From NCBI GenBank assembly GCA_944392105.1, contig CALXVM010000008.1, forward strand, positions 2,148 to 66,147: a stretch of DNA of 64,000 bases, in the 5' to 3' direction. Both the position numbers and the translations under genes were made by a program. Below, piece after piece: positions 1 to 64,000 of this stretch. The DNA comes from an uncultured Clostridia bacterium (GTDB taxonomy: Bacteria > Bacillota > Clostridia > TANB77 > CAG-508). Each line of letters starts with the position of its first letter. Position 1 is the stretch's first letter. The notes beneath the pieces were generated by a model that saw nothing but the letters and a program-made list of their open reading frames with translations, ran no database searches and was not told the DNA's origin.

Positions 1-2173
1 AATCTCCCGAATTTAGTTTTCCATCATTATTTGCATCTGCTGCTTCTCCATATGGCGTACCGCTTATATTTGCATCTTTTAGTAAATGTTTTTGTAGCTT
101 TAATAAATCACCAGAATTTATATTAGCATCTCCTGTTACATCGCCTTTTTTTACAATAGTGTATGTTTTTTTATTAATTGTGACTGTGTAACCTGTTCCA
201 ACATTTGTTTTTCCTGTAATTTCTTTGCCCTTGCTATCCTTTACAACAGCACCACTAAACGCACTTTTTATAGTATTTACATTTGATACTGCATCACAGA
301 TAACTTCTGTTCCATCCATTTTTACTTGGCTGTTTTTACTTGGAATATTTTCATCTGTTCCTTCATCTTCGCCTTCGTCTCCACTGTCTCCAGCTTCATC
401 TACTGGAACTATGTAATCTTCGTTGCTGTCGCCTCTTGCTACATATCCTATAATACCATTATAGCTTACTTTATCCCAAATATATCCATCTTTGCTTGAC
501 ACATTTTTCTGCATTCTAGTCATTGTGTCACCTTTATATGCTGTTGTTAAAACTTTAGAACCTGTTCCAGGCGATTCTCTTACATTTACGCCTGCGTTAT
601 TTACAACTTTTACTTGATCATATTCGCTTGAATCTGACCACTTTTCTATATATCCATTACCTACATAGCCTTGTCTTCCATCTGGAAGCTTTACTCTATA
701 CCAACTCTCTCCATCAACATTAGGATACTTATCTTTTTCTATTACTGTAAGCTCTTGTCCTGGAGCTAAAGTCTCCAATATAGTTGTGTTTGTTACCCCT
801 GGTCCGTTTCTAAAATTAGTATATGCTGTAACTACATACTTTTCATTGCAATTTGTTATATCTGCAATTTGTGTAAGATAATTTCTTACAACATAGCCCT
901 TTCTTCCATCTGATAAAACAACTTTATCCCAATATCTCATAAATCTGCCATCTGGATCTAAAGTTTGAGATAACTCTATTCTTAAAATTTTGTCACCTTT
1001 ATTTAGTCTTGCAAGCTCTTCTCCCTCTCCTTTGCCTGCTAACACACGTACATTATCTGCGTTAATCTCAACATTTTGTGTAACTATTGTATTTGAGCCA
1101 GGACGCTCGCATTGTTTAGTTGGCATATTTTCAAATACAGGTATCAAGAATATAAAATGAGAATTTTTATTTAGTTTTCCCATTTTGCTATATGCATTTC
1201 TAGTTTCTTGTCCTTCTGACTTAGATGCAGAAACATTTGTCATATATTGATGCCAATATAAATCTCCGTCACTATTATCTACATCAAATTTTTGTAAATA
1301 TAATGTATTTTGACCATATCCAATGTACTCATTTTTTACAAACTCTGCACCACCTATAATAGCCTTTTCTGGATCTGTCCATCCTTCCTTTTTAGCCTTT
1401 TCTAAAGCATTTGTAATTATAGCTAATGTACTTTCTCCTGTTGCACCAATATTATAGTAGTTATAATATCCTCTATAACCTTTGTTATAAGAACCATTTC
1501 CTGTTCCAGTTGCTGTTTCTGAAGCATTACCTGGTCCTTGTTCTTGTCTTATTCTAGAAGCTAAATGATATGGGCTTACATTATATTTTTTTCCTGCTTC
1601 CATAATTACTTGAGTATACGTCTTATTTATGCTTTTTTTAGATCCATCTGTTGCAGTATAATTTATTTTTCCCTGTAAAAAATTACAATCAGAAACAATC
1701 CATTTAACTCCTGCTTCATCTTGAACAGAACTGTTATAATTTAATAATTCGAATTGAAATACATCATTTGTATTTAAAGAATTTCTTGGATCCATGTAGT
1801 ACGCAACTGTTGCCTCAGATGCACAATACCAACCTTTTTCGTATTGTTTATTTTTGCACACAGGACATACCCACTCTGATGCACTATTATTTGTTAAATT
1901 TCTACCATGGTCTGCTGTTGTCTCATTTTTAATAACTTGGTTCCAATCTAACCCTGTTTTAAGCATTCTAAATTCACTATTAGGAAATTCTTTCTTAAGC
2001 TGATCTATAAGTTCTTGATAACCAGGATATTTACTAAAGTCATCCGTAGCAGCTTTAGAAATATTAGAAAGTAAGAATATAAATATATATGATAATAAAT
2101 TAATTACTATAACTATGTATAACATTTTCTTCAACATAACTCTACCGTTTCCCTTAAAAATGTCTTCCAACAT
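1..2173 (-). CDS. Secreted peptidoglycan hydrolase, C-terminus cut by window edge: GH73-like N-acetylglucosaminidase + three SH3b-like modules + dockerin-like repeat
   Basis: Absent from the supplied ORF track because it runs off the left edge. Own minus-strand translation starts at ATG 2171-2173, with AAAGGAGG a few nt upstream. It gives a hydrophobic signal (MLKKMLYIVIVINLLSYIFIFLL), then NVSPYHLASRIRQEQG, GQNTLYLQKFDV and HQYMTNV (GH73-type motifs). Three ~65-aa SH3b-like modules follow (ending GRKGYVVRNYL, GRQGYVGNGYI, GIIGYVARGD), then an acidic linker. GDVTGDANINSGDLLKLQKHLL ... DANNDGKLNSGD (dockerin/EF-hand-like) lies at the edge. Confidence 0.75.
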   Translation of the reverse strand, partial: MLEDIFKGNGRVMLKKMLYIVIVINLLSYIFIFLLSNISKAATDDFSKYPGYQELIDQLKKEFPNSEFRMLKTGLDWNQVIKNETTADHGRNLTNNSASEWVCPVCKNKQYEKGWYCASEATVAYYMDPRNSLNTNDVFQFELLNYNSSVQDEAGVKWIVSDCNFLQGKINYTATDGSKKSINKTYTQVIMEAGKKYNVSPYHLASRIRQEQGPGNASETATGTGNGSYNKGYRGYYNYYNIGATGESTLAIITNALEKAKKEGWTDPEKAIIGGAEFVKNEYIGYGQNTLYLQKFDVDNSDGDLYWHQYMTNVSASKSEGQETRNAYSKMGKLNKNSHFIFLIPVFENMPTKQCERPGSNTIVTQNVEINADNVRVLAGKGEGEELARLNKGDKILRIELSQTLDPDGRFMRYWDKVVLSDGRKGYVVRNYLTQIADITNCNEKYVVTAYTNFRNGPGVTNTTILETLAPGQELTVIEKDKYPNVDGESWYRVKLPDGRQGYVGNGYIEKWSDSSEYDQVKVVNNAGVNVRESPGTGSKVLTTAYKGDTMTRMQKNVSSKDGYIWDKVSYNGIIGYVARGDSNEDYIVPVDEAGDSGDEGEDEGTDENIPSKNSQVKMDGTEVICDAVSNVNTIKSAFSGAVVKDSKGKEITGKTNVGTGYTVTINKKTYTIVKKGDVTGDANINSGDLLKLQKHLLKDANISGTPYGEAADANNDGKLNSGD

Positions 2174-2263
2174 TTTTCCTCCTTTTGTACCAAATTTCCA
2201 CATAAAGTATATCATTCTTGTATATCTTAGTCAAGAAAAAAAGTGGAAGATTTTTGGAAATAT

Positions 2264-2310
2264 AAAGACATTACATAAGTTTTTAAAGACATTACATAAG
2301 TTTTTAAAGG
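2264..2310. repeat. 21-bp tandem direct repeat (AAAGACATTACATAAGTTTTT) x2 plus a partial third copy
   Basis: Read directly: units at 2264-2284 and 2285-2305, then AAAGG. It abuts the -35 box of the promoter at 2311, in the divergent region between the hydrolase gene and the small plus-strand ORF. Confidence 0.8.
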
Positions 2311-2339
2311 TTGCTAATTTTGTGTATAAATGATATAAT
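2311..2339 (+). promoter_or_regulatory. Sigma-70-type promoter TTGCTA - 17 nt - TATAAT
   Basis: TTGCTA at 2311-2316, a 17-nt spacer, TATAAT at 2334-2339. The RBS AAAGGAGG lies ~25 nt downstream, before ATG 2379. Confidence 0.55.
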
Positions 2340-2378
2340 AAATCTATGCAAACTTTATTATAAAGGAGGCGCTAACTT

Positions 2379-2600
2379 ATGAGCTATGGACGGAGTATGA
2401 AAGATTGGGAAGCCCGCGACGATGAGCGGCGTGAGCAAATATGGCTCGATGATTTAGAAAGAGCAATCGAAGCTCACGACAAAACCAGAGTGACCGAACT
2501 CATGAAGCTCGGACTAATCAATGTCTATGATTTTCCAGACTTTCCTGTAGGGTCATGGGCAAGAGATGAACTGGAACGGCTCAAAAGAGCTGGCTACTGA
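2379..2600 (+). CDS. Small hypothetical protein (73 aa) in a G+C-rich islet
   Basis: ORF with a strong RBS (AAAGGAGGCGCTAACTT-ATG) and its own promoter. Codon usage (GAGCGGCGTGAG, GCCCGCGAC) is unlike the AT-rich surroundings. I recognise no family. Confidence 0.45.
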   Translation: MSYGRSMKDWEARDDERREQIWLDDLERAIEAHDKTRVTELMKLGLINVYDFPDFPVGSWARDELERLKRAGY

Positions 2601-2720
2601 CTTTAAGTCATATTTCAAGCTTGTCGGCATGAATCCGGCTCCATCAGTATCATTAAGTTGCAAAAGTTGCTAGAAAAGATGCTCCTGCATTGGAGCACCT
2701 TTTCATGTAGAGAGGTATTT

Positions 2721-3596
2721 ATGAAAGAATTAATAGTCCCAGAAAAATTTAATAATAAAAAATTACAATCTTTTTTAACATATAGTTTTCCTAGCTTAAG
2801 TAATTCGCTTTTTTATAAAACCCTTCGTAAAAAAGATATTAGAATAAATGATTTAAGAATTAGCGAAAATGTTATATTGCACACTGGAGATAATGTAAAA
2901 ATATACATTTCTGATGAATTCTTATCTCCAGTCATTCAAAAGGAAATAAATGTTATATATGAGGACAGTAATATTATAATAGCAGACAAACCCGCACAAA
3001 TTGAAGTCGTCGGAAATAACAGTTTGACTACTTTATTAAAAAATCAGCTTAATTTACAATACTTAGAGCCTTGCCATAGATTGGACAGAAACACTACGGG
3101 ATTAATCTTATTTGCCAAAAATCAAGAAGCTTTAAATATTTTGTTAGATAAATTTAAAAATCACGAAATAGAAAAGCACTATCTTGCTATGGTATATGGA
3201 ATTCCTAAAGATAGAGTCAAAACATTGCAAGCATATTTATTTAAAGATAATAAAAAATCGCAAGTTTACATTTCGGAAGTGGCAAAAAAAGGATATGTCC
3301 CTATTACAACCAAATATGCAATTTTATCTACAAATAAAGGAAAAAATTATTCCGTCTTAGATGTTGAGCTGTTAACTGGCAAAACCCACCAAATACGTGC
3401 ACATTTGGCATATATCGGTTACCCTATAATAGGTGATGGAAAATACGGTAAAAACGAAATAAATAAAAAATTTGGAGTTAAAACGCAAAGACTTTGTAGT
3501 TATAAATTAAAATTTGCTTTTAAAACGGATTCTACCCTTTTAAATTACCTTAAGGGAAAAGAGTTTGTTTTGTCTGAAAAAAATTTTAATTATTGA
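2721..3596 (+). CDS. RluA-family pseudouridine synthase (S4-like N-terminus + catalytic domain)
   Basis: Catalytic motif HRLDRNTTGLILFAKN and C-terminal KTHQIRAHLAYIGYPIIGDGKYG. ATG 2721 (RBS AGAGAGG) is preferred over the track start 2658, which lies inside the upstream islet and hairpin. Confidence 0.9.
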   Translation: MKELIVPEKFNNKKLQSFLTYSFPSLSNSLFYKTLRKKDIRINDLRISENVILHTGDNVKIYISDEFLSPVIQKEINVIYEDSNIIIADKPAQIEVVGNNSLTTLLKNQLNLQYLEPCHRLDRNTTGLILFAKNQEALNILLDKFKNHEIEKHYLAMVYGIPKDRVKTLQAYLFKDNKKSQVYISEVAKKGYVPITTKYAILSTNKGKNYSVLDVELLTGKTHQIRAHLAYIGYPIIGDGKYGKNEINKKFGVKTQRLCSYKLKFAFKTDSTLLNYLKGKEFVLSEKNFNY

Positions 3597-3820
3597 ATTT
3601 TATTTAGTAATTTTAGATTATTTTACCAAATTAGATTAATATTCCAAAATAGTTCAATCTTAAAAATTAATATAAAAAAAATAGTTTAATATAAAAGATA
3701 TCCAATAGCCTGGCAATTAATTAAAACTGCTATACTATTGGATATTTTTTATCATACAATTATTTTTCTTTTTTTGTAATTCTTTGTTTTATTTTTCGAT
3801 TTTATTTAATTTAAGAGTAG

Positions 3821-3960
3821 ATCGTATCTTAATTTCTTAAATCAGGAAATTAAGATCTGGTCCCAATTTCTCAAATTAGGAATTTCAGATCTGGTCCCAA
3901 TTTCTTCTGACCTGTCCCCAATTTTCCAAATCGGGAAGTTGGGACCTGTCCCTAATTTCC
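3821..3960 (-). repeat. Family-A palindromic repeat array (about 4 units of GAYCTGKTCCCNAATTTC with short self-complementary spacers)
   Basis: Units AGATCTGGTCCCAATTTC (3855, 3887), TGACCTGTCCCCAATTTT (3909) and GGACCTGTCCCTAATTTC (3941). Inverted repeat ATCTTAATTTC/GAAATTAAGAT at 3827-3856. The terminal unit supplies GGA AAT TAG, the end of ftsH. Confidence 0.85.
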
Positions 3961-5748
3961 AATTAGCTGTTGGAATTCTTCTGCAGATATAATTTCTTTT
4001 TCTATTAATGCTTGTGCTACTTTGTCTAGCTTATCCATGTTGTCTAATATAAGTTTTTGTGCTTTTACGTATGCATTATCTATCATTATTTTTACTTCTG
4101 CGCCAACTGCATCGCCGAATTTTTCTCCAAATAGTTGTAGCTCGTATGGGTCTTTTTCTGTGTCTATATAAATTGGTCCTAAGTCATCACTCATGCCATA
4201 TTTTACTATCATGTCTTTTGCTATTTGTGTGGCAACTTCTATGTCATTGCTTGCACCAGTTGATATATCGTTTAATGCAATTTTTTCTGCAGCACGTCCG
4301 CCTAATAAAGAGATAAGTTTTTCTTCCATTTCTGTTTTAGATATATAATACTTATCTTCGTTTGTTTTATACATTGTGTATCCGCCTGCTACACCTCTTG
4401 GAATTATAGAAACTTCCTTAATATCTTTTTGTGTTTCTAGTTGACTACTAACTATTGCATGTCCTGCTTCGTGATATGCAGTTAATTTTTTGTCTTTTTC
4501 TGAAACAACTCTACTATGTTTTTCTACTCCTATAGTTACTTTCTTTGTTGCATCTTCTATATCTTTATTAGTTATAGCGTCATGTTTATTTATTGTAGCA
4601 ATAATTGCAGCTTCATTTAAAATATTTGCAAGTTCTGCTCCAGAAAATCCAGCTGTATCTTCTGCAATATTTCTTAAGTCAACGTCGTCTGCCAATTTCT
4701 TATCTTTGGCATGTATTTTTAGTATTGCTTCTCTTCCATTTAAGTCTGGTAGTGCAATATTTATTTGTCTGTCAAATCTACCAGGTCTAAGTAAAGCTTT
4801 ATCTAGCATTTCTGGTCTATTTGTTGCTGCTAACACTATAATGGTTTCTTCTGTATCAAATCCATCCATCTCTACTAATAACTGATTTAATGTTTGATTA
4901 TTTTCAGACTCTGCTCCACTACCACTTGTTCTTCTAGAACCTACTGCATCTATTTCGTCAATAAATACTATACATGGAGCTATTTTTTTAGCTTTTTCGA
5001 ATAATTTTCTTACCCTAGAAGCTCCAAGTCCTGCGAACATTTCTATAAATTCTGAACCACTCATAGAAATAAAAGGTACATTTGCTTCTCCTGCAATTGC
5101 TTTAGCAATTAAGGTTTTACCTGTTCCAGGTTTTCCGCAAAGAAGTACTCCTCTTGGAATTTTAGCTCCCATTTCATAAAACTTATCTGGATTTTTTAAG
5201 AAATCTACAATTTCTATCATTTCTTGTTTTTCTTCGTCTAATCCTGCAACATCATCAAAAGTTATTTTTGATTTTGTAGTTTCTGCATCATATACCTTGC
5301 TCTTATCTCCCAACCCTTGCAACTTAAATAGCATAACAAATAGTATTACTAGAAGTATTGTTGGCAATAGTGTAAACAAATTACTAAATATAGTTACAAA
5401 TAAATTAGGCTTTTTTTGATTAAGCTCTATATTGTTTCCATCTTCTACTTTGCTCTGAATTAGCTCAACAAATGCTTGAGTATTTGGAACAATACATGAC
5501 CTTTCGTCTGTCTCGTCTTTTAATTTAACTTTAACAGTTGTGCTACCTGTTGTCATTTCTACTTTTTCTACATTACCATTGCCAATTTCTCTAATAAGCT
5601 CTGTATATGCAATTTCGGTGTTGTCATCTTTTTTATTAGTTGTTACAACATATATTGTTAATGCAACTGCGACAATTACAAGCACTATTGCAGCTATTAA
5701 GAAATACATATTCTTCTTTTTATTATTTTTCTTTTCTTCTTCCTTCAT
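3952..5748 (-). CDS. ftsH: ATP-dependent zinc metalloprotease FtsH
   Basis: Two N-terminal TM segments, AAA+ Walker A GKPGTGKT, Walker B IVFIDEID, and zinc site HEAGHA. Confidence 0.95.
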   Translation of the reverse strand: MKEEEKKNNKKKNMYFLIAAIVLVIVAVALTIYVVTTNKKDDNTEIAYTELIREIGNGNVEKVEMTTGSTTVKVKLKDETDERSCIVPNTQAFVELIQSKVEDGNNIELNQKKPNLFVTIFSNLFTLLPTILLVILFVMLFKLQGLGDKSKVYDAETTKSKITFDDVAGLDEEKQEMIEIVDFLKNPDKFYEMGAKIPRGVLLCGKPGTGKTLIAKAIAGEANVPFISMSGSEFIEMFAGLGASRVRKLFEKAKKIAPCIVFIDEIDAVGSRRTSGSGAESENNQTLNQLLVEMDGFDTEETIIVLAATNRPEMLDKALLRPGRFDRQINIALPDLNGREAILKIHAKDKKLADDVDLRNIAEDTAGFSGAELANILNEAAIIATINKHDAITNKDIEDATKKVTIGVEKHSRVVSEKDKKLTAYHEAGHAIVSSQLETQKDIKEVSIIPRGVAGGYTMYKTNEDKYYISKTEMEEKLISLLGGRAAEKIALNDISTGASNDIEVATQIAKDMIVKYGMSDDLGPIYIDTEKDPYELQLFGEKFGDAVGAEVKIMIDNAYVKAQKLILDNMDKLDKVAQALIEKEIISAEEFQQLIGN

Positions 5749-6001
5749 CTAGTCAAATCCTTTCGATTACTGTTAATTTACTGTTTACAAAATTTATTTA
5801 TATAAATTTTATAAATTATTCTAAGTTAAGTTTTATTTATATAATTAAAATACCTATATAAACTATACATTATTCATTGTTTATATAATTTAAATTTTAT
5901 ACTATTATTTTCTGCTTTATTTTTTAGTTAATATAGATTCTTTCTATTCAAAATCTACTATACCTTTTCTTATTAAATAGGGATTTCTATTCTACTTATT
6001 A

Positions 6002-7120
6002 CTAAGCAGGTTCTTCGCCTTCGCTTTTTCCACTATCTTTTTCTCTTTTAGTTTCTTTATCTTTCTTTTTTTCTTGCTCTTTTTCCTTTTTTTCTTTTTC
6101 TTGTTCTTCTTTTTTAGTTTTTTCTCTTTCAGCCTCTTCCTTTTCTTCTTGTTTTTTTCTTTCCATTTCTTGTCTTACTTTTTCTTGTTCTGACATAATT
6201 CTATTCAACTCAGCTTGCTTTTTTATTACATCGCTTCTAATTATTAATACAGTAGCAACTACATATATACTTGCAATTGCAGTATATACTACTTGGAAAT
6301 ACTCTATAACAAATCCTGTAAGAATATTAGCTATAATGTATGCTAAATTTAGTATGACAGGAAGCGATAAAGAATATACAGCAATATTATAAGCAGCAGC
6401 AGGTTTTAATCTTACTCTAACAATAACAGATGTTATATAAGCAAGGATTGCTAAAAAGATTGCATCTATTAAAACTGTAGAGAAATATACTATAAACAAG
6501 TAAATTGTAGTCATTGCAAAGAAAGACATACACAATTTTATACTTCCGTCACCTGTTATTATAGAGATAATATTGTCTTTATTAAATTCGCCAATTTTAT
6601 ATTGCTGTGAAATATCTTTATAAGTCATTGTGGTAGTAATACTACTCATATCTGTTTTAGTAATTATTTTATCTTTTAACACTACAATACCACTAGTATA
6701 GTGTTTTATTTGCTCTGTGTATTCATCAATCTTGGCTTGTTCTAAGTCTGAAGTATCTATAATAAGCTTTCCTACAGGCAATTCTTCATTTTCTATAATA
6801 ATTGGCTTGTCCTTATTATTAGTTGGAACTATGCTTAAAACTCCGTCTTTAAATTGTAATGTTTCTATTTCATTACTTATATAATTTGCTAAGTCATTTA
6901 AACTTTGAGAAAATTTATAAGTTGTTGCTGCACTTACACATAAAGCAAATACTAGCATTAGTATTAACATATATATAACTGCTTTACTTATTTTTTGTGC
7001 AGCAAGTCTTGCATAATCTTCAAACTTAAATATTGATATTTTTAGCCTTTCGAAAAAGCCTATTTTTTCTCCTGTTTCCACGAAAATTCCCTCCATTACA
7101 ATTCTACATTTTCTTAACAA
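6002..7120 (-). CDS. Multi-pass membrane protein (DUF1189-like) with K/E-rich C-terminal tail
   Basis: The N-terminal FFERLKISIFKFEDY segment followed by several TM helices resembles DUF1189 proteins (from memory). The last ~70 aa are a lysine/glutamate low-complexity tail. The start is uncertain because the ORF overlaps the cysS end by 17 nt. Confidence 0.6.
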   Translation of the reverse strand: MLRKCRIVMEGIFVETGEKIGFFERLKISIFKFEDYARLAAQKISKAVIYMLILMLVFALCVSAATTYKFSQSLNDLANYISNEIETLQFKDGVLSIVPTNNKDKPIIIENEELPVGKLIIDTSDLEQAKIDEYTEQIKHYTSGIVVLKDKIITKTDMSSITTTMTYKDISQQYKIGEFNKDNIISIITGDGSIKLCMSFFAMTTIYLFIVYFSTVLIDAIFLAILAYITSVIVRVRLKPAAAYNIAVYSLSLPVILNLAYIIANILTGFVIEYFQVVYTAIASIYVVATVLIIRSDVIKKQAELNRIMSEQEKVRQEMERKKQEEKEEAEREKTKKEEQEKEKKEKEQEKKKDKETKREKDSGKSEGEEPA

Positions 7121-8504
7121 TCATTCCATCTTTGCTATCTTCTACTTGATATCCTACTTCTATTAACTTATTTCTAATTTCATCTGATAAAGCCCAATTC
7201 TTTTCAAGTCTAGCTTGCTTTCTTTGTTCAACAAGTTCTTTTATATCTTCTGGAAGGTCTACATTTTTTTGCTCATTTAAATATTTTTCTGAATTTTTTA
7301 TATCTAGTCCTAAAACTTCATCAAACTTTTCTAATAACTTAGCATATTGTTTTGACTTTTTATCACTCCTAACAATATCCCAAATTATTCCTATTGCTGC
7401 TGGTATATTTAAGTCATTATTTATTGTTTCCAAAAACTTATTTTCATATTCTTCAATATTTTTTTCTTCAATTTCTTCGTTTCCATTTAAGTGTTTTAAA
7501 TAGCCTTCTCTTAACCTATTTAAAGCCTTTTGAGAAGCCAAAGCCCCATCAAATGTAAAGTTAAGTTTTGTTCTATAATGTGCAGAATAGCAAAATAATT
7601 TATATGCTAAAGGCTCTATACCTTTTTCTTGTAAGTCAGATATTGTATAAACATTTCCTAAAGATTTTGACATTTTTCCGCCATCTACTAATAAAAACTC
7701 ACCATGCATCCATATTTTAGCATGTATTTTGCCTGTTGCACCTTTTGCCTGTGCTATTTCGTTTTCGTGATGTGTTGGTATGTGGTCAACTCCACCGGTA
7801 TGAATATCAAATTCTTCTCCTAAGTACTTTCTTCCCATTGCCGTACATTCTATATGCCATCCTGGATATGAAAGTCCCCATGGGCTTTCCCATTTCATTA
7901 TATGATTTTCTGGAGCCTTTATCCATAAAGCAAAGTCATAAGGATTTCTCTTTTCTGGGTCTACCTCAACTCTTGCTCCTGCTATTTGGTCATCTAAATT
8001 TCTATTTGATAAAACAGGGTATTTATCTAATTTAGATATGTCAAAATAAATTCCTTTGCTTGTTTCATATGCATAACCATTTTTAATTATTTCCTTTACA
8101 TATTCCAGCATTTCCGGAATATGGTCAGTAGCTTTTGCTATAATTTCAGGTCTATCTATATTTAGTCTGTCCATATCTTTAAAAAATGCTTTTGTATAAA
8201 ATTCTGCAATTTCGTATGGATTTTTATTTTCTTTTCTTGCTGCCTTTTCCATTTTGTCTTCGCCTTCATCAGCATCTGATTCTAAATGTCCAACATCTGT
8301 AATATTCATTACATGCTTTAAAGAATATCCATTATATTTTAAAACTCTTCTTAAATTGTCCATGAATATATATGACCTAAAATTACCTATGTGGGCATAA
8401 CTGTAAACAGTTGGTCCACAACTATATATTCTAACTTCATTTCCTACTAATGGAGTAAAATCCTCTTCTTTTCTTGTTAGAGTATTATATAATTTAACTT
8501 TCAT
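7104..8504 (-). CDS. cysS: Cysteine--tRNA ligase
   Basis: Class I motifs HIGN (YAHIGNFRSY) and KMSKS. Length and overall similarity are typical of CysRS. Confidence 0.95.
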   Translation of the reverse strand: MKVKLYNTLTRKEEDFTPLVGNEVRIYSCGPTVYSYAHIGNFRSYIFMDNLRRVLKYNGYSLKHVMNITDVGHLESDADEGEDKMEKAARKENKNPYEIAEFYTKAFFKDMDRLNIDRPEIIAKATDHIPEMLEYVKEIIKNGYAYETSKGIYFDISKLDKYPVLSNRNLDDQIAGARVEVDPEKRNPYDFALWIKAPENHIMKWESPWGLSYPGWHIECTAMGRKYLGEEFDIHTGGVDHIPTHHENEIAQAKGATGKIHAKIWMHGEFLLVDGGKMSKSLGNVYTISDLQEKGIEPLAYKLFCYSAHYRTKLNFTFDGALASQKALNRLREGYLKHLNGNEEIEEKNIEEYENKFLETINNDLNIPAAIGIIWDIVRSDKKSKQYAKLLEKFDEVLGLDIKNSEKYLNEQKNVDLPEDIKELVEQRKQARLEKNWALSDEIRNKLIEVGYQVEDSKDGMIVKKM

Positions 8505-8736
8505 AAATCCCCTTTCTTAAGCTTTATTTCTATTTATTATATTATTATAAGATTTTCATGCTATTGCAATTTTATATTATAATGTTTCTATGCTATTAAA
8601 ATTTTATACTATAGTATTTACGCACATCTCTAGTAAACATTATAAAATTTATTTTATTACTAAACTTATGTCAAGTATTTTTTTAATTATACTTGGCATA
8701 AGTTTTATTTTTTTATATAGACAACAATAATATTTG

Positions 8737-11505
8737 TTAAGCATTGTTAACAACTGTATTTGTATTTTCTCCTCCAGATGGAGTTTCTGTATTACCTCCA
8801 GTTGAAGGCTCAGACGGAGTAGTTGTATTTGTGTTTCCTCCTCCTGATGGTTTTTCTGTATTCGTATCTTCTCCTCCTGTTGAAGGTGTTTCTGGTGTTG
8901 TCGTCTTTTTATTTACAGTTATAGTGATTGTAGAATTTTTAGCTACAACTTCGTTTGCCTTTACACTTTGTGCTAAAACTATTCCTTCTTGTTTTGTACT
9001 ATCTGATTTATATGTTACTTTAATTGTTAGTCCTGCTAAAGAAGTTCTAGCTGCTGCCTCTGTTTTTCCTACTACATTTGGCACTTTTACCATATTTGAA
9101 GCTGTATGCTCATCGCATTTTTCTGTTGGTCTTGTATATGTTTTGCCATTAATTGGTTTCCAAGCTGGATTTACTTCTTTTTCTGGTGTTACAGCAAATG
9201 CTTTTTCTTCTACTTCTGGACAATACTCTGTAGCAAGTTTTCCTGAAGCTTTACATACTTTTACTTTATCATGTCCATCACAGTATCCTGGAACAGTTCC
9301 TGCTTTAAATATTTCTGTATATGTTTGTGTACAGCTCTTTGTAGCAAGTTTTCCTGATTGTAAACAAATTCTTGCACTAGTTATTCCAGATGGTTCTTCA
9401 AATTCAGCATCATCTAAATCTGAATGTATATCTTTCATAATTCTTGCCCAAATTTGTTGTGCTGCATCTGCATTTCCAGATCTAACTTCCTCTGGTGTAT
9501 CATATCCAACCCATGTAGCTGCTGAATAATATGGGGTAAATCCACATAACCATTTATCTTTTTTGCTATCTGTTGTACCAGTTTTTGCTGCTACATCAAT
9601 TCCACTTATTTTACACATATACGCTGTACCACTAGAGCCAGTTACAACATCTTTTAATATATCTGCTGTAATATATGCTGTAGTTTCTTCCATTACTCTT
9701 CTTGTTTCTTGTGTAGATTCTAATACTACATTTCCATCTCTATCTTCTACTTTTGTATAGAATGTTGGCTCAGTATATTCTCCACCATTTGCTATAGTCT
9801 CATATGCAGCTGCCATTTCTAATGGTGTTGCACCTTCACTCATTCCTCCTATTGCTAATGCTAAGTTATTATCTAAATCTGGATTAACATGTTCAAGTCC
9901 CATGTCTTGTAAATACTCTATAGCTGTAGATGGTCCTACATTAGATAAAATTTTCATATTTACAACATTTGAAGATACTTCTATAGCTTTTCTTACTGTT
10001 GTTAATCCTCTATAATTAGCTACATTTTTAGGTGAATATCCTCCACCAAAATCTGACCTAGTATCGTCATAAACGGTTGCAGCTGTTATTACTCCTTCTT
10101 CTAGTCCTGGAATAACATTTGCTAAAGGTTTTATTGCAGAACCAGTTTGTCTTGGAGACTGTGCCCTGTTTAATCCTGTTGCATTAACATCTGTTCCTAA
10201 ACCTCCCATACAGCCTACAACATAACCTGTCTTATTATCTATTATTATCATTCCCGATTGTGTATGTTCTTTATTTTCTTTTGGTCCACCAGTTGTTCTT
10301 GCATAATATATATATTCATCTTTTACATACTCTTCTTCCATTCTATCTTGAATTTCTGTAACTTGAGTTGTATATATTCTATATCCACCTGTTGACAACA
10401 TATTTCTTGCCATTTTATAATCTACATCTTTTGCTTCTGCCAAGTCCTGTGCAACTTCGTCAATTGCTGCAGCTGTGTGGTATGTCATTTGAGTATTATT
10501 GTCAAACTCACCCTCTTTAAATTTTAAACCTGCATCTACTTCTGCTACAGCCTCGTTATATAGTCTTTCTGCCTCTTCTGGGTCATTACTTATTCTATTT
10601 TGATCTTTCATCTCTGCTAAAACAGTTTTTGTTCTAGTTTTAATTGCCTCTGTAACTTCTTCGTCACCTTCATACCAGAAAGGATTGTAACTATTTGGAG
10701 AGTGGTTTATACCTGCCATAAATGCAGCTTCTGCTAAACTTAAATCTTTTGCAGACTTAGAGAAATAGTACTTAGCTCCATTTTCCACCCCACATATTGT
10801 AGTTCCGCCTACATAAATTATATTCAAATATTGTTCTAATATTTGTTGTTTTGAAAGCATTTTTTCAATTTGATATGCTCTAGACATTTCTCTTATTTTT
10901 CTTGTAACACCTGCCAAACCTGTGTCATCTTGATCATTCATTAAGTTCTTAGCAAGCTGTTGAGTTATAGTACTTCCACCATAAGAAGAATGTCCTCCTC
11001 TTAAAACATATTGTATTGTTGCACTTAAAGTTCTTGATATATCTATTCCTGAATGCTCATAAAATCTTTTATCCTCTATTGCAACATATGCATTTGGTAA
11101 ATATGGTCCCATTTCTGAGTATGTAATAATTTTTCTGTTTACATCTCCTGAAGATAAGTCAAATATTTGCTTACCGTCCATATCGTAAACAATTGAATTG
11201 TTATGTCCTATTACTAAGTCTTCTTTAGTTAGTTTTAATTTATCACTAAAGAATACACCCGCAAAAATTCCTACACCAATTAAGCATAGTAAAATAAAGA
11301 TTATAAAAATTATAATCAACGCTTTTTTTAATTTAGGATGCTTACTTTTTTTCTTTCCTTTTTTATCTTTCTTATTTATTTCACTGTCTTTTACATAATC
11401 ATCTTTTGTTTTAGGTTTTGTTTTCTTCTTTTTCTTTGGATTTTCTCTTACGACTTTATACATCTTAGTTTTTCCATCGTCTTTGCTTCTTTTTCCAGTA
11501 CTCAT
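8737..11505 (-). CDS. Class A penicillin-binding protein (glycosyltransferase + transpeptidase) with PASTA-like module and T/P/S/G/N-rich tail
   Basis: GT51 motifs EDKRFYEHSGID and RKIREM. Transpeptidase motifs SAIKP, SSN and KTGT. An N-terminal basic tail plus TM segment. C-terminal VPNVVGKTEAAARTSLAGL... (PASTA-like). Confidence 0.9.
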   Translation of the reverse strand: MSTGKRSKDDGKTKMYKVVRENPKKKKKTKPKTKDDYVKDSEINKKDKKGKKKSKHPKLKKALIIIFIIFILLCLIGVGIFAGVFFSDKLKLTKEDLVIGHNNSIVYDMDGKQIFDLSSGDVNRKIITYSEMGPYLPNAYVAIEDKRFYEHSGIDISRTLSATIQYVLRGGHSSYGGSTITQQLAKNLMNDQDDTGLAGVTRKIREMSRAYQIEKMLSKQQILEQYLNIIYVGGTTICGVENGAKYYFSKSAKDLSLAEAAFMAGINHSPNSYNPFWYEGDEEVTEAIKTRTKTVLAEMKDQNRISNDPEEAERLYNEAVAEVDAGLKFKEGEFDNNTQMTYHTAAAIDEVAQDLAEAKDVDYKMARNMLSTGGYRIYTTQVTEIQDRMEEEYVKDEYIYYARTTGGPKENKEHTQSGMIIIDNKTGYVVGCMGGLGTDVNATGLNRAQSPRQTGSAIKPLANVIPGLEEGVITAATVYDDTRSDFGGGYSPKNVANYRGLTTVRKAIEVSSNVVNMKILSNVGPSTAIEYLQDMGLEHVNPDLDNNLALAIGGMSEGATPLEMAAAYETIANGGEYTEPTFYTKVEDRDGNVVLESTQETRRVMEETTAYITADILKDVVTGSSGTAYMCKISGIDVAAKTGTTDSKKDKWLCGFTPYYSAATWVGYDTPEEVRSGNADAAQQIWARIMKDIHSDLDDAEFEEPSGITSARICLQSGKLATKSCTQTYTEIFKAGTVPGYCDGHDKVKVCKASGKLATEYCPEVEEKAFAVTPEKEVNPAWKPINGKTYTRPTEKCDEHTASNMVKVPNVVGKTEAAARTSLAGLTIKVTYKSDSTKQEGIVLAQSVKANEVVAKNSTITITVNKKTTTPETPSTGGEDTNTEKPSGGGNTNTTTPSEPSTGGNTETPSGGENTNTVVNNA

Positions 11506-11642
11506 TTTAAAATTTTCCTCCTTAGGGTATTTTAAACAAACTTATTATATAATATATTGCATAAAATTAAAAGTATTTTAAGAAATTTTTCAGAAATGGG
11601 ACACAAAAAAATAGTAGAATGATGGTAGAACCTGAAAGAGAC

Positions 11643-11695
11643 ATAAGAAAATCTCCTTATGATATTTTTATTTTATCATAAGGAGATTTTCTTAT
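11643..11695 (-). terminator. Perfect 22-bp stem hairpin (bidirectional terminator candidate)
   Basis: ATAAGAAAATCTCCTTATGATA (11643-11664) pairs perfectly with TATCATAAGGAGATTTTCTTAT (11674-11695). The loop is 9 nt and the flanks are T-rich. Confidence 0.7.
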
Positions 11696-11700
11696 ATTTA

Positions 11701-11847
11701 TATTTCACACCGCAAAAATAATCGAGCTTCTATTTTAGATTTTAAGTCATTTTGTCGTGCTTTCGAATGATTTTTTATTATTCTTACTGTTTTAGGCGGT
11801 ATTTATACCTATTCTGTGCGTTTTAAGGCCATATTTTGCGGTCGCAT
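11701..11847 (-). other. Conserved 3' UTR element downstream of variable-protein gene (copy 1 of 3)
   Basis: Alignable by eye with 25581-25721 and 53892-54033. Shared blocks on the coding strand are CAAAATATGNCCTYTAAAACGCACA, AATAGG..AAATACCNCCTAAA, AAATCATTCGAAAG and GACAAAA. It lies between the stop codon and the terminator hairpin. Confidence 0.55.
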
Positions 11848-13185
11848 CTAAAGTGCGACCAAGACCGGACGGAACGAAACATTGCTGCTGCTGCCACCGT
11901 TGTTGTCGAAAGCGAACACGCCAGCACGCGAGCCATCGTAGTAATAGCCTCCGCGGCGGAAGAAAGGACTGCTCGTGAAAGGAAAGTAAGAGCAATCACC
12001 GTACCACGATCCGTTGCTTGTGTTGCCGTTCGCGCTCGTCTCATACACTGCGTCTCCATACTTACTTGCATTTTGATTATAGTTATTTGTGTTATTATCC
12101 GTACTTGCTTTTGTATACACATTCTTCGTCTTTGCGTCTCCATTTACTAAGCTTGAGCCATAGCTTGTTAAATTACCATTTCCGTTATTTACGTATCCTG
12201 CTACATATTCCCAGGCTCCTCCACTCATATCATACACTCCATACACATTTCCTGTTGTACTTTGTGCTCCATTATTTACATATGTGTTTCCACTTCCTCC
12301 TCCTGTGTAATATGAGCTATTACTGTTTATTGTTACTTCTTCTGTTTGTTTTCCATATTTACTTTTACTTAGGTATGCTACTGCTCCCCATTCATCATTT
12401 TTCATCATATGACTATTTAATGTTTTATTATAATTTAAACAATTTGTATATGCCGTTCCTATATAAATATATCTCCAGCTTGCTACTCCTGGTTTTACCT
12501 GTAATGTCTTTGTTGTTACGTTATCTCCGCTACTGCTATTACTATTTCCTTGTACACTACTTGCTTCAAATTTTGCTACCCATAGCCCACTTACTGTTTG
12601 ACCATAATTAAATGCTGGATGGATATTCCAATTTCCTGCTCCACTTGCATTATTAAAGCTTGTTCTTCCTGTACTTGTTTCGTTCGTTAAACCTTTCATG
12701 AACTCTACTTCTATTGTTCCTGTGCTACTACTATGATATCCACTTGTTATACTATATGCATATCTTGGTATCCATACCCACATGCTTCCATCACTTGTTT
12801 TTGCATTTGCCCATTTCTTTGCTGAATAATCATACCAATCTGGGTCGCTTCCTGTTGTCTCTACCCAATCTCCTGCTCCGCCATTTGCTGTTTCGTCCCA
12901 TTTTATAGGTGTCATTCCTTCCCCTAAATCTGGCGTGTTCACTCCTTTTTCTTCATTATAACTTCCATCGCTTGGTAACGTTGGCTCCTCTGGCGTGCTT
13001 CCTCCTATTGTATTATTCATAATACTTGCTAAATCATTATATAATTGGTTTAACTCGTCTTGCTCTTGTTCTACTGCTTCCTTTGTTTTATTTGCTGCCT
13101 CTTGTGCCTTTTTTATTATTCCATTATCACTAAATATTGTACTTATTGTTACACTTGCTAATATTAATAATACTACAATCGTCAC
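11848..13185 (-). CDS. Pilin-like N-terminus / C-type-lectin-fold (FGE-sulfatase-like) surface protein with hypervariable C-terminus, paralog 1; 5' end apparently frameshifted
   Basis: Paralog of 25722-27179 and 54034-55446 (WVWIPRYAYSITSGYHSS, IHPAFNYGQTVSG, HMMKNDEWGAVAYLSKSKYGK, GVYDMSGGAWEYV, SFRPVLV). The GITLIALVVTIVVLLILA segment is in this frame but has no ATG. The expected leader (ATG 13300, RBS GGGAGG, MRVKATKK...) is in another frame, which implies a 1-nt shift near 13210-13225. Confidence 0.7.
   Translation of the reverse strand: MTIVVLLILASVTISTIFSDNGIIKKAQEAANKTKEAVEQEQDELNQLYNDLASIMNNTIGGSTPEEPTLPSDGSYNEEKGVNTPDLGEGMTPIKWDETANGGAGDWVETTGSDPDWYDYSAKKWANAKTSDGSMWVWIPRYAYSITSGYHSSSTGTIEVEFMKGLTNETSTGRTSFNNASGAGNWNIHPAFNYGQTVSGLWVAKFEASSVQGNSNSSSGDNVTTKTLQVKPGVASWRYIYIGTAYTNCLNYNKTLNSHMMKNDEWGAVAYLSKSKYGKQTEEVTINSNSSYYTGGGSGNTYVNNGAQSTTGNVYGVYDMSGGAWEYVAGYVNNGNGNLTSYGSSLVNGDAKTKNVYTKASTDNNTNNYNQNASKYGDAVYETSANGNTSNGSWYGDCSYFPFTSSPFFRRGGYYYDGSRAGVFAFDNNGGSSSNVSFRPVLVAL
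11851..12055 (-). other. G+C-rich hypervariable patch (DGR-type variable region candidate, VR1)
   Basis: Hand count gives 66/120 G+C at 11881-12000, against 17/60 at 12301-12360 in the same gene. Scaffold codons are identical to VR2 and VR4. Variable codons are NNC/NNT. The hairpin GGTCGCA-N7-TGCGACC (11840-11860) encloses the stop codon. Confidence 0.65.
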
Positions 13186-13663
13186 TACTAATGCTATTAG
13201 CGTTATCCCGCTTGTTTTCTCTTTGCTTCTTTACCTTTAGCAAATTTTTTATTTCTAGCTCATCAATCTTGTTTAATTTTTTTGTTGCTTTTACTCTCAT
13301 TTTATTTTCCTCCCATTTACTTCTTTTGTTATTATTGCCAACTTTTCTAGTATTAATCATCTTTATTACATATAATTTAATATCTTTTAATATTGCTGGC
13401 CATCTTTTATTAATGTTCTTAATAAAAAATATGGAATTATTTATTCTTTTTTCTTTTATCGTATAGAATAAATATATCATTTCACTTCTTGATAGTCAAT
13501 ATTAATTATTCCTATTTTTATTACATTTTCTTTACGTTTTTATTACAATTATCTTATGACAAAATCATAGTAAAAACTTTCAATTTACCTTTTAAAGCGT
13601 AAAAATAGGCAGGTTCAAAAGACCCTGCCTATAAATTAAGTTAACACCCCTTTTACGTTTATT

Positions 13664-15055
13664 TTATGATTTGTAAATAAATATTGGCATATCATAAGTG
13701 ATGTTGTCGTATATCGTTTTTGCTGCATTGGTAGGAAGATTTATACAACCGTGCGAGCCGTTGTGTTTGTAAATATCTCCACCAAACTCATCTCTCCAGT
13801 TTGCATCATGAAGACCAAATCCTTTATAGAATGGCATCCAGTATAGTACTGGAGAAGCATAGCTACTACCATCTCGGTTTGAGCCTCTTAGAACTGTGTC
13901 ATAAACCTTGTTGTTTAGATAAAACACTCCTGTAGGAGTATAATATCCAGCTCCGATGTTGCCTGTAACAGTCGGTGTATCTACAATGCATTCTCCGTCA
14001 ACGTACATAAAAACTCGTTGCCTAGTAATATCAATTTCAATGTAACTAGTTAAGTTTTCTGTCACAGGGTCCTCATCGTAGATTGGTTTGCCAGTATAAC
14101 TTTCGCCATTTTTGAGCTTATCCACTATAAAGTCTACCATTTCCTTTTCCAATACCTTTGGAATGCGCTCTTCAAATGCTGGCATTGTTACATGCCCCAC
14201 ATCTGTTCCTTCAATCTGGACTGTTGTTACATCCTCTGCAGACTTGCTAACCTCTCCTACAAATTTTGTAACACCTTCCTCTATTTCAAAGGAAAAGTTT
14301 CTGTCGTCGTAGGTAATCCACTCATTCATAACATCTTTGTCTATAGTATAAGTGCTTCCATCCATAAGCTTGATGGTTACTACTGTAGACAGCATGTTAT
14401 TCAGTTCATTGCATGTATCTATTAGTTCTTTATCTGTGGAAAGTACCTGAGGTAACTGCATTTCAGAAGTTAAATCGATGTTTAGATTTTCATCAACACC
14501 TGTTATAGCTTCTACTACGATGCTACATGCTTTGTCATAGTCCATTTGATTTCCTATAACTTCTTTTTCAATTATAAAGTTATTTCCATCAAACTTGACA
14601 TAAGCATTTTGTGGTTTTACAACATTTTCTTCTTGAAGTTCCGGAATGTTGCTTAAAAAGTCTTTTACTTTTTCTTCGCTAATGCTTATACCATTTTCTA
14701 GCGTAAAGTCATTTTGTCCAAAAAAGTTTTGACTTTCAAGCATCTGCTCTAATTTCTCGCTGCTTACTTCTGCCCCAAAATCTCCATAAGTTGCAGTATA
14801 GCTTTTGCCGTCCAAGGTAAAGCTAATTTGTATTGTTCCTATGCTGTCTTCTAATCTCTCCTTTGCGTCTTTCACAGAAAGCCATGAGCAATCTGTTCCT
14901 TGGATAGTTGTTCTGCCAAAATGGGTCCGTGAAAATTCATAAACTCCTACCAGAACTACTCCAATTACTAGAATTAGAATAAGTCCAATTATAAGAAGTT
15001 TATTGCTCCTCTTCCGCACCTTCTTGTAGGATACATCTTTGCTTGCCATACTCAA
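13664..15055 (-). CDS. L,D-transpeptidase (YkuD domain) with N-terminal membrane anchor
   Basis: C-terminal YkuD catalytic signature GLHDANWR...HNGSHGCINLP and an N-terminal TM segment. The gene is visibly more G+C-rich than its neighbours. Confidence 0.85.
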   Translation of the reverse strand: MSMASKDVSYKKVRKRSNKLLIIGLILILVIGVVLVGVYEFSRTHFGRTTIQGTDCSWLSVKDAKERLEDSIGTIQISFTLDGKSYTATYGDFGAEVSSEKLEQMLESQNFFGQNDFTLENGISISEEKVKDFLSNIPELQEENVVKPQNAYVKFDGNNFIIEKEVIGNQMDYDKACSIVVEAITGVDENLNIDLTSEMQLPQVLSTDKELIDTCNELNNMLSTVVTIKLMDGSTYTIDKDVMNEWITYDDRNFSFEIEEGVTKFVGEVSKSAEDVTTVQIEGTDVGHVTMPAFEERIPKVLEKEMVDFIVDKLKNGESYTGKPIYDEDPVTENLTSYIEIDITRQRVFMYVDGECIVDTPTVTGNIGAGYYTPTGVFYLNNKVYDTVLRGSNRDGSSYASPVLYWMPFYKGFGLHDANWRDEFGGDIYKHNGSHGCINLPTNAAKTIYDNITYDMPIFIYKS

Positions 15056-15306
15056 AACTCCTCTCTATCCATGATGTAATCTGATATACTTTTTCACTTA
15101 ATTTGTATAAAATTTCCACAGCAATATTATAGCACCATTTACATAAAGTGTCAAAAAGTAATTTATATACATATCTTCTATCAATAACTTTTGGCTATTT
15201 TATACATAAAAATAAAGGCTTACTATCCCCTATTTAACAGTTCTATTTCTCACCTTACGTTTGCTTGTTATAGAAAACCTTTTAGAATTATTTGCTGATA
15301 CTACTT

Positions 15307-15945
15307 TTAAAGTATATCCAATATATCTTTTACACAGGTTACAGGTATGGCTCCCTGCTTTATAAGTTCGTTTGTACTATACGAATTATCACTTGTTATA
15401 TTACCTGGTATACAAAATATATCTTTTCCATGTTCTAATCCGAAGTCTACAGTAATTAAAGTTCCACTTTTTCTCCTTGCTTCAACAACTAAAATTCCAT
15501 CGGACAAAGCACTTATTATCCTATTTCGCGCAGGAAAATGCATTTTATCTGGCTTTGATTTTTTTTCATATTCTGTTATTACAGCCCCACCATTTTTTAT
15601 TATTTCTTTATAAAGCCCTATATTTTCTCTTGGATAAATATTATTTAAACCGCTACCTAAAACCGCAATTGCCTTTCCATTTGCTTTTACTACTCCCCAA
15701 TGCGAGTATGCATCTATACCTCTAGCTAGCCCACTAATTACTGTTATACCTTTTTTAGCTAATTCATACCCAAATTTATACGCGACTTCCATTCCATACT
15801 TAGAACAGTTTCTAGAGCCAATTATTGATATGCTTTTACTGTTTAAAATATTTGAATCTCCTTCTACATATAATTTTGCTGGTCTGTCATATATTTGTCT
15901 TAACTTTTCTGGATAAGTTTTGTCCATTTCTTTTATTATTTGCAA
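15307..15945 (-). CDS. dprA: DNA processing protein DprA (short form, Rossmann-like core only)
   Basis: Motifs IIGSRNCSKYG, SGLARGIDAYSH and FPARNRIISALS. It lacks the N-terminal SAM-like and C-terminal winged-helix extensions. Confidence 0.85.
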   Translation of the reverse strand: MQIIKEMDKTYPEKLRQIYDRPAKLYVEGDSNILNSKSISIIGSRNCSKYGMEVAYKFGYELAKKGITVISGLARGIDAYSHWGVVKANGKAIAVLGSGLNNIYPRENIGLYKEIIKNGGAVITEYEKKSKPDKMHFPARNRIISALSDGILVVEARRKSGTLITVDFGLEHGKDIFCIPGNITSDNSYSTNELIKQGAIPVTCVKDILDIL

Positions 15946-16134
15946 TATACTTCCTCCTTATATATTTTTTACCTTGTCCATAACTAGTGCCTTATAAATA
16001 AAAATTTAAAATAAAATATTTTTATATGTTTATCTTTTTATGTGAATAAAAAAGAGCTCACTTAAGTAAGCCCCCTATTTTATTTAATTATAAAATACAT
16101 TTTTTATATAAAATCTTTTATTATAAAATTGCTT

Positions 16135-16995
16135 TCATTCTACTTTAATTCCATTTTGCATTTTTGCAGCTTCCACAACATTGTTCATAAGCATTGCAAT
16201 TGTCATAGGTCCAACTCCGCCTGGAACAGGTGTAATATAAGATGCTTTCTTTTCCACATTTTCAAAGTCAACATCTCCTATTAATTTTCCATCTTCGTTT
16301 CTATTTATTCCAACATCTATAACAACAGCATCATCTTTTACCATGTCTTCTGTAACAAAATGTGGTTTTCCAACTGCAGCAATTAATATGTCTGCATTTT
16401 TAGTAATTTCTTTTATATTTTTTGTTTTAGAATGGCAAATTGTTATTGTAGCATTTTTATTAAGTAAGCATTGCGACAAAGGCTTTCCTACTATGTTGCT
16501 TCTGCCTATTATTACTACATTTTTTCCTTCTGGGTTTATATTATATTCTTCTAGCATCTTTACAACACCGTAAGGAGTACATGATATAAACGCTTTTTCC
16601 CCTATAACAAGTTTTCCAACATTTACTGGATTAAATCCGTCTACATCTTTTCTATAATCTATTTTGTTAAATGCTTCTCTAATATTTAATGGCTTTGGAA
16701 TAGGACTTTGTAGCAATATTCCAGATATATCATCTCTATTATTTAATTCATCTATTAAATTTAAAAGATTTTCCATTGTTGTATTTTCTGGAAGTAAAAA
16801 TTCCTCAAACTCTATTCCTACTTCATTACACGCCTTACTTTTATTCCTTACATATACCTGTGATGCTTTATCTTCTCCTACCATTATTACTGCAAGCTTT
16901 GGATAGATTTTTTTATTATTTAGCTCAGCTACCTCTTCTTTTAAATTTAATCTTATTTTCTTTGCTAATTCTTTTCCATTAATAATTATTGCCAT
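16135..16995 (-). CDS. folD: Bifunctional methylenetetrahydrofolate dehydrogenase/cyclohydrolase
   Basis: Full-length FolD-like sequence (YVRNKSKAC, GRSNIVGKP, TPVPGGVGPMT). Confidence 0.95.
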   Translation of the reverse strand: MAIIINGKELAKKIRLNLKEEVAELNNKKIYPKLAVIMVGEDKASQVYVRNKSKACNEVGIEFEEFLLPENTTMENLLNLIDELNNRDDISGILLQSPIPKPLNIREAFNKIDYRKDVDGFNPVNVGKLVIGEKAFISCTPYGVVKMLEEYNINPEGKNVVIIGRSNIVGKPLSQCLLNKNATITICHSKTKNIKEITKNADILIAAVGKPHFVTEDMVKDDAVVIDVGINRNEDGKLIGDVDFENVEKKASYITPVPGGVGPMTIAMLMNNVVEAAKMQNGIKVE

Positions 16996-17010
16996 ATATT
17001 TCCTACCTTT

Positions 17011-18912
17011 CTATTGTATGACTAGTGTTTCAACTTTGTCAACAATTTCTTCTCTACTTTTTTCGACATATTCTACTATATTTTTTTCTGTTAATCCAAA
17101 TATATCTTCTATTTCTTCTGTCTTTCCATGTTTTATAAATCTATCCGGATATCCAAATTTTCTAAATGCAACATCTGTTAATTTTTCTTCTAATATAAGT
17201 TCTTCTACAATAGTTCCTAAGCCACCTTCTATTGTTCCATCCTCTATTGTAATTACATTTTTAGTTTTCTCTATAGAATTTGCTATCGTTTCTTTATCCA
17301 AAGGCTTTAAAAATCTTGCATTTATTACTTCTGCCTCTATTCCGTTTTTTTCTAAAATTTCTGCAACATTTTGTGCTTTTGCAACCATTTTTCCAATTGC
17401 AATTATAGAAACATCTTCACCTTCTCTTAAAATTTCTGCTTTGCCCTTTTCTATTTTCTCATGAGTTATGAATTTCGTTTTTTCTTCTCCACCTCTTGGA
17501 TAACGTATTGCAATTGGTCCATTGTAATTTACTGCAAACTCTAGCATTTGTCTTAATTCCACGAAGTCTTTTGGAGCCAAAATTGTAATGTTTGGTACAA
17601 TATTTAAAAATGCTAAGTCAAACATACCTTGATGTGTTTCTCCGTCATTTCCAACAATTCCAGCTCTGTCTATGCACATTACTACGTGAAGCTTTTGTGT
17701 ACAAATATCATGGATTATTTGGTCATAAGCCCTTTGGTAAAATGACGAATATATAGAAACCACAGGAACTAACCCTTCTTTTGCCATCCCAGCTGCCATT
17801 GTTAAAGCATGTTGTTCTGCAATGGCTACATCAAAAAATCTATTTGGAAACTCCTTAGCAAAGTTAGTTAATCCTGTTCCGTCTCTCATAGCGGCAGTTA
17901 CAGCAACTATTTTGTCATTTTCTTTTGCTAGTTTTACAAGCTCATCTCCAAAGACTTTAGAATAATCATCTTTCTTTTCTTTTAGGCTTTTCCCTGTCTC
18001 TTTGTCAAAAGCATTTGTTGCATGGAACTTATCTGGATTTTGCTCTGCTGGTTCGTATCCCTTTCCTTTTTTAGTTATAACATGAATTAATATTGGTCCT
18101 GACAAACTTTTAGCTTTCTCTAATATTTGCTCTAGCTTTTCTATATTATGTCCATCAACAGGTCCTAAATATTTAAATCCAATATCTTCGAAAAACATAT
18201 TTGGTAAAAATAACTGCTTTATAGAATATTTTATTCTTCTTACTAATTTTACTATTTTTCTACCTATAACAGGAATTCGCAAAGTAAGTCTTTTTATGTA
18301 ATTGTTAGATTTATTATAAGATTTTCTTGTTCTTATTCTTGTTAAAAATGCAGAAAGTCCACCTACATTTTTAGATATACTCATCTCATTATCATTTAAT
18401 ATAACAATTAAGTTTGTATTACTTGAACCTGCATCATTCAATGCCTCAAAAGCCATTCCTCCTGTTAAAGCACCATCACCAATAACAGCTATAACACTGT
18501 TTTTCTCACCTTTAATATCCCTTGCTCGTGCCATACCAAGTGCTGACGAAATAGAAGTACTGCTATGTCCTGTATCAAAGGCATCATACTCAGATTCAAC
18601 TGCTTTTGGAAAACCTGCTAAACCATTTAAACTCCTTAACGTATTTATTTTGCTTTTTCTTCCTGTTAAAATTTTATGTATATATGTTTGATGACCTACA
18701 TCCCATACTATTTTATCTTTTGGCGTATTAAATACACTATGTAAAGCTATAGTAAGTTCCACAACTCCTAAGTTAGAAGCTAGATGTCCTCCTGTTTTAG
18801 ATACAGTATCTATTACTAATTCTCTTAATTCTTTTGCTAGTTCTTCCTTTTCTGAAATATTTAGTTTTCTTAAATCCTCAGGGTTGTCTACTTGATTTAA
18901 TATATGATACAT
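17011..18912 (-). CDS. dxs: 1-deoxy-D-xylulose-5-phosphate synthase
   Basis: TPP-binding GDGALTGGMAFEALN, WDVGHQTY, and a transketolase-like C-terminal domain. Confidence 0.95.
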   Translation of the reverse strand: MYHILNQVDNPEDLRKLNISEKEELAKELRELVIDTVSKTGGHLASNLGVVELTIALHSVFNTPKDKIVWDVGHQTYIHKILTGRKSKINTLRSLNGLAGFPKAVESEYDAFDTGHSSTSISSALGMARARDIKGEKNSVIAVIGDGALTGGMAFEALNDAGSSNTNLIVILNDNEMSISKNVGGLSAFLTRIRTRKSYNKSNNYIKRLTLRIPVIGRKIVKLVRRIKYSIKQLFLPNMFFEDIGFKYLGPVDGHNIEKLEQILEKAKSLSGPILIHVITKKGKGYEPAEQNPDKFHATNAFDKETGKSLKEKKDDYSKVFGDELVKLAKENDKIVAVTAAMRDGTGLTNFAKEFPNRFFDVAIAEQHALTMAAGMAKEGLVPVVSIYSSFYQRAYDQIIHDICTQKLHVVMCIDRAGIVGNDGETHQGMFDLAFLNIVPNITILAPKDFVELRQMLEFAVNYNGPIAIRYPRGGEEKTKFITHEKIEKGKAEILREGEDVSIIAIGKMVAKAQNVAEILEKNGIEAEVINARFLKPLDKETIANSIEKTKNVITIEDGTIEGGLGTIVEELILEEKLTDVAFRKFGYPDRFIKHGKTEEIEDIFGLTEKNIVEYVEKSREEIVDKVETLVIQ

Positions 18913-19052
18913 GTAATTCCACCTTTTTTGTTTTTTGATAATTATATCACAAATTTGTTACAATTTTGTTAAAATATTGAAAAAATGTTTTTTATATGTT
19001 AGAATTATATAGATTTAAAATGGTTAAACTATTAGAAAAGGAGAGATTTCAA

Positions 19053-20492
19053 GTGAAAAAAATAAATAAAATTTTATTTACAATTATTTTAATAATTGTA
19101 TTAGTAACAATTTCTAGCTATACATTTGCTGTAAACATTACTTCTACAAACGAAAGCGTTTCAAACACAACGCAAACAACTGGTGGAAGTTCAAAAATTA
19201 CAGTATTCGAGTTAGTTAGCGATAAATCTTGCACAATGAATTTAGGAGACAAAGGAAGATTTGAGAAAAAAGTAGCAGATTTTGATGCAACAGAAAAAAG
19301 TATTACTTTACAATTAAGCTTAGTAAATACATCTGCTCCATCTGAGGTTACAAAACCATCTGAATTATTTTTAGTAATAGATAATTCAAACAGTATGGTT
19401 GAAAACTCAACAGAAGCAGGAATTACAAGAAAAGAAGCCGTTATAGAAGCTGCTAGTAAATTATCAGAAACATTACTTAAAGCATATCCAGATTTAAAAA
19501 TTGGTGTGGTAAGTTTCTCTAGTAAAGACGGCGAAGAAGGAACTTTAGCAGATGCAAAATTGGAGCAAGGATTAACAAGTGATGAATCTCAAGTAAAAAC
19601 AGCTCTTGCAAATATAGAAACAAGTAATGGTGCAAGAACCAACATAGAAGCAGGACTTACAATAGCAGAACAAAATTATACTGATGCAGACAATACAAAA
19701 GTTTTAGTATTATTAAGTGACGGAGTTCCTAATAACGACGCACACGGAAACTTCTCTACTTATTCAGGAGATGTAGCTACTAATACTAAAGCAAAATTAC
19801 AAGAATTAGACAATAACGGAATTAGCATATTAGGTGCCATGATTGGTCTTAATGGAGACGACATCGAGCCAACTACACAAAGAACATATCAAGCTTTAGC
19901 AGAAGAAATATTCGGTACTCCAGAAGAACCTACAGTTGGAAAATTCTACTATATACAAGACCAAGAAATTGAAGAAACACTTAATAATACTATAGTAGAT
20001 ATACTTATTCCAACACCAGACACAAAATTACAAAATGTAGTAATTAAAGACTACTTCCCACAAACTATTATAGACAATTTCAATTTTGAATATGTTGCAT
20101 CACCTAATATTGGAGATGTTAGTACAGAAATAGACAAATCAGATAACAGCATTACTTGGACAATAGAAGTATTAAACGAAGACGAAGTTGCTACATTAAG
20201 CTACAAACTTACATTAAAAGATGACTTTAATAAAGAAATTCTTGATGAAATATTACCTACAAATGAAAAAGTAGACATCACTTATGGAGAAGACGGTCAC
20301 GTTGAATCAGACGACTCTCCTACAGTTAGAGTAAAAGAAGAAGTTCCTCCACAAAAGGAAGACAACACTACTGCACAAGACCCTATTCCACAAACAGGAA
20401 ATAATAGTTTTATAGCATTAGCAGTAATCGTAAGTATAGCTATAGTTTTAGCAATAGTAGGAATTCAAATAAAGAAACATAATAATAAATAA
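19053..20492 (+). CDS. Cell-wall-anchored von Willebrand factor A domain protein (IPQTG sorting signal)
   Basis: MIDAS DNSNSM and LLSDGVPN. The C-terminus is PIPQTGNN + hydrophobic helix + KKHNNK, a sortase signal. GTG 19053 (RBS AAAGGAGAG) is preferred to the track start 18996. Confidence 0.8.
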   Translation: MKKINKILFTIILIIVLVTISSYTFAVNITSTNESVSNTTQTTGGSSKITVFELVSDKSCTMNLGDKGRFEKKVADFDATEKSITLQLSLVNTSAPSEVTKPSELFLVIDNSNSMVENSTEAGITRKEAVIEAASKLSETLLKAYPDLKIGVVSFSSKDGEEGTLADAKLEQGLTSDESQVKTALANIETSNGARTNIEAGLTIAEQNYTDADNTKVLVLLSDGVPNNDAHGNFSTYSGDVATNTKAKLQELDNNGISILGAMIGLNGDDIEPTTQRTYQALAEEIFGTPEEPTVGKFYYIQDQEIEETLNNTIVDILIPTPDTKLQNVVIKDYFPQTIIDNFNFEYVASPNIGDVSTEIDKSDNSITWTIEVLNEDEVATLSYKLTLKDDFNKEILDEILPTNEKVDITYGEDGHVESDDSPTVRVKEEVPPQKEDNTTAQDPIPQTGNNSFIALAVIVSIAIVLAIVGIQIKKHNNK

Positions 20493-20505
20493 TAGAATAT
20501 AAAAG

Positions 20506-20530
20506 CACTCCCTGTAATAGGGAGTGTTTT
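20506..20530 (+). terminator. Rho-independent terminator
   Basis: CACTCCCT-GTAAT-AGGGAGTG followed by TTTT, directly after the vWA gene stop. Confidence 0.8.
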
Positions 20531-20533
20531 TGT

Positions 20534-20609
20534 TGGTTGGGGTACTAGGATTCGAACCTAGGAAATGTCGGAGCCAGAGTCCGATGCCTTACCGCTTGGC
20601 GATACCCCA
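20534..20609 (-). tRNA. tRNA-Gln (anticodon CUG)
   Basis: Minus-strand TGGGGTATCGCCAAGCGGTAAGGCATCGGACTCTGGCTCCGAC...GGTTCGAATCCTAGTACCCCAACCA. Cloverleaf folded by hand, anticodon loop CTCTGGC, encoded CCA. Confidence 0.85.
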
Positions 20610-20784
20610 ATTTAAAAAATTTATAACATAATACTTTAATATTATATCATAAATTTTTTATTTGTCTATTTTTTTACATTATATTTCAAATATTTCTTAG
20701 CTGTTTTTTGGAATGTTTTTTTGAACACCACCCGATGTTTTAAAATACATCTTTCATGTTTTTTGGACACTTTTCAAAACATAA

Positions 20785-20839
20785 GCTGACCTGTCCCCGA
20801 TTTCCCAAATCGGGAAATTGGGACCTGTCCCTAATTTCC
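20785..20839 (-). repeat. Family-A palindromic repeat, one full ~55-bp unit
   Basis: GCTGACCTGTCCCCGATTTCCCAAATCGGGAAATTGGGACCTGTCCCTAATTTCC. Its last 9 nt encode G-N-stop of the M23 gene. Confidence 0.85.
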
Positions 20840-22105
20840 AGGTGGGTTAACATATTTTAGTGGGTCTTGCGTGTAGCCGTTTATTCTTACTTCGAAGTGG
20901 CAGTGTGGACCTGTAGAATTTCCTGTTGATCCTACTTCCATTATTAAGTCGCCTTGTTTTACTTGTTTGCCTTTTTCTGTTAGTATTTTTTGTCCGTGAG
21001 CATACAATGTTGTAATTCCGTTTCCATGGTCTATCATAACGCAGTTTCCATAGCTTCCCAATTCTCCTGCATAAGATACTACGCCATCTAGTGCTGCGAC
21101 TATAGGTGCTCCATAGTCTGCTCCTCCTATGTCTAAACCTTGATGTAGTTTTACTACACCTTGTATTGGGTGCTCTCTTATTCCATAATTAGATGTTATT
21201 ACGGTTCCAGACACCGCTACAGGCCAAATTAATGCTCCTCCTGTGTATTGTATATCTATGCTTGGAGTTGTAGAAATTTGCATTATTAATGTTTCTATTC
21301 TTAATTGCTCATTTTTGTATGCTGTTATTTCGTCATTAAGCTTTTTCTCGTTTTCTTGTAGGCTGTTAACATATCCTTGTTGCAAGCTTCTTGTATTACT
21401 AAGTACAAGTGACATCTGTTCTGCTTTTGCCTTTATTACTTTTGTTTGAGCATTTTCGTTCTCTATTTTTTGTTTATATTGTTCTATCTCTTCTTTTTTC
21501 TGAGCAACTTCATTCATAAGGTTAATATCTACTTCTGTTATTTGTCTCATAAAATAAATAGATGACAAAAACTCTGGTAAACTTTTAGACCTTAATAATA
21601 CATCTAAATATGATACCTCTCCTGCTTTAGATATTGCTACAAGTCTTTTTCTTACTGTGTCGTCCTTTTGCTCATAGTCTTTTGTTGTCTCTTCTAATTC
21701 TATTGTCATTGATTTTATAGATTCTTCATAACTGTTTACTTTGTTATTTAGTTCGTTAATTTGATTTTCATAATCTCTTATAGAATCGTCCAATTTTTGA
21801 ATTTGAAGTAGAGTATTTGACATTTCGTTTTGTACATATTCAAGTTGTAAACTAGATTGATTTATTTTTTCTTCGACTTCTTCTTTTTGTTGGTTTAAAC
21901 TGTCTATAGTATTTGTAGCTTGATTTTGCTCTGTGTTTGAGCCTTCGTTATTCTGTGTAGTTGCATTTGTAGTATTTGAATTTGTGCTTGTCATAGAAGT
22001 ACCTGCATTTTCGCTTGCTATGTCTATACTACTTGCTATAACTGTAACAGAATAACTAATTATTAAAATTAAAGCAAGGAGAGTGCAAAGTATTTTGTTT
22101 TTCAA
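20831..22105 (-). CDS. Coiled-coil M23 family metallopeptidase (EnvC/PcsB-like architecture)
   Basis: Signal peptide, long coiled coil, and an M23 domain with HQGLDIG and GPHCHFEVR. It lies downstream of ftsEX. Confidence 0.85.
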   Translation of the reverse strand: MKNKILCTLLALILIISYSVTVIASSIDIASENAGTSMTSTNSNTTNATTQNNEGSNTEQNQATNTIDSLNQQKEEVEEKINQSSLQLEYVQNEMSNTLLQIQKLDDSIRDYENQINELNNKVNSYEESIKSMTIELEETTKDYEQKDDTVRKRLVAISKAGEVSYLDVLLRSKSLPEFLSSIYFMRQITEVDINLMNEVAQKKEEIEQYKQKIENENAQTKVIKAKAEQMSLVLSNTRSLQQGYVNSLQENEKKLNDEITAYKNEQLRIETLIMQISTTPSIDIQYTGGALIWPVAVSGTVITSNYGIREHPIQGVVKLHQGLDIGGADYGAPIVAALDGVVSYAGELGSYGNCVMIDHGNGITTLYAHGQKILTEKGKQVKQGDLIMEVGSTGNSTGPHCHFEVRINGYTQDPLKYVNPPGN

Positions 22106-22266
22106 TTTTACTTAGCCTCCTCCTTGTATTATATTTATGTATTTTATTTATATTTAATATGTATTTTAATCTTTTTATTTGCAATGTATTTAAATTAAAC
22201 ATTTAAAGTTTTATTTAACAATTTATTAATATTTTATGTAATGCTTTATTATAATTTATTTATATT

Positions 22267-23436
22267 TTACCAGTGAGTGTAATTTAATGGATTTACTTCC
22301 CAACCATAGCTAGGTTGCGTTAATACTTCAAAATGTAAATGTGGTCCACTTCCTATTCCAGAGTTACCACTTCTTGCAATTTGTTGTCCTCTTGATACAT
22401 ATTGTCCTGCACTAACACTTGCACTATCTAGATGTTGATATCTAGTATACAAATTACTAGCATGTCTTATTAAAACAAATAACCCTCTTGCACTTGTATA
22501 TTGTACATTTAAAACATAACCATCTTCGGCTGCATAAACTGGAGTCCCAACGGAAACTCCTATATCTATCCCTCTATGATTTGTGCTAGCTCCTGGAACA
22601 GGAGATTCTCTTCCTCCAAAGTATGATGTTATATTATTATATCCATTTGAACTAGAAGACAAAGGCCATCCTAAAGTTCCTGAAAAGTTTCCTGTATAAA
22701 TGCCTTCTTCTTCTAACTTATCATTATAACTCTCTATTTTTTTATCTACCTCTTTTAAGTCGTATATATATTTATCTAATGCATCTTGTACTTCTTTATC
22801 TTCTGCATCTAATGCTGCAACTTTTTCCTCTTTTGCTTGCTTACTTACAGATAATTGTTTTTGCTTTGCTTCAACAGATTTTTTTGAAGTATCTAACTCA
22901 GTCTTTTCAGCCTCTAGCTCTTTTTTTGCTTTTTCTATTTGTTTCTGGCTTTCTGAAATTTCCTCCATCATTTGCTTATCTGCTGCTGTTAACTCAGAAA
23001 CAATATGTGCATTTGATATAAAATCCATAAAGTTATCTGAACCAAGCAAAACATCTAAATAACTAATTTGACCATATTTTTGTGTAAAAACTAGTTTTTC
23101 TTGTAATTGCTCATCTTTTTCCTTATAATCTTCTTCTAATTGTTTTATTTCTTCTTCTTTGTTACTAATATCTGTTTCCAAAGAAGATATTTCATCTTCT
23201 AAATTTGCTATTTCCACTTCATATTTTGTTATAGAATCCTCTATAGACTGTATTTCATCTAAAGCTGTGGACTTTTCTTCTTGTATTTCGTCTTGTCTTG
23301 CTTCTTGCTCACTTATCATTTCGTTCAAATTTTCTGCTTGCTCTCTCCAATCTTCCAAACTATCTGCCATTACAGTTGTTGTAAATCCTAACAACATTAC
23401 TCCTGCTAGAAAAACTGAAATAACTTTTCTTTTCAT
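22267..23436 (-). CDS. Coiled-coil M23 family metallopeptidase (second copy)
   Basis: Signal peptide, coiled coil, and an M23 domain with HRGIDIG and GPHLHFEV. Confidence 0.85.
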   Translation of the reverse strand: MKRKVISVFLAGVMLLGFTTTVMADSLEDWREQAENLNEMISEQEARQDEIQEEKSTALDEIQSIEDSITKYEVEIANLEDEISSLETDISNKEEEIKQLEEDYKEKDEQLQEKLVFTQKYGQISYLDVLLGSDNFMDFISNAHIVSELTAADKQMMEEISESQKQIEKAKKELEAEKTELDTSKKSVEAKQKQLSVSKQAKEEKVAALDAEDKEVQDALDKYIYDLKEVDKKIESYNDKLEEEGIYTGNFSGTLGWPLSSSSNGYNNITSYFGGRESPVPGASTNHRGIDIGVSVGTPVYAAEDGYVLNVQYTSARGLFVLIRHASNLYTRYQHLDSASVSAGQYVSRGQQIARSGNSGIGSGPHLHFEVLTQPSYGWEVNPLNYTHW

Positions 23437-23617
23437 ATTGTTTCCCTCTCTTTAATTTTTTATAAATGTTTTTTTAATATTTATAAATTTTATAAAGTTT
23501 TTTATGCATATTTTTTAAGAACTATTGCTGTGTTTTTCTTCTAAAATTATTTTTAAGAATTATTAAATAATATTTCTTTTAATACCTCTTCAATTTCATT
23601 AAAGCAGTTATGGATTT

Positions 23618-24517
23618 TTAAACCTCTAGGTATTTTCTCATAGATATCATACTTCCTATAACACCTATTCCTATTCCTAAACTTAAGTAAACTGTTAATA
23701 CCAATCCAAACATGTCTGAGAACGATATAATTCCCAATGGCAATGCTGTAGTCTGTAATAAGTTTAATACCGCATTTGCAGTACCATTATAAGCAAAACC
23801 TAGTAACACTATAGAAATTAATGCAGAAATTACACCTATAATAATACCCTCTACCACAAATGGCCATCTAATAAATCCATTTGTAGCACCAACATATTTC
23901 ATAATTGATATTTCTTTTCTTCTTGCATGAACTGTTAATTTTATTGTATTTGTAATAATAAATATTGAGATAAGTACTAACAAAACAAGAATTACAATTG
24001 ATGCTGTATTTATTCCATTTGCAATTTTTACAAGTGTATTTATAGTATTTGACCTAATCTCTACATTGTCAACAATATCGTTTTTCTCTATTGCATTTTT
24101 TACTTGCTCACTTTTTTCTAAGTCTGTAAGAGTTACTACATATGAGTCTTGTAATGGGTTTCTATCTCCTTCGTACATCTCAACCATTTCTGGGTTTTCT
24201 TTAAATACTGAATCTTTTATTTGGTTTAAGCTTTCATCCTTTGTTCTAAAAACTACAGTATTTACTCCATCTAAGTTTCTTATTTGCTCACCTAACTGTG
24301 TTTTTTGCTCTTGAGTTATGCTATCATCATTTTTTATAAATACTTGCATACCTTGTTGTTTTTCTATGTCATCAATCATATGATTAACATTTTCGCCAAT
24401 TGCAAAGAATATACCAAATATAAACATTGTTGCACACATTATTACTAAAGATGCAACTGTTGATTTTTTGTTTTTGAATACATTTCTAAATCCTTCACTT
24501 ATTAAATATCCTAACAC
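23618..24517 (-). CDS. ftsX: Cell division permease-like protein FtsX
   Basis: TM1, a large extracellular loop, then three C-terminal TM helices. It follows ftsE with a 2-nt gap. Confidence 0.9.
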   Translation of the reverse strand: MLGYLISEGFRNVFKNKKSTVASLVIMCATMFIFGIFFAIGENVNHMIDDIEKQQGMQVFIKNDDSITQEQKTQLGEQIRNLDGVNTVVFRTKDESLNQIKDSVFKENPEMVEMYEGDRNPLQDSYVVTLTDLEKSEQVKNAIEKNDIVDNVEIRSNTINTLVKIANGINTASIVILVLLVLISIFIITNTIKLTVHARRKEISIMKYVGATNGFIRWPFVVEGIIIGVISALISIVLLGFAYNGTANAVLNLLQTTALPLGIISFSDMFGLVLTVYLSLGIGIGVIGSMISMRKYLEV

Positions 24518-24519
24518 AA

Positions 24520-25233
24520 TTACACCTCACTATTATAGCCACCTTTTTTGTCGTCCCTAATAATGTGGCCATCTTCTATTTGTATTACTCTTTTTTTCAT
24601 TTTGTCTACTATATCTTTTGCATGTGTTGCTACAACAACAGTTGTTCCTCTTTTATTAATGTCGTCTAGTAATGTCATAATATCCCATGCTGTGTCTGGG
24701 TCTAAGTTTCCTGTAGGCTCATCTGCAATAAGCATTGATGGGTTATTTACTAAAGCTCTTGCTAAAGCAACCCTTTGTTGCTCTCCACCAGATAGCTCAT
24801 TTGGATAAACTTTTGCTTTGTTACTTAATCCAACAAGTGACAAAACCATTGGAACTTGCCTTCTTATATGTCTTTTTGTTGCATTAACAATGTACATCGC
24901 AAAAGCAACATTGTCATAAACAGTTTTATCTGGCAAAAGTCTAAAGTCTTGGAAAACAACTCCCATACTTCTTCTTAAATATGGAACTCTTTTTGGTTTT
25001 AAATATGTTGTATCTTTGCCATTAATTATAATGTTTCCTGATGTAGGATTTTCCTCTTTTAAAATTAACTTAATTAATGTTGACTTTCCTGAACCAGAAG
25101 TACCTACTAAAAACGCAAACTCACCTTTTTCTATGTTGAAATTTGCCTTATGAACTGCTTCTGTCCCTGTATCGTATGTTTTACTAACGTTTCTAAATTC
25201 AATCATCAGTATCTCCTCGTCACTTTTTGACAT
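24520..25233 (-). CDS. ftsE: Cell division ATP-binding protein FtsE
   Basis: Walker A GTSGSGKST, ABC signature LSGGEQQRVALARAL, Walker B MLIADEPTGNLD. The true start may be the internal MIEFRNV. Confidence 0.93.
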   Translation of the reverse strand: MSKSDEEILMIEFRNVSKTYDTGTEAVHKANFNIEKGEFAFLVGTSGSGKSTLIKLILKEENPTSGNIIINGKDTTYLKPKRVPYLRRSMGVVFQDFRLLPDKTVYDNVAFAMYIVNATKRHIRRQVPMVLSLVGLSNKAKVYPNELSGGEQQRVALARALVNNPSMLIADEPTGNLDPDTAWDIMTLLDDINKRGTTVVVATHAKDIVDKMKKRVIQIEDGHIIRDDKKGGYNSEV

Positions 25234-25414
25234 TATATAATAAATTACAACATTATAATAACAATAAAATATATTATTTGCAATATATTTTTAGATAAAA
25301 TTCACAGAAAATTTACATTTGGTTAAATTTAATTTTTTTATGATGTTACATATAGTTTTATGTAAAGCAAATAATTGTATTTTAATTGTTATTAATTGTA
25401 TTGCTATGCAAAAA

Positions 25415-25450
25415 AAAGATAGTATTTTTATTTAATAAAATACTATCTTT
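25415..25450 (-). terminator. 14-bp stem hairpin ending the variable-gene 2 transcript
   Basis: AAAGATAGTATTTT (25415-25428) pairs with AAAATACTATCTTT (25437-25450). Confidence 0.6.
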
Positions 25451-25580
25451 ATCAATTTTTATATTAGGTAAACTTTTTATTCTTTTCCTCTGCCATCTCT
25501 ATTTTCCCCCAATCTATATCATCTATTATTATAGGTTACTATATAGTTTACCGTACATCTATATGAGATATTTTGGTATT

Positions 25581-25721
25581 GCACCCGTGAAATACCCGAC
25601 CTCGTATTTTGCGTTTTGAGGCATTTTGTCCGACTTTCGAATGATTTATCATAGGTTGTGCTATTTTAGGTGGTATTTACGCCTATTGTGTGCGTTTTAG
25701 AGGCATATTTTGTAGTCACAT
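25581..25721 (-). other. Conserved 3' UTR element (copy 2 of 3)
   Basis: Near-identical over most positions to 53892-54033 and more loosely to 11701-11847. Each copy has two CTCYAAAACGCA boxes, and candidate stems show compensatory changes (CCTC..GAGG, and CTT..AAG in copy 1). Confidence 0.55.
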
Positions 25722-27179
25722 CTAATTTGCGACCAAGACCGGACGGAACGAAGTGTTGCTGCTAGCACCGCCATCGTTGCCGTTGAAATAGAACACGCCA
25801 GCACTCGAGCCATCGTTGTAATAGCCTCCGCGGATGAAGAAAGGAGCGCTCGTGCCAGGAAAGCCAGAGTAATCGCCGTACCACGATCCGTTGCTTGAGT
25901 TACCGTTTGAGCTCGTCTCGTAAACCGCGTCTCCATACACTCCTGCATTTGCACTGTAATTACTACTGTTATTATCTGAACTTCCTTTTGCATACACGTT
26001 CTTCGTCTTTGAGTCACTACTATTTACTAAACTTGCTCCATAGTTTGTTAAGCTTGCATTTCCATTATTTACATATGCTGCTACATATTCCCATGCTCCT
26101 CCGCTCATATCATATACTCCATACACATTTCCCGTTGTACTTGCTTTTACTCCTTGTGTACTTGTATAATCTGTCGTTGTTCCTGTATTTTGAGATGCAC
26201 TTGCACTATTTCCTGCTGATCCTGTTATGAAACTGCTACTATTATTTATCCATACTTCTTCTGTTTCTTTTCCATATTTACTTTTACTTAAATATGCTAC
26301 TGCTCCCCACTCATCATTTTTCATCATATGGCTATTTAGTGTGCTATTATAACTTTTACATTTATTATATATATCATTTACACTTATACCTCTCCAGCTC
26401 TGTACTCCTGGTTGTACCTTTATTACTCCACTACTTCCTGCACTACTTGAGCTTGCATTACTTTGGCTTGCTTCAAATTTTGCTACCCATATTCCACTTA
26501 CTGTTTGCCCATAGTTAAATGCTGGATGGATATTCCAGTTTCCTTGTCCACTTGCATTATTAAAGCTTGTTCTTCCACTTGTTGTTTCGTTTCTTGTTCC
26601 TTTCATAAATTCTACTGCTATTGTTCCTGTACTGCTACTATGATATCCACTTGTTATACTATATGCAAACCTTGGTATCCATACCCACATACTTCCATCT
26701 GCTGTTTTTGCGTTTGCCCATTCCTTATTTTCATAATCATACCATTCTGGGTTGCTTCCGTCTGTTTCTACCCAATCTCCTGCTCCCTCATTTGCTGTTT
26801 CGTCCCATTTTATTGGCGTCATTCCTTCTCCTAAATTTGGTGTGTTTACTCCTTTGTCTTCACTAAAACTTCCATCACTTGGCAATTCTGGCTCTTCTGG
26901 TGTTGTTCCGCTTCCGCCTATTCCATTTAGCATATTTTCCATATAGTCTGCTATTTCATTCATTTGTGTTTGTTCATTTATTGTTGCTTCTTTTGTTTTG
27001 TTTGCCGCTTCTTGTGCCTTTGCTATTATTCCGTTTTCACTAAATACTAAGCTTATTGTTATTCCTGCTAATATCAATAATACTACAATTGTTACAACTA
27101 GTGCTATTAGTGTTATACCTTGTGTTTTTTTACAATATGTTTTGCTACTATCTTTTTGCAATAAAAATGTTTTCTCCAT
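25722..27179 (-). CDS. Pilin-like N-terminus / C-type-lectin-fold (FGE-sulfatase-like) surface protein with hypervariable C-terminus, paralog 2
   Basis: ATG 27179 with RBS GGGAGG is preferred over the track start 27242. Leader MEKTFLLQKDSSKTYCKKTQG, then ITLIALVVTIVVLLILAGITISLVF (class III signal-like). C-terminal GVYDMSGGAWEYV ... PFFIRGGYYNDGSSAGVFYF ... SFRPVLVAN. Confidence 0.8.
   Translation of the reverse strand: MEKTFLLQKDSSKTYCKKTQGITLIALVVTIVVLLILAGITISLVFSENGIIAKAQEAANKTKEATINEQTQMNEIADYMENMLNGIGGSGTTPEEPELPSDGSFSEDKGVNTPNLGEGMTPIKWDETANEGAGDWVETDGSNPEWYDYENKEWANAKTADGSMWVWIPRFAYSITSGYHSSSTGTIAVEFMKGTRNETTSGRTSFNNASGQGNWNIHPAFNYGQTVSGIWVAKFEASQSNASSSSAGSSGVIKVQPGVQSWRGISVNDIYNKCKSYNSTLNSHMMKNDEWGAVAYLSKSKYGKETEEVWINNSSSFITGSAGNSASASQNTGTTTDYTSTQGVKASTTGNVYGVYDMSGGAWEYVAAYVNNGNASLTNYGASLVNSSDSKTKNVYAKGSSDNNSSNYSANAGVYGDAVYETSSNGNSSNGSWYGDYSGFPGTSAPFFIRGGYYNDGSSAGVFYFNGNDGGASSNTSFRPVLVAN
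25725..25935 (-). other. G+C-rich hypervariable patch (DGR-type variable region candidate, VR2)
   Basis: See the finding at 25722-25935. Stop-spanning hairpin at 25714-25734 (7 pairs in the mRNA sense, including 2 G-U). Confidence 0.65.
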
Positions 27180-27289
27180 GTTATTCCTCCCACTTTTGTT
27201 TCTTTTGTTATTGTTTCCCATTTTTTTATTTTTAATCATCATTTTACTTATAGGAACAATCTTTTCTTTTTATTTCAATTTGCGATATT

Positions 27290-27312
27290 ATTATATCATC
27301 TCATTATGAGAT
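27290..27312 (-). promoter_or_regulatory. -10 box (TATAAT) abutted by palindrome ATCTCAT-N-ATGAGAT upstream of variable gene 2
   Basis: Minus-strand TATAAT is the complement of 27290-27295. The palindrome is at 27298-27312. The same ATCTCA-N3-TGAGAT core abuts a TATAAT upstream of paralog 4. Confidence 0.4.
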
Positions 27313-27525
27313 TTTGCATTTCTTTTATATTACATTTTTATTACAATTTCATTTCGTTTTCATATACTTTTAAGTGCATTTTATCTAAACGAATAATTAT
27401 ACTCTTATTTCTTTATCCTAAAAACCTATTTTTACATAAAAAATAGAAGGCATAGTAAAATGCCCTCCAAATATAAATTTCCTATTTTAACATTTATTAA
27501 CTTATTTAATCTATTTAATTTATTT

Positions 27526-28650
27526 CTAAAACCATATTTCTACACTTGCCTTTGTATAATAATATTCCATCCTTACTCCTAAAACTTCTTGTAATTGTTC
27601 TAAAGTTATAGTAGCTGGAAGTTTATTTCCATGAACTTCGTTATCTTTGTATTGTATTTCATAAGCTTTTCCGTTATAGTCAAATTTCAATCCTGTTGTA
27701 AGTTTATCATTTAAAAGTATTATTTGCTCTGTATTTGTTACAACATCTACTAAACTTACACTATATTCTCTTGTTTGCTTATTAAATAATGCCTTTAATG
27801 GTTGCTTTTCTCCTCCTACAGTATCTCTACTTTTTGCCTGTTTTCCATCTATAACAACCATAAGTTCTTTTGGTGTTTCAAAATTTTCTATATCTTCTGT
27901 CGGAATTTCACTTAAATCCATATTATTTGTTTTTAAATACCAGTAATACTCATATTCTTCCTCATAAATTTGTTGTTCCTCTGAGTTTTCTGGATTGTAA
28001 TATACAGAGCTTACATAATCGTCTTTCCTAATTTTTGGAGTATTTCCAAAGTTAGAAATTTGCAGTCTATATATTTGCATAATTTTCATAGCTTTTTTCG
28101 TAGCATATGGTATTTGTGAGTAATTATCTATATCTATAAACACTTTGCAAGTTAAGAAATAGAACCCCTTATTCATTACACTTTCGTTATAGCCAATTTC
28201 TATTTTAGTACCTTCAAAAAACTCCTCATATTTTGGATTCTCATAATAATACTTAACTAAGTTCTCTTCGAAATCTGTTTTATAATTCCCCTCTATTTCT
28301 TTTTCTGCATTAAACTCTATTATTGGCTCGGTTGTAGTTTTTAACACATATGTACCTGTTCCTCTTCTAGAAACAGTATTATCTTGTACTATTTCAAAAT
28401 TTCTATGGTACCTACTCTCTAACTCTTTTATAAACTTATCTTTATTAGTTCCTGTAAAAAGTTGTATTCTAGGCATTAGTAAGTAAATCATATATATACA
28501 AACTGCCACAAAAGCCAGTATTATTACAATAGTCATTAACTTTGTAAATACACCTAGCCCTTTTATAAAACTATTAGTACCTTCTGGTTTTATATCTTCA
28601 TATCCATTTGCTTTTTTATCTATAATTTCTTGCATTTTTTCAGGTTTCAT
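27526..28650 (-). CDS. Hypothetical membrane-anchored protein
   Basis: Long ORF with one TM segment (LMTIVIILAFVAVCIYMIYLL). I recognise no motif. Confidence 0.6.
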   Translation of the reverse strand: MKPEKMQEIIDKKANGYEDIKPEGTNSFIKGLGVFTKLMTIVIILAFVAVCIYMIYLLMPRIQLFTGTNKDKFIKELESRYHRNFEIVQDNTVSRRGTGTYVLKTTTEPIIEFNAEKEIEGNYKTDFEENLVKYYYENPKYEEFFEGTKIEIGYNESVMNKGFYFLTCKVFIDIDNYSQIPYATKKAMKIMQIYRLQISNFGNTPKIRKDDYVSSVYYNPENSEEQQIYEEEYEYYWYLKTNNMDLSEIPTEDIENFETPKELMVVIDGKQAKSRDTVGGEKQPLKALFNKQTREYSVSLVDVVTNTEQIILLNDKLTTGLKFDYNGKAYEIQYKDNEVHGNKLPATITLEQLQEVLGVRMEYYYTKASVEIWF

Positions 28651-28669
28651 CTTACGTTACTCCTTTTTG

Positions 28670-28699
28670 TTGTCAATTTTCTCCGTCCCCATTGACAAC
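28670..28699 (-). repeat. Family-B palindromic repeat (TTGTCAAT - 13-nt loop TTTCTCCGTCCCC - ATTGACAA)
   Basis: Perfect 8-bp arms. It encodes the last 8 codons and stop (VVNGDGEN*) of the transketolase C-terminal subunit. Two related copies are at 55764-55826. Confidence 0.8.
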
Positions 28700-29614
28700 T
28701 AACTGGCATATCGCTTGTGCGTCTATTCTAAAGTATTTCATTAAATCTGCTGCTTTTCCAGATTTTCCAAAGCAGTCTGGTATTCCCAATCTTATAACTT
28801 TAGTTGGGTATTCTTCTGCTAATACTTCGCATACAGCAGTTCCAAGCCCTCCTATTATACTATGGTCCTCTACTGTAATTATTTTATCTGTTTCTTTAGC
28901 ACATTTTACTATTAATTCTCTATCTATTGGTTTTATTGTATGTATATCAACAACTCTTACGTCAAAACCTCTTTCTTTTAGCAGTTCTTGTGCTTTTAGA
29001 GCTTCTGAAACTGTAACTCCTGTTGCAAATATTGTGGCATCTGTACCATTTCCTATTTGCACACCTTTTCCTATTTCGAATTTTTGATTTTCCTCATATA
29101 TAACAGGTGTTGCAATTCTTGCTAATCTTAAATAAACTGGTCCATCTATTTTAGATATTTCTTCAACTGCCCATTTTGTTTGTACATCATCAGAAGTACT
29201 AATTACTGTCATATTAGGTAGTCCTCTCATTAAGTTTATATCCTCTAACATTTGATGAGTTGCTCCATCTTCTCCCACTGTTACTCCTGCATGTGTTCCG
29301 CAAATTTTAACATTTAATTTTGGATATGCTACACTGCATCTTATTTGGTCATATACTCTACCTGTTGCAAATGCTGCAAACGTACTAACAAAAGGAACTT
29401 TTCCAAATGTTGAAAGCCCATCAGCTATTCCAATCATGTTCTGTTCTGCTATTCCCACATCTATAAATCTATCTGGGAACTTTTTTGCAAATAACGATGT
29501 TTTAGTTGATTTTGCTAAATCTGCATCTATTACAACTACATTTTTATTTTCTTCGCCAAGTTTTTCTAATGCTTCACCAAAACTTTGACGAGTTGCTATT
29601 TTCTCTTCTCTCAT
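28673..29614 (-). CDS. Transketolase, C-terminal (pyrimidine-binding) subunit
   Basis: Typical split-transketolase B subunit (GIAEQNMIGIADGL, EDGATHQ). Confidence 0.9.
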   Translation of the reverse strand: MREEKIATRQSFGEALEKLGEENKNVVVIDADLAKSTKTSLFAKKFPDRFIDVGIAEQNMIGIADGLSTFGKVPFVSTFAAFATGRVYDQIRCSVAYPKLNVKICGTHAGVTVGEDGATHQMLEDINLMRGLPNMTVISTSDDVQTKWAVEEISKIDGPVYLRLARIATPVIYEENQKFEIGKGVQIGNGTDATIFATGVTVSEALKAQELLKERGFDVRVVDIHTIKPIDRELIVKCAKETDKIITVEDHSIIGGLGTAVCEVLAEEYPTKVIRLGIPDCFGKSGKAADLMKYFRIDAQAICQLVVNGDGEN

Positions 29615-29894
29615 TTCTACACCATTGTATGATATGTTAAATAATCATACTCTCCTTTCCTTATTTTTAATTTAAGCTAACTATTTGTTTTTTTACTAGT
29701 TGCTCAACCCTCTATTCCTATACACATTGTACATTTATACTTATTATTTTTTATACAATATCAACTTCACTTATTTACTATTATGCATCTTAATATTACT
29801 TCATTTTTTACATATTCCTTTTAGTATTTTTTACTTAAAATTTAATTATTTTTGATTTTAATTAGTTGTCTAAGCCTTCTATTCAATTTAGCAT

Positions 29895-30716
29895 TTACTT
29901 GCTTAGTTCTTCCATTGCTTTATTATATTCATCTTCATTTGGAGCTTTTCCATGCCAACTTATTTGATTTTCCATAAAAGAAACACCTTTTCCTTTTACA
30001 GTTTTAGCAATTATTATAGTTGGCATACCTTTTTTAGTCCTTGCAGAATTAAAAGCATCAATCAAACTAGATATATTGTGTCCGTCACACTCTATTACAT
30101 TAAATCCAAAACTCATAAATTTATCTGAAATGCTAGATGGCTCAACTATTTCATCTATACTTGTTTCTAACTGTAACCCATTGTTATCTAAAATAACGCA
30201 TAAATTATCTAGTTCATTTTTACTTGCTGTCATTGCCGCTTCCCATATTTGCCCTTCATCTATCTCTCCGTCTCCAATTAAGCAATATACTCTACAACCT
30301 GCACTATCCATTTTAGAAGCAAGTGCCATACCTACAGCAGAAGATAACCCTTGTCCCAACGAACCAGTTGTCATATCTACTCCCGGAACCTTATTCATAT
30401 CTGGATGACCCTGTAGATTACTTCCTATTTTTCTAAATGTCTTTAACAACTCCTTGTCAAAATAACCCTTTCTAGCTAAAGTGGCATATAACGCAGGACT
30501 ACAATGACCTTTTGACAATACAAATCTGTCCCTACCCTCTGCATCTGGCTTTTGTGGATTTATATTCATTTGGTTAAAATATAACACTGTTAAAATATCT
30601 GCACACGAAAGTGAACCTCCTGGGTGTCCAGACTGTGCTAAATATACTTCTTCTATAATATCTTTTCTTATATCATTTGCTATTTTTTTCAAAGCATCAA
30701 TACTTGTAATTTTCAA
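29895..30716 (-). CDS. Transketolase, N-terminal (TPP-binding) subunit
   Basis: SGHPGGSLSCADIL and GDGEIDEGQIWEA. It is separated from the C-terminal subunit gene by an unusually long ~280-nt spacer. Confidence 0.9.
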   Translation of the reverse strand: MKITSIDALKKIANDIRKDIIEEVYLAQSGHPGGSLSCADILTVLYFNQMNINPQKPDAEGRDRFVLSKGHCSPALYATLARKGYFDKELLKTFRKIGSNLQGHPDMNKVPGVDMTTGSLGQGLSSAVGMALASKMDSAGCRVYCLIGDGEIDEGQIWEAAMTASKNELDNLCVILDNNGLQLETSIDEIVEPSSISDKFMSFGFNVIECDGHNISSLIDAFNSARTKKGMPTIIIAKTVKGKGVSFMENQISWHGKAPNEDEYNKAMEELSK

Positions 30717-30813
30717 AAATATTACCTCCTTTTAAACACATATATTAGTATTTCATTTTAGTTATACCATAACGAAAAATTAATTACAATAATAAATCCT
30801 AAGTTTGATTTTA

Positions 30814-31938
30814 CTGTAGGTTTGTCAAACATATGTCACACTTTCATAGAAACATCTATTGTTGAAATACCAAGTATGACTTTTCTGAACTTTAGTTTCT
30901 TATGTATTCTAAATATTTTTCTTTTGGACTTAACCATTTTAACGGTTTCATAGGAAAATCGTTGTACTCTCTTTCCCATTTTTTTAATCTATTTTTAAAG
31001 TCTTCAAAACTATAAAATACTTTATTGTAGTAAAATCTTTCTTGATCTTTTCTATGACTTCTTTCTACTTTTCCGTTATGCCTTGGTGTCTTCGGTTTTA
31101 TTAGTTTATGTTTTATCCCTAACTCTTCTAATTTCTTCTCAAATCTTGTTTTTCTCTTTGTTGGATTTGGATTTAGCCTATTAGTAAATTCAGTTCCGTT
31201 ATCTGTCTGTATACATTCTATTTTAAATGGAAATGCTTTTATGATATATTCTATAAATTCTGCTGATGCACTTGTGCTTACTTCTTTGCTTGCCCATAGT
31301 TTTCTCATTCTTGTATACTCGTCTATTGCTGTATACTGATAATATCTATCATCTGTTTCTATTACTTCTTTTGTTAAACTTTTCTTTGGTACATATTTTA
31401 CGTCTATTTGTATTCTTTCTCCTGGATACTTCATCTGTTGATATGCTTTTGCTTCATACTCTTTCTTTTTACTTGGTGTTTTCCTATATATTCCTATTCT
31501 TTGCATTACTCTATACAAACTTGTTATACTTCTTGTATATCCTGCTCTTCTTAATTTTATCCACAACACCACTAATCCTGTATCCTTATTTTTGTATTTG
31601 TAATCTTTTATTAGCTTTATTTCTTCTTTTGTATGTTGATTTGGATGGCTATGTGGTTTTCTTGATTTATTAATTAATGATTTTGCTGTACCATCATATT
31701 TTTCTCGCCATCTATATATTGTTTTTCTATGCATTTTAAATTGAATTGCTGCCTTTGTTACTCCATGTTTATAAGAATATTTGATAACTGATTGCTTATA
31801 CATTATATCTTGTGTTATACTATTCATAGGAAATACCTTCTTTCGATAAAGATTTTGTGGTTAAAATCATTTTATCATATTTTTGGTATTTCCTGTTTTT
31901 ATTTTTTCTTACTGTGACATATCTATTGTAAACCTATA
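30814..31938 (-). mobile_element. Insertion sequence (IS481/IS3-like, DDE integrase-type transposase) with ~26-bp imperfect terminal inverted repeats
   Basis: Left end TGTAGGTTTGTCAAACATATGTCACA. The right end reverse-complements to TATAGGTTTACAATAGATATGTCACA. It is flanked by identical 26-bp direct repeats AATAATAAATCCTAAGTTTGATTTTA (30788-30813 and 31939-31964). Confidence 0.8.
30892..31827 (-). CDS. DDE (rve-type) transposase
   Basis: N-terminal HTH (HRKTIYRWREKY). Catalytic candidates are IQIDVKYV, IQTDNGTEF and HNGKVERSH. Confidence 0.85.
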   Translation of the reverse strand: MNSITQDIMYKQSVIKYSYKHGVTKAAIQFKMHRKTIYRWREKYDGTAKSLINKSRKPHSHPNQHTKEEIKLIKDYKYKNKDTGLVVLWIKLRRAGYTRSITSLYRVMQRIGIYRKTPSKKKEYEAKAYQQMKYPGERIQIDVKYVPKKSLTKEVIETDDRYYQYTAIDEYTRMRKLWASKEVSTSASAEFIEYIIKAFPFKIECIQTDNGTEFTNRLNPNPTKRKTRFEKKLEELGIKHKLIKPKTPRHNGKVERSHRKDQERFYYNKVFYSFEDFKNRLKKWEREYNDFPMKPLKWLSPKEKYLEYIRN

Positions 31939-31983
31939 AATAATAAATCCTAAGTTTGATTTTATATTTTAAAAATATACTTT

Positions 31984-32247
31984 TTATAAGTCTTTTACTG
32001 TAGGTCCATATATCATTTTTCCTGTGTAATCATATCTTGAACCATGACAAGGGCAATCCCAAGTTTTGTCTAAGTTATTCCAAATAAGTTCACACCCCAA
32101 ATGTGCACATTTTGAACTAACAGTATATATCTTTCCATCTTTATCTTTGTACGCTCCTACTTTTTCTCCATCAATATCTATTATTTTACCTTCTCCTTCT
32201 TTTAAGTTTTCTTGTTCTTTTTCTGGTAATACAAACTTTTTAATCAC
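31984..32247 (-). CDS. Rieske [2Fe-2S] domain protein (short, possibly truncated)
   Basis: Cluster ligands CAHLGC ... CPCHGS. Only 87 aa. It lies next to the IS. Confidence 0.7.
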   Translation of the reverse strand: MIKKFVLPEKEQENLKEGEGKIIDIDGEKVGAYKDKDGKIYTVSSKCAHLGCELIWNNLDKTWDCPCHGSRYDYTGKMIYGPTVKDL

Positions 32248-32435
32248 AAGTGAATTTACTGTTTCTTTTGTGACAACTGTTCAAGGCTATTGCCGAGTTA
32301 CAGTTGTCCAAAAGGGGAAAGGCTTTAAAATTATAAAATACTTTTTAGGGAGCTTTTCTATATATTAAATTTTGATATGGAATTCAATAAGATTATTAAT
32401 AAAATATTGCAAAAAATAGACCTATAATAATAGAT

Positions 32436-32933
32436 CTATTTCATTGAATTAATATAATCTAATATATCTTTAGTATTCTCTTCCGATACGAAACTTGCTC
32501 CATTTTCTAATACTTGTGACAGTTCTTCACTTCCTGGTTTATTCTCTTTCTTTATAGCACTGCCTACTAATTTAATTACTCTTTTAAATAGCCAATTTAA
32601 CTTAGAATAATCAATTCCTCCACGCATATAAAACAATTCCTGATTAACATTATTTCCATTTTTTAATTCTGTTAAATACTCTGTAGTTGATGGATATATT
32701 CCCACTGCCCCACAACATTTTATATCATACATTTTATTGGATTTACTATACCCACAAATTCTACCTGCACACACCCATCCTAAATAAATAATTTCATCAC
32801 CTTTACTTAAATATTTGATTGCATCTTTAATATCATAACATGGAATATTTAATTTTTTACTTAAAAATATAGCATACTGCATTGTATGACCAGCATTACT
32901 TTTATAAACAATAGCTTTCATAATATTTCCCAC
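32436..32933 (-). CDS. Flavodoxin-like fold protein
   Basis: N-terminal KAIVYKSNAGHT pattern and size fit a flavodoxin-like domain. The assignment is weak. Confidence 0.5.
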   Translation of the reverse strand: MGNIMKAIVYKSNAGHTMQYAIFLSKKLNIPCYDIKDAIKYLSKGDEIIYLGWVCAGRICGYSKSNKMYDIKCCGAVGIYPSTTEYLTELKNGNNVNQELFYMRGGIDYSKLNWLFKRVIKLVGSAIKKENKPGSEELSQVLENGASFVSEENTKDILDYINSMK

Positions 32934-32943
32934 ATACTCTCTT

Positions 32944-33498
32944 TTAAAAATCTATATCTGGACTATCCTCTTCCCCATCTAATTCAAACAACTTCATCTC
33001 TTTAAACTTAAACAATTTAGCTACTAAATTAGTAGGAAAAGTACTAATTCTAGTATTATATCTTGTCACATCATTATTGTAAATTCTTCTTGCTGCTTGA
33101 AGTTGGCTTTCTACTTTTATTAATGTTCTTTGTAGCTTTAAAAATTGCTCACTTGCTTTTAAATCCGGATAATTCTCTATTATAGCCATTATTGATTTAT
33201 ATTGTTTTGTCAATCCATTTGCCGCTTCAACACTTTTATTCATGTTATACTCTGCTCTTAATTTAGCAACATTTTCTAAAATTTCACTTTCATGGCTTAC
33301 ATATCCCTTTGTTACCTCTACCAAATTTGGTATAAGGTCAAACCTTTGCTGTAAATATACATCTATTCCACTCTGAGACTGCACAGCCTTTTTTCTTAAA
33401 GTTACAAGGTTATTAAATATTCCAATTATCACAAACATTAATATAACTATTATTATTCCAATTATATATATCATAATTTTCTCCTCATAAAATGACAA
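32944..33498 (-). CDS. LemA family protein
   Basis: N-terminal TM segment followed by NNLVTLRKKAVQSQSGIDVYLQQRFDLIPNLV, characteristic of LemA. Confidence 0.85.
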   Translation of the reverse strand: MSFYEEKIMIYIIGIIIVILMFVIIGIFNNLVTLRKKAVQSQSGIDVYLQQRFDLIPNLVEVTKGYVSHESEILENVAKLRAEYNMNKSVEAANGLTKQYKSIMAIIENYPDLKASEQFLKLQRTLIKVESQLQAARRIYNNDVTRYNTRISTFPTNLVAKLFKFKEMKLFELDGEEDSPDIDF

Positions 33499-33606
33499 TA
33501 TATTTTATTTTTTGTTTATTTTATCATATAAAATTTTATAATACAACATTATTGTTTTTAATTTTTATCTATGATATTATCTACATATAAAAGGAGGTTA
33601 AACATT

Positions 33607-33987
33607 ATGAATAAAAGATTGTGCAATACAATTTTATTTATATATTATTTGATAGCTGTATTTATACTAAACCTTACTATGCGAAAAAGTTTCATAAACA
33701 ATTATATACGTAATACAATTATAGCTTTTGTTATTCTTGCTATAATATTTTTTATATTACTTATTATTTTTAAAATAATAGACAAAAAGACTATTGCTAA
33801 ATTTGCCACAATAACTGAACCAACAATAGAATTTGAAGACTTGTATTCTAAGTTATATGTTCTTTACGTAAAAAAATTAGAAAAACTAAAAAAACAAACA
33901 ATAATTTTTGCAATTATTTCAATAATCTTTTTTTTTCAATTATTTAGATTAATTAAATTATTTTTTATAATAGTATCTGACAAATAA
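33607..33987 (+). CDS. Hypothetical small membrane protein
   Basis: ATG 33607 is preceded by AAAGGAGG. Three hydrophobic segments. Its 3' end overlaps the convergent gene by ~50 nt. Confidence 0.45.
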   Translation: MNKRLCNTILFIYYLIAVFILNLTMRKSFINNYIRNTIIAFVILAIIFFILLIIFKIIDKKTIAKFATITEPTIEFEDLYSKLYVLYVKKLEKLKKQTIIFAIISIIFFFQLFRLIKLFFIIVSDK

Positions 33988-35801
33988 ATTTCGTTTTCCA
34001 TTTTTTGTAGTAATTTTTTTAAATCATCTGTTGCTTCTATTTCTTCTCCACTTACTCTGTCATAATATTTTCCATGCATATAGTAATATTTACTTGTAAT
34101 AAACCCAAGCCCTTTTATAAAAGAATAATCTTTATTAGAAAAAATACTAGCACCTATTGAAAATTTATCCTCTACATCTAATAGATCTAATATTGTTGGC
34201 TTTATATCAATTTTTGCCAAAGATTTCTCTATTATACTACTTTCATTTATATTTGGTATTTTTATTCCAAATGGTATATGTATATCTTTAGTTGCATCTT
34301 CAAAGTCTGTGTACTTTATTCCATTTTCTTCGTATAATCTTGTAACATCACTTATACTAGTTAAGCTTGCTCCATGGTCTCCATATACTACAATTATGCT
34401 GTTTTGCATTAGTCCTGTTTCTTCTAATCCTTCAATAAATTTGCCAAATGCATAATCAACAAAATTGCATGATATTATATAATTCCTAAATGTTTCATCC
34501 TCATACTCGCTAACATCTTCCTGTGTTATCGTAACTTTCTCAGATAAGTTTGAAACACCTGTTAAGTAAAATGGTATATGTGTTGTAACACTTACTAAAG
34601 TAGCACAAAACTTTTTGTCATACGAATCCATTATTTTAACAGCTTCCTCGAAAAATCCTTCGTCAGAATAAAACTCTCCCGCTTGCTCTATATTAGGAAA
34701 CTTGCTAATATCATTGTATTCATCCACATTATACCCAGCTTTATATACTTCTTCTCTATTCCAAAAAGTACTTGTATTAGGATGCATAAAAGATGTATAG
34801 TACCCATTACCTTTAAGTATAGAAAAAATATCTAGCCAAGTATTATTTGAATACTTTTGAAATACATATCCATTTTCTAATGGATACATTGAATTTTCCA
34901 TTTCGAACTCTGAATCTGCTGTACTGCCAAGTCCTTGATTATACATATTATTACAATAAATATTTTCACTAAAAAATATATTTAAGTTTGGCGTTATTTC
35001 TTTTCCATTAACTTTTTTTCCTATAATAAATTCGTTCAAGCTTTCTAGCTGTAAAATAATTACATTGCTATCTTTTGCTATGCCTGTATACTCAGTACTT
35101 TTTTCTTTTTCGCTTACGTTTTCTTCATACGCATTTTTCATTTTTTCTTCATCTATTTTTTCTTTTACAAACATACTAGAAAAATAATCTTTTGCATCTT
35201 CATAATGATAATAATAAATTGATGCATTTTCAACAATTAACGATTTGTTATAGCTTTTTGATGCATAAATTTCATTTATCTGCCCTCTTATTGTCAAAAT
35301 ATTTGCTAGTAAAATAATGCATATTAAAACTGTTTTTAATATTTTATTAGAATAATATGTACTTTTAAATTTTTTATAGCATAATATACTCAACAATAAA
35401 ATTAAAATATTATCAATAAAAAAGATAAATATACTCTTTATATTTATAATACAAGCCACTCCACTCGCTATTTCTTTGGAATACTTTATATTTTCAATTT
35501 GATAAAAAGATAAGAAATTGGTTGAATAACTATAATATAAAAAATCTGCATAAATTATAATTGTTACCAATAAATAAACGACATTTAAGTATATATATCC
35601 AAATTTATTTTTATGATTAATTGTCGGACACATTATTAATAACGCTACTAAAATTGTGTATAATATAGTATTTATATTTACTCCTAATCCTATTAAATTA
35701 TTTATTAATAATCCTTTATAAACTAGTAATATTACCCCTATAAAAAATATAAAATTATTTTGTAGTATATCTAATGCTACTTTTTTTATGCCTTCTTTCA
35801 T
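33936..35801 (-). CDS. LTA synthase-family sulfatase (polytopic N-terminus + extracellular alkaline-phosphatase-like domain)
   Basis: Five or more N-terminal TM helices, then a sulfatase-type domain (ILQLESLN, STADSEFE, VVYGDHGAS). Confidence 0.8.
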   Translation of the reverse strand: MKEGIKKVALDILQNNFIFFIGVILLVYKGLLINNLIGLGVNINTILYTILVALLIMCPTINHKNKFGYIYLNVVYLLVTIIIYADFLYYSYSTNFLSFYQIENIKYSKEIASGVACIINIKSIFIFFIDNILILLLSILCYKKFKSTYYSNKILKTVLICIILLANILTIRGQINEIYASKSYNKSLIVENASIYYYHYEDAKDYFSSMFVKEKIDEEKMKNAYEENVSEKEKSTEYTGIAKDSNVIILQLESLNEFIIGKKVNGKEITPNLNIFFSENIYCNNMYNQGLGSTADSEFEMENSMYPLENGYVFQKYSNNTWLDIFSILKGNGYYTSFMHPNTSTFWNREEVYKAGYNVDEYNDISKFPNIEQAGEFYSDEGFFEEAVKIMDSYDKKFCATLVSVTTHIPFYLTGVSNLSEKVTITQEDVSEYEDETFRNYIISCNFVDYAFGKFIEGLEETGLMQNSIIVVYGDHGASLTSISDVTRLYEENGIKYTDFEDATKDIHIPFGIKIPNINESSIIEKSLAKIDIKPTILDLLDVEDKFSIGASIFSNKDYSFIKGLGFITSKYYYMHGKYYDRVSGEEIEATDDLKKLLQKMENEIYLSDTIIKNNLINLNN

Positions 35802-35893
35802 TATTCCTCCAACTATTACACATATTACCTGTTATAATACCATAAAAAAGGAAATTATTCTACATAATTTCCAAATATAATTTATCTACTTTT

Positions 35894-36862
35894 TTACAGC
35901 ATACTTAATATATAAATAATATACACAACAATTAATAAAACACCTTTTTTTCTATCTAATTCCCTATTTTTATTAAAAGTTGTCATTAATTGTAAGCATA
36001 TAGTTACTGCAATTAAAACAAATATGCTGCTATTAAAATTAGCGGTAAATCTTAAAGGATTAATAATAGCTCCTAGCCCAATTAATAAACACAAATTTAA
36101 AATATTAGAACCTGTTATATTGCCCAGTAATAAATCAGACTCATTCTTTTTGGCTGATATAATTCCTGTAATAATCTCTGGTAAAGCAGTTCCAACAGCT
36201 ACAATGGTCATTCCAATAAATCTTTCCGATAGCCCTAAACTTTCGGCAATTAAAATAGAATTGTCTACCACAAAATCCGAACCAAATTTTAGCCCTAATA
36301 TTCCTAAAATAAAGAAAATAATAATTGTCCAAACAGATTTTACTTCTTTTGACTCTACTTCTTTTATAATTTCATCATCTATTTTTCTATCTTTTAACTT
36401 TTTTTCTTCATATATGGTGTAAATAATATATAATATTGTACATATTAATAATGCAATTCCTTGCCATCTATCAATAATATGAACTTCTCCTAATTTTGTT
36501 ATATTGCCTAAAAATAGTAATAGCAACATAGCCATAACACTAATTGGCAAATGTCTTTTTATAATCCTATTATCAAACTTTACAGGTCTAACTATCGCTG
36601 AAATTCCTATTACAAATAAAAAATTGCAGATACAACTACCTATAGCATTTCCAATAATTAAATCTGAATGCCCATTTATAGAAGATGTAATAGTAATAAA
36701 AATCTCCGGAAGTGAAGTACCTATTGCTACTATTGTTAGTCCTATTAGCATTTCAGAAAGCCCGAACTTTTTAGCAATGCTTGTGGCAGATTTTACTAAT
36801 AAATCTGCACCTTTTACTAGAAAAATAAAACCTATTATTATAAAAAGTATTTCCAATAACAA
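35894..36862 (-). CDS. Ca2+/Na+ antiporter (CaCA / YrbG family)
   Basis: Two alpha-repeats: GTSLPE...GNAIGSCICN and GTALPE...GNITGSNILN. Confidence 0.85.
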   Translation of the reverse strand: MLLEILFIIIGFIFLVKGADLLVKSATSIAKKFGLSEMLIGLTIVAIGTSLPEIFITITSSINGHSDLIIGNAIGSCICNFLFVIGISAIVRPVKFDNRIIKRHLPISVMAMLLLLFLGNITKLGEVHIIDRWQGIALLICTILYIIYTIYEEKKLKDRKIDDEIIKEVESKEVKSVWTIIIFFILGILGLKFGSDFVVDNSILIAESLGLSERFIGMTIVAVGTALPEIITGIISAKKNESDLLLGNITGSNILNLCLLIGLGAIINPLRFTANFNSSIFVLIAVTICLQLMTTFNKNRELDRKKGVLLIVVYIIYILSML

Positions 36863-37060
36863 ATTATTTTCCCCTTTATTTTTTATTATTTATATAAAAT
36901 TATTAAGTAAGTCAATTTAAAATAAAATATTAAATTCTATTTTAAATTAAAATATTAAATTAAACTATTAAATTTTATTTTAAATTAAAATTATACTAAA
37001 AACAGTAGCTTTATTCTATTTAGTTTTAAGTTTGAATATATAATATAAATGTAAGTTCTT

Positions 37061-37115
37061 GCTGACCTGTCCCCAATTTCCCGATTTGGGAAGTTGGGAC
37101 CTGTCCCTAATTTCC
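37061..37115 (-). repeat. Family-A palindromic repeat, one unit, central loop inverted relative to other copies
   Basis: GCTGACCTGTCCCCAATTTCCCGATTTGGGAAGTTGGGACCTGTCCCTAATTTCC. The loop is GATTT here and AAATC at 3929, 20807 and 63156. The last 9 nt encode G-N-stop of the ATPase. Confidence 0.85.
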
Positions 37116-38945
37116 AACCAGCACTCTTAACGCATTTAATATTGCTAAAACAGATACACCAACATCTGCAAAAACAGCTTGCCACATGTTAGATAAACCA
37201 ATTGCACTTAATATAAGTACTAGTATTTTTACTACAATTGCAAATATAATATTTTGTTTTACAATTTTTAATGTTTTTTTAGAAATTTTTATTGCATCTA
37301 CTACTTTTGAAGGTTCGTCTGTCATTAGTACTACATCTGCCGCTTCAATAGCAGCATCACTGCCAAGTCCTCCCATTGCAATTCCAATATCTGAAATTGC
37401 TAATACAGGAGCATCGTTAATTCCATCTCCAACAAAAGCAAGTTTTCCTTTCTCCGATTTACTTTTCATTAATTCTTCTACTTTTTCTACTTTGTCATTA
37501 GGTAATAACTCTGTATAAACTTCGTCTAAGCCTAATTCTTTTGCTACACTTTCTCCTACAGCTTTCTTATCTCCTGTTAACATTACTATTTTCTTTACAT
37601 TGTTTTTCTTTAACTTTTCAATTGCTTTTTTAGCATCTGCTTTTATTTTATCAGATATTATAATAGTTCCTTTAAATTGATTATTTATAGCTACATATAA
37701 TATTGTTCCTATTTCATTACATTTTATGTATTCAATATTTTTTTCTTGCATTAGTTTTTCGTTTCCTACAAAAACTTCTTTTCCGTCAACTACTGCATTT
37801 ACTCCTAAACCTGATAACTCATGCGTTTCTGATATTTTTTTATTGTCTATATCTTTTCCATATGCTTTTTTTAAAGAATTTGCTATTGGATGATTTGAAA
37901 AGCTTTCGGCATATGCAGCGTATTTAATTAAGTCTTCTTTTGTTATATCTACAGAGTTTACTTTTTTTACTTCAAATACACCTTCTGTTAATGTTCCTGT
38001 TTTGTCAAATACTACTACTTCTGTTTTAGATAAAGCTTCCAAATAATTGCTTCCTTTAACTAATACTCCTAATTTAGATGCCCCACCAATGCCTCCGAAA
38101 AATCCTAATGGTATTGATATAACAAGTGCACAAGGACATGATACTACTAAAAATGTCAATGCTCTATATAGCCATTGTATAAATTCCGTTTCTTTAAATA
38201 TTATTGGTGGAATTATTGCAAGTAATACTGCTATCACAACAACTATTGGTGTATAGTACTTTGCAAATTTACTAATAAAGTTTTCTGACTTAGACTTTTT
38301 ACTACTTGCATTTTCTACTAAATCTAATATTTTGCTAACAGTAGACTCTCCGAAACTCTTTGTTACTTTAATCTCTATTAAACCATTTTGATTTATACTT
38401 CCACTTAATACTTCGTCTCCAATGTTTACTTCTCTTGGAACAGATTCACCCGTTAATGCAGAAGTGTCAAGCATAGAATTTCCGTCTACTATGGTTCCAT
38501 CTAGTGGTACTTTCTCTCCAGGTTTTACTATTATTATATCTCCTATACTTATTTTATCTGGACTTACTTTCTCTATACTGCCATTTTTCTTTATATTTGC
38601 AAAATCTGGTCTAATATCCATAAGGCTAGCTATTGATTTTCTAGATTTATCTACAGCATAGCTTTGGAACATTTCTCCCACTTGGTAAAATAGCATAACT
38701 GCAACTGCTTCTGGATATTCTCCAATTGCGAAAGCACCTATTGTAGCAATTGTCATAAGAAAATTCTCGTCAAAAACTTCTCCTTTAAATATATTCTTTA
38801 TTGCTTCTATAAGTACATCTAATCCCACTATTAAATAACTAATAATATATATTCCAATATTAATCCAAGCATTTTCAAAAGGAATAATTAAAGATATTAA
38901 AAATAATATTAATGCAATTACAACTTTTATTACTTCCTTTTTCAT
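37107..38945 (-). CDS. Heavy-metal translocating P1B-type ATPase (Cd/Zn/Co class likely)
   Basis: CPC motif (VSCPCALVISIP), DKTGTLT, GDGINDAP. No N-terminal HMA domain. It is paired with an ArsR-family gene. Confidence 0.9.
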   Translation of the reverse strand: MKKEVIKVVIALILFLISLIIPFENAWINIGIYIISYLIVGLDVLIEAIKNIFKGEVFDENFLMTIATIGAFAIGEYPEAVAVMLFYQVGEMFQSYAVDKSRKSIASLMDIRPDFANIKKNGSIEKVSPDKISIGDIIIVKPGEKVPLDGTIVDGNSMLDTSALTGESVPREVNIGDEVLSGSINQNGLIEIKVTKSFGESTVSKILDLVENASSKKSKSENFISKFAKYYTPIVVVIAVLLAIIPPIIFKETEFIQWLYRALTFLVVSCPCALVISIPLGFFGGIGGASKLGVLVKGSNYLEALSKTEVVVFDKTGTLTEGVFEVKKVNSVDITKEDLIKYAAYAESFSNHPIANSLKKAYGKDIDNKKISETHELSGLGVNAVVDGKEVFVGNEKLMQEKNIEYIKCNEIGTILYVAINNQFKGTIIISDKIKADAKKAIEKLKKNNVKKIVMLTGDKKAVGESVAKELGLDEVYTELLPNDKVEKVEELMKSKSEKGKLAFVGDGINDAPVLAISDIGIAMGGLGSDAAIEAADVVLMTDEPSKVVDAIKISKKTLKIVKQNIIFAIVVKILVLILSAIGLSNMWQAVFADVGVSVLAILNALRVLVGN

Positions 38946-39119
38946 ATAAAACTCTCTTCCTTTCTTTTACAGTTTTTTATAATTCTGTATTACAGTTTTT
39001 ATTTTTCTCTATAGCTAAACATATTATGCTGTTTTCTTTAACATAACTATTGATAATTCCTGTAATACAATTATCAAATTAATATCACATATTTTTATTA
39101 ATTTTCTTCTCATATGTTG

Positions 39120-39491
39120 TTATTTTTTATGTTTGATATGTTCTAAGCCTAGCTCAAATAATTTTTGCACATGGTCGTCATCAAGCATATAATATACTTC
39201 TTTTCCATCTTTTCTACATTTTACAATTCCTGCTCTTCTTAATGTTCCTAATTGATGTGAAATAGATGATTTGCTCATCCCTAGTACATTTGCTATATCA
39301 CATACACACATTTCGTTTTGATCTAATGCAAATAAAATTTTAGCTCTAGTTGTATCTCCTAATAATTTAAAGAAATCTGCTAATTTTAAAAATGTATCAA
39401 AATCTGGAAGTTTTTTTAGTGTTGCATCTACCACCTCTTGATGTATTATATTACAATCGCAAACAAATTCGTTTTTTGACATATATATCAT
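39120..39491 (-). CDS. ArsR/SmtB-family metal-sensing transcriptional repressor
   Basis: EMCVCDIANVLGMSKSSISHQLGTLR (metal-site cysteines plus wHTH). It lies upstream of the ATPase in the same orientation. Confidence 0.88.
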   Translation of the reverse strand: MIYMSKNEFVCDCNIIHQEVVDATLKKLPDFDTFLKLADFFKLLGDTTRAKILFALDQNEMCVCDIANVLGMSKSSISHQLGTLRRAGIVKCRKDGKEVYYMLDDDHVQKLFELGLEHIKHKK

Positions 39492-39756
39492 CCTTTCTTA
39501 ATTTTGCTAATTAAAGGTTGAGTAGTTATTCAACTTTACTATATTATAGTTGAGTGTATATTCAATTGTCAATAGTTTTTTATATTTTTTATTCAAAATT
39601 AAAATTCTAGTTAATTCACATATTATAAGAAATAGAATTTACACTTATAATTGGCATTTAATTAACTCTCAAAATAAAAAAATTTATTTTCTTATAAAAT
39701 ATTGACAATATTATTAAAATAAGTTAAAATTATATATGCGTTTGTATAACGCTTAT

Positions 39757-39834
39757 GGTGGATTTAGCGTAGTTGGTTAACGCGCCAGTTTGTGGCACTG
39801 GAGACCGTGGGTTCGAGTCCCACATTCCACCCCA
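39757..39834 (+). tRNA. tRNA-His (anticodon GUG, with encoded G-1 and CCA)
   Basis: Hand-folded cloverleaf: anticodon stem CCAGT/ACTGG, loop TTGTGGC, T arm GTGGG-TTCGAGT-CCCAC. Confidence 0.85.
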
Positions 39835-39906
39835 TAAAATTTTTATTGCATTTATTATTATTTTGTTGTATAATAATAAAGTAATTTTATAATAATATAT
39901 TTATAT

Positions 39907-39981
39907 TGGGCTGTAGCCAAGCGGTAAGGCACCAGACTTTGACTCTGGCATGCGCTAGTTCGAATCTAGCCAGCCCAACCA
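39907..39981 (+). tRNA. tRNA-Gln (anticodon UUG)
   Basis: TGGGCTGTAGCCAAGCGGTAAGGCACCAGACTTTGACTCTGG...GCTAGTTCGAATCTAGCCAGCCCAACCA. Anticodon loop CTTTGAC. Confidence 0.88.
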
Positions 39982-40333
39982 ACAAAAAAATCGTTCTAAA
40001 TAGCTTGTATCTAAGGATACAGGCTATTTTATTGTTTTTCACAGTTTATATTTTCGAATAATTTTAGATATTTAATTTTCATTAGAATATCAATGTTTTT
40101 CACGTTTTTTCATTTTTCTTAATTTTTAGTTTTCTAAACTACCAACTAAACAAGCAACATCATTTTTCTTCCATAATCAAATTTTGTTTAGTTGATAAAG
40201 CGATTTTTCTAAACAAATTCTTAATTAAGAAAAATGCAAAATTTATATATGCTAGATGTACCAAAGGTTTTCAAAGAATAAATTTGTTTAGTTGGTAGCT
40301 TAAAATTTGTGATAATTTAATAATTTTTAGTAA

Positions 40334-41557
40334 TTATTTTTCATTTTCAAAGTCATTTTTTTTGTTTTTTTCACTTAATAAACTGTTTCCAATTAGATTT
40401 TCATTTAAGTAATATTGATTTACTTTGTCGATTTCTCTTTCTTTATATTTATCAAAAACTGACGTATATGTATTTAATGTAACACTAATGTCTTTATGTC
40501 CCATTAGTCTTTGAACAACGACAGGAGATACACCACTTTCGATACAACGCGTTCCGAAGGTATGTCGTAATGAGTGACTGGAAATATCAGTAACATTAAA
40601 TTCTTTTTTTAAAATTCTTTTTAATTCATTGTTTATGGTAGAACGTCTACAATATTTACTATTATAAGGTTTAAAAAGTAGTTTTTCTTCATTATTTATT
40701 TGAGTATCTGCAATTTGCATTTGTTCTACAATATAAGGAAAGAGAAAATCTGGAATAGGTAATATCCTTTTTCCTGCGTAGGTTTTAGTTTTATTTCCCA
40801 TTATAATATTACCTTTTTCATCTGTTGTTAATGTTCTATGAATATTCATCCTTTTATGCTGCAAGTCAATATCGTGTGTTGTAAGTGCTAATGCTTCACC
40901 AATTCTTAAACCTGTATACATTTGAATTAAAAATACATTTCTATACTTAAATTCATTTATTGGCTTATCAATAAGCCAATTAGTAAACTGCTGTTGTTCT
41001 TCAACTGTTAATGCACGTACGATTTTATCTTCTTTATCACTTTTGGGTCTAATAACATTTGTCATAGGGTTTTGTGTTATATATCCTTTATTTATTGCAG
41101 TACTAAAAGCCTGATTTAATTGTTGATATGCCTTTTCTATCATTGAATTGCTTAGATGTTTTAAAGAATTTAGATATTCTTGTAATTCATCTGATTTTAT
41201 TGTATCAATATTTTTATTTCCAAGTGGTAATTTTTCTAATTGCTTTATTGAGTGCAAAGTACGTCCGTATTGTGCTGGAGAAATTTGATTTGTGTTATAT
41301 TTTAAATTCAAATTTTGTTTTAAAATCTCACATAGTGGTATTCCATTGTGTTCAATATATAATGGATTTTCTTTTTGATACATAATCGTATCTAAATATT
41401 TTTTTGCATCTTCTTCAGTTTTGAAACTTTTTGTTTTTAACTGCAATTTTCCTGTGTGTATGTCATACTCTCTGTATTGTGCGTTCCAACGTTTTCTTTG
41501 TTTATTAAAAAATACATAGCCTTCACTTGTTCCTTTTTCTGCCATATTACACACCAC
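40334..41557 (-). CDS. Tyrosine recombinase / phage-type integrase
   Basis: C-terminal catalytic region TGLRIGEALAL, HSLRHTFGTRCIESG, LMGHKDISVTLNTYTSV (R-H-R-Y set). Confidence 0.9.
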   Translation of the reverse strand: MVCNMAEKGTSEGYVFFNKQRKRWNAQYREYDIHTGKLQLKTKSFKTEEDAKKYLDTIMYQKENPLYIEHNGIPLCEILKQNLNLKYNTNQISPAQYGRTLHSIKQLEKLPLGNKNIDTIKSDELQEYLNSLKHLSNSMIEKAYQQLNQAFSTAINKGYITQNPMTNVIRPKSDKEDKIVRALTVEEQQQFTNWLIDKPINEFKYRNVFLIQMYTGLRIGEALALTTHDIDLQHKRMNIHRTLTTDEKGNIIMGNKTKTYAGKRILPIPDFLFPYIVEQMQIADTQINNEEKLLFKPYNSKYCRRSTINNELKRILKKEFNVTDISSHSLRHTFGTRCIESGVSPVVVQRLMGHKDISVTLNTYTSVFDKYKEREIDKVNQYYLNENLIGNSLLSEKNKKNDFENEK

Positions 41558-41813
41558 CCTTCTTATTCATTTTCCAAAGTAAGTATGCTGCCAAAGTCAC
41601 AACTTTTCTTTTCCCTATTGTTATTGTAGGAAAATCATTTTGTTTAAATAATTCATAGGCTTGATTTATTCCAATATGTAAGTCTTTTGAAACGTCCTGA
41701 ACAGACAATATTATAAATGGGTTTTGTACTTTGTTTAGATAATTCATTACAACTTGTTCTTTTAAACTAGTTGTTTCTTTTGTATAAATTATATTCTCAT
41801 TTATATTATTCAT
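41547..41813 (-). CDS. Excisionase-like HTH DNA-binding protein
   Basis: Small protein just upstream of and overlapping int. ILSVQDVSKDLHIGINQAYELFK resembles HTH_17/Xis-type motifs. Confidence 0.55.
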   Translation of the reverse strand: MNNINENIIYTKETTSLKEQVVMNYLNKVQNPFIILSVQDVSKDLHIGINQAYELFKQNDFPTITIGKRKVVTLAAYLLWKMNKKGGV

Positions 41814-42382
41814 TTTTTGTCGCCACCTTTCAATAATTTAATTAGTGCTAACTCTATTGTAGTAAGAGAGTTTATAACAGTATTTTCATAATTAATTAAC
41901 TTACTGCCACTATCTCTTTCAAAATCTCTCTCGTAAAATTCCATAAAATTTCTAACACTATTTTTTTTCGTTGGTTTTGTATTATTAGAAACGCTACTTT
42001 TATTCATTAAATCTTGAGTGTACCATATAATATCTTCTTGTGATAGTCCTTTAAATTCTCGCAAATTTCTGTCTATATCTACTAAAATTAAATCTCCATA
42101 AATACTATAAAAAGTTAGTACAATATTTGATTTTGTATGTGATATTGATTTTTTGTTATTACAGATTATATAAAGTTTCTCATATGGGATAATGTCAAGA
42201 TTTTTTTCAACAATAGCTTTTTTTAGTTTTTGCATGTTATCTATAATTTTTATTTCAGGTGTTTGTCCAGCTTTCTTGTATAATACTCGAATAGGAGTAG
42301 TATTTTTTGATTTTGCAATAATAGTATTATCTTTTGAACTTTTTAATTTTTGCTTTTTAGTTGTAATATTTTTATTTCTCAT
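41810..42382 (-). CDS. Hypothetical protein (element-encoded)
   Basis: ORF coupled to its neighbours by 4-nt overlaps. I recognise no motif. Confidence 0.5.
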   Translation of the reverse strand: MRNKNITTKKQKLKSSKDNTIIAKSKNTTPIRVLYKKAGQTPEIKIIDNMQKLKKAIVEKNLDIIPYEKLYIICNNKKSISHTKSNIVLTFYSIYGDLILVDIDRNLREFKGLSQEDIIWYTQDLMNKSSVSNNTKPTKKNSVRNFMEFYERDFERDSGSKLINYENTVINSLTTIELALIKLLKGGDKK

Positions 42383-42753
42383 TTGTTACCACCACCGTTC
42401 CTTAATTTCTTTGCTTTATATAATGTTTTTAAATTATTTTTAAAATGCGTTATTCCTTTATTTCTTAAAGAAACAACTTCTTTCTTTTGTAGTTTTAATC
42501 TTCTACAAATATCGTTTAATCTAACATTTTCAATATATGATAGATATAACACTTTTCTTTCAAGCAATGGAACTATTTTCATAGCAGCATAATAAGTTTC
42601 ATTTGCAAAGATATTTTCTAAATGGTTAATATCTACGTCAATATTGTTTGCATTTTCCATTTGTGCTTGATAATAACTATTTGTAAGTATTTCCTTAATT
42701 TCTTCATTAGGTAGTAAAATGTCTTTTGCGTTATTAGAATTAGTTTTTTTCAT
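42379..42753 (-). CDS. Sigma-70 region-4-type small regulator
   Basis: LERKVLYLSYIENVRLNDICRRLKLQKKEVVSLRNKGITHFKNNL resembles sigma-70 region 4, as seen in regulators of integrative elements. Confidence 0.6.
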   Translation of the reverse strand: MKKTNSNNAKDILLPNEEIKEILTNSYYQAQMENANNIDVDINHLENIFANETYYAAMKIVPLLERKVLYLSYIENVRLNDICRRLKLQKKEVVSLRNKGITHFKNNLKTLYKAKKLRNGGGNK

Positions 42754-43065
42754 ATTTCTCCTTTTACTCCATGGAGATTTATTTTAATTTTCCTAGGTTG
42801 ATTATATGTTAACATAATTAAAAACAAGAAACAAAAAATTAGAAAGGTGCGTGTTGTGCACCTTTCCAAAGTAAAGCTATAACTTATAAGTATAAAACAT
42901 AATAAAAAGTGCATACCATGCACCAAACATTGCCTTGTTTTTTCACTTTTGTTATAAAAAAAGTGAAAAATAGTGATAAGTCATAATTTTGGTGATTTTT
43001 ACGCACCAAAAAATACACCTTCAAAATGAAAGTGTATTTTTTGGTTTTGTATAGTTTATGTTGTT

Positions 43066-43795
43066 TTATTCATTTACAGATATAACATAATCTTTAACAT
43101 TACTTGTTTTTATATCCCAATATTTTATATTTAGCATATCTTGTATATCATAATTATTAATACGTAATTCTTCAAATAGACTACATAGTCTTTCTTTTGA
43201 AGTAATTAGCTTATCTGTTAATATACATTTTCTTGCAGTTGGTTTATGCGTATTATTTGATATTCCTAAAAATAGACCATAATATAGGTTATTTACTTTT
43301 GAGTGTAAATCAATTTCTATTTGAAATTTGTCTAAACCGTGGGTTATTAATAGCATTTGTTAAGCAGATAAAGGCTGTGTTATAGTTACTTTCCATTACT
43401 CCAGTATATTCTTGTTTATATTTATTATTTGTTAGCCCGTTTTTCATTAATACATAGTTAGAATATTTATTTTGCGTAACTTCTAAACTTGAAATTACTA
43501 TTCCATTTTTACTTATATAATATAAATAGAGTAAATTCGTATTAAAAGGGTTTTGATACTTAATATTTTCTACATTGTGCATAGACATATCACAAATATC
43601 ATTTAAGTCAATATTTAATGCGTTGCATATTTCTATTGCCGTAAGAAAGTCTATTAATATCTCGTTGTTTTCATATCTTATAATTGTGGATTTGCTTTTT
43701 CCTATTATATTTCCTAGTTCTTCTGTACTTATATTTTTTAATTGTCTATAATATTTTATTTTCTTACCCAAATTTTCCATATTTGTATCATACAT
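43066..43795 (-). pseudogene. XRE-family HTH regulator with C-terminal domain, split by an apparent frameshift
   Basis: ORFs 43310-43795 (HTH: LGKKIKYYRQLKNISTEELGNIIGKSKSTIIRYE) and 43066-43356 overlap in different frames. Together they read as one ~240-aa protein. Confidence 0.55.
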
Positions 43796-44506
43796 GGTAA
43801 ATCCCCCTATAAAAATATTTTATGTAAAAATAAGAAACAGCATGTTTACATAATTATTATAACATATAGGTTGATATAATTCAACACAAATTGAAATATT
43901 TACCAATTTATGATATAATAAAAGTGTACTTAATAGTAGTTATAGTACATTGGGAAATCTGTTTTTGCAGTATTGTATTTTCCCATTGTAGCAAGTTAAA
44001 TCTTGCAAGATTAGAATATTTCAAGAAATATTCCCTAGCAAGAAACTTGCTAGGGAATTTATAATATTAGCTGTTGCACCTTTTAAAGTGTATTTGTCTA
44101 ATATTGAAAATTGAAAGATTTATAGTCTAAACTATAATGATATTAGTGCAAATACTAAAGAAAGGAGACAACAGCAATGTTAAAACAAAACAAAAAGCGG
44201 AGACGGTTGCGTATAAGCAATAAATATCCGCATTTTCCCAAAACAGAGCTTGATTTTCAGGCTCTGTAATTTTTGTTGACATTTTGTTCCAATTATGGTA
44301 TTATATTTATAGGGAAAATGCTTTGTTTTGTATAGCATAGCTGTACTTCTTAAAGTATTAAGCTACTATCAGTTAATCGGCTGATAGTAGCTTTTTAAAT
44401 ATTACAAATTCGTTGCAAAATTTTACATTTACGTAGATATTAAGTGAACCTATATTGATTATATAAAGGCTAAATGGTATAATTTTTAGCAAAGGGGATT
44501 AAGAAA

Positions 44507-44896
44507 ATGAAAAAAAATATAATTATATGTATTATTATAGCACTAGTGTTTGGAAGTATAGGTTTTATAATTGGATTTAACATTAAAGATAGCTTTTTAC
44601 TAAACAAAAAGGAAAAAGATTTAGTTGGAACATATAGGACACAGGATTGGAATGGACAAGAGGGAATTATAGTTTTAAATAAAGACAAAACTTGCATACA
44701 CCCTTCAGGTTATATGGGGACTTGGTATATAGAAAATGGCAAACTTTATATGGATGTAAATTTTCCAACGATAGCATCTAACAAAGAAAAAACGTCGTAC
44801 TATGAGACTTTTGAAAAAACTGAAAAGAAAAAAATAGAGGTTTTAGTTGTAGAAAAGGGACTAATGTTTTCGTCTAAATTTTTTGAAAAAATATAA
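44507..44896 (+). CDS. Hypothetical membrane-anchored protein
   Basis: RBS AAAGGGGA, N-terminal TM segment, no recognised domain. Confidence 0.5.
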   Translation: MKKNIIICIIIALVFGSIGFIIGFNIKDSFLLNKKEKDLVGTYRTQDWNGQEGIIVLNKDKTCIHPSGYMGTWYIENGKLYMDVNFPTIASNKEKTSYYETFEKTEKKKIEVLVVEKGLMFSSKFFEKI

Positions 44897-45026
44897 CTCT
44901 TTATAAACAACACAGAACACTTGCAAGTTATGAAGTTAATAGTGTATAAATATAGAAAAAATATATATTTAATTATAATATACTTATAATATAAAAAAAT
45001 AAAGCACCTCTTTTCAAAGAGGTGTT

Positions 45027-45278
45027 TTAAAAATCCATTTCTTTTGACAATTCTTCTATTGAATACACTTTATTATTTTTATTGTCTACAAATTGTATAT
45101 CAAAATCACAAACTTTTACAATTTTCATAACAGTTTCAAAAGTAGGATAACTATATCCAGTTTCATAATTAGATATAGTATTATCTGCTAAGTGTAATTC
45201 TTTTCCGACTTGAACCTGCGTCAAGTTTCTTATTTTTCTAATATTCTTTAAAATTAGTCCTATCATAACAATCACCAC
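45027..45278 (-). CDS. XRE-family HTH transcriptional regulator
   Basis: LKNIRKIRNLTQVQVGKELHLADNTISNYETG is a canonical Cro/CI-type HTH. Confidence 0.8.
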   Translation of the reverse strand: MVIVMIGLILKNIRKIRNLTQVQVGKELHLADNTISNYETGYSYPTFETVMKIVKVCDFDIQFVDNKNNKVYSIEELSKEMDF

Positions 45279-45650
45279 ACTTATTATGGCAAAAAACGAT
45301 TATGAAAACATAAAATTTCGATATTCTCGAATTTTTTATTTCCCTTTTATTGATAGATATTGTTATGTTTGATATAATAATTTTAAATATATATTTAAGG
45401 AGGTGCTAACGTTGGATACGGTCGAATTGACCAAAAAAGAACGTACCATACAATTAATAACGTATATTATTTTGTCAATTATAAATATGATATTATCTAT
45501 AAGTATATGCCAATACTTTAATATTGATAATCATATTTTGGGTTATGGACTAACAAGCTATAGTTTGACTTATGAAGCTATTGTATAGTTTGGTCTTACA
45601 CTAATAGACATTGCCATTGTCTATTGGCTATTTGGTAAAAAGTGGTTAAA

Positions 45651-45888
45651 CTAATTTTGATACTCAATAATGTCACTTAGTTTGCACTCTAAAGCATAAC
45701 AAATTTTAGCTAGATTTTCTAAATCAACTCTTATTATTTTGCTTTTATAATATCTGTCAATAACATCATATCTTATGCCAGTTGCAGTTGATAAAGCATT
45801 TCTAGTTATTCCGTTCTTTATCGAGATAGTCTTTTAATTTGATTTTAACTTTGCCAAAGTCTTTAAAATCATTATAACAGTTTCGCAT
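45651..45888 (-). pseudogene. Small XRE-type HTH gene interrupted by a 1-nt frameshift
   Basis: Own translation: ATG 45888 (RBS GGGAGG) gives MRNCYNDFKDFGKVKIKLKDYLDKERNN*. The +1 frame continues KNGITRNALSTATGIRYDVIDRYYKSKIIRVDLENLAKICYALECKLSDIIEYQN*. Restoring one A in GATAAAGAAC joins them. Confidence 0.6.
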
Positions 45889-46087
45889 AAAGTACCTCCC
45901 TTATAATGTATCAGTATATCAATAATTTAATTTTTTGGCATTTAGCATTTTATAGTTTACTTGTTATTAGTATAATTATTTATAAGGAAATATACAAAAT
46001 GTTTTAGATACAAACAGACAAAGGGAATTCACTCTTCCCTTTGTCAATAATATAAATATCCATTTTTCAAGCTCTTTTTATTAGCTC

Positions 46088-46164
46088 TTTATTATTCCTT
46101 TTTATATGAGATAGCCTTCGTAAGCTTAACAAAAATAAAATACCTCCTTTGATTTTCACTTAAA
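46088..46164 (-). repeat. 77-bp direct repeat of the mob-upstream (oriT/promoter-like) block, copy without a downstream gene
   Basis: TTTATTATTCCTTTTTATATGAGATAGCCTTCGTAAGCTTAACAAAAATAAAATACCTCCTTTGATTTTCACT matches 49280-49356 with ~3 mismatches. Confidence 0.8.
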
Positions 46165-46220
46165 TAAAACTTTTTTTAGTTTCTAACATACTAGAACGTC
46201 AAAAGACGTTTCGTATGGTC

Positions 46221-46427
46221 AGGGAAAATTCTTTTCCCTAACAACCCTTTTACGAAAGATAAATAATAAAATTCTTACGAATTTTATTACTTATCTTTCT
46301 ATGCACGATTAATATTTAATTTATTTCGCTAACGCTTCATAAATAAAATATTTTAATCGTGCTATAAAAATATGAGCCAAAGGCTCATATTTTTATAAGC
46401 TTTTGCAAGCCAAAGCTTGCAAAAGCT
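46221..46427. other. Cluster of five consecutive long hairpins (ssDNA-origin / oriT-like region)
   Basis: Stems at 46221-46239 (8 bp), 46254-46299 (21 bp, 1 mismatch), 46304-46361 (imperfect), 46364-46396 (15 bp perfect) and 46398-46427 (13 bp perfect). Confidence 0.6.
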
Positions 46428-46763
46428 ATTGTCTGCCATAATTTATGAAATAATTTTGGTTAATTTTTAATATTTTTTAATAATTTTTCTTAATTTATTT
46501 TAATTTTATATTTTATATTTTCTTAACTTTACAATTGACTTTTAATTAATATATCAATCAAGCCTAAACTGTGTTACTACAGCCTAGGCTTATTACAAGG
46601 TTTTACTATTTTTTAACTTTAAAATAGTGATAAAATTTCCTCCCCTTCAATTAAGTTTTATAATTATATTTTTTTAATTTACTAACAAAAAAATCTATCT
46701 ATTTTTAGTTTATTGCTATTTTTCTAACAAAAGGACATTAGTTTGTTACTAAATGAAATTGTG

Positions 46764-48014
46764 TTATTGCAATTCATAGTTCCATTCTTCTTCTGTTTGG
46801 TCATCTATTTTATGTATACTATCTTCTGTGACATTAGATTTTAGAATAACTACGGGGCGCACCGCAAAGCCGTAGTTGTACTCGCCGCCGTCCGAGAGGA
46901 ACTGGCCGTAACCGCGCACAACGGTATCACCGCCATCCGAATGCACAAAGCGAACACAGAAGTGAGCATAACTCGAGCCAGCAACCACGCAGCGTGAAGC
47001 GAGCCAGTACGCCTTTCCGCTTCTGTACTCAACATTGTCAAAAAGTAAATTATATAATCTCTGGTCTGTAGCTGTTGTTAAAGCTGGGTTATTAGCCATG
47101 TATCCATAATAATCACTTGTTTTACTAAAATTACTCTTTGTTCCTGCTAAGTAGTCTTCTGGACTTGCATATTGGTTTGTATATGAATAAGTCTGTCCAT
47201 AATGCCCACTTTCGTCTAAACTTGGTTTTCCTGTTTCATCTACTGTAACTCCTACTACTTGGTTTACGTCTTCTATTGTTACGCTTCTTGCTGTTTGTGC
47301 CAAGTCATTTTTATATAATGCACATATGTTGTTTAATTCTGTCTCTGCATTTATATATCCTTTAGCACCATTTAAAAAATAATATGGAACTTCTGGATAT
47401 GAAGAATTTGACTCCCTTTTCATTGGGCTTCCTGCTATTAGTTTTATTCCTCCTGTTGCTTCATCTTTTCCTAATACCCTCCATGTTAATTGGTTATTTG
47501 CTACATTAAATATTTGGTCTGAGTCTCCTCCATCTGTTATTAAATCTTCCATCCCTGTTTTACTTCCCAAACTTGTGTAGCTTCCACTTGTTGGATTTTG
47601 GTAGTTTACATAGTCTCCTATTTTTAACTCTCCTGCATCATATAATTCTACTAATGTTCTTGCTGTGTTAAATGTTATTGTTCTGCTTCCTATTGTTACA
47701 CTTCCTGTTTCTTTTATTTGTGCTTTTTCTTCTGCTGTTATTTGTTTTTGACTTTCTAAACTATCTAATAGCTCATCTAAACTTTGCGAACTTCCTCCTA
47801 CATATTCTGTTAATGATTTATCTAATTCCCACATGTCTCTTGCTTCTTCTACTGCTGCCCCTCTTGTTTCTTCTTTTGCCTCTTTTGCTTTTGTTACTAC
47901 TCCATTTTCACTAAATACTAGACTTATTGTTATTCCTGCTAGTATTAGCAATACCACAATAGTAACAACTAGTGCTATTAGCGTTATTCCTCTTTTTCCT
48001 CTTACTCTTTTCAT
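46764..48014 (-). CDS. Pilin-like N-terminus / DUF1566-like C-type-lectin-fold protein with G+C-rich C-terminal patch (element-borne)
   Basis: ATG 48014 with RBS AAGGAGGTG is preferred over the track start 48074. MKRVRGKRG then ITLIALVVTIVVLLILAGITISLVFSENG. C-terminal YWLASRCVVAGSSYAHFCVRFVHSDGG...YGFAVRPVV resembles the DUF1566/Lcl-type fold end. Confidence 0.8.
   Translation of the reverse strand: MKRVRGKRGITLIALVVTIVVLLILAGITISLVFSENGVVTKAKEAKEETRGAAVEEARDMWELDKSLTEYVGGSSQSLDELLDSLESQKQITAEEKAQIKETGSVTIGSRTITFNTARTLVELYDAGELKIGDYVNYQNPTSGSYTSLGSKTGMEDLITDGGDSDQIFNVANNQLTWRVLGKDEATGGIKLIAGSPMKRESNSSYPEVPYYFLNGAKGYINAETELNNICALYKNDLAQTARSVTIEDVNQVVGVTVDETGKPSLDESGHYGQTYSYTNQYASPEDYLAGTKSNFSKTSDYYGYMANNPALTTATDQRLYNLLFDNVEYRSGKAYWLASRCVVAGSSYAHFCVRFVHSDGGDTVVRGYGQFLSDGGEYNYGFAVRPVVILKSNVTEDSIHKIDDQTEEEWNYELQ
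46853..47030 (-). other. G+C-rich patch (DGR-type variable region candidate, VR3)
   Basis: The coding strand reads TAC TGG CTC GCT TCA CGC TGC GTG GTT GCT GGC TCG ... GGC TTT GCG GTG CGC CCC GTA. It is adenine-poor and G+C-rich inside an AT-rich gene. Inverted repeat CTACGG-N14-CCGTAG at its 3' boundary (46851-46876). Confidence 0.55.
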
Positions 48015-48181
48015 TTTTCTTGCACCTCCTTTCGCCTTTTCTTCTTTTATTTGCTTATTTTTCTCTTCTTCCATTTTTTACTTTCTCCCCCCTCTCTTTT
48101 TTGGCACGCAAAAATGACAGGCTATTTTTTATATCATTAATAAAGGCTTTTTCGCCCTTTCTTATTTCTCTAAAACTATTC

Positions 48182-48203
48182 GTGTGTGTGTGTGTGTGTG
48201 TGT
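48182..48203. repeat. (GT)11 dinucleotide microsatellite
   Basis: Counted directly. It lies ~170 nt upstream of the 48014 start, between the mob and variable-protein genes. Confidence 0.95.
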
Positions 48204-48323
48204 ACTCCCCCAACGGTTCTAGCCCCTGTCATCTTTGCGTGCTCCTTTTCTATTTTTTCGTTTGTACTTCTTTATCTTATCATTTACTTTTACTTTTTGC
48301 AATATGTTTTTATTATATTTCTC

Positions 48324-49277
48324 TTACTTCTGAAAATATTTTGTAAAATTATCTACTAATCTTTTAAATCTGTCTAAAGGAAAATCAAAAAGATGTTTTA
48401 CAACTTCAAAGGTCTTTTCAATATAATTTTTTAGTTTACTATTTTCTTTTTTTAATTCTTCGTTTTCTTGCTTTAGCATATAATTTTCTTTTTCTAGTTT
48501 TTCTACTCTATTAATTGCCATATATGATTTACTTAGTTGTTCTTTAAGTTTATTTGTATGTTTAATTAGTTCGTTATTTTGTTTTAATATTAATTCTGGA
48601 TTTTTAGTATTAATTGGCTGTATTTTTTCTTGTGTTATTTCATATTTTATATTTTCATAATTTGTTATTTGTTTTAGTGTTTCTATATTCAAATGTTTAC
48701 TATCACTTGTTTTGCCTCTTTCTAAATTAAAACCATGTTCGATAATGTATTTATAAAAATTATCTTGTAGCTCCCTATAACTATCTTTTCCTTTCCAATA
48801 TTCACTACAGGCAATTTTATCTATTTGTTTTCCTGTTTTTTTATCTTTTTTATGTATGACTGGTATAAATGTTAGATGCATATGGGGTGTAGTTTCATCC
48901 ATGTGTACTTTTGCAGAGAGTATGTATTTTTCTCCTAAGTTTTTATAGTTTGAAACAAAGTCATATGCTGTTTGAAAATATCTTTTTGTTTCTTCTTCTC
49001 CAATTTCTTTGAAATAGTCTTTATCAGATGTAATTATTAATTCACATGCAACATTAGTTGTCTTTATTATTCTTCCTTGTAAATTATTTTCCTTTTGTAA
49101 TATTTTTATTGCATTTAAATATGTAGTATTACATTGTTTTATTGAGTAATTTTTAAATGAATTATTTTTATTAATGTCTTTATTTGAATAATTGGTATTT
49201 TTTCTTTCGTTATGTTTATATAGTCCTGCTAGATTATCTTTTTTGTAATTTGCATTTCTTATAATTGCATAACTCAT
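48324..49277 (-). CDS. MobV-family (Mob/Pre) relaxase
   Basis: N-terminal MSYAIIRNANYKK...HNERK and the HxDExxPHxH motif (HMDETTPHMHLTFIPV). C-terminal coiled coil. Confidence 0.88.
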   Translation of the reverse strand: MSYAIIRNANYKKDNLAGLYKHNERKNTNYSNKDINKNNSFKNYSIKQCNTTYLNAIKILQKENNLQGRIIKTTNVACELIITSDKDYFKEIGEEETKRYFQTAYDFVSNYKNLGEKYILSAKVHMDETTPHMHLTFIPVIHKKDKKTGKQIDKIACSEYWKGKDSYRELQDNFYKYIIEHGFNLERGKTSDSKHLNIETLKQITNYENIKYEITQEKIQPINTKNPELILKQNNELIKHTNKLKEQLSKSYMAINRVEKLEKENYMLKQENEELKKENSKLKNYIEKTFEVVKHLFDFPLDRFKRLVDNFTKYFQK

Positions 49278-49279
49278 TT

Positions 49280-49356
49280 TTTATTATTCCTTTTTATATA
49301 AGATAGCCTTCGTAAGCTTAACAAAAATAAAATACCTCCTTTGATTTTTACTAAAC
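49280..49356 (-). repeat. 77-bp mob-upstream block (oriT/promoter-like), copy adjacent to mob
   Basis: Direct repeat of 46088-46164. It sits immediately 5' of the relaxase ATG. Confidence 0.8.
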
Positions 49357-49739
49357 TGCTTTATTTTTTATTTAACTCTTTTTAATTTTTACTAATTTAT
49401 TTTAATTTTTTATATTAAAACAACTAACTCAACAGTTAGAGCTTAAAGCGTTGAAATAGGTTTATGTAGTCTGTTCAGCCCAACCAACGGAAAATAGCGA
49501 CTTTCATGAAATTGAAAGTTGTTATTTTTTTATAATGTCAAACAAATTCGTTAGTTTCTACAATTTTATGATTAATAGTTATAGTATTGTTTATAAAATC
49601 AAATGCAGACCATTTTAAACTTAAAAATTCACTTCTTCTTCCCCCATAAAAACTAAATAGAAAATAATATTTATAATTTGTAGTAAAATCCAAAAAACAA
49701 TGTTATAATAATAATAGCTTTTTTTGAAAGGGTGATAAA

Positions 49740-50141
49740 ATGGATAATATAAATTTAATGAAATACTGGATAAATAGTAGTGATGAAGATTATGATGCAA
49801 TGCAAGTAATGTATAAAAATAAAAAGAATACATGGACTTTGTTTTTAGGGCATTTAGTTATAGAAAAGTTATTAAAAGGATTATATGCAAAGAAAAATGA
49901 AGAAAATCCATATACAATAAAATCTCATAATTTATTAGCATTGGCTGAAAAATGTAATTTAGATTTAACAGATGAGCAAGTCGAAAAATTACAAATAATC
50001 ACTCAATTTAATATAAGTGCAAGATATGATGATTACAAAGAAAATTTTAAGCAAAAATGCACAGACAAATATACTTCAGAGCAAGTAAAAAATATTGAGG
50101 AGGTAAGAAAATGGTTAAAAGAACTATTGACAGTAGAATAA
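49740..50141 (+). CDS. HEPN domain protein (toxin-like partner of MNT)
   Basis: HEPN-type helices with KSHNLLALAEK and ISARYDDY. The stop overlaps the next start (TAATG). Confidence 0.75.
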   Translation: MDNINLMKYWINSSDEDYDAMQVMYKNKKNTWTLFLGHLVIEKLLKGLYAKKNEENPYTIKSHNLLALAEKCNLDLTDEQVEKLQIITQFNISARYDDYKENFKQKCTDKYTSEQVKNIEEVRKWLKELLTVE

Positions 50142-50431
50142 TGGAGTCAATAAAAAAATATATAGAAAAAATAAGTCAGTATTATAAAATAGAAGCAATA
50201 ATATTATTTGGCTCTTATGCAAAAGGAACGGAAAATGAAGATAGCGACATAGATATAGCAATTATTTCAAGCGATTTTAGTGATATTATTGAAGATGGCG
50301 CAAAACTAATCGGATTAACTTGGAAAATAGATACTAGAATAGAGCCACATCCAATAACAACAGAGGATTATCAAAAAATTTCAAATCCATTTGTAAGGGA
50401 AGTTATAGACACGGGAATAAAAGTAGCATAA
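50141..50431 (+). CDS. Minimal nucleotidyltransferase (MNT, antitoxin-like partner of HEPN)
   Basis: LFGSYAKGTENEDSDIDIAI, which is the GSx10DxD nucleotidyltransferase motif. Confidence 0.8.
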   Translation: MESIKKYIEKISQYYKIEAIILFGSYAKGTENEDSDIDIAIISSDFSDIIEDGAKLIGLTWKIDTRIEPHPITTEDYQKISNPFVREVIDTGIKVA

Positions 50432-50546
50432 AGTAAAATTAGAGATCCATATCTTAAACAAACAAATCCCCAGTTCTTAATAAGAACTGGGGATTTGTTG
50501 TTGCACTGTGACAATCTAGTATTCTTAGTTGTGTGCTCTATTTTCT

Positions 50547-51251
50547 TTATACTTCCTCTGCCCAAATTATCAATCTACCAGATACATCGTCTGTACATGT
50601 TGAAAGTGATATTTCTCTTTTACCATTTGTGTCTCTTACTGCATAAGAGAAATCGTTAGCATCTGTTATGTATTTTTTAGTAACTTTATATTCAACTCTT
50701 CTATTGCTTAAGTCTGTTATATAAATTTTATCTCCTATTGAAAGCTTATCATTATCTGCGAAAAATCTACCATCCCTAAAGTTGTGACCTATAATAACAT
50801 TGTTACCAACTTCGTTTAATCCAGGTCCATACAAGAAACCAACTGCTACTTGTATTGTATCTACTGTTGCTTCTAATATTGGATACTCTAAGTCTATTTT
50901 AGGTATTTCTATTTTACCATTAACAGCATAGCCTTTATATGTTAGTTGTTGGTTGGTAGAAGTGCTCCCTCCAGTTGTATTATTAGGAACTACTTCATTT
51001 ACAGGAACATTTATTATGTTTGTGTTAGTTCCTCCTGGTAATGTACCAGTACCTGTGCCAACTTCATCGTTTAAGTATTCATCTAGTTGTCCTAATATTT
51101 CGTCACTTTCTGAAGTTTCTTGGCTCTTTTTATAATAATCTATTCCCATGTATACTAATAATCCAATAATTCCAAGTATAACTATTACTAATATTACTGT
51201 TAATACTTTGTTATATTTACTATTTCTTAACATAATTACACCTCTTTCCAA
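50547..51251 (-). CDS. Sortase (cysteine transpeptidase)
   Basis: N-terminal TM anchor, catalytic His in VIIGHN, Cys in ISLSTCT, and Arg in GRLIIWAE. Confidence 0.85.
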   Translation of the reverse strand: MERGVIMLRNSKYNKVLTVILVIVILGIIGLLVYMGIDYYKKSQETSESDEILGQLDEYLNDEVGTGTGTLPGGTNTNIINVPVNEVVPNNTTGGSTSTNQQLTYKGYAVNGKIEIPKIDLEYPILEATVDTIQVAVGFLYGPGLNEVGNNVIIGHNFRDGRFFADNDKLSIGDKIYITDLSNRRVEYKVTKKYITDANDFSYAVRDTNGKREISLSTCTDDVSGRLIIWAEEV

Positions 51252-51532
51252 ATATTTGAGATATATAAAAATGATTAATTTTAATTTCTATTTTAATAAA
51301 TTTACTTACATAATTAATTATAACATATTTTTATTTATTTTTCTACATAATACTTGGTATTTCTCTATAGTTTCTTTGAAACAATATATTCTTATATAAT
51401 AATGGCTTTATTATATAATTATTTTTTCGTCTTCTACAGTTTTATTATTATTATGCTTAATTTAATTATTATTGCTTCTTTTAATATTTTTTTAATTATT
51501 TTGTATTGCATTAAATTTCTTTATAAAATAAT

Positions 51533-51895
51533 TTAGCAAATTTTTGTGCCAAGCTTTTTACCTGCAATAATATGGAAATGTATGTGCATTACCTCTTGTC
51601 CTCCGTTTTCTCCACAATTTGCAATTACTCTAAAGCCATCCTTGTCTATATTTTGCTCTTTTGCAATTTTATTAATAGCCTTAAAAATTTCTGCAATTAA
51701 GTAGCTATCTTCATCTTTAACATTTATTATTTTGTCTATATGTTTTTTTGGGATAACTAAAATATGAACAGGAGCTACTGGATTTATATCCTTAAATGCA
51801 AGCACATTTTCATCTTCATATACTTTTTCAGATGGTATTTTTCCCGCTATAATGTTACAAAATACACAATCTTCCATATTAAAACATCCTTTCAC
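51533..51895 (-). CDS. HIT family (histidine triad) protein
   Basis: HIHFHII triad. The start is probably the internal MEDCVFCNI. Confidence 0.9.
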   Translation of the reverse strand: MKGCFNMEDCVFCNIIAGKIPSEKVYEDENVLAFKDINPVAPVHILVIPKKHIDKIINVKDEDSYLIAEIFKAINKIAKEQNIDKDGFRVIANCGENGGQEVMHIHFHIIAGKKLGTKIC

Positions 51896-51948
51896 TTTAT
51901 TTTTAATTATTTAACATTTTATTAGCTAAACTATTTTATATATCTTTC

Positions 51949-53703
51949 TTACTCTAAAATAGCTTTTATTCTTCTTACACCTGCTGAGCTTGATTCTTCT
52001 TTTAATATTTTAAACTTACCTAACTCACCTGTATGTTTTACATGAGGTCCACCGCAAATTTCTTTACTAAAGTCTCCTATAGTATAAACTTTTACCTTCT
52101 CTCCATATTTGTTTTCAAATAATCCAGTTGCTCCTGCTTTTTTAGCTTCTTCAACAGTCATTTCTTCACATGTTACAGGTAAATCTTCTTTAATTTTTTC
52201 ATTTACTATATCTTCTACTTGTTGCAACTGCTCTTTTGTCATCTTTTCTGGATGTGAAAAGTCAAATCTTAGTCTTTCTGTTGTTATATTTGAGCCTTTT
52301 TGTTTTGCGTGGTCTCCCAAAACAATCTGTAATGCTTTATGTAGTAAGTGTGTAGCTGTATGATACTTTATAGTTTGCTCATTTTGGTCTGCTAATCCTC
52401 CCTTGAATTTTTGCTCACTACCCATCCTAGATTTATCTTGATGCTCTTTAAATAATTTGTCGAATTCTGTCATGTCTATCTTAAATCCTTGCTCTTCTGC
52501 TAAATCTGATGTAATTTCTGGTGGAAATCCATAAGTCTCATACAATTTAAAAATAGTTTGACCATCTATTGTATCTTTATTTTCTTGTTTTAGCCTTTGA
52601 ATAGCTTTTTCAAACTCTTTTTCTCCATGTGACAATGTTTTTACAAACTTATCTTTTTCTTCTAAAATAACTTGCTTAATTGTATCTCTATTTTTGTCTA
52701 GCTCTGGGTACATTTCTTTTAAAATGTCAATATCTAGCTCTATTAATTCACCAAGCTCGTCAAGGCTTATTTGTAATTTATTTAAGTGTCTTGTCATCCT
52801 TCTTATTAATCTTCTTAAAATATATCCTCTGTCTATATTGCTTGGTCTACCGCCATCAGATATTATCATCATACTAGAACGTAAATGTTCCGCAATAATT
52901 CTCCTACTTTTTATGTCATCAACTTTTTGCAAACTCTCTAGTTTTTCCATTACTGGTGCAAATAATTCTGTGTCGAACGGTGTTGTTTTTCCTTGAAGTA
53001 AAAATGTTATTCTCTCTAGCCCCATTCCTGTATCTACGTTTTGTTGCTTTAATTTAGAGTATTTTCCATCTTTAGATTTATAATATTCCATAAAAACGTT
53101 ATTCCAAATTTCGACATATTTTCCGCAATCACATGATGGTTGGCAGTTTTCAGAGCATGGCTCTTTACCAGTATCATAAAACATCTCTGTATCTGGTCCA
53201 CATGGTCCGTCTTCTCCTGCTATCCACCAGTTATCATCTTTTCCATAAAAATAAATTCTTTCGTCTGGTATACCAGCTTTTCTCCAACACTCAGCTGTAA
53301 CCTCATCTCTTGGAGCATCCTCATCTCCTGCAAAACAAGTTACAGAAATTTTATCTGCTGGAATTCCAAGCTCTTTAGTTAAAAACTCAAAACTCATACT
53401 TACAGCTTCTTCTTTGAAGTAATCTCCTAAAGACCAGTTTCCTAACATTTCAAAATATGTTAAGTGCCTGTTATCCCCAACCTCTTCTATATCATTAGTA
53501 CGCACACACTTTTGATAATCTGTAAGCCTTTTGCCTGCTGGGTGCTTTTCGCCTAAAAGATATGGAACTAGTGGTTGCATACCAGCTGTTGTAAACAATA
53601 CAGATGGATCATTTTCTGGAATTAATGGTGCACTTGGAATAACTGCATGTCCATGTTTTTTAAAAAAATTTAAATATTTGTTTCTTATTTCTATTGCTTT
53701 CAT
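51949..53703 (-). CDS. alaS: Alanine--tRNA ligase, short form (catalytic + tRNA-recognition + editing domains, no C-Ala domain)
   Basis: N-terminus FTTAGMQPL, WSLGDYFK. Editing-site HTATHLLH ... CGGPHV. Only 584 aa, against ~870 aa for typical bacterial AlaRS. Confidence 0.85.
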   Translation of the reverse strand: MKAIEIRNKYLNFFKKHGHAVIPSAPLIPENDPSVLFTTAGMQPLVPYLLGEKHPAGKRLTDYQKCVRTNDIEEVGDNRHLTYFEMLGNWSLGDYFKEEAVSMSFEFLTKELGIPADKISVTCFAGDEDAPRDEVTAECWRKAGIPDERIYFYGKDDNWWIAGEDGPCGPDTEMFYDTGKEPCSENCQPSCDCGKYVEIWNNVFMEYYKSKDGKYSKLKQQNVDTGMGLERITFLLQGKTTPFDTELFAPVMEKLESLQKVDDIKSRRIIAEHLRSSMMIISDGGRPSNIDRGYILRRLIRRMTRHLNKLQISLDELGELIELDIDILKEMYPELDKNRDTIKQVILEEKDKFVKTLSHGEKEFEKAIQRLKQENKDTIDGQTIFKLYETYGFPPEITSDLAEEQGFKIDMTEFDKLFKEHQDKSRMGSEQKFKGGLADQNEQTIKYHTATHLLHKALQIVLGDHAKQKGSNITTERLRFDFSHPEKMTKEQLQQVEDIVNEKIKEDLPVTCEEMTVEEAKKAGATGLFENKYGEKVKVYTIGDFSKEICGGPHVKHTGELGKFKILKEESSSAGVRRIKAILE

Positions 53704-53840
53704 TATTTCGCCCTTTCTAAAGTATAATTATTTGAAGCTCTACTTCCTGTAGAACTTTTCTTGCTTTATATATAATTTTTTCTTTATAACTATGTAAAAT
53801 TATATAATATAACTGCCTATAAATCAATACATTAGGCAAA

Positions 53841-53881
53841 AAATAACAGTACCAAAATATAAAATATTTGTACTGTTATTT
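53841..53881 (-). terminator. 12-bp stem hairpin ending the variable-gene 4 transcript
   Basis: AAATAACAGTAC (53841-53852) pairs with GTACTGTTATTT (53870-53881). Confidence 0.55.
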
Positions 53882-53891
53882 TATTTATATT

Positions 53892-54033
53892 CTACACCGT
53901 CAAAATACTCGACCTCTTATTTTGCGTTTTGAGACGTTTTGTCCGACTTTCGAATGATTTACATAGGTTGTGCCGATTTAGGCGGTATTTGTGCCTATTA
54001 TGTGCGTTTTAGAGGCATATTTTGTGGTCACAT
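53892..54033 (-). other. Conserved 3' UTR element (copy 3 of 3)
   Basis: Aligns with 25581-25721 along its whole length. Confidence 0.55.
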
Positions 54034-55446
54034 CTAAATTGTGGCTAAGACCGGACGGAACGAGACGCTGCTGTTGCTAACGCCATAGTAACACTCGAAA
54101 TAGAACACGCCAGCACTAGAACCACCGCCGAAATAGGCTCCGCGATAGAAGAAAGGAAGGCTCGTGTGAGGAAAGCTAGAGGAATCGCTGTACCACGATG
54201 TTGCTCCGCTACCGCTTGTGCTCGTTTCGTACACCGCGTCTCCATACACTCCTGCGTTTGCGTTATAATTATTTGTTTGATTTTCTGAGCTTGCTTTACT
54301 ATACACGTTCTTCGTCTTTGGATCTCCATTTACTAAGCTTTTTCCATAGCTTGTTAAATTGCCATTTCCGTTATCTACATACGCTGCTACATATTCCCAT
54401 GCTCCTCCGCTCATATCGTATACTCCCCAGACGTTTCCGGTTGTACTTTGTGCTCCATTATTTACATATGTGTTTCCACTTCCTCCTCCGGTATAATATG
54501 AACTATTGCTATTTATTGTTACTTCATCGTTTTTTCCATATTTACTTCTACTTAAATATGCTACTGCTCCCCACTCGTCATTTTTCATCATATGACTATT
54601 TAATGTCTTATTATAATTTAGACAGTTTGTATATATGCTATCTACTGTTATACTTCTCCAACTCTGTACTCCTGGCTGTACCATTATTTTTCCATTACTA
54701 TTACTTGCTTCAAATTTTGCTACCCATATTCCACTTACTGGTTGTCCATAGTTAAATGCTGGGTGTATTACATATCCATTTGGAAATTGTGTATAATTTG
54801 TTGTTGTACTATCATTATATTCTACTATTGTTTGTCCTGTTGCTGTTTCGTTACTCGTTCCTTTCATAAATTCTATGCTTATTTCTGTTGCTGTACTTGT
54901 ATGGTATCCTGTACTTGGAATATTATATGCATATCTTGGTATCCACACCCACATACTTCCATCTGTAGTTTTTGCATTTGCCCATTTCTTTGCTGAATAA
55001 TCATACCAATCTGAGTCACTTCCGTCCGTTTCTACCCAATCTCCTGCTCCGCCATTTGCTGTTTCGTCCCATTTTATTGCTGTCATTCCTTCTCCTAAGT
55101 TTGGCGTATTTACTCCTTTTGACTCGCTATAACTCCCATCGCTTGGTAATTCTGGCTCAGGTTCCGGTGTTGTACTTCCTCCACCTATTCCATTTAACAT
55201 ATTTTCCATTGCAGCTGTTACATCATTCATTTGTGTTTGTTCATTTATTACTGCTTCTTTTGTTTTATCTGCTGCCTCTCTTGCTTTTGCTATTATTCCA
55301 TTTTCACTAAACACTAAGCTTATTGTTATTCCTGCTAGTATTAAAAGTACTACAATCGTTACAACTAGTGCTATTAGTGTTATACCTTGTGTTTTTTTAC
55401 AATATGCTTTTCTATTATCTTTTTGTAATAAAAACGTTTTCTCCAT
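54034..55446 (-). CDS. Pilin-like N-terminus / C-type-lectin-fold (FGE-sulfatase-like) surface protein with hypervariable C-terminus, paralog 4
   Basis: ATG 55446 with RBS GGGAGG. Leader MEKTFLLQKDNRKAYCKKTQG, then ITLIALVVTIVVLLILAGITISLVF. C-terminal GVYDMSGGAWEYV ... PFFYRGAYFGGGSSAGVFYF ... SFRPVLATI. Confidence 0.8.
   Translation of the reverse strand: MEKTFLLQKDNRKAYCKKTQGITLIALVVTIVVLLILAGITISLVFSENGIIAKAREAADKTKEAVINEQTQMNDVTAAMENMLNGIGGGSTTPEPEPELPSDGSYSESKGVNTPNLGEGMTAIKWDETANGGAGDWVETDGSDSDWYDYSAKKWANAKTTDGSMWVWIPRYAYNIPSTGYHTSTATEISIEFMKGTSNETATGQTIVEYNDSTTTNYTQFPNGYVIHPAFNYGQPVSGIWVAKFEASNSNGKIMVQPGVQSWRSITVDSIYTNCLNYNKTLNSHMMKNDEWGAVAYLSRSKYGKNDEVTINSNSSYYTGGGSGNTYVNNGAQSTTGNVWGVYDMSGGAWEYVAAYVDNGNGNLTSYGKSLVNGDPKTKNVYSKASSENQTNNYNANAGVYGDAVYETSTSGSGATSWYSDSSSFPHTSLPFFYRGAYFGGGSSAGVFYFECYYGVSNSSVSFRPVLATI
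54037..54245 (-). other. G+C-rich hypervariable patch (DGR-type variable region candidate, VR4)
   Basis: Same scaffold codons as VR1 and VR2, with variable NNY codons. A weaker stop-spanning hairpin at 54026-46. Confidence 0.6.
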
Positions 55447-55608
55447 GTTATTCCTCCCACTTTTGTTTCTTTTGTTATTGTTTCCCATTTTTTTATTTTT
55501 AATCATTATTTTACTTTTTGTTCTGCATTACATTTATATATTAACATTTCAAGTTAGTATAATGATTATTAACTTTAATATAGAAACAATTTTATCTCAT
55601 TTTGCAAT

Positions 55609-55634
55609 ATTATACCATCTCATAGTGAGATGGT
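55609..55634 (-). promoter_or_regulatory. -10 box (TATAAT) abutted by palindrome ACCATCTCA-N3-TGAGATGGT upstream of variable gene 4
   Basis: Complement of 55609-55614 is TATAAT. The palindrome has 9-bp arms at 55614-55634. The core is shared with 27298-27312. Confidence 0.4.
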
Positions 55635-55763
55635 ATATTTCTTTTTCTTTACATTTTTATTACAATTTTGTTTCACTTTTGATTACATTTTAAGTTATGT
55701 TTTGGCTTGCATTTTAATTGCTTCTTTGACTGCTCTTTCGATAGATTTTATCTAGTAATTAAG

Positions 55764-55826
55764 TTATCAACGTTCTCCGTCCCTATTGACAAGTTGTCAA
55801 AAATCTCCGTCCCCATTGACAAGTTT
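55764..55826 (-). repeat. Family-B palindromic repeats, two tandem units
   Basis: TTATCAACGTTCTCCGTCCCTATTGACAAG followed by TTGTCAAAAATCTCCGTCCCCATTGACAAG. The mtaB reading frame runs through both (…CQWGRRFLTTCQ*). Confidence 0.8.
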
Positions 55827-57129
55827 CGCTCTTGGCAAGCTCTCCAACTAACTCTAGCCCTTCTGCTCTTGCAATTTTTACATTGGCAATTTCATTTTCT
55901 AGCTTGCTTTCTTTTGCTTTTACTTTAACTACTCTATAATTTGTAGTATGTCCTTTTAAGTATTCTCCGTCTTGCTCTTCAAAAAGAACGCTAAGGGTTT
56001 TACCTACACATGCATTATTAAATTCTTCCTCATATTTATTTGAAAGTTCTAATAGTTTATTGCTTCTTTCTTCTTTTATATTTCCGTCTATTTGATTTTC
56101 CATTACTGCTGCTTTAGTTCCTTCTCTTATTGAGTATTTAAACACATGTATTTTATATAATTTTATTCTTTTTAGTAATTCATAAGTTTGGTTAAATTCT
56201 TCGTCTGTTTCTCCGGGGAAGCCCACTATTATATCTGCTGTTAATGCTGCATTTGGAAAGTATTTTCTTATTCTTGCTGCCGCTTCTTCTATTTCTTCTG
56301 CTGTGTATTTTCTATTCATCCTTTTTAAAGTTTCTGTACAACCACTTTGTAAAGATAAGTGAAAGTGGTCACATACTTTTTCTAACTTGCTTAGTCTTTC
56401 TACAAAGTCATCCGTTATTATTGTTGGTTCTAATGAGCCTAACCTAATTCTTTTTATTTTAGGGATTTTGTTTATATCTTCTAGTAAGTCTATAAGCCTG
56501 TAATCTTTTAATTTTTCTTTATTTTCTTCTTCCGACTTATTGCAGTCTATTTGCTCTATATCCCTATATGCAAAATCTGTACCGTAAGCAGTTAAGTTTA
56601 TTCCTGTTAACACAACCTCTTTTATTCCATTTTCTGAAATTTTCTCTATTTCTTTAATTATATGTTCAGGAAGCCTACTTCTAACTCTTCCTCTTGCATA
56701 TGGAATAATACAATATGTACAAAATTGGTTACAGCCATCTTCTATTTTTATTACTGCTCTGTTTCTCTCTGTATGCGTAATCAGCCCATATTCCTCATAA
56801 TTATCCTTTGGTGTCATATCAGAAACAGAAACTATTTTCTCTCTTTCTTTTAAATATTCTTGTGCATACTTAACTATATCTTTTTTCTCCTTAGTCCCAA
56901 GAATTAAATCTATATCTTTTATTTCTTCAAGTTTTTCCCTAGCCACTTGAACATAACAACCAACAGCTACAACTATTGCATCCTTGTTTTGTTGCTTAAC
57001 TCTCCTTATCATCTGTCTAGACTTCTTATCTGCAATACTTGTAACTGTACATGTATTTATTACATATATATCTGCTTTATCCTCAAAATTTACTACGTCA
57101 TATCCTGCTTCTATAAATTTTTGCATCAT
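55783..57129 (-). CDS. mtaB: tRNA threonylcarbamoyladenosine methylthiotransferase MtaB-like radical SAM enzyme; N-terminus apparently frameshifted
   Basis: Radical SAM CNQFCTYC, MTTase N-domain VINTCTVT, and a TRAM-like C-terminus. The expected start (ATG 57196, RBS AAGGAG, MEKGKVAFCTL) is in another frame. Confidence 0.85.
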   Translation of the reverse strand: MMQKFIEAGYDVVNFEDKADIYVINTCTVTSIADKKSRQMIRRVKQQNKDAIVVAVGCYVQVAREKLEEIKDIDLILGTKEKKDIVKYAQEYLKEREKIVSVSDMTPKDNYEEYGLITHTERNRAVIKIEDGCNQFCTYCIIPYARGRVRSRLPEHIIKEIEKISENGIKEVVLTGINLTAYGTDFAYRDIEQIDCNKSEEENKEKLKDYRLIDLLEDINKIPKIKRIRLGSLEPTIITDDFVERLSKLEKVCDHFHLSLQSGCTETLKRMNRKYTAEEIEEAAARIRKYFPNAALTADIIVGFPGETDEEFNQTYELLKRIKLYKIHVFKYSIREGTKAAVMENQIDGNIKEERSNKLLELSNKYEEEFNNACVGKTLSVLFEEQDGEYLKGHTTNYRVVKVKAKESKLENEIANVKIARAEGLELVGELAKSETCQWGRRFLTTCQ

Positions 57130-57304
57130 TGCATTTGTTTCATACTGGTTTGTTTTACAACCGCAAAGTGCAAAAAGCTACTTTTCCTTTTTCCATTATA
57201 AATCTCCTTAAAATAACACTATGTTTTATTTTAGCATATTTTAAGTAATAATTCAAATATTTAGTTTTTCTATAAAAATATAGTAAATTTATTTTATATA
57301 ATAG

Positions 57305-57340
57305 AAAAGCACGGTACGAATAACCCATACCGCGCTTTTT
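57305..57340 (-). terminator. Rho-independent terminator of the small membrane-protein gene
   Basis: Minus strand GCGCGGTA-N10-TACCGTGC followed by TTTTCT. Confidence 0.65.
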
Positions 57341-57348
57341 CGAGGAAA

Positions 57349-57564
57349 TCAATAAAAGGCAACTGTGTAAGCAGCACCAATGGCTCCCCAGATTCCGATG
57401 ATGGCAAGAAGAATCACTCCAAATTTTGTGTTAAAAAAGTACTTTAACCTTTCTTCCACAGCTGGCCACCGTGCCTGTACGAACATTAGGATAAAAGCGG
57501 AAATAACAAAGATGCAAAAAATCGCTCCTCCCATTAGCAAAATTGTGTCCAGTACCATAAACAT
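57349..57564 (-). CDS. Small hydrophobic protein (71 aa, 2-3 TM) in a G+C-rich islet
   Basis: An ORF with its own terminator. Its composition is clearly richer in G+C than the flanks. I recognise no family. Confidence 0.5.
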   Translation of the reverse strand: MFMVLDTILLMGGAIFCIFVISAFILMFVQARWPAVEERLKYFFNTKFGVILLAIIGIWGAIGAAYTVAFY

Positions 57565-57642
57565 ATTTATTCCTCTCTTCTAAAAAGTGATATAAATATT
57601 ATATCACTTAATTAACATAAAATCAAATTATATGGTATTTTA

Positions 57643-59307
<1,665 letters not shown>

Positions 59308-59473
59308 TCAAATAATTAACTGCAATTACATATCTATTTAATTAAATTACGATTAATTATCTATTCAGTTTTATCTATGTTTAGATTTATTATTTAACTA
59401 ATTATTTTCAACATTTGTTAAACTTTATACATACTGCTAAATAGTAAATTGAGTTAAGCTAAGTTAAGTTAAA

Positions 59474-59776
<303 letters not shown>

Positions 59777-59818
59777 TTATGTAGGCTCTAAATTCTCCTG
59801 CATATATTATATGTTATA

Positions 59819-59890
59819 TTAGCACTCATTATTACTGACTGCTAATATAATTTATACCTTTTTTTAGCACTTGTCAATATATATTGCTAA
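59819..59890 (-). promoter_or_regulatory. groESL promoter region with two CIRCE-like HrcA operators
   Basis: TTAGCACTC-N9-GACTGCTAA at 59819-59845 has one mismatch to the CIRCE consensus. A weaker TTAGCACTT-N9-TATTGCTAA is at 59864-59890. On the minus strand, -35 TTGACA (59872-59877) is followed 17 nt later by TAAATT. Confidence 0.8.
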
Positions 59891-59912
59891 ATTTCACAAA
59901 ACATTCACATTT

Positions 59913-59993
59913 GGAAATTGAGGACAGGTCAAAGAAATTAGGACCAGATCCAAATTTCTTATTTTAAGAAATTTAGATCTGGTCCCAATTTCC
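59913..59993. repeat. Family-A repeat cluster with units in both orientations
   Basis: GGAAATTGAGGACAGGTC and GAAATTAGGACCAGATC are inverted units. Then AAATTTCTTATTTTAAGAAATTT and AGATCTGGTCCCAATTTCC (a forward unit). It ends 2 nt before the deoD stop. Confidence 0.8.
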
Positions 59994-59994
59994 A

Positions 59995-60714
59995 CTAAAT
60001 ACTTTCCAATGCTAATTTAATCATGTTGTTTAGGCTCTTTTCCCTTTCTTCTGCTGTACTACTTTGTTTTTTTGCCAAAGAATCTACAACAGTTAATAAA
60101 CAAGATGCTTTTTTATTAAGATATTTTGCAATATAGAATAAAGCAAAAGCTTCCATTTCTGCTCCAATTATATTTAGGTCCTTTGGCAATCTATTTAATA
60201 ATGCATTTAAGTCATCTAAATATCCATCGAAACAATCTGAGCATAACGTATTTCCTTTTATATAAGGAATGTTTAACTTTTTTGCCACTTCTTCTATACT
60301 TGCATTTAGCTCTTCATCTGCTTGCATTAAATGGCAATCATTAGAATTCCATTCATATGCAAAATTTCCTTCTGTATACGTTTTATCTACTAAAATTGTA
60401 TCTAATAAGTCTATGTCTGGCGTGTATACTCCACATGAGCCTATCCTTATAATATTTTCCACATCATAGAATTTGTAAAGCTCATAACAGTAAATTCCCA
60501 TACTAGGCATTCCCATTCCAGAAGAGAATACTGTAACTTTTTTATCGCCATATTTTCCTGTATATGCAAGCATGTTTCTAACAGTATTTACTAGCTTTAC
60601 ATCTGTCAAAAAATTCTCAGCTATATATTTAGCACGTAATGGATCTCCTGGCATTAATACGTTTTTCTCAATATCATTCTTATTTGCGTTACAGTGAATA
60701 GTCATAAAACTCAT
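59995..60714 (-). CDS. deoD: Purine nucleoside phosphorylase, DeoD type
   Basis: PNP/UDP family: LMPGDPLRAKYIAE, SSGMGMPSMGIY, GAEMEAFAL. Confidence 0.88.
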   Translation of the reverse strand: MSFMTIHCNANKNDIEKNVLMPGDPLRAKYIAENFLTDVKLVNTVRNMLAYTGKYGDKKVTVFSSGMGMPSMGIYCYELYKFYDVENIIRIGSCGVYTPDIDLLDTILVDKTYTEGNFAYEWNSNDCHLMQADEELNASIEEVAKKLNIPYIKGNTLCSDCFDGYLDDLNALLNRLPKDLNIIGAEMEAFALFYIAKYLNKKASCLLTVVDSLAKKQSSTAEEREKSLNNMIKLALESI

Positions 60715-60804
60715 TCTCCTTCATTGGTTTTATTAAGATACTTTATTAGTATTAAACAGCGTAATTAATAAAATGTGAATCGTACTTTTTCCAACTTTAA
60801 AAAT

Positions 60805-60825
60805 GCTGACCTGTCCCCAATTTCC
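60805..60825 (-). repeat. Family-A repeat, solitary half unit
   Basis: GCTGACCTGTCCCCAATTTCC, just downstream of greA. Confidence 0.7.
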
Positions 60826-60830
60826 AAATT

Positions 60831-61310
60831 TTATTTTGTTATTGCTAAAATTTTATATTTCATTACTCCTGCTGGTGCTTGAACTTCTACAGTTTGATTT
60901 TTCTTAGCTCCTAATAAAGCTTTTCCTATTGGTGATTCGTTTGAGATTTTATTTTCTGCTAGGTTAACTTCTGTTGAGCCAACTATTGTATATGAAACTT
61001 CTTCGTCAAATTCTATATCTAAAACTTTAACAGTGTTACCTACTTGTACTGTTTTTGTGTCTATTTCTGATTCGTCAATAATCTTAGCATATCTTAATTT
61101 ATTCTCTAATTCAGCTATTTTAGTTTCATTAGCTGCTTGAGCATTTTTAGCTTCATCATATTCTGAATTTTCAGATAAATCTCCAAATCCTAAAGCCACT
61201 TTTATTCTTTCAGATATCTCTGTTCTTTTTTCTGTTTTTAAAACTTCTAATTCTTGTTCAAGTTTATCGTATCCCTCTTGAGTTAATAGGATTTCTTTTT
61301 CTTCTCCCAT
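60831..61310 (-). CDS. greA: Transcription elongation factor GreA
   Basis: N-terminal coiled coil with ...[13 protein letters not shown]..., and a C-terminal FKBP-like domain. Confidence 0.95.
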
Positions 61311-61410
61311 AAGTCTTTCCTCCTTTTTGTCAATATGTTTTTAATACAAAAAATAAATTTGAACGACTTCAAATTTATCCCATATATATTAATCCATTTT
61401 AATAAATTTG

Positions 61411-62700
61411 TCAATAGTATTTTTTAGCCTCATTATCGGTCAAATTCACTCGTTTATACTCATTTTCATCAATTATTCCATTATTTCCATACAGTTTTTT
61501 AACCACAAACCCTGCATCTTCAATTTTCTCCCTTATGTTTTCAAAATTTTCTTTTTTGTTCAAAAAGCTTTCATATAAAATAGACATACTAGTAATGTTT
61601 ATTAATCCATATTCTTTAAAGAATTGTTTAGTTTTATCGTTTAAATCTATTTCAAATGAATTAACAAAAATCCCCTCAAATCCTGTTAAAATCATTATGT
61701 TACGTTTCTTTTCTTGCCCAATTGCTTTTTTACTCGCTTTCCAATTTTCCTGCTTTTCAGCTCCTAACTGCATATTAATTATAATGGCTTTTCTATATAT
61801 TAAATATTCATTTAATTCTTTAATGGAATTATCTACATTTATTATATACTTTGCTCTTCTTAAACTTTTTCTTTTATTATTTAGCAAAATAACACTGTTT
61901 CCTGTATTATTATAAACAAGAGTTTCTATATAATCATACTTTCCTATATTTTTACTAACTATGTTAACATTTTTAAATTTTGTACTTAAAAATATTATAT
62001 TGCCTAACATAACTTCGTCTATATTATTAGCAATTATATAAATGTCTTCTAACTCAGGCTTTCTATTTTGAATATTTATAATATACATTAAAATTTCATA
62101 TATTATATATTCAAAAAGCCCATTTCCGTCAAAAAAAAATATTTTTCTTTCTTTAATAAAAGATTTTGTTTTTATAATATTATTTGTAGCATAATTTAAG
62201 TTTTCTATAACCTCTGTTTTTTTTAAATTTTTTTCTGACGATTTTACTGTTTTATGTTTTTTCCTTATAATCAATTTATCCAAGAAATCCGTATTTCTTT
62301 TAATATCATCTGATAAAACTATTCCATCTATATTTTTTTCATTTACAATTTTTTTAATTTTTCTTGCGATTATACAATTTTTTATCTGCATGATTTTATT
62401 TAATATAAAGTCTCTTAATGTGGTAGTTTCCTTATTTGATACCAAATTTTTAATTGCAATATTTCCTCTATTTGATACAACATCTTCAAATACAGTAGTA
62501 TTTTTATTTATCTTCTCTACTTTTTGTTTATGTTCTTCTTTCTTTATGTTTATTGGAACACTTGCTATATATCCATTAAAAATTTCTTCTAAATCAACTA
62601 TGCAAAATATTCTTTTAAAGACTTCTCTAAATTTATTTATAGCTTTATGAAACTTACTTTCTTCTTTAACCTTTATATACAATACATTCAAAAAAATCAC
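61411..62700 (-). CDS. Hypothetical protein (K/N/I-rich)
   Basis: Long ORF with host-like composition. I recognise no motif. Confidence 0.5.
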   Translation of the reverse strand: MIFLNVLYIKVKEESKFHKAINKFREVFKRIFCIVDLEEIFNGYIASVPINIKKEEHKQKVEKINKNTTVFEDVVSNRGNIAIKNLVSNKETTTLRDFILNKIMQIKNCIIARKIKKIVNEKNIDGIVLSDDIKRNTDFLDKLIIRKKHKTVKSSEKNLKKTEVIENLNYATNNIIKTKSFIKERKIFFFDGNGLFEYIIYEILMYIINIQNRKPELEDIYIIANNIDEVMLGNIIFLSTKFKNVNIVSKNIGKYDYIETLVYNNTGNSVILLNNKRKSLRRAKYIINVDNSIKELNEYLIYRKAIIINMQLGAEKQENWKASKKAIGQEKKRNIMILTGFEGIFVNSFEIDLNDKTKQFFKEYGLINITSMSILYESFLNKKENFENIREKIEDAGFVVKKLYGNNGIIDENEYKRVNLTDNEAKKYY

Positions 62701-63043
62701 CTTCTAATTCCCAGCATCTCTTATTTACAGTTCATCGCATTAATATTCAATATCGTATAAAAGCAAATACTTAGATATTTAAATTTAATGTTTGTCTTAA
62801 ATTATATTTAGGTAATCTTCTTTTTATTACTTAAGTTCTGTTATTTTTAATTCTAACTCCATAATTTTTATGTACTAGGTATTGTTTTAAATTTTCTATT
62901 TAAACATTATTTTTAATTCTTCAATTTTTTAAGTGTATTGTCTAAAGAATCACAAAAAGCTAATAACTAAGAAAATCTCTTAATTATTAGCTTTTACTCT
63001 ATTTTTCTTTATCTATCTTTATTTATCTTCATATTTTAAATTT

Positions 63044-63188
63044 AAGATCTGCCTCAAATTTCTTCTTTTAAGAAATTTAAATCTGGTCCCAATTTCTTCT
63101 TTTTAGAAATTTAGATCTGGTCCCATTTTCTTTGCTGACCTGTCCCCAATTTCCCAAATCGGGAAGTTGGGACCTGTCCCTAATTTCC
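63044..63188 (-). repeat. Family-A palindromic repeat array (5 units)
   Basis: AAGATCTGCCTCAAATTTC, AAATCTGGTCCCAATTTC, AGATCTGGTCCCATTTTC, TGACCTGTCCCCAATTTC, GGACCTGTCCCTAATTTCC. Interleaved arms are AAATTTCTT/AAGAAATTT and CCCAATTTCCC/GGGAAGTTGGG. The terminal unit encodes G-N-stop of the GH18 gene. Confidence 0.88.
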
Positions 63189-64000
63189 AAAAAGCTTTTC
63201 TTTTACTATGTCCCATACTTCTGGGCTTTCTCTGTCTTTTTCCCAATATGCTGCTCCTGCTAATTTATATTCGTTTATTAAGTCTAGCTTAGCAGAAATT
63301 GATGTAGTGTCTTCTACCCACATCTTATATACGGCACCATTTTGTGTATATTCTACATAGTATTGTTTTAAGTTGTCATCCCATCTCTTTTCTACATTTG
63401 ATGGAAGTACTTTGTCTACATCTTTTAAGTCTACTGTATCACTGCTAATCTTTCCATTTTCTTCTTTCCATAGTCTTGTATAAAATGGTACTGCTAATAT
63501 AAGTTTGTCAGGGTCTACTCCTTCTTGTCCTAAAAATTTAGTAACGTTTACTTCTACCCAGTCACATCCAGCTGTAGTTCCTTCTTTATTAGAGTTTGCT
63601 CCGTATTGGTCATATGCCATAAAAATAATATAGTCTGCTACTTTACTTATAGTATTTCTGTCAAAGCACATTGACCATGTTTCTGAGCCGTCTGGTGCTG
63701 TTACATCTACAGATAAAACTTTGCCCATTTCATTTAGTCTTGGCTCTAGCTCTATTAAGAATCTATTAAACATTGCCTTATCTTCCATGTACATGTTTTC
63801 AAAGTCTATGTTTATTCCGTCTAAATTATATTTTACAACTAAGTCCACAATATTAGCAATTAATTTATTTCTTAATTTGTAATCGTTCATAATTTCAGAA
63901 GTTGTTTCCATCATAGATTCATTTGAAATCATTGCCCATACTTCTATTCCATTGTTATGTGCCCAATTGATATAATTTAGTCCAGCTGTTCCTACATTTT
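63180..64000 (-). CDS. Glycoside hydrolase family 18 domain protein, N-terminus beyond window edge
   Basis: Catalytic DGINIDFE motif. The reading frame stays open upstream of the track Met to position 64000 (…VGTAGLNYINWAHNNGIEVWAMISNES…). Confidence 0.8.
   Translation of the reverse strand, partial: NVGTAGLNYINWAHNNGIEVWAMISNESMMETTSEIMNDYKLRNKLIANIVDLVVKYNLDGINIDFENMYMEDKAMFNRFLIELEPRLNEMGKVLSVDVTAPDGSETWSMCFDRNTISKVADYIIFMAYDQYGANSNKEGTTAGCDWVEVNVTKFLGQEGVDPDKLILAVPFYTRLWKEENGKISSDTVDLKDVDKVLPSNVEKRWDDNLKQYYVEYTQNGAVYKMWVEDTTSISAKLDLINEYKLAGAAYWEKDRESPEVWDIVKEKLFGN

What the first reader, a model, noticed from the sequence alone, without database searches (positions are those of the whole stretch)
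54026..54245. Third copy of the hypervariable patch (paralog 4) with its own variable residues and a one-codon length difference
- The scaffold codons are the same as in the other two copies.
- The variable positions are different (protein ...SWYSDSSSFPHTSLPFFYRGAYFGGGSSAGVFYFECYYGVSNSSVSFRPVLATI).
- There is one codon fewer in the N-terminal part of the patch than in paralogs 1 and 2.
- Outside the patch, paralogs 2 and 4 share a near-identical 5' leader, signal region and 3' UTR. The divergence is therefore concentrated in the patch and in the mid-domain.
- The length difference suggests this copy is served by a different template. Alternatively it is no longer being homogenised.
Basis: partly seen in the sequence, partly recalled or inferred. 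Interest (0 to 1): 0.7.

Follow-up and report, generated by a model that had tools for sequence, protein, structure and literature searches.

The report
Frozen variable region of a retroelement target
The patch is the variable tip of a surface-protein gene that a diversity-generating retroelement, lying just outside the window, once rewrote at template adenines; in this strain the retroelement has lost its reverse transcriptase and this copy no longer changes, so it is a typical but fossilised example of a known system.

Summary
Window 54040-54187 (minus strand) is a 148-nt GC-rich block, the last 49 codons of ORF 54034-55506. It shares its scaffold with two paralogs (VRs at 25728-25875 and 11854-11998) and differs from them mostly at codon positions 1-2.

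It is the variable region (VR) of a diversity-generating retroelement (DGR). A contig 99.93% identical to the window carries the template repeat (TR) about 2.3 kb beyond the window's right end, next to a MutS-like gene and an avd remnant. Related contigs have MutS-like, Avd and a DGR-type reverse transcriptase at that place.

Against the TR, 22 of 40 adenine sites differ but only 11 of 106 other sites (p=6e-8).

The one-codon difference (54196-54216) lies upstream of the templated block. It says nothing about a separate template.

The copy looks fossilised:
- The window's strain type carries a 1.2-kb deletion that removes most of avd and most of the RT gene.
- This allele has three non-adenine changes in the VR's 3' end and hairpin arm.
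- Its VR is the same in all 16 protein variants examined, whereas sister alleles with an intact 3' end nearly all have their own VR.

Verdict: a new member of a known kind, of moderate interest.

The parts
54034..55506 (-). Target gene 'paralog 4' (490-aa ORF). Public gene calls start at the third Met, 55446, giving 470 aa (= P0121, or P0001 with one E/D difference). It has an N-terminal pilin-like hydrophobic anchor, a mid-domain, and a C-terminal FGE-sulfatase / C-type-lectin-like domain ending in the VR.
   Evidence: A profile of 64 family members best matches PDB 5vf4, the Thermus aquaticus DGR variable protein, at E=7.6e-7.
54040..54187 (-). Variable region (VR): 148 nt homologous to the template repeat without gaps; the last 49 codons of the gene.
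   Evidence: Against the L011 TR, 22/40 adenine sites and 11/106 non-adenine sites are mismatched (Fisher p=5.7e-8). Against the L020-type TR the counts are 24/43 and 6/103 (p=9e-11).
54026..54046 (-). Degenerate hairpin spanning the stop codon: 5' arm AGCCACA (54046-54040, inside the VR), loop ATTTAGA, 3' arm TGTGACC (54032-54026). The three non-adenine substitutions relative to every TR and to the other VRs compared are at 54046 (G>A), 54044 (T>C; also seen in the L020/L025 TR-target fusion) and 54042 (G>A).
   Evidence: Predicted DNA hairpin energies are -1.7 kcal/mol here, -7.8 for paralog 1, -6.0 for a cassette-adjacent target and -2.7 for paralog 2; the TR has no hairpin. In the 6-sequence consensus this copy accounts for the A-C and C-A mismatches at two of the helix pairs.
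54196..54216 (-). Site of the one-codon length difference. It lies upstream of the TR-homologous block, in a GC-rich 5' extension that is not templated by the TRs seen.
   Evidence: The shorter form is shared by all par4-lineage alleles.
53874..54033 (-). 3' flank of about 160 nt conserved among the remote paralogs (85% between paralogs 2 and 4). No significant structure was predicted beyond the hairpin.
25728..25875 (-). VR of paralog 2 (148 nt), with the 3' end GGTCGCA intact.
   Evidence: Its 90% cluster holds 3 VR haplotypes among 5 full-length members.
11854..11998 (-). VR of paralog 1 (145 nt). It has a 3-nt deletion inside the templated block and the strongest 3' hairpin.
63180..64000 (-). 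3' part of a GH18 gene cut by the window end. In every related contig the next genes are MutS-like, avd (or its remnant), RT (or the deletion) and the TR. The cassette therefore begins about 1 kb beyond base 64000 and the TR lies at about 66.27-66.42 kb in window-equivalent coordinates.

Best explanation
The patch is the variable region of a non-adjacent target gene of a chromosomal diversity-generating retroelement (DGR).

**Mechanism.** The TR/VR relationship and the cassette make-up are shown here; the biochemical steps are inferred from known DGRs.
1. A TR RNA is transcribed from its own promoter, on the strand opposite to the RT gene.
2. The DGR reverse transcriptase copies it, together with Avd and a small MutS-like protein, and misincorporates opposite template adenines.
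3. The cDNA replaces the homologous 148 nt at the 3' end of target genes. Only TR adenines (mostly the AA of AAC/AAT codons) become variable, on the ligand-binding face of a C-type-lectin-like domain of a surface-anchored protein.

**Layout.** The cassette (MutS-like, Avd, RT, TR, adjacent target) sits about 10-12 kb from this gene, just past the window's right end.

**Current state (inferred).** This copy is a fossil.
- The window's strain type carries a 1,209-nt deletion that removes most of avd and most of the RT gene, and an IS256-family element where the adjacent target should be.
- The 'VLATI' allele has three non-adenine substitutions in the GC-rich 3' end and hairpin arm, the part that in studied DGRs marks a VR as a recipient.
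- Its VR does not vary across strains.

The one-codon difference is an ordinary indel upstream of the templated block.
For: - **TR found.** L011 is 99.93% identical to the window over 5.9 kb. It holds an Asn-codon-rich non-coding copy of the patch at L011:152-299.
- **Adenine bias.** Fisher p is 5.7e-8 to 9e-11 for par4, and similar for par1 and par2. Cassette-adjacent targets match their own TR with 17-19 adenine mismatches and 1-4 non-adenine mismatches.
- **Cassette genes.** Avd passes NCBIfam NF033474 (81.2 bits, cut-off 80) and Pfam bAvd (1.4e-22). The small protein matches MutS_I (1.4e-7). The RT (YMDD motif) best matches PDB 8ub7_A at 4.6e-43 over its full length and fails the group II intron and retron cut-offs.
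- **Known architecture.** MutS-like (MSL) accessory genes, TR and RT on different strands, and non-adjacent targets are all described in Wu et al. 2018 (PMC5758913).
- **Target fold.** Pfam FGE-sulfatase for paralog 2 (23.8 bits, cut-off 23.3). The family profile hits TaqVP, PDB 5vf4, at 7.6e-7.
- **RT gene largely deleted.** The identical deletion junction is in every contig that carries the window's MutS-like allele P0283, and in L021-L024.
- **Frozen VR.** All 16 'ATI'-ending proteins have the same VR; two carry single substitutions of the Val whose TR codon GTG has no adenine. They span at least 80 contigs and differ by up to 6% elsewhere, and the same VR also sits on a 627-aa homolog (P0028). 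The other ~100 relatives with a recognisable VR tail show about 90 distinct VR sequences.
- **Damaged hairpin.** This copy accounts for the A-C and C-A mismatches at two pairs of the conserved 3' hairpin.
Against: - The window stops before the cassette, so its own TR and deletion are inferred from near-identical contigs.
- The rest of the genome is unseen. Paralog 3 has a different VR class, which hints at a second DGR whose RT might act in trans.
- Assemblies show consensus sequence only, so minority VR variants would be invisible.
- 15 of the 16 'ATI' sequences come from one 90%-identity cluster, so they are not independent samples.
- By predicted energy, paralog 2's hairpin (-2.7 kcal/mol) is nearly as weak as paralog 4's (-1.7), yet paralog 2 shows several VR haplotypes. 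The link between the three substitutions and the freezing is therefore only correlative.
- The 6-11 non-adenine mismatches exceed what strict DGR surveys accept for a target.
- The AlphaFold model failed (mean pLDDT 36.8), so the fold rests on sequence matches.
Confidence: 0.8

Rival explanations
1. The VR is still an active DGR target. An RT supplied in trans (a second DGR in the genome, or RT-bearing strains followed by recombination) keeps rewriting it, and the observed uniformity is a recent sweep of one successful variant.
For: - Some conspecific contigs keep an RT: L027 has it intact, and L020/L025 have it interrupted by a group II intron that might splice out.
- Paralog 2 and par4-like alleles show many VR haplotypes.
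- Paralog 3 shows a second VR class.
Against: - The same VR sits on backgrounds that differ by up to 6% at the protein level and on a 627-aa homolog.
- The allele carries three non-adenine changes in the 3' end.
- No conspecific contig examined has a complete, uninterrupted cassette.
Confidence: 0.13
2. This copy is served by a separate template repeat of different length.
For: - A sister species carries three tandem TR units (L019), so multi-TR arrays exist in this lineage.
- TR alleles differ between strains, and this strain's TR is not an exact parent of the VR.
Against: - The indel lies outside the TR-homologous block.
- The VR aligns without gaps to the single TR found in each conspecific contig.
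- All three L019 TRs are 148 nt.
Confidence: 0.04
3. No retroelement is involved. The pattern reflects ordinary paralog divergence with positive selection on a binding surface, plus gene conversion of the scaffold.
For: - pN/pS near 1 is not by itself proof of templated mutagenesis.
- The mid-domain is equally divergent.
Against: - A non-coding, adenine-rich template copy sits next to Avd and the RT.
- Mismatches fall on adenines with p<1e-7.
- Third positions are conserved.
Confidence: 0.02

Closest known systems
MSL-containing DGRs ('Architecture D' of Wu et al. 2018, Nucleic Acids Res 46:11; PMC5758913), a class that includes the Legionella DGR
   Same: - A small MutS-domain-I protein together with Avd and a DGR-type RT.
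- Chromosomal rather than evidently phage-borne.
- Targets with an FGE-sulfatase / C-type-lectin-like domain.
   Different: - The TR lies downstream of the RT on the opposite strand, with its own promoter-like -10 box.
- The targets carry a pilin-like N-terminal anchor.
- In this species the cassette is found in several states of decay.
Treponema denticola DGR (TvpA and several remote targets; PMC4891356 and, as cited in PMC5758913, seven non-adjacent targets)
   Same: - One chromosomal cassette serves several dispersed paralogous target genes.
- The VRs end FGE-sulfatase-type domains.
   Different: - The Treponema element uses an HRDC accessory gene, not MSL (PMC5758913).
- From my own knowledge, its targets are lipoproteins.
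- Here the targets lie within roughly 10-55 kb of the cassette.
Bordetella phage BPP-1 DGR (Mtd, avd-TR-brt), the prototype
   Same: - Adenine-specific mutagenesis.
- A GC-rich identical 3' end shared by VR and TR.
- A short hairpin just after the VR that the TR lacks.
- RT similarity: the best PDB hit is 8ub7_A at 4.6e-43. That 8ub7 is the Bordetella bRT is my recollection and was not confirmed here.
   Different: - The prototype is phage-borne, has a single adjacent target, and has avd, TR and brt on one strand.
- Here the 5' arm of the hairpin overlaps the last 7 nt of the templated block.
Thermus aquaticus DGR variable protein TaqVP (PDB 5vf4; bioRxiv 10.1101/432187)
   Same: It is the best solved-structure sequence match to the target family's C-terminal domain (E=7.6e-7, profile positions 221-348).
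   Different: The similarity is distant. The N-terminal architecture is different, and no usable 3D model of the window protein was obtained.

Membership tests
Diversity-generating retroelement (DGR) target / VR | A TR/VR pair: a near-identical non-coding template whose differences from the VR fall on template adenines. | tested here: met
   - The TR is at L011:152-299, on a contig 99.93% identical to the window.
- par4 has 22/40 adenine sites and 11/106 non-adenine sites mismatched (p=5.7e-8); against the L020-type TR, 24/43 and 6/103.
- The non-adenine mismatches exceed those of cassette-adjacent targets, which have 1-4.
Diversity-generating retroelement (DGR) target / VR | A DGR-clade reverse transcriptase encoded with the TR. 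| tested here: met
   - Met in conspecific and sister-species contigs: L027, L018 and L019 carry a 347-388-aa RT with a YMDD motif.
- Its best PDB match is 8ub7_A (4.6e-43) and it scores below the cut-offs of the group II intron and retron models.
Diversity-generating retroelement (DGR) target / VR | An intact RT present in the same genome as this VR (needed for current activity). | tested here: not met
   - Every contig with the window's MutS-like allele (L011/L032, L013/L036, L033, L034, L035, L037) has the same 1,209-nt deletion, which removes most of avd and all but the last ~28 codons of the RT gene.
- The window itself has no YxDD-type RT.
- The rest of the genome could not be examined.
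Diversity-generating retroelement (DGR) target / VR | Accessory protein Avd (with MSL in Architecture D). | tested here: met
   - NCBIfam NF033474 'DGR protein Avd' scores 81.2 bits (cut-off 80) and Pfam bAvd gives 1.4e-22.
- The MutS-like protein matches Pfam MutS_I at 1.4e-7.
- In the window's strain type avd is cut short by the deletion: about 33 native codons remain, and the ORF now ends after 41 codons.
Diversity-generating retroelement (DGR) target / VR | The VR sits at the C-terminal end of a C-type-lectin / FGE-sulfatase-fold domain. | tested here: inconclusive
   - Pfam FGE-sulfatase just passes for paralog 2 (23.8 bits, cut-off 23.3) and is on record for many homologs, but paralog 4 itself gives no hit.
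- The family profile hits the DGR variable protein 5vf4 at 7.6e-7.
- The AlphaFold model was unusable (pLDDT 36.8).
Diversity-generating retroelement (DGR) target / VR | Recipient marks at the VR 3' end: a GC-rich segment identical to the TR, followed by a hairpin that the TR lacks. | tested here: not met
   - For this copy there are three non-adenine substitutions (54046, 54044, 54042), and two of them (54046, 54044) break helix pairs; predicted energy -1.7 kcal/mol.
- The feature is met in paralog 1 (-7.8) and in the adjacent target of L019 (8-bp stem, 4-nt loop, -6.0). The TR forms no hairpin.
Diversity-generating retroelement (DGR) target / VR | The VR varies between closely related genomes while the rest of the gene does not. 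| tested here: not met
   - This allele has one VR across 16 protein variants.
- The feature is met for par4-like alleles with an intact 3' end (P0002-P0006 each have a different VR) and for paralog 2 (3 haplotypes in 5 members).
Type IV pilin-like (prepilin N-terminal methylation) proteins | An N_methyl motif with a prepilin peptidase site and Glu at position +5. | tested here: inconclusive
   - Pfam N_methyl scores 16.8 bits, below the 21.2 cut-off; the L019 target scores 20.8.
- The sequence QG|ITLIALVV has Ala, not Glu, at +5.
- There are weak profile hits to pilins (E 0.65-0.98).

The most novel reading that the evidence does not exclude
The three non-adenine substitutions in the VR's 3' end and hairpin arm may be a natural 'lock'. 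On this reading they made this target refractory to further retrohoming and fixed one binding specificity. That allele then spread across strains of the species; it is the most frequently recovered par4 allele (about 80 contigs), and the same VR also sits on a 627-aa homolog. Taken with the recurrent decay of the cassette (RT deletion, avd stop codons, a group II intron inside the YMDD box, a TR-VR fusion), this would be a population-level picture of how a DGR-diversified surface-protein family is switched off one target at a time.
Probability: 0.3. Interest if true: 0.55.

Novelty: new member of a known kind. Interest (0 to 1): 0.35.

Why it matters
**For annotation.**
- Three or four 'hypervariable paralogs' in this window are explained as targets of one DGR whose cassette lies just off the window.
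- The hypervariability should not be read as an ongoing process in this strain.

**For DGR biology.**
- The locus offers a natural series: intact-ended alleles with many VRs, a mutated-ended allele with one VR, and cassettes with or without RT.
- This series could be used to test which 3' sequence features make a VR a recipient, and how DGR systems decay in gut Clostridia.

Nothing here changes the known mechanism.

Tried and rejected
- **TR inside the window:** only the three VR copies were found.
- **RT inside the window:** the only Yx-DD match (YLDD at 60222) is not in an RT-like context.
- **Rfam over the whole window:** three tRNAs only, nothing at the 3' flank.
- **Folding of 200 nt around and downstream of the stop codon:** no more stable than shuffled sequence (z=-0.43).
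- **AlphaFold2 with a 64-sequence alignment:** mean pLDDT 36.8, so no fold search was attempted.
- **Avd against PDB by sequence:** no hit.
- **Look-ups to fetch the window's own 68.7-kb contig beyond base 64000:**
  - The repeated look-up with the window's 426-aa protein returned only short contigs.
  - The flank was therefore inferred from near-identical contigs.
- **P0118 look-up:** another paralog about 50 kb away, not the cassette.
- **Metagenome scan for the mutated 3' end:** one true locus with an identical VR, and one chance match.
- **TR for paralog 3's different VR:** none in any fetched locus.
- **PDB identifiers of the Bordetella bRT structures:** not confirmable from the literature held.
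Full report
**What is at the coordinates.**
- The finding covers the 3' end of ORF 54034..55506 on the minus strand (490 aa).
- Repeat search and blastn find three copies of this gene end in the window and no fourth.
- A 3-way nucleotide alignment shows a conserved, GC-rich scaffold broken by variable dinucleotides at codon positions 1-2.
- The window averages 29.7% GC, and the patches are among its most GC-rich 200-nt stretches, at about 50%.

- In the last 50 codons pN/pS is 0.85-1.24, against 0.39-0.47 upstream.
- Third positions vary in 5-15% of codons in the windows starting at columns 470 and 480, against 16-67% upstream of the patch.
- The patch is therefore distinct in the kind of substitution it shows.
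- It is not distinct in amount. Between paralogs 2 and 4 the mid-domain is 74% identical and the patch 77%.
- The flanks called 'near-identical' are 92.6% (first 95 codons), 85.1% (160 nt after the stop) and 72.6% (200 nt upstream).

**Finding the template.**
- The window has no fourth copy and no RT.
- The protein is in public collections: P0001/P0121, 470 aa from the third Met, on at least 60 contigs.
- Context look-ups showed that contigs continuing past the window's right end carry a 140-aa MutS-domain-I protein and a bAvd gene directly after the GH18 gene that the window cuts at 64000.
- L011 is 99.93% identical to the window over 5.9 kb. At L011:152-299 it carries a non-coding copy of the patch rich in AAC/AAT codons (...NYYSNFPYSSNPFFKRGGNYNNGSNAGVFYFNNNNGNSNSNISFRPVLVAL).
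- This is a template repeat. Projected onto the window it lies at about 66.27-66.42 kb, roughly 12 kb from the paralog 4 VR.

**The cassette.**
- In two sister species, Clostridium sp. CAG:273 and the uncultured Clostridium sp. MGYG-HGUT-04539, the order is: GH18 (minus strand), MutS-like, Avd, RT. In L019 (MGYG-HGUT-04539) the RT is followed on the opposite strand by the TR units and a target gene whose VR faces the TRs. No TR or adjacent target was detected in the CAG:273 scaffold L018, which ends about 1.3 kb past its RT.
- Avd passes NCBIfam NF033474 (81.2 bits, cut-off 80) and Pfam bAvd (1.4e-22). The small protein matches MutS_I (1.4e-7).
- The RT has a YMDD motif and best matches PDB 8ub7_A at 4.6e-43 over its full length. 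It falls far below the group II intron and retron cut-offs. I recall 8ub7 as the Bordetella bRT, but could not confirm that here.
- Wu et al. 2018 (PMC5758913) describe all of these features: MSL (MutS-like) accessory genes that co-occur with avd ('Architecture D'), TR and RT on different strands, and non-adjacent targets.

**Adenine signature.**
- The TR-homologous block is 148 nt: window 54040-54187 for paralog 4, 25728-25875 for paralog 2, and 11854-11998 for paralog 1. Paralog 1 has an internal 3-nt deletion.
- Against the same-strain TR, paralog 4 differs at 22 of 40 adenine sites and 11 of 106 other sites (Fisher p=5.7e-8).
- Against the TR allele seen in L020, the counts are 24 of 43 and 6 of 103 (p=9e-11).
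- Cassette-adjacent targets match their own TR more cleanly, with 17-19 adenine mismatches and 1-4 non-adenine mismatches.
- The remote VRs in the window therefore carry a real but older DGR signature.

**The one-codon difference.**
- It lies at about 54196-54216, which is 9-29 nt upstream of where TR/VR homology begins.
- All par4-lineage alleles have the shorter form, including those whose VRs are diversified.
- It therefore gives no information about the template.
- Each conspecific contig has one TR-like copy.
- The sister species L019 has three tandem TR units, all 148 nt. Each is preceded by a TATAAT-like -10 box and followed by about 90 nt that are nearly invariant and predicted to be structured.

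**State of the retroelement in this species.**
- Taking L027 as the reference, the window's strain type (L011/L034/L035) lacks L027:10521-11729. That is most of avd and all but the last ~28 codons of the RT gene.
- An IS256-family transposase sits where the adjacent target should be.
- The same deletion junction is present in every contig that carries the window's MutS-like allele P0283, and in L021-L024.
- P0283, P0121 (the window's par4), P0375 (the window's par2) and P0380 (par3) all list a longest contig of 68,711 bp. That is most likely the window's source contig.
- Other conspecific contigs show other lesions:
  - L027 has two stop codons in avd and an intact RT.
  - L020/L025 have a group II intron (RT plus HNH) inserted in the YMDD box, and a TR fused to the adjacent target.
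  - L026 has lost the RT, the TR and the target.
- No conspecific contig examined has a complete, uninterrupted cassette.

**State of this VR.**
- Of the 134 relatives held end in 'ATI'. Fourteen of these have an identical VR. The other two differ by one substitution of the Val in AGVF, whose TR codon (GTG) contains no adenine.
- These proteins differ by up to 6% elsewhere, and the same VR also sits on a 627-aa homolog (P0028).
- The other ~100 relatives with a recognisable VR tail show about 90 distinct VR sequences. Par4-like alleles P0002-P0006, which end in VLVAL or VLVAI, each have their own VR.
- Paralog 2's small cluster has three VR haplotypes among five full-length members. One of them changes only the 3' part of the VR, as a partial retrohoming event would.
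- A metagenome scan for the mutated 3' end returned one true locus, with an identical VR.

**The three substitutions.**
- The 'ATI' allele has three non-adenine substitutions: 54046 G>A, 54044 T>C and 54042 G>A.
- They lie in the GC-rich terminal segment that is otherwise identical between the TR and the VRs. That segment also forms the 5' arm of a hairpin spanning the stop codon.
- Predicted hairpin energies are -7.8 (paralog 1), -6.0 (L019 adjacent target; 8-bp stem, 4-nt loop), -2.7 (paralog 2) and -1.7 kcal/mol (paralog 4). The TR forms no hairpin.
- In a six-sequence consensus, paralog 4 accounts for the A-C and C-A mismatches at two of the helix pairs.
- The link between these changes and the frozen VR is correlative. 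Paralog 2's hairpin is also weak.

**The protein.**
- The N-terminus has a sub-threshold N_methyl (pilin-like) motif and a hydrophobic anchor.
- The C-terminal half belongs to the FGE-sulfatase / C-type-lectin-like class used by many DGR targets. Pfam just passes for paralog 2, and the family profile hits the Thermus DGR variable protein 5vf4 at 7.6e-7.
- The structure prediction failed.

**Verdict.**
- It is a DGR variable region of a non-adjacent target, a new member of a known kind (MSL-type DGR with several dispersed targets).
- The 'different template' reading is not supported.
- The 'no longer updated' reading is supported, by the RT deletion in the strain type and by the uniform VR of this allele.
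- Confidence that it is a DGR VR is about 0.95. Confidence that it is now inactive is about 0.7.

Noticed in passing
window 46764-48074 (-), patch about 46847-47024: Paralog 3 has the same pilin-like N-terminus but a different GC-rich C-terminal patch (...AYWLASRCVVAGSSYAHF...GFAVRPVV). Its 90% cluster shows two haplotypes that differ at about 20 residues confined to that patch, so it looks like the VR of a second TR or DGR. No matching TR is in the window or in any fetched locus.
   Followed up: partly
window 13100-13300 (-): Paralog 1's leader (MINTRKVGNNNKRSKWEENKMRV...) and its anchor plus body (GITLIALVV...) are in different reading frames, with stop codons in between. This is an apparent 1-nt frameshift near AAACAAGCGGG: a pseudogene, an assembly error or recoding.
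   Followed up: partly
L019:12000-13400 (-): The sister species MGYG-HGUT-04539 has three tandem TR units with a period of about 480 nt. All are 148 nt but differ in sequence. Each is preceded by a TATAAT-like -10 box and followed by about 90 nt of nearly invariant, predicted-structured sequence. They lie on the strand opposite to the RT. The adjacent target's VR matches TR1 only (17 adenine and 1 non-adenine mismatch).
   Followed up: partly
L020:11440-14089 and L025, same coordinates: A 2.65-kb group II intron (462-aa RT/maturase scoring 350 bits on TIGR04416, plus an HNH ORF) is inserted inside the YMDD box of the DGR RT. In the same contigs the TR is fused to the adjacent target gene, as if VR and TR had recombined, leaving an unmutated Asn-rich 'VR'.
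   Followed up: partly
L034:3455-5559 and L017:12472-14675: The same IS256-family element (Transposase_mut, 97.7% identical) sits just beyond the TR in the window's strain type and just after another paralog (P0118, 798 aa) about 50 kb away in a different strain. This suggests IS-mediated rearrangement of DGR targets.
   Followed up: no
window 3797-3971, 20786-20850, 37062-37126, 59919-59994, 60787-60827, 63023-63199: A family of intergenic repeats of about 40-76 nt with internal dyad symmetry (for example CTGACCTGTCCCCAATTTCCCAAATCGGGAAGTTGGGACCTGTCCCTAATTTCCAA), present in 5-7 copies. They look like REP or MITE elements.
   Followed up: no
window 51949-53703 (-): The alanyl-tRNA synthetase homolog next to paralog 4 is only 584 aa (tRNA-synt_2c plus tRNA_SAD). 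From my own knowledge that is shorter than typical bacterial AlaRS.
   Followed up: no

Follow-up and report, generated by a model that had tools for sequence, protein, structure and literature searches.

The short palindromic repeats found behind genes of this uncultured Clostridia bacterium are a REP-type family with a dedicated, single-copy HUH/Y1 tyrosine transposase, of the RAYT/TIRYT kind, that would maintain them. The whole reading, that REP-type hairpins are maintained in trans by a vertically inherited transposase and that the Gly-Asn-stop (GN-stop) ends of genes arose through small deletions, is highly probable. The genome is a 1.50-Mb assembly (31 contigs, 28% G+C), and the window, that is the whole stretch of DNA that was analysed, covers 64,000 nucleotides of it (C8:2148-66147).

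The unit GAYCTGKYCCYAATTTC has 174 matches in the genome at ≤ 2 mismatches versus 2 in the reversed genome, and with a slightly wider pattern 182 units are found in the whole genome, grouped into 81 clusters. The initial annotation had recognised units at six loci of the window, all of which hold; the consensus printed there was slightly off, matching only 2 sites even at ≤ 2 mismatches, and was therefore replaced by GAYCTGKYCCYAATTTC. Units are of type A (GAAATTT-AGATCTGGTCCC-AATTTC) or type B (GGAAGTT-GGGACCTGTCCCT-AATTTCC). On the mRNA-sense strand the full unit reads GGAAATT-(A/G)GGGACAGGTCC-CAACTTCC, with a 7-bp stem and a conserved GGGAC loop. The tag that precedes GGGAC is TTAG or TTGG, and a conserved 5' GTAG tetranucleotide is absent from the units. 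The commonest layout, with 39 copies in identical arrangement, is a 55-nt head-to-tail doublet, T-GACCTGTCCCCAATTTCCC-AAATC-GGGAAGTTGG-GACCTGTCCCTAATTTCCAA, compared with nine clusters of simple inverted pairs (the REPIN layout). Fold energies are -10 kcal/mol (z -3) for the doublet and -23.3 kcal/mol (z -11) for the type A inverted pair, which resembles a 59-nt MITE. Since the arm GGAAGTT can pair with either adjoining AATTTCC, the alternative hairpins proposed from the window are real, and the fold energies bear them out.

The six loci of the window and the genes that they adjoin are:

3821..3962, plus strand: REP cluster, with type A units at 3821-3906 and a type B doublet at 3907-3962
3952..5748, minus strand: ftsH, ending ..QQLIGN-TAG
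20785..20841, plus strand: type B doublet over the M23 peptidase stop, with two units at 20788-20838
20831..22105, minus strand: M23 peptidase gene, ending ..NPPGN-TAG
37061..37117, plus strand: type B doublet over the P-type ATPase stop, with two units at 37064-37114
37107..38945, minus strand: P-type ATPase gene, ending ..RVLVGN-TAG
59913..59994, no strand assigned: type B unit in minus orientation and a type A inverted pair (REPIN-like), three units at 59914-59992
59995-60714, minus strand: PNP_UDP_1 phosphorylase gene, whose TAG directly adjoins the unit
60805..60826, plus strand: solo type B unit, at 60808-60824
60831-61310, minus strand: greA, whose TAA is a few nt from the solo type B unit
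63044..63132, plus strand: three type A units (GAAATTTAGATCTGGTCCCAATTTC-like), the first degenerate, distal to the GH18 doublet
63135..63190, plus strand: type B doublet of the layout given above; read in the gene sense (minus strand), GH18 takes its last two codons from the 5' stem arm of this doublet and its stop from the TAG
63180..63932, minus strand: 3' part of the GH18 gene (562 aa in the full contig), ending ..KEKLFGN, with GGA AAT TAG at 63188-63180

The ftsH locus holds four units (3854-3959), and its cluster is flanked by the ftsH stop and by a separate downstream hairpin at 3669-3774. The GH18 locus has in sum four units at 63080-63187 and a degenerate one from 63044. It had been noticed that FtsH, the M23 peptidase, the P-type ATPase and the GH18 protein all end in GGA AAT TAG inside the terminal unit; this is confirmed, and Pfam agrees with the gene identities. 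The element was also said to sit tightly against gene 3' ends everywhere, and indeed the remaining two loci abut the phosphorylase and greA stops.

Other repeated sequences are present in the window. Three paralogous genes of about 450 to 500 aa (11848-13185, 25722-27242 and 54034-55506, minus strand) lie in segments 11694-13364, 25568-27243 and 53880-55510, which share 60 to 89% DNA identity and have similar upstream regions. Pfam searches with two of the three gave no match at E 1e-5. A 94-nt non-coding stretch is present in two copies, 88% identical and 3.2 kb apart (46088-46181 and 49280-49373).

Genome-wide, the repeats are concentrated on stop codons. Genes were called by a simple longest-ORF rule, and the offset was defined as the number of nucleotides from the stop codon to the unit end, negative where the stop lies inside the unit. 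Of 74 testable clusters, 57 were ≤ 8 nt from a convergent stop codon, compared with 11.6 expected when clusters were placed uniformly within their own intergenic space (0 of 100,000 simulations reached 57). Offsets from -8 to +8 relative to a convergent stop were found for 61 of 101 outward unit ends: 25 were at -8, which gives GN-stop, 14 at 0 and 8 at +3, and stops were met in the further registers -1, +1 and +2. The gene-facing end is always ..AATTTCCAA, with the gene-sense strand reading stop and then (TT)GGAAATT(A/G)GGGAC, and units sit at the start of 3' untranslated regions. It is clear that both the enrichment at 3' ends and the orientation bias for which a genome-wide count had been suggested do exist, the orientation being fixed.

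About 35 genes obtain their last residues or stop codon from a repeat. In 25 genes the frame ends with GGA AAT TAG within the element, and four more enter units in the other two frames, adding 6 to 32 residues (..EIGDRS, ..EIGTRS, ..GKLGPGPNFLI and a 32-aa tail). TAG accounts for 20 of the 27 stops that touch units, TAA for 16 of 21 among the orthologues in G018, the closest relative (FtsH identity 95%). No change in protein length was seen in 27 of 31 such genes. Units distant from genes have no TAG in front of them. At C16:7013-7933 (minus strand) an extra A in the A-run of the unit (GGAAAATTAG) shifts the frame, and the whole doublet is read through with a gain of about 32 residues.

An alternative genetic code in which ribosomes pass over TAG was rejected as an explanation, as orthologues stop at the same place; read-through would also put repeat-encoded tails on 25 unrelated proteins.

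A Pfam Y1_Tnp search of the genome revealed two genes, both on contig C23 outside the window. The gene associated with the units described above is:

C23:19954-20751: REP transposase gene, 265 aa, Y1_Tnp 53 bits

It is flanked by units in inverted orientation, since the left flank (C23:19745-19843) includes a minus-orientation unit and the right flank (20790-20835) a plus unit. The associated Y1 transposase that the initial annotation had proposed to look for is thus present and of REP-associated type. Among NCBIfam models, the REP-associated tyrosine transposase scores best (72 bits versus 19 for IS200), with both Y1 proteins, at 72 and 78 bits, falling just below the model cut-off of 80 bits. 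The sole PDB sequence match of the 265-aa protein is E. coli TnpA-REP (4ER8), which is also the best fold match of its AlphaFold2 model (pLDDT 89; E 9e-8, TM 0.76); IS608/ISDra2 transposases rank behind it (E ~1e-4). Among 38 homologues no variation was found at the HUH histidines H59 and H61 or at Y118, nor at Q247, R250 and G253. Residues 153-264 are modelled as an all-helical extension (pLDDT 73-93). A Pfam HTH match was absent for this protein, and the second Y1 protein gave only a weak one to HTH_11 (E 0.004).

The transposase is inherited in place, and the repeats change with it. All relatives compared are MAGs. An orthologue of the 265-aa protein (E < 1e-40) was found in 25 of 51 genomes of the genus, this one included, with one copy per genome in most species. 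It adjoins radA in the species inspected, and in at least six its other neighbour is the ..GWSHAMFIL gene. The transposase flanks carry a species-specific repeat variant, with a common GGGAC core and variable stems: the flanks in G046 carry the same family as the present genome, those in G013 carry GGTAATT-GGGGACGTTTCCA-AATTACC and those in G009 carry GTCGC-ATTGGGGACGTTTCTTGAC-GCGAC. Inverted flanking units are also found around the gene in G046, G013, G009 and G012, and variant units at least downstream of it in G016, G061 and G057. The core motif is abundant (≥ 15 copies) in 9 of 25 genomes with the transposase versus 2 of 26 without. In the exceptions, G058 (38 copies) and G060 (18 copies), where no Y1 transposase was detected, the gene may be missing through MAG incompleteness or the enzyme may be divergent.

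In G018 a Y1 search gave no match. The site of the transposase is empty, with 64 nt of degenerate repeat preceding the radA start, and although no intact units were found in this genome, decayed relics lie behind several orthologous genes. On comparison of the genomes, repeats demonstrably decay after the transposase has been lost, and the leftover ends and pieces in G018 are read as scars of lost repeats. Published work describes how REPINs decay following loss of their RAYT (bioRxiv 10.1101/2021.07.10.451892), and G018 agrees. Five G018 loci (L043, L060, L036, L098 and L104) have GN-, GD- or GE-stop ends with degenerate unit pieces; one example, GGAAATTAGG-TTTTTA-CCCTAATTTCC, is common to two convergent genes. 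The REP/MITE-like element of the initial annotation is accordingly supported as REP-type by a transposase that is flanked by units and syntenic, by a repeat variant for each species and by decay in G018.

Of 24 genes compared in G046, seven share both the GN-stop and the repeat; in two the repeat lies in a different register, and it is missing from about 14, so repeat occupancy turns over between close relatives. It differs among the present genome (G000), G046, G018 and L138, a metagenome contig with 98% FtsH identity. Exact empty sites in G018 intergenic DNA were unreadable because downstream regions are too diverged, despite 95% protein identity.

The GN-stop is new to the genes that have it. 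Orthologous gene ends were fetched with chimeric queries of 80-aa C-terminal fragments, many per search. Readable FtsH ends in the genus are ..LIK or ..IIK in 13 of 14 cases and ..LIQ in the other, compared with ..LIGN here. Orthologues of the M23 peptidase end in ..PPQN (G018), ..PPQ (G046) and ..SAP (G013). The comparison with orthologues lacking the element, also suggested at the outset, therefore displays native, non-GN C-termini (G013, and ftsH with ..K-stop in 13 of 14). Not one of 24 recovered G013 orthologues of GN-stop genes ends in GN, and two G013 orthologues end in ..VIGDVS, which comes from G013's own repeat. In G018, stops are mostly within about two codons of those in the present genome, and several orthologues end in GN, SN, QN, GE or GD, with or without relics. 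The initial annotation had reasoned that repeat-free relatives should not share the GN-stop; this is the case for the outgroup G013, and not for G018, where some orthologues do end in GN, with relics. As relics are present in G018 and GN is missing from the outgroup, GN is repeat-derived, and judged from these orthologous ends the GN-stop is clearly the derived state.

Two loci reveal how such ends may form. In L138, ftsH reads ..LIK TAG TTGGAAATTGGGGACAGGTC (also written LIK TAG TTGGAAATT..), and the ftsH junction of the present genome equals this state minus 8 nt. At gene C1:106404-107846, G046 has ..NK TAG TTAGAAATTAGGGAC, and the junction in the present genome equals that state minus 11 nt. 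The element would first sit 0 to 3 nt behind an intact stop, after which deletions of 5, 8 or 11 nt would remove the native stop and 0 to 2 codons, fusing the frame to the element. The 5' stem arm GGA AAT would become the last two codons, and the TAG at the stem/loop junction the stop. Fusions in the other two frames, in which reading continues far into the element, would then be purged by selection. From the +3 arrangement, deletions of 5, 8 or 11 nt bring the TAG into frame with a change in protein length of +2, +1 or 0; these changes match the range mostly seen, which favours short deletions after insertion. Many GN-stop ends thus seem to have arisen by small deletions after insertion, with two clear locus comparisons pointing to this origin. 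As for the units themselves, they are short, G+C-rich hairpins and would be immobile on their own; the transposase would maintain them, and probably multiply them, in trans, presumably acting on the hairpins as single-stranded DNA.

Post-insertion deletion accounts for at least part of the stop-codon pattern. On its own it gives no account of why elements start out 0 to 3 nt behind stops, nor of the TAG excess at touching stops (20 of 27, mostly TAA in G018), nor of the ftsH stop codon, which holds three different repeat variants in three lineages. At metagenome loci L139-L150, which are ftsH 3' ends from G018-like strains, the stop is polymorphic (TAG/TAA) among repeat-free strains, possibly because a TAG that was once linked to a repeat is now decaying.

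These same observations on TAG and on ftsH would be expected if the transposase integrated the single-stranded element directly at or inside stop codons, recognising TA(A/G) or a GAAATTAG-like sequence, perhaps because DNA is exposed where translation ends, with GN-stop and TAG delivered on insertion. Such direct targeted insertion is possible, though rather unlikely. It is consistent with the protein length left unaltered in 27 of 31 genes and with the lack of a target-site duplication (at 2 to 8 nt and 42 boundary choices, none was clearly above control). Furthermore, Y1 transposases of the IS608 type choose a short target equal to the flank of their own left end and insert on its 3' side. 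However, element ends meet the stop in several registers, unlike the products of a fixed cleavage point, and units distant from genes lack a preceding TAG. Intergenic DNA contains far more TAA and TAG triplets than gene ends do, and recognition of the sequence by itself could not bring 57 of 74 clusters to stops. The two loci with an intermediate state and a short deletion speak for deletion after insertion.

A bolder form of the idea is that the Y1 transposase actively puts hairpins on stop codons, recognising TA(G/A) on DNA that is single-stranded where ribosome-coupled transcription ends. The three ftsH variants, the TAG excess at touching stops and the unchanged protein lengths suggest active placement, although we consider it improbable. 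If true, mobile DNA would find the ends of reading frames and rewrite stops (TAA to TAG) and C-termini in about 35 genes, or nearly 3% of the proteome, and this would be the first target rule for REP/RAYT systems.

It is very unlikely that the hairpins are 3'-end RNA elements selected by the host (mRNA stabilisers, terminators or translation-termination brakes) and that the transposase is incidental. The fixed orientation relative to the gene and the position at the start of the 3' UTR would suit such a role. In addition, Liang, Rudd and Deutscher are said to have reported in 2015 that REPs ≤ 15 nt from a stop codon lower expression in E. coli via ribosome stalling. REP-containing mRNAs are known substrates of RNase R and PNPase (PMC12320835), which would also be in keeping with a host function. 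By a crude scan, however, a hairpin with a T-run end is present in only 7 of 60 stop-adjacent clusters, and a separate terminator-like hairpin lies beyond 18 of the 60, the one behind ftsH among them; the specific case of an intrinsic (Rho-independent) terminator was rejected, T-runs being mostly absent. In most doublets the stem has C-A on the mRNA strand and G-T on the antisense strand. Occupancy varies widely among close relatives, and the sister species G018 lost every unit with none replaced.

That the units are a MITE from a DDE-type insertion sequence, or DNA-uptake or protein-binding sites unrelated to the Y1 gene, is extremely unlikely, for although they are short, dispersed and partly inverted and the type A inverted pairs are MITE-like, no target-site duplication was found at any tested boundary, and the units flank the Y1 gene, change with it from species to species and vanish where it has been lost. 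Integron attC sites and DNA-uptake sequences were rejected, since these repeats are linked to the Y1 gene and scattered downstream of housekeeping genes.

A second REP family is present in the genome, and two of its loci lie in the window:

28669..28699, minus strand: second-family unit GTTGTCAATGGGGACGGAGAAAATTGACAAC; gene 28673-29614 (minus) reads through and ends ..VVNGDGEN-TGA in the 3' arm
55763..55822, minus strand: two tandem family-2 units; the frame of gene 55783-57129 (minus) runs through the first unit as far as its stop, the TAG of AATAGGGAC in the second

The second Y1 gene (C23:2164-2841), 38% identical to the first, has inverted copies of GTTGTCAnTGGGGACGGAGATTTTTGACAAC on both sides, and about 45 to 50 copies of this family-2 sequence occur in the genome. 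Seven called ORFs end inside family-2 units, including the two window genes and two short unchecked ORFs (81 and 106 aa).

Maintenance of REP-type hairpins in trans, the reading preferred here, places the system beside several that have been described. As in REP/REPIN-RAYT systems (E. coli TnpA-REP with BIMEs, and the REPINs of Pseudomonas and Neisseria), a single-copy Y1 HUH transposase is flanked by its own palindromes, the repeats are extragenic and near gene 3' ends, and each transposase lineage has a species-specific repeat, with vertical inheritance and decay upon loss. Repeat termini give TAG stops there too: REPs lie < 20 bp from the 3' ends of upstream genes, and GTAG REP termini often supply the TAG stop of flanking ORFs (Di Nocera et al. 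2013, PMC3733652). The present system differs in its host, a small-genome gut Clostridium with 28% G+C. GTAG is lacking; instead T(A/G)GGGAC is conserved in the loop or at the stem/loop junction and stems vary by species. Head-to-tail doublets with competing hairpins dominate here rather than inverted pairs, such dimers being rare in described families, and about 110 aa of helical sequence extend the transposase at its C-terminus.

This extension, for which Pfam gives no significant HTH assignment, may liken the protein to the TIRYTs of TIRtrons, Y1 proteins that are longer than classical RAYTs and have a helical (HTH-like) C-terminal part. TIRYT genes are RAYT-like, and the repeats on their flanks have GGGGWSAS in common and make up families of moderate abundance (Di Nocera et al. 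2013, PMC3733652). Dispersed copies in dimers and clusters, moderate in abundance, are likewise found here, and the flanking inverted repeats have the same motif: the type B core GGGGACAG fits GGGG[AT][CG]A[CG] exactly (consensus from PMC6006769), and the family 2 core GGGGACGG has one mismatch to it, the motif being near-palindromic so that the reversed genome is no usable control. TIRYTs have been equated with subclass 2.1 of TnpA-Y1, which has a C-terminal HTH-like domain, and no REP-like hairpins were found beside subclass 2.1 genes (Quentin et al. 2018, PMC6006769); in contrast, the flanking repeats here are clear hairpins, with about 180 units. Group 1 RAYTs are found in Clostridia, and abundant repeats mainly in Groups 2 and 3 (Bertels et al. 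2017). Since REP-supplied TAG stops and the TIRYT/GGGGWSAS association have been published before, the present system belongs to known REP behaviour in a new host group.

CGTC-tagged REPs (PMC3733652) also show similarities, as the plus-strand doublet can be written as C-TGTC-stem-5-nt loop-stem-short tail, TGTC is among the listed CGTC variants, and CGTCCCC occurs in relatives and in family 2. However, the stem is 11 bp here rather than 8 to 9 and begins with C-G rather than A-T pairs, and the CGTC-tagged REPs were reported without a dedicated transposase, whereas the present units flank one. As with Rickettsia palindromic elements and intragenic REPs, the repeat is translated within host proteins, but here it contributes only 2 C-terminal residues (6 to 32 in a few genes) and not in-frame internal insertions.

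REP-transposase systems have mostly been studied in Proteobacteria. The genus offers a compact natural experiment on such a system, with a syntenic transposase, repeat variants that change with it and a sister species that shows loss and decay. The repeats leave lasting marks in proteins, and GN-type ends outlive the repeat as scars. In annotation, it would be a mistake to treat repeat-derived C-termini and the excess of TAG stops as conserved features of the proteins. How REPs choose their sites could become clearer from the tight fit to stop codons.
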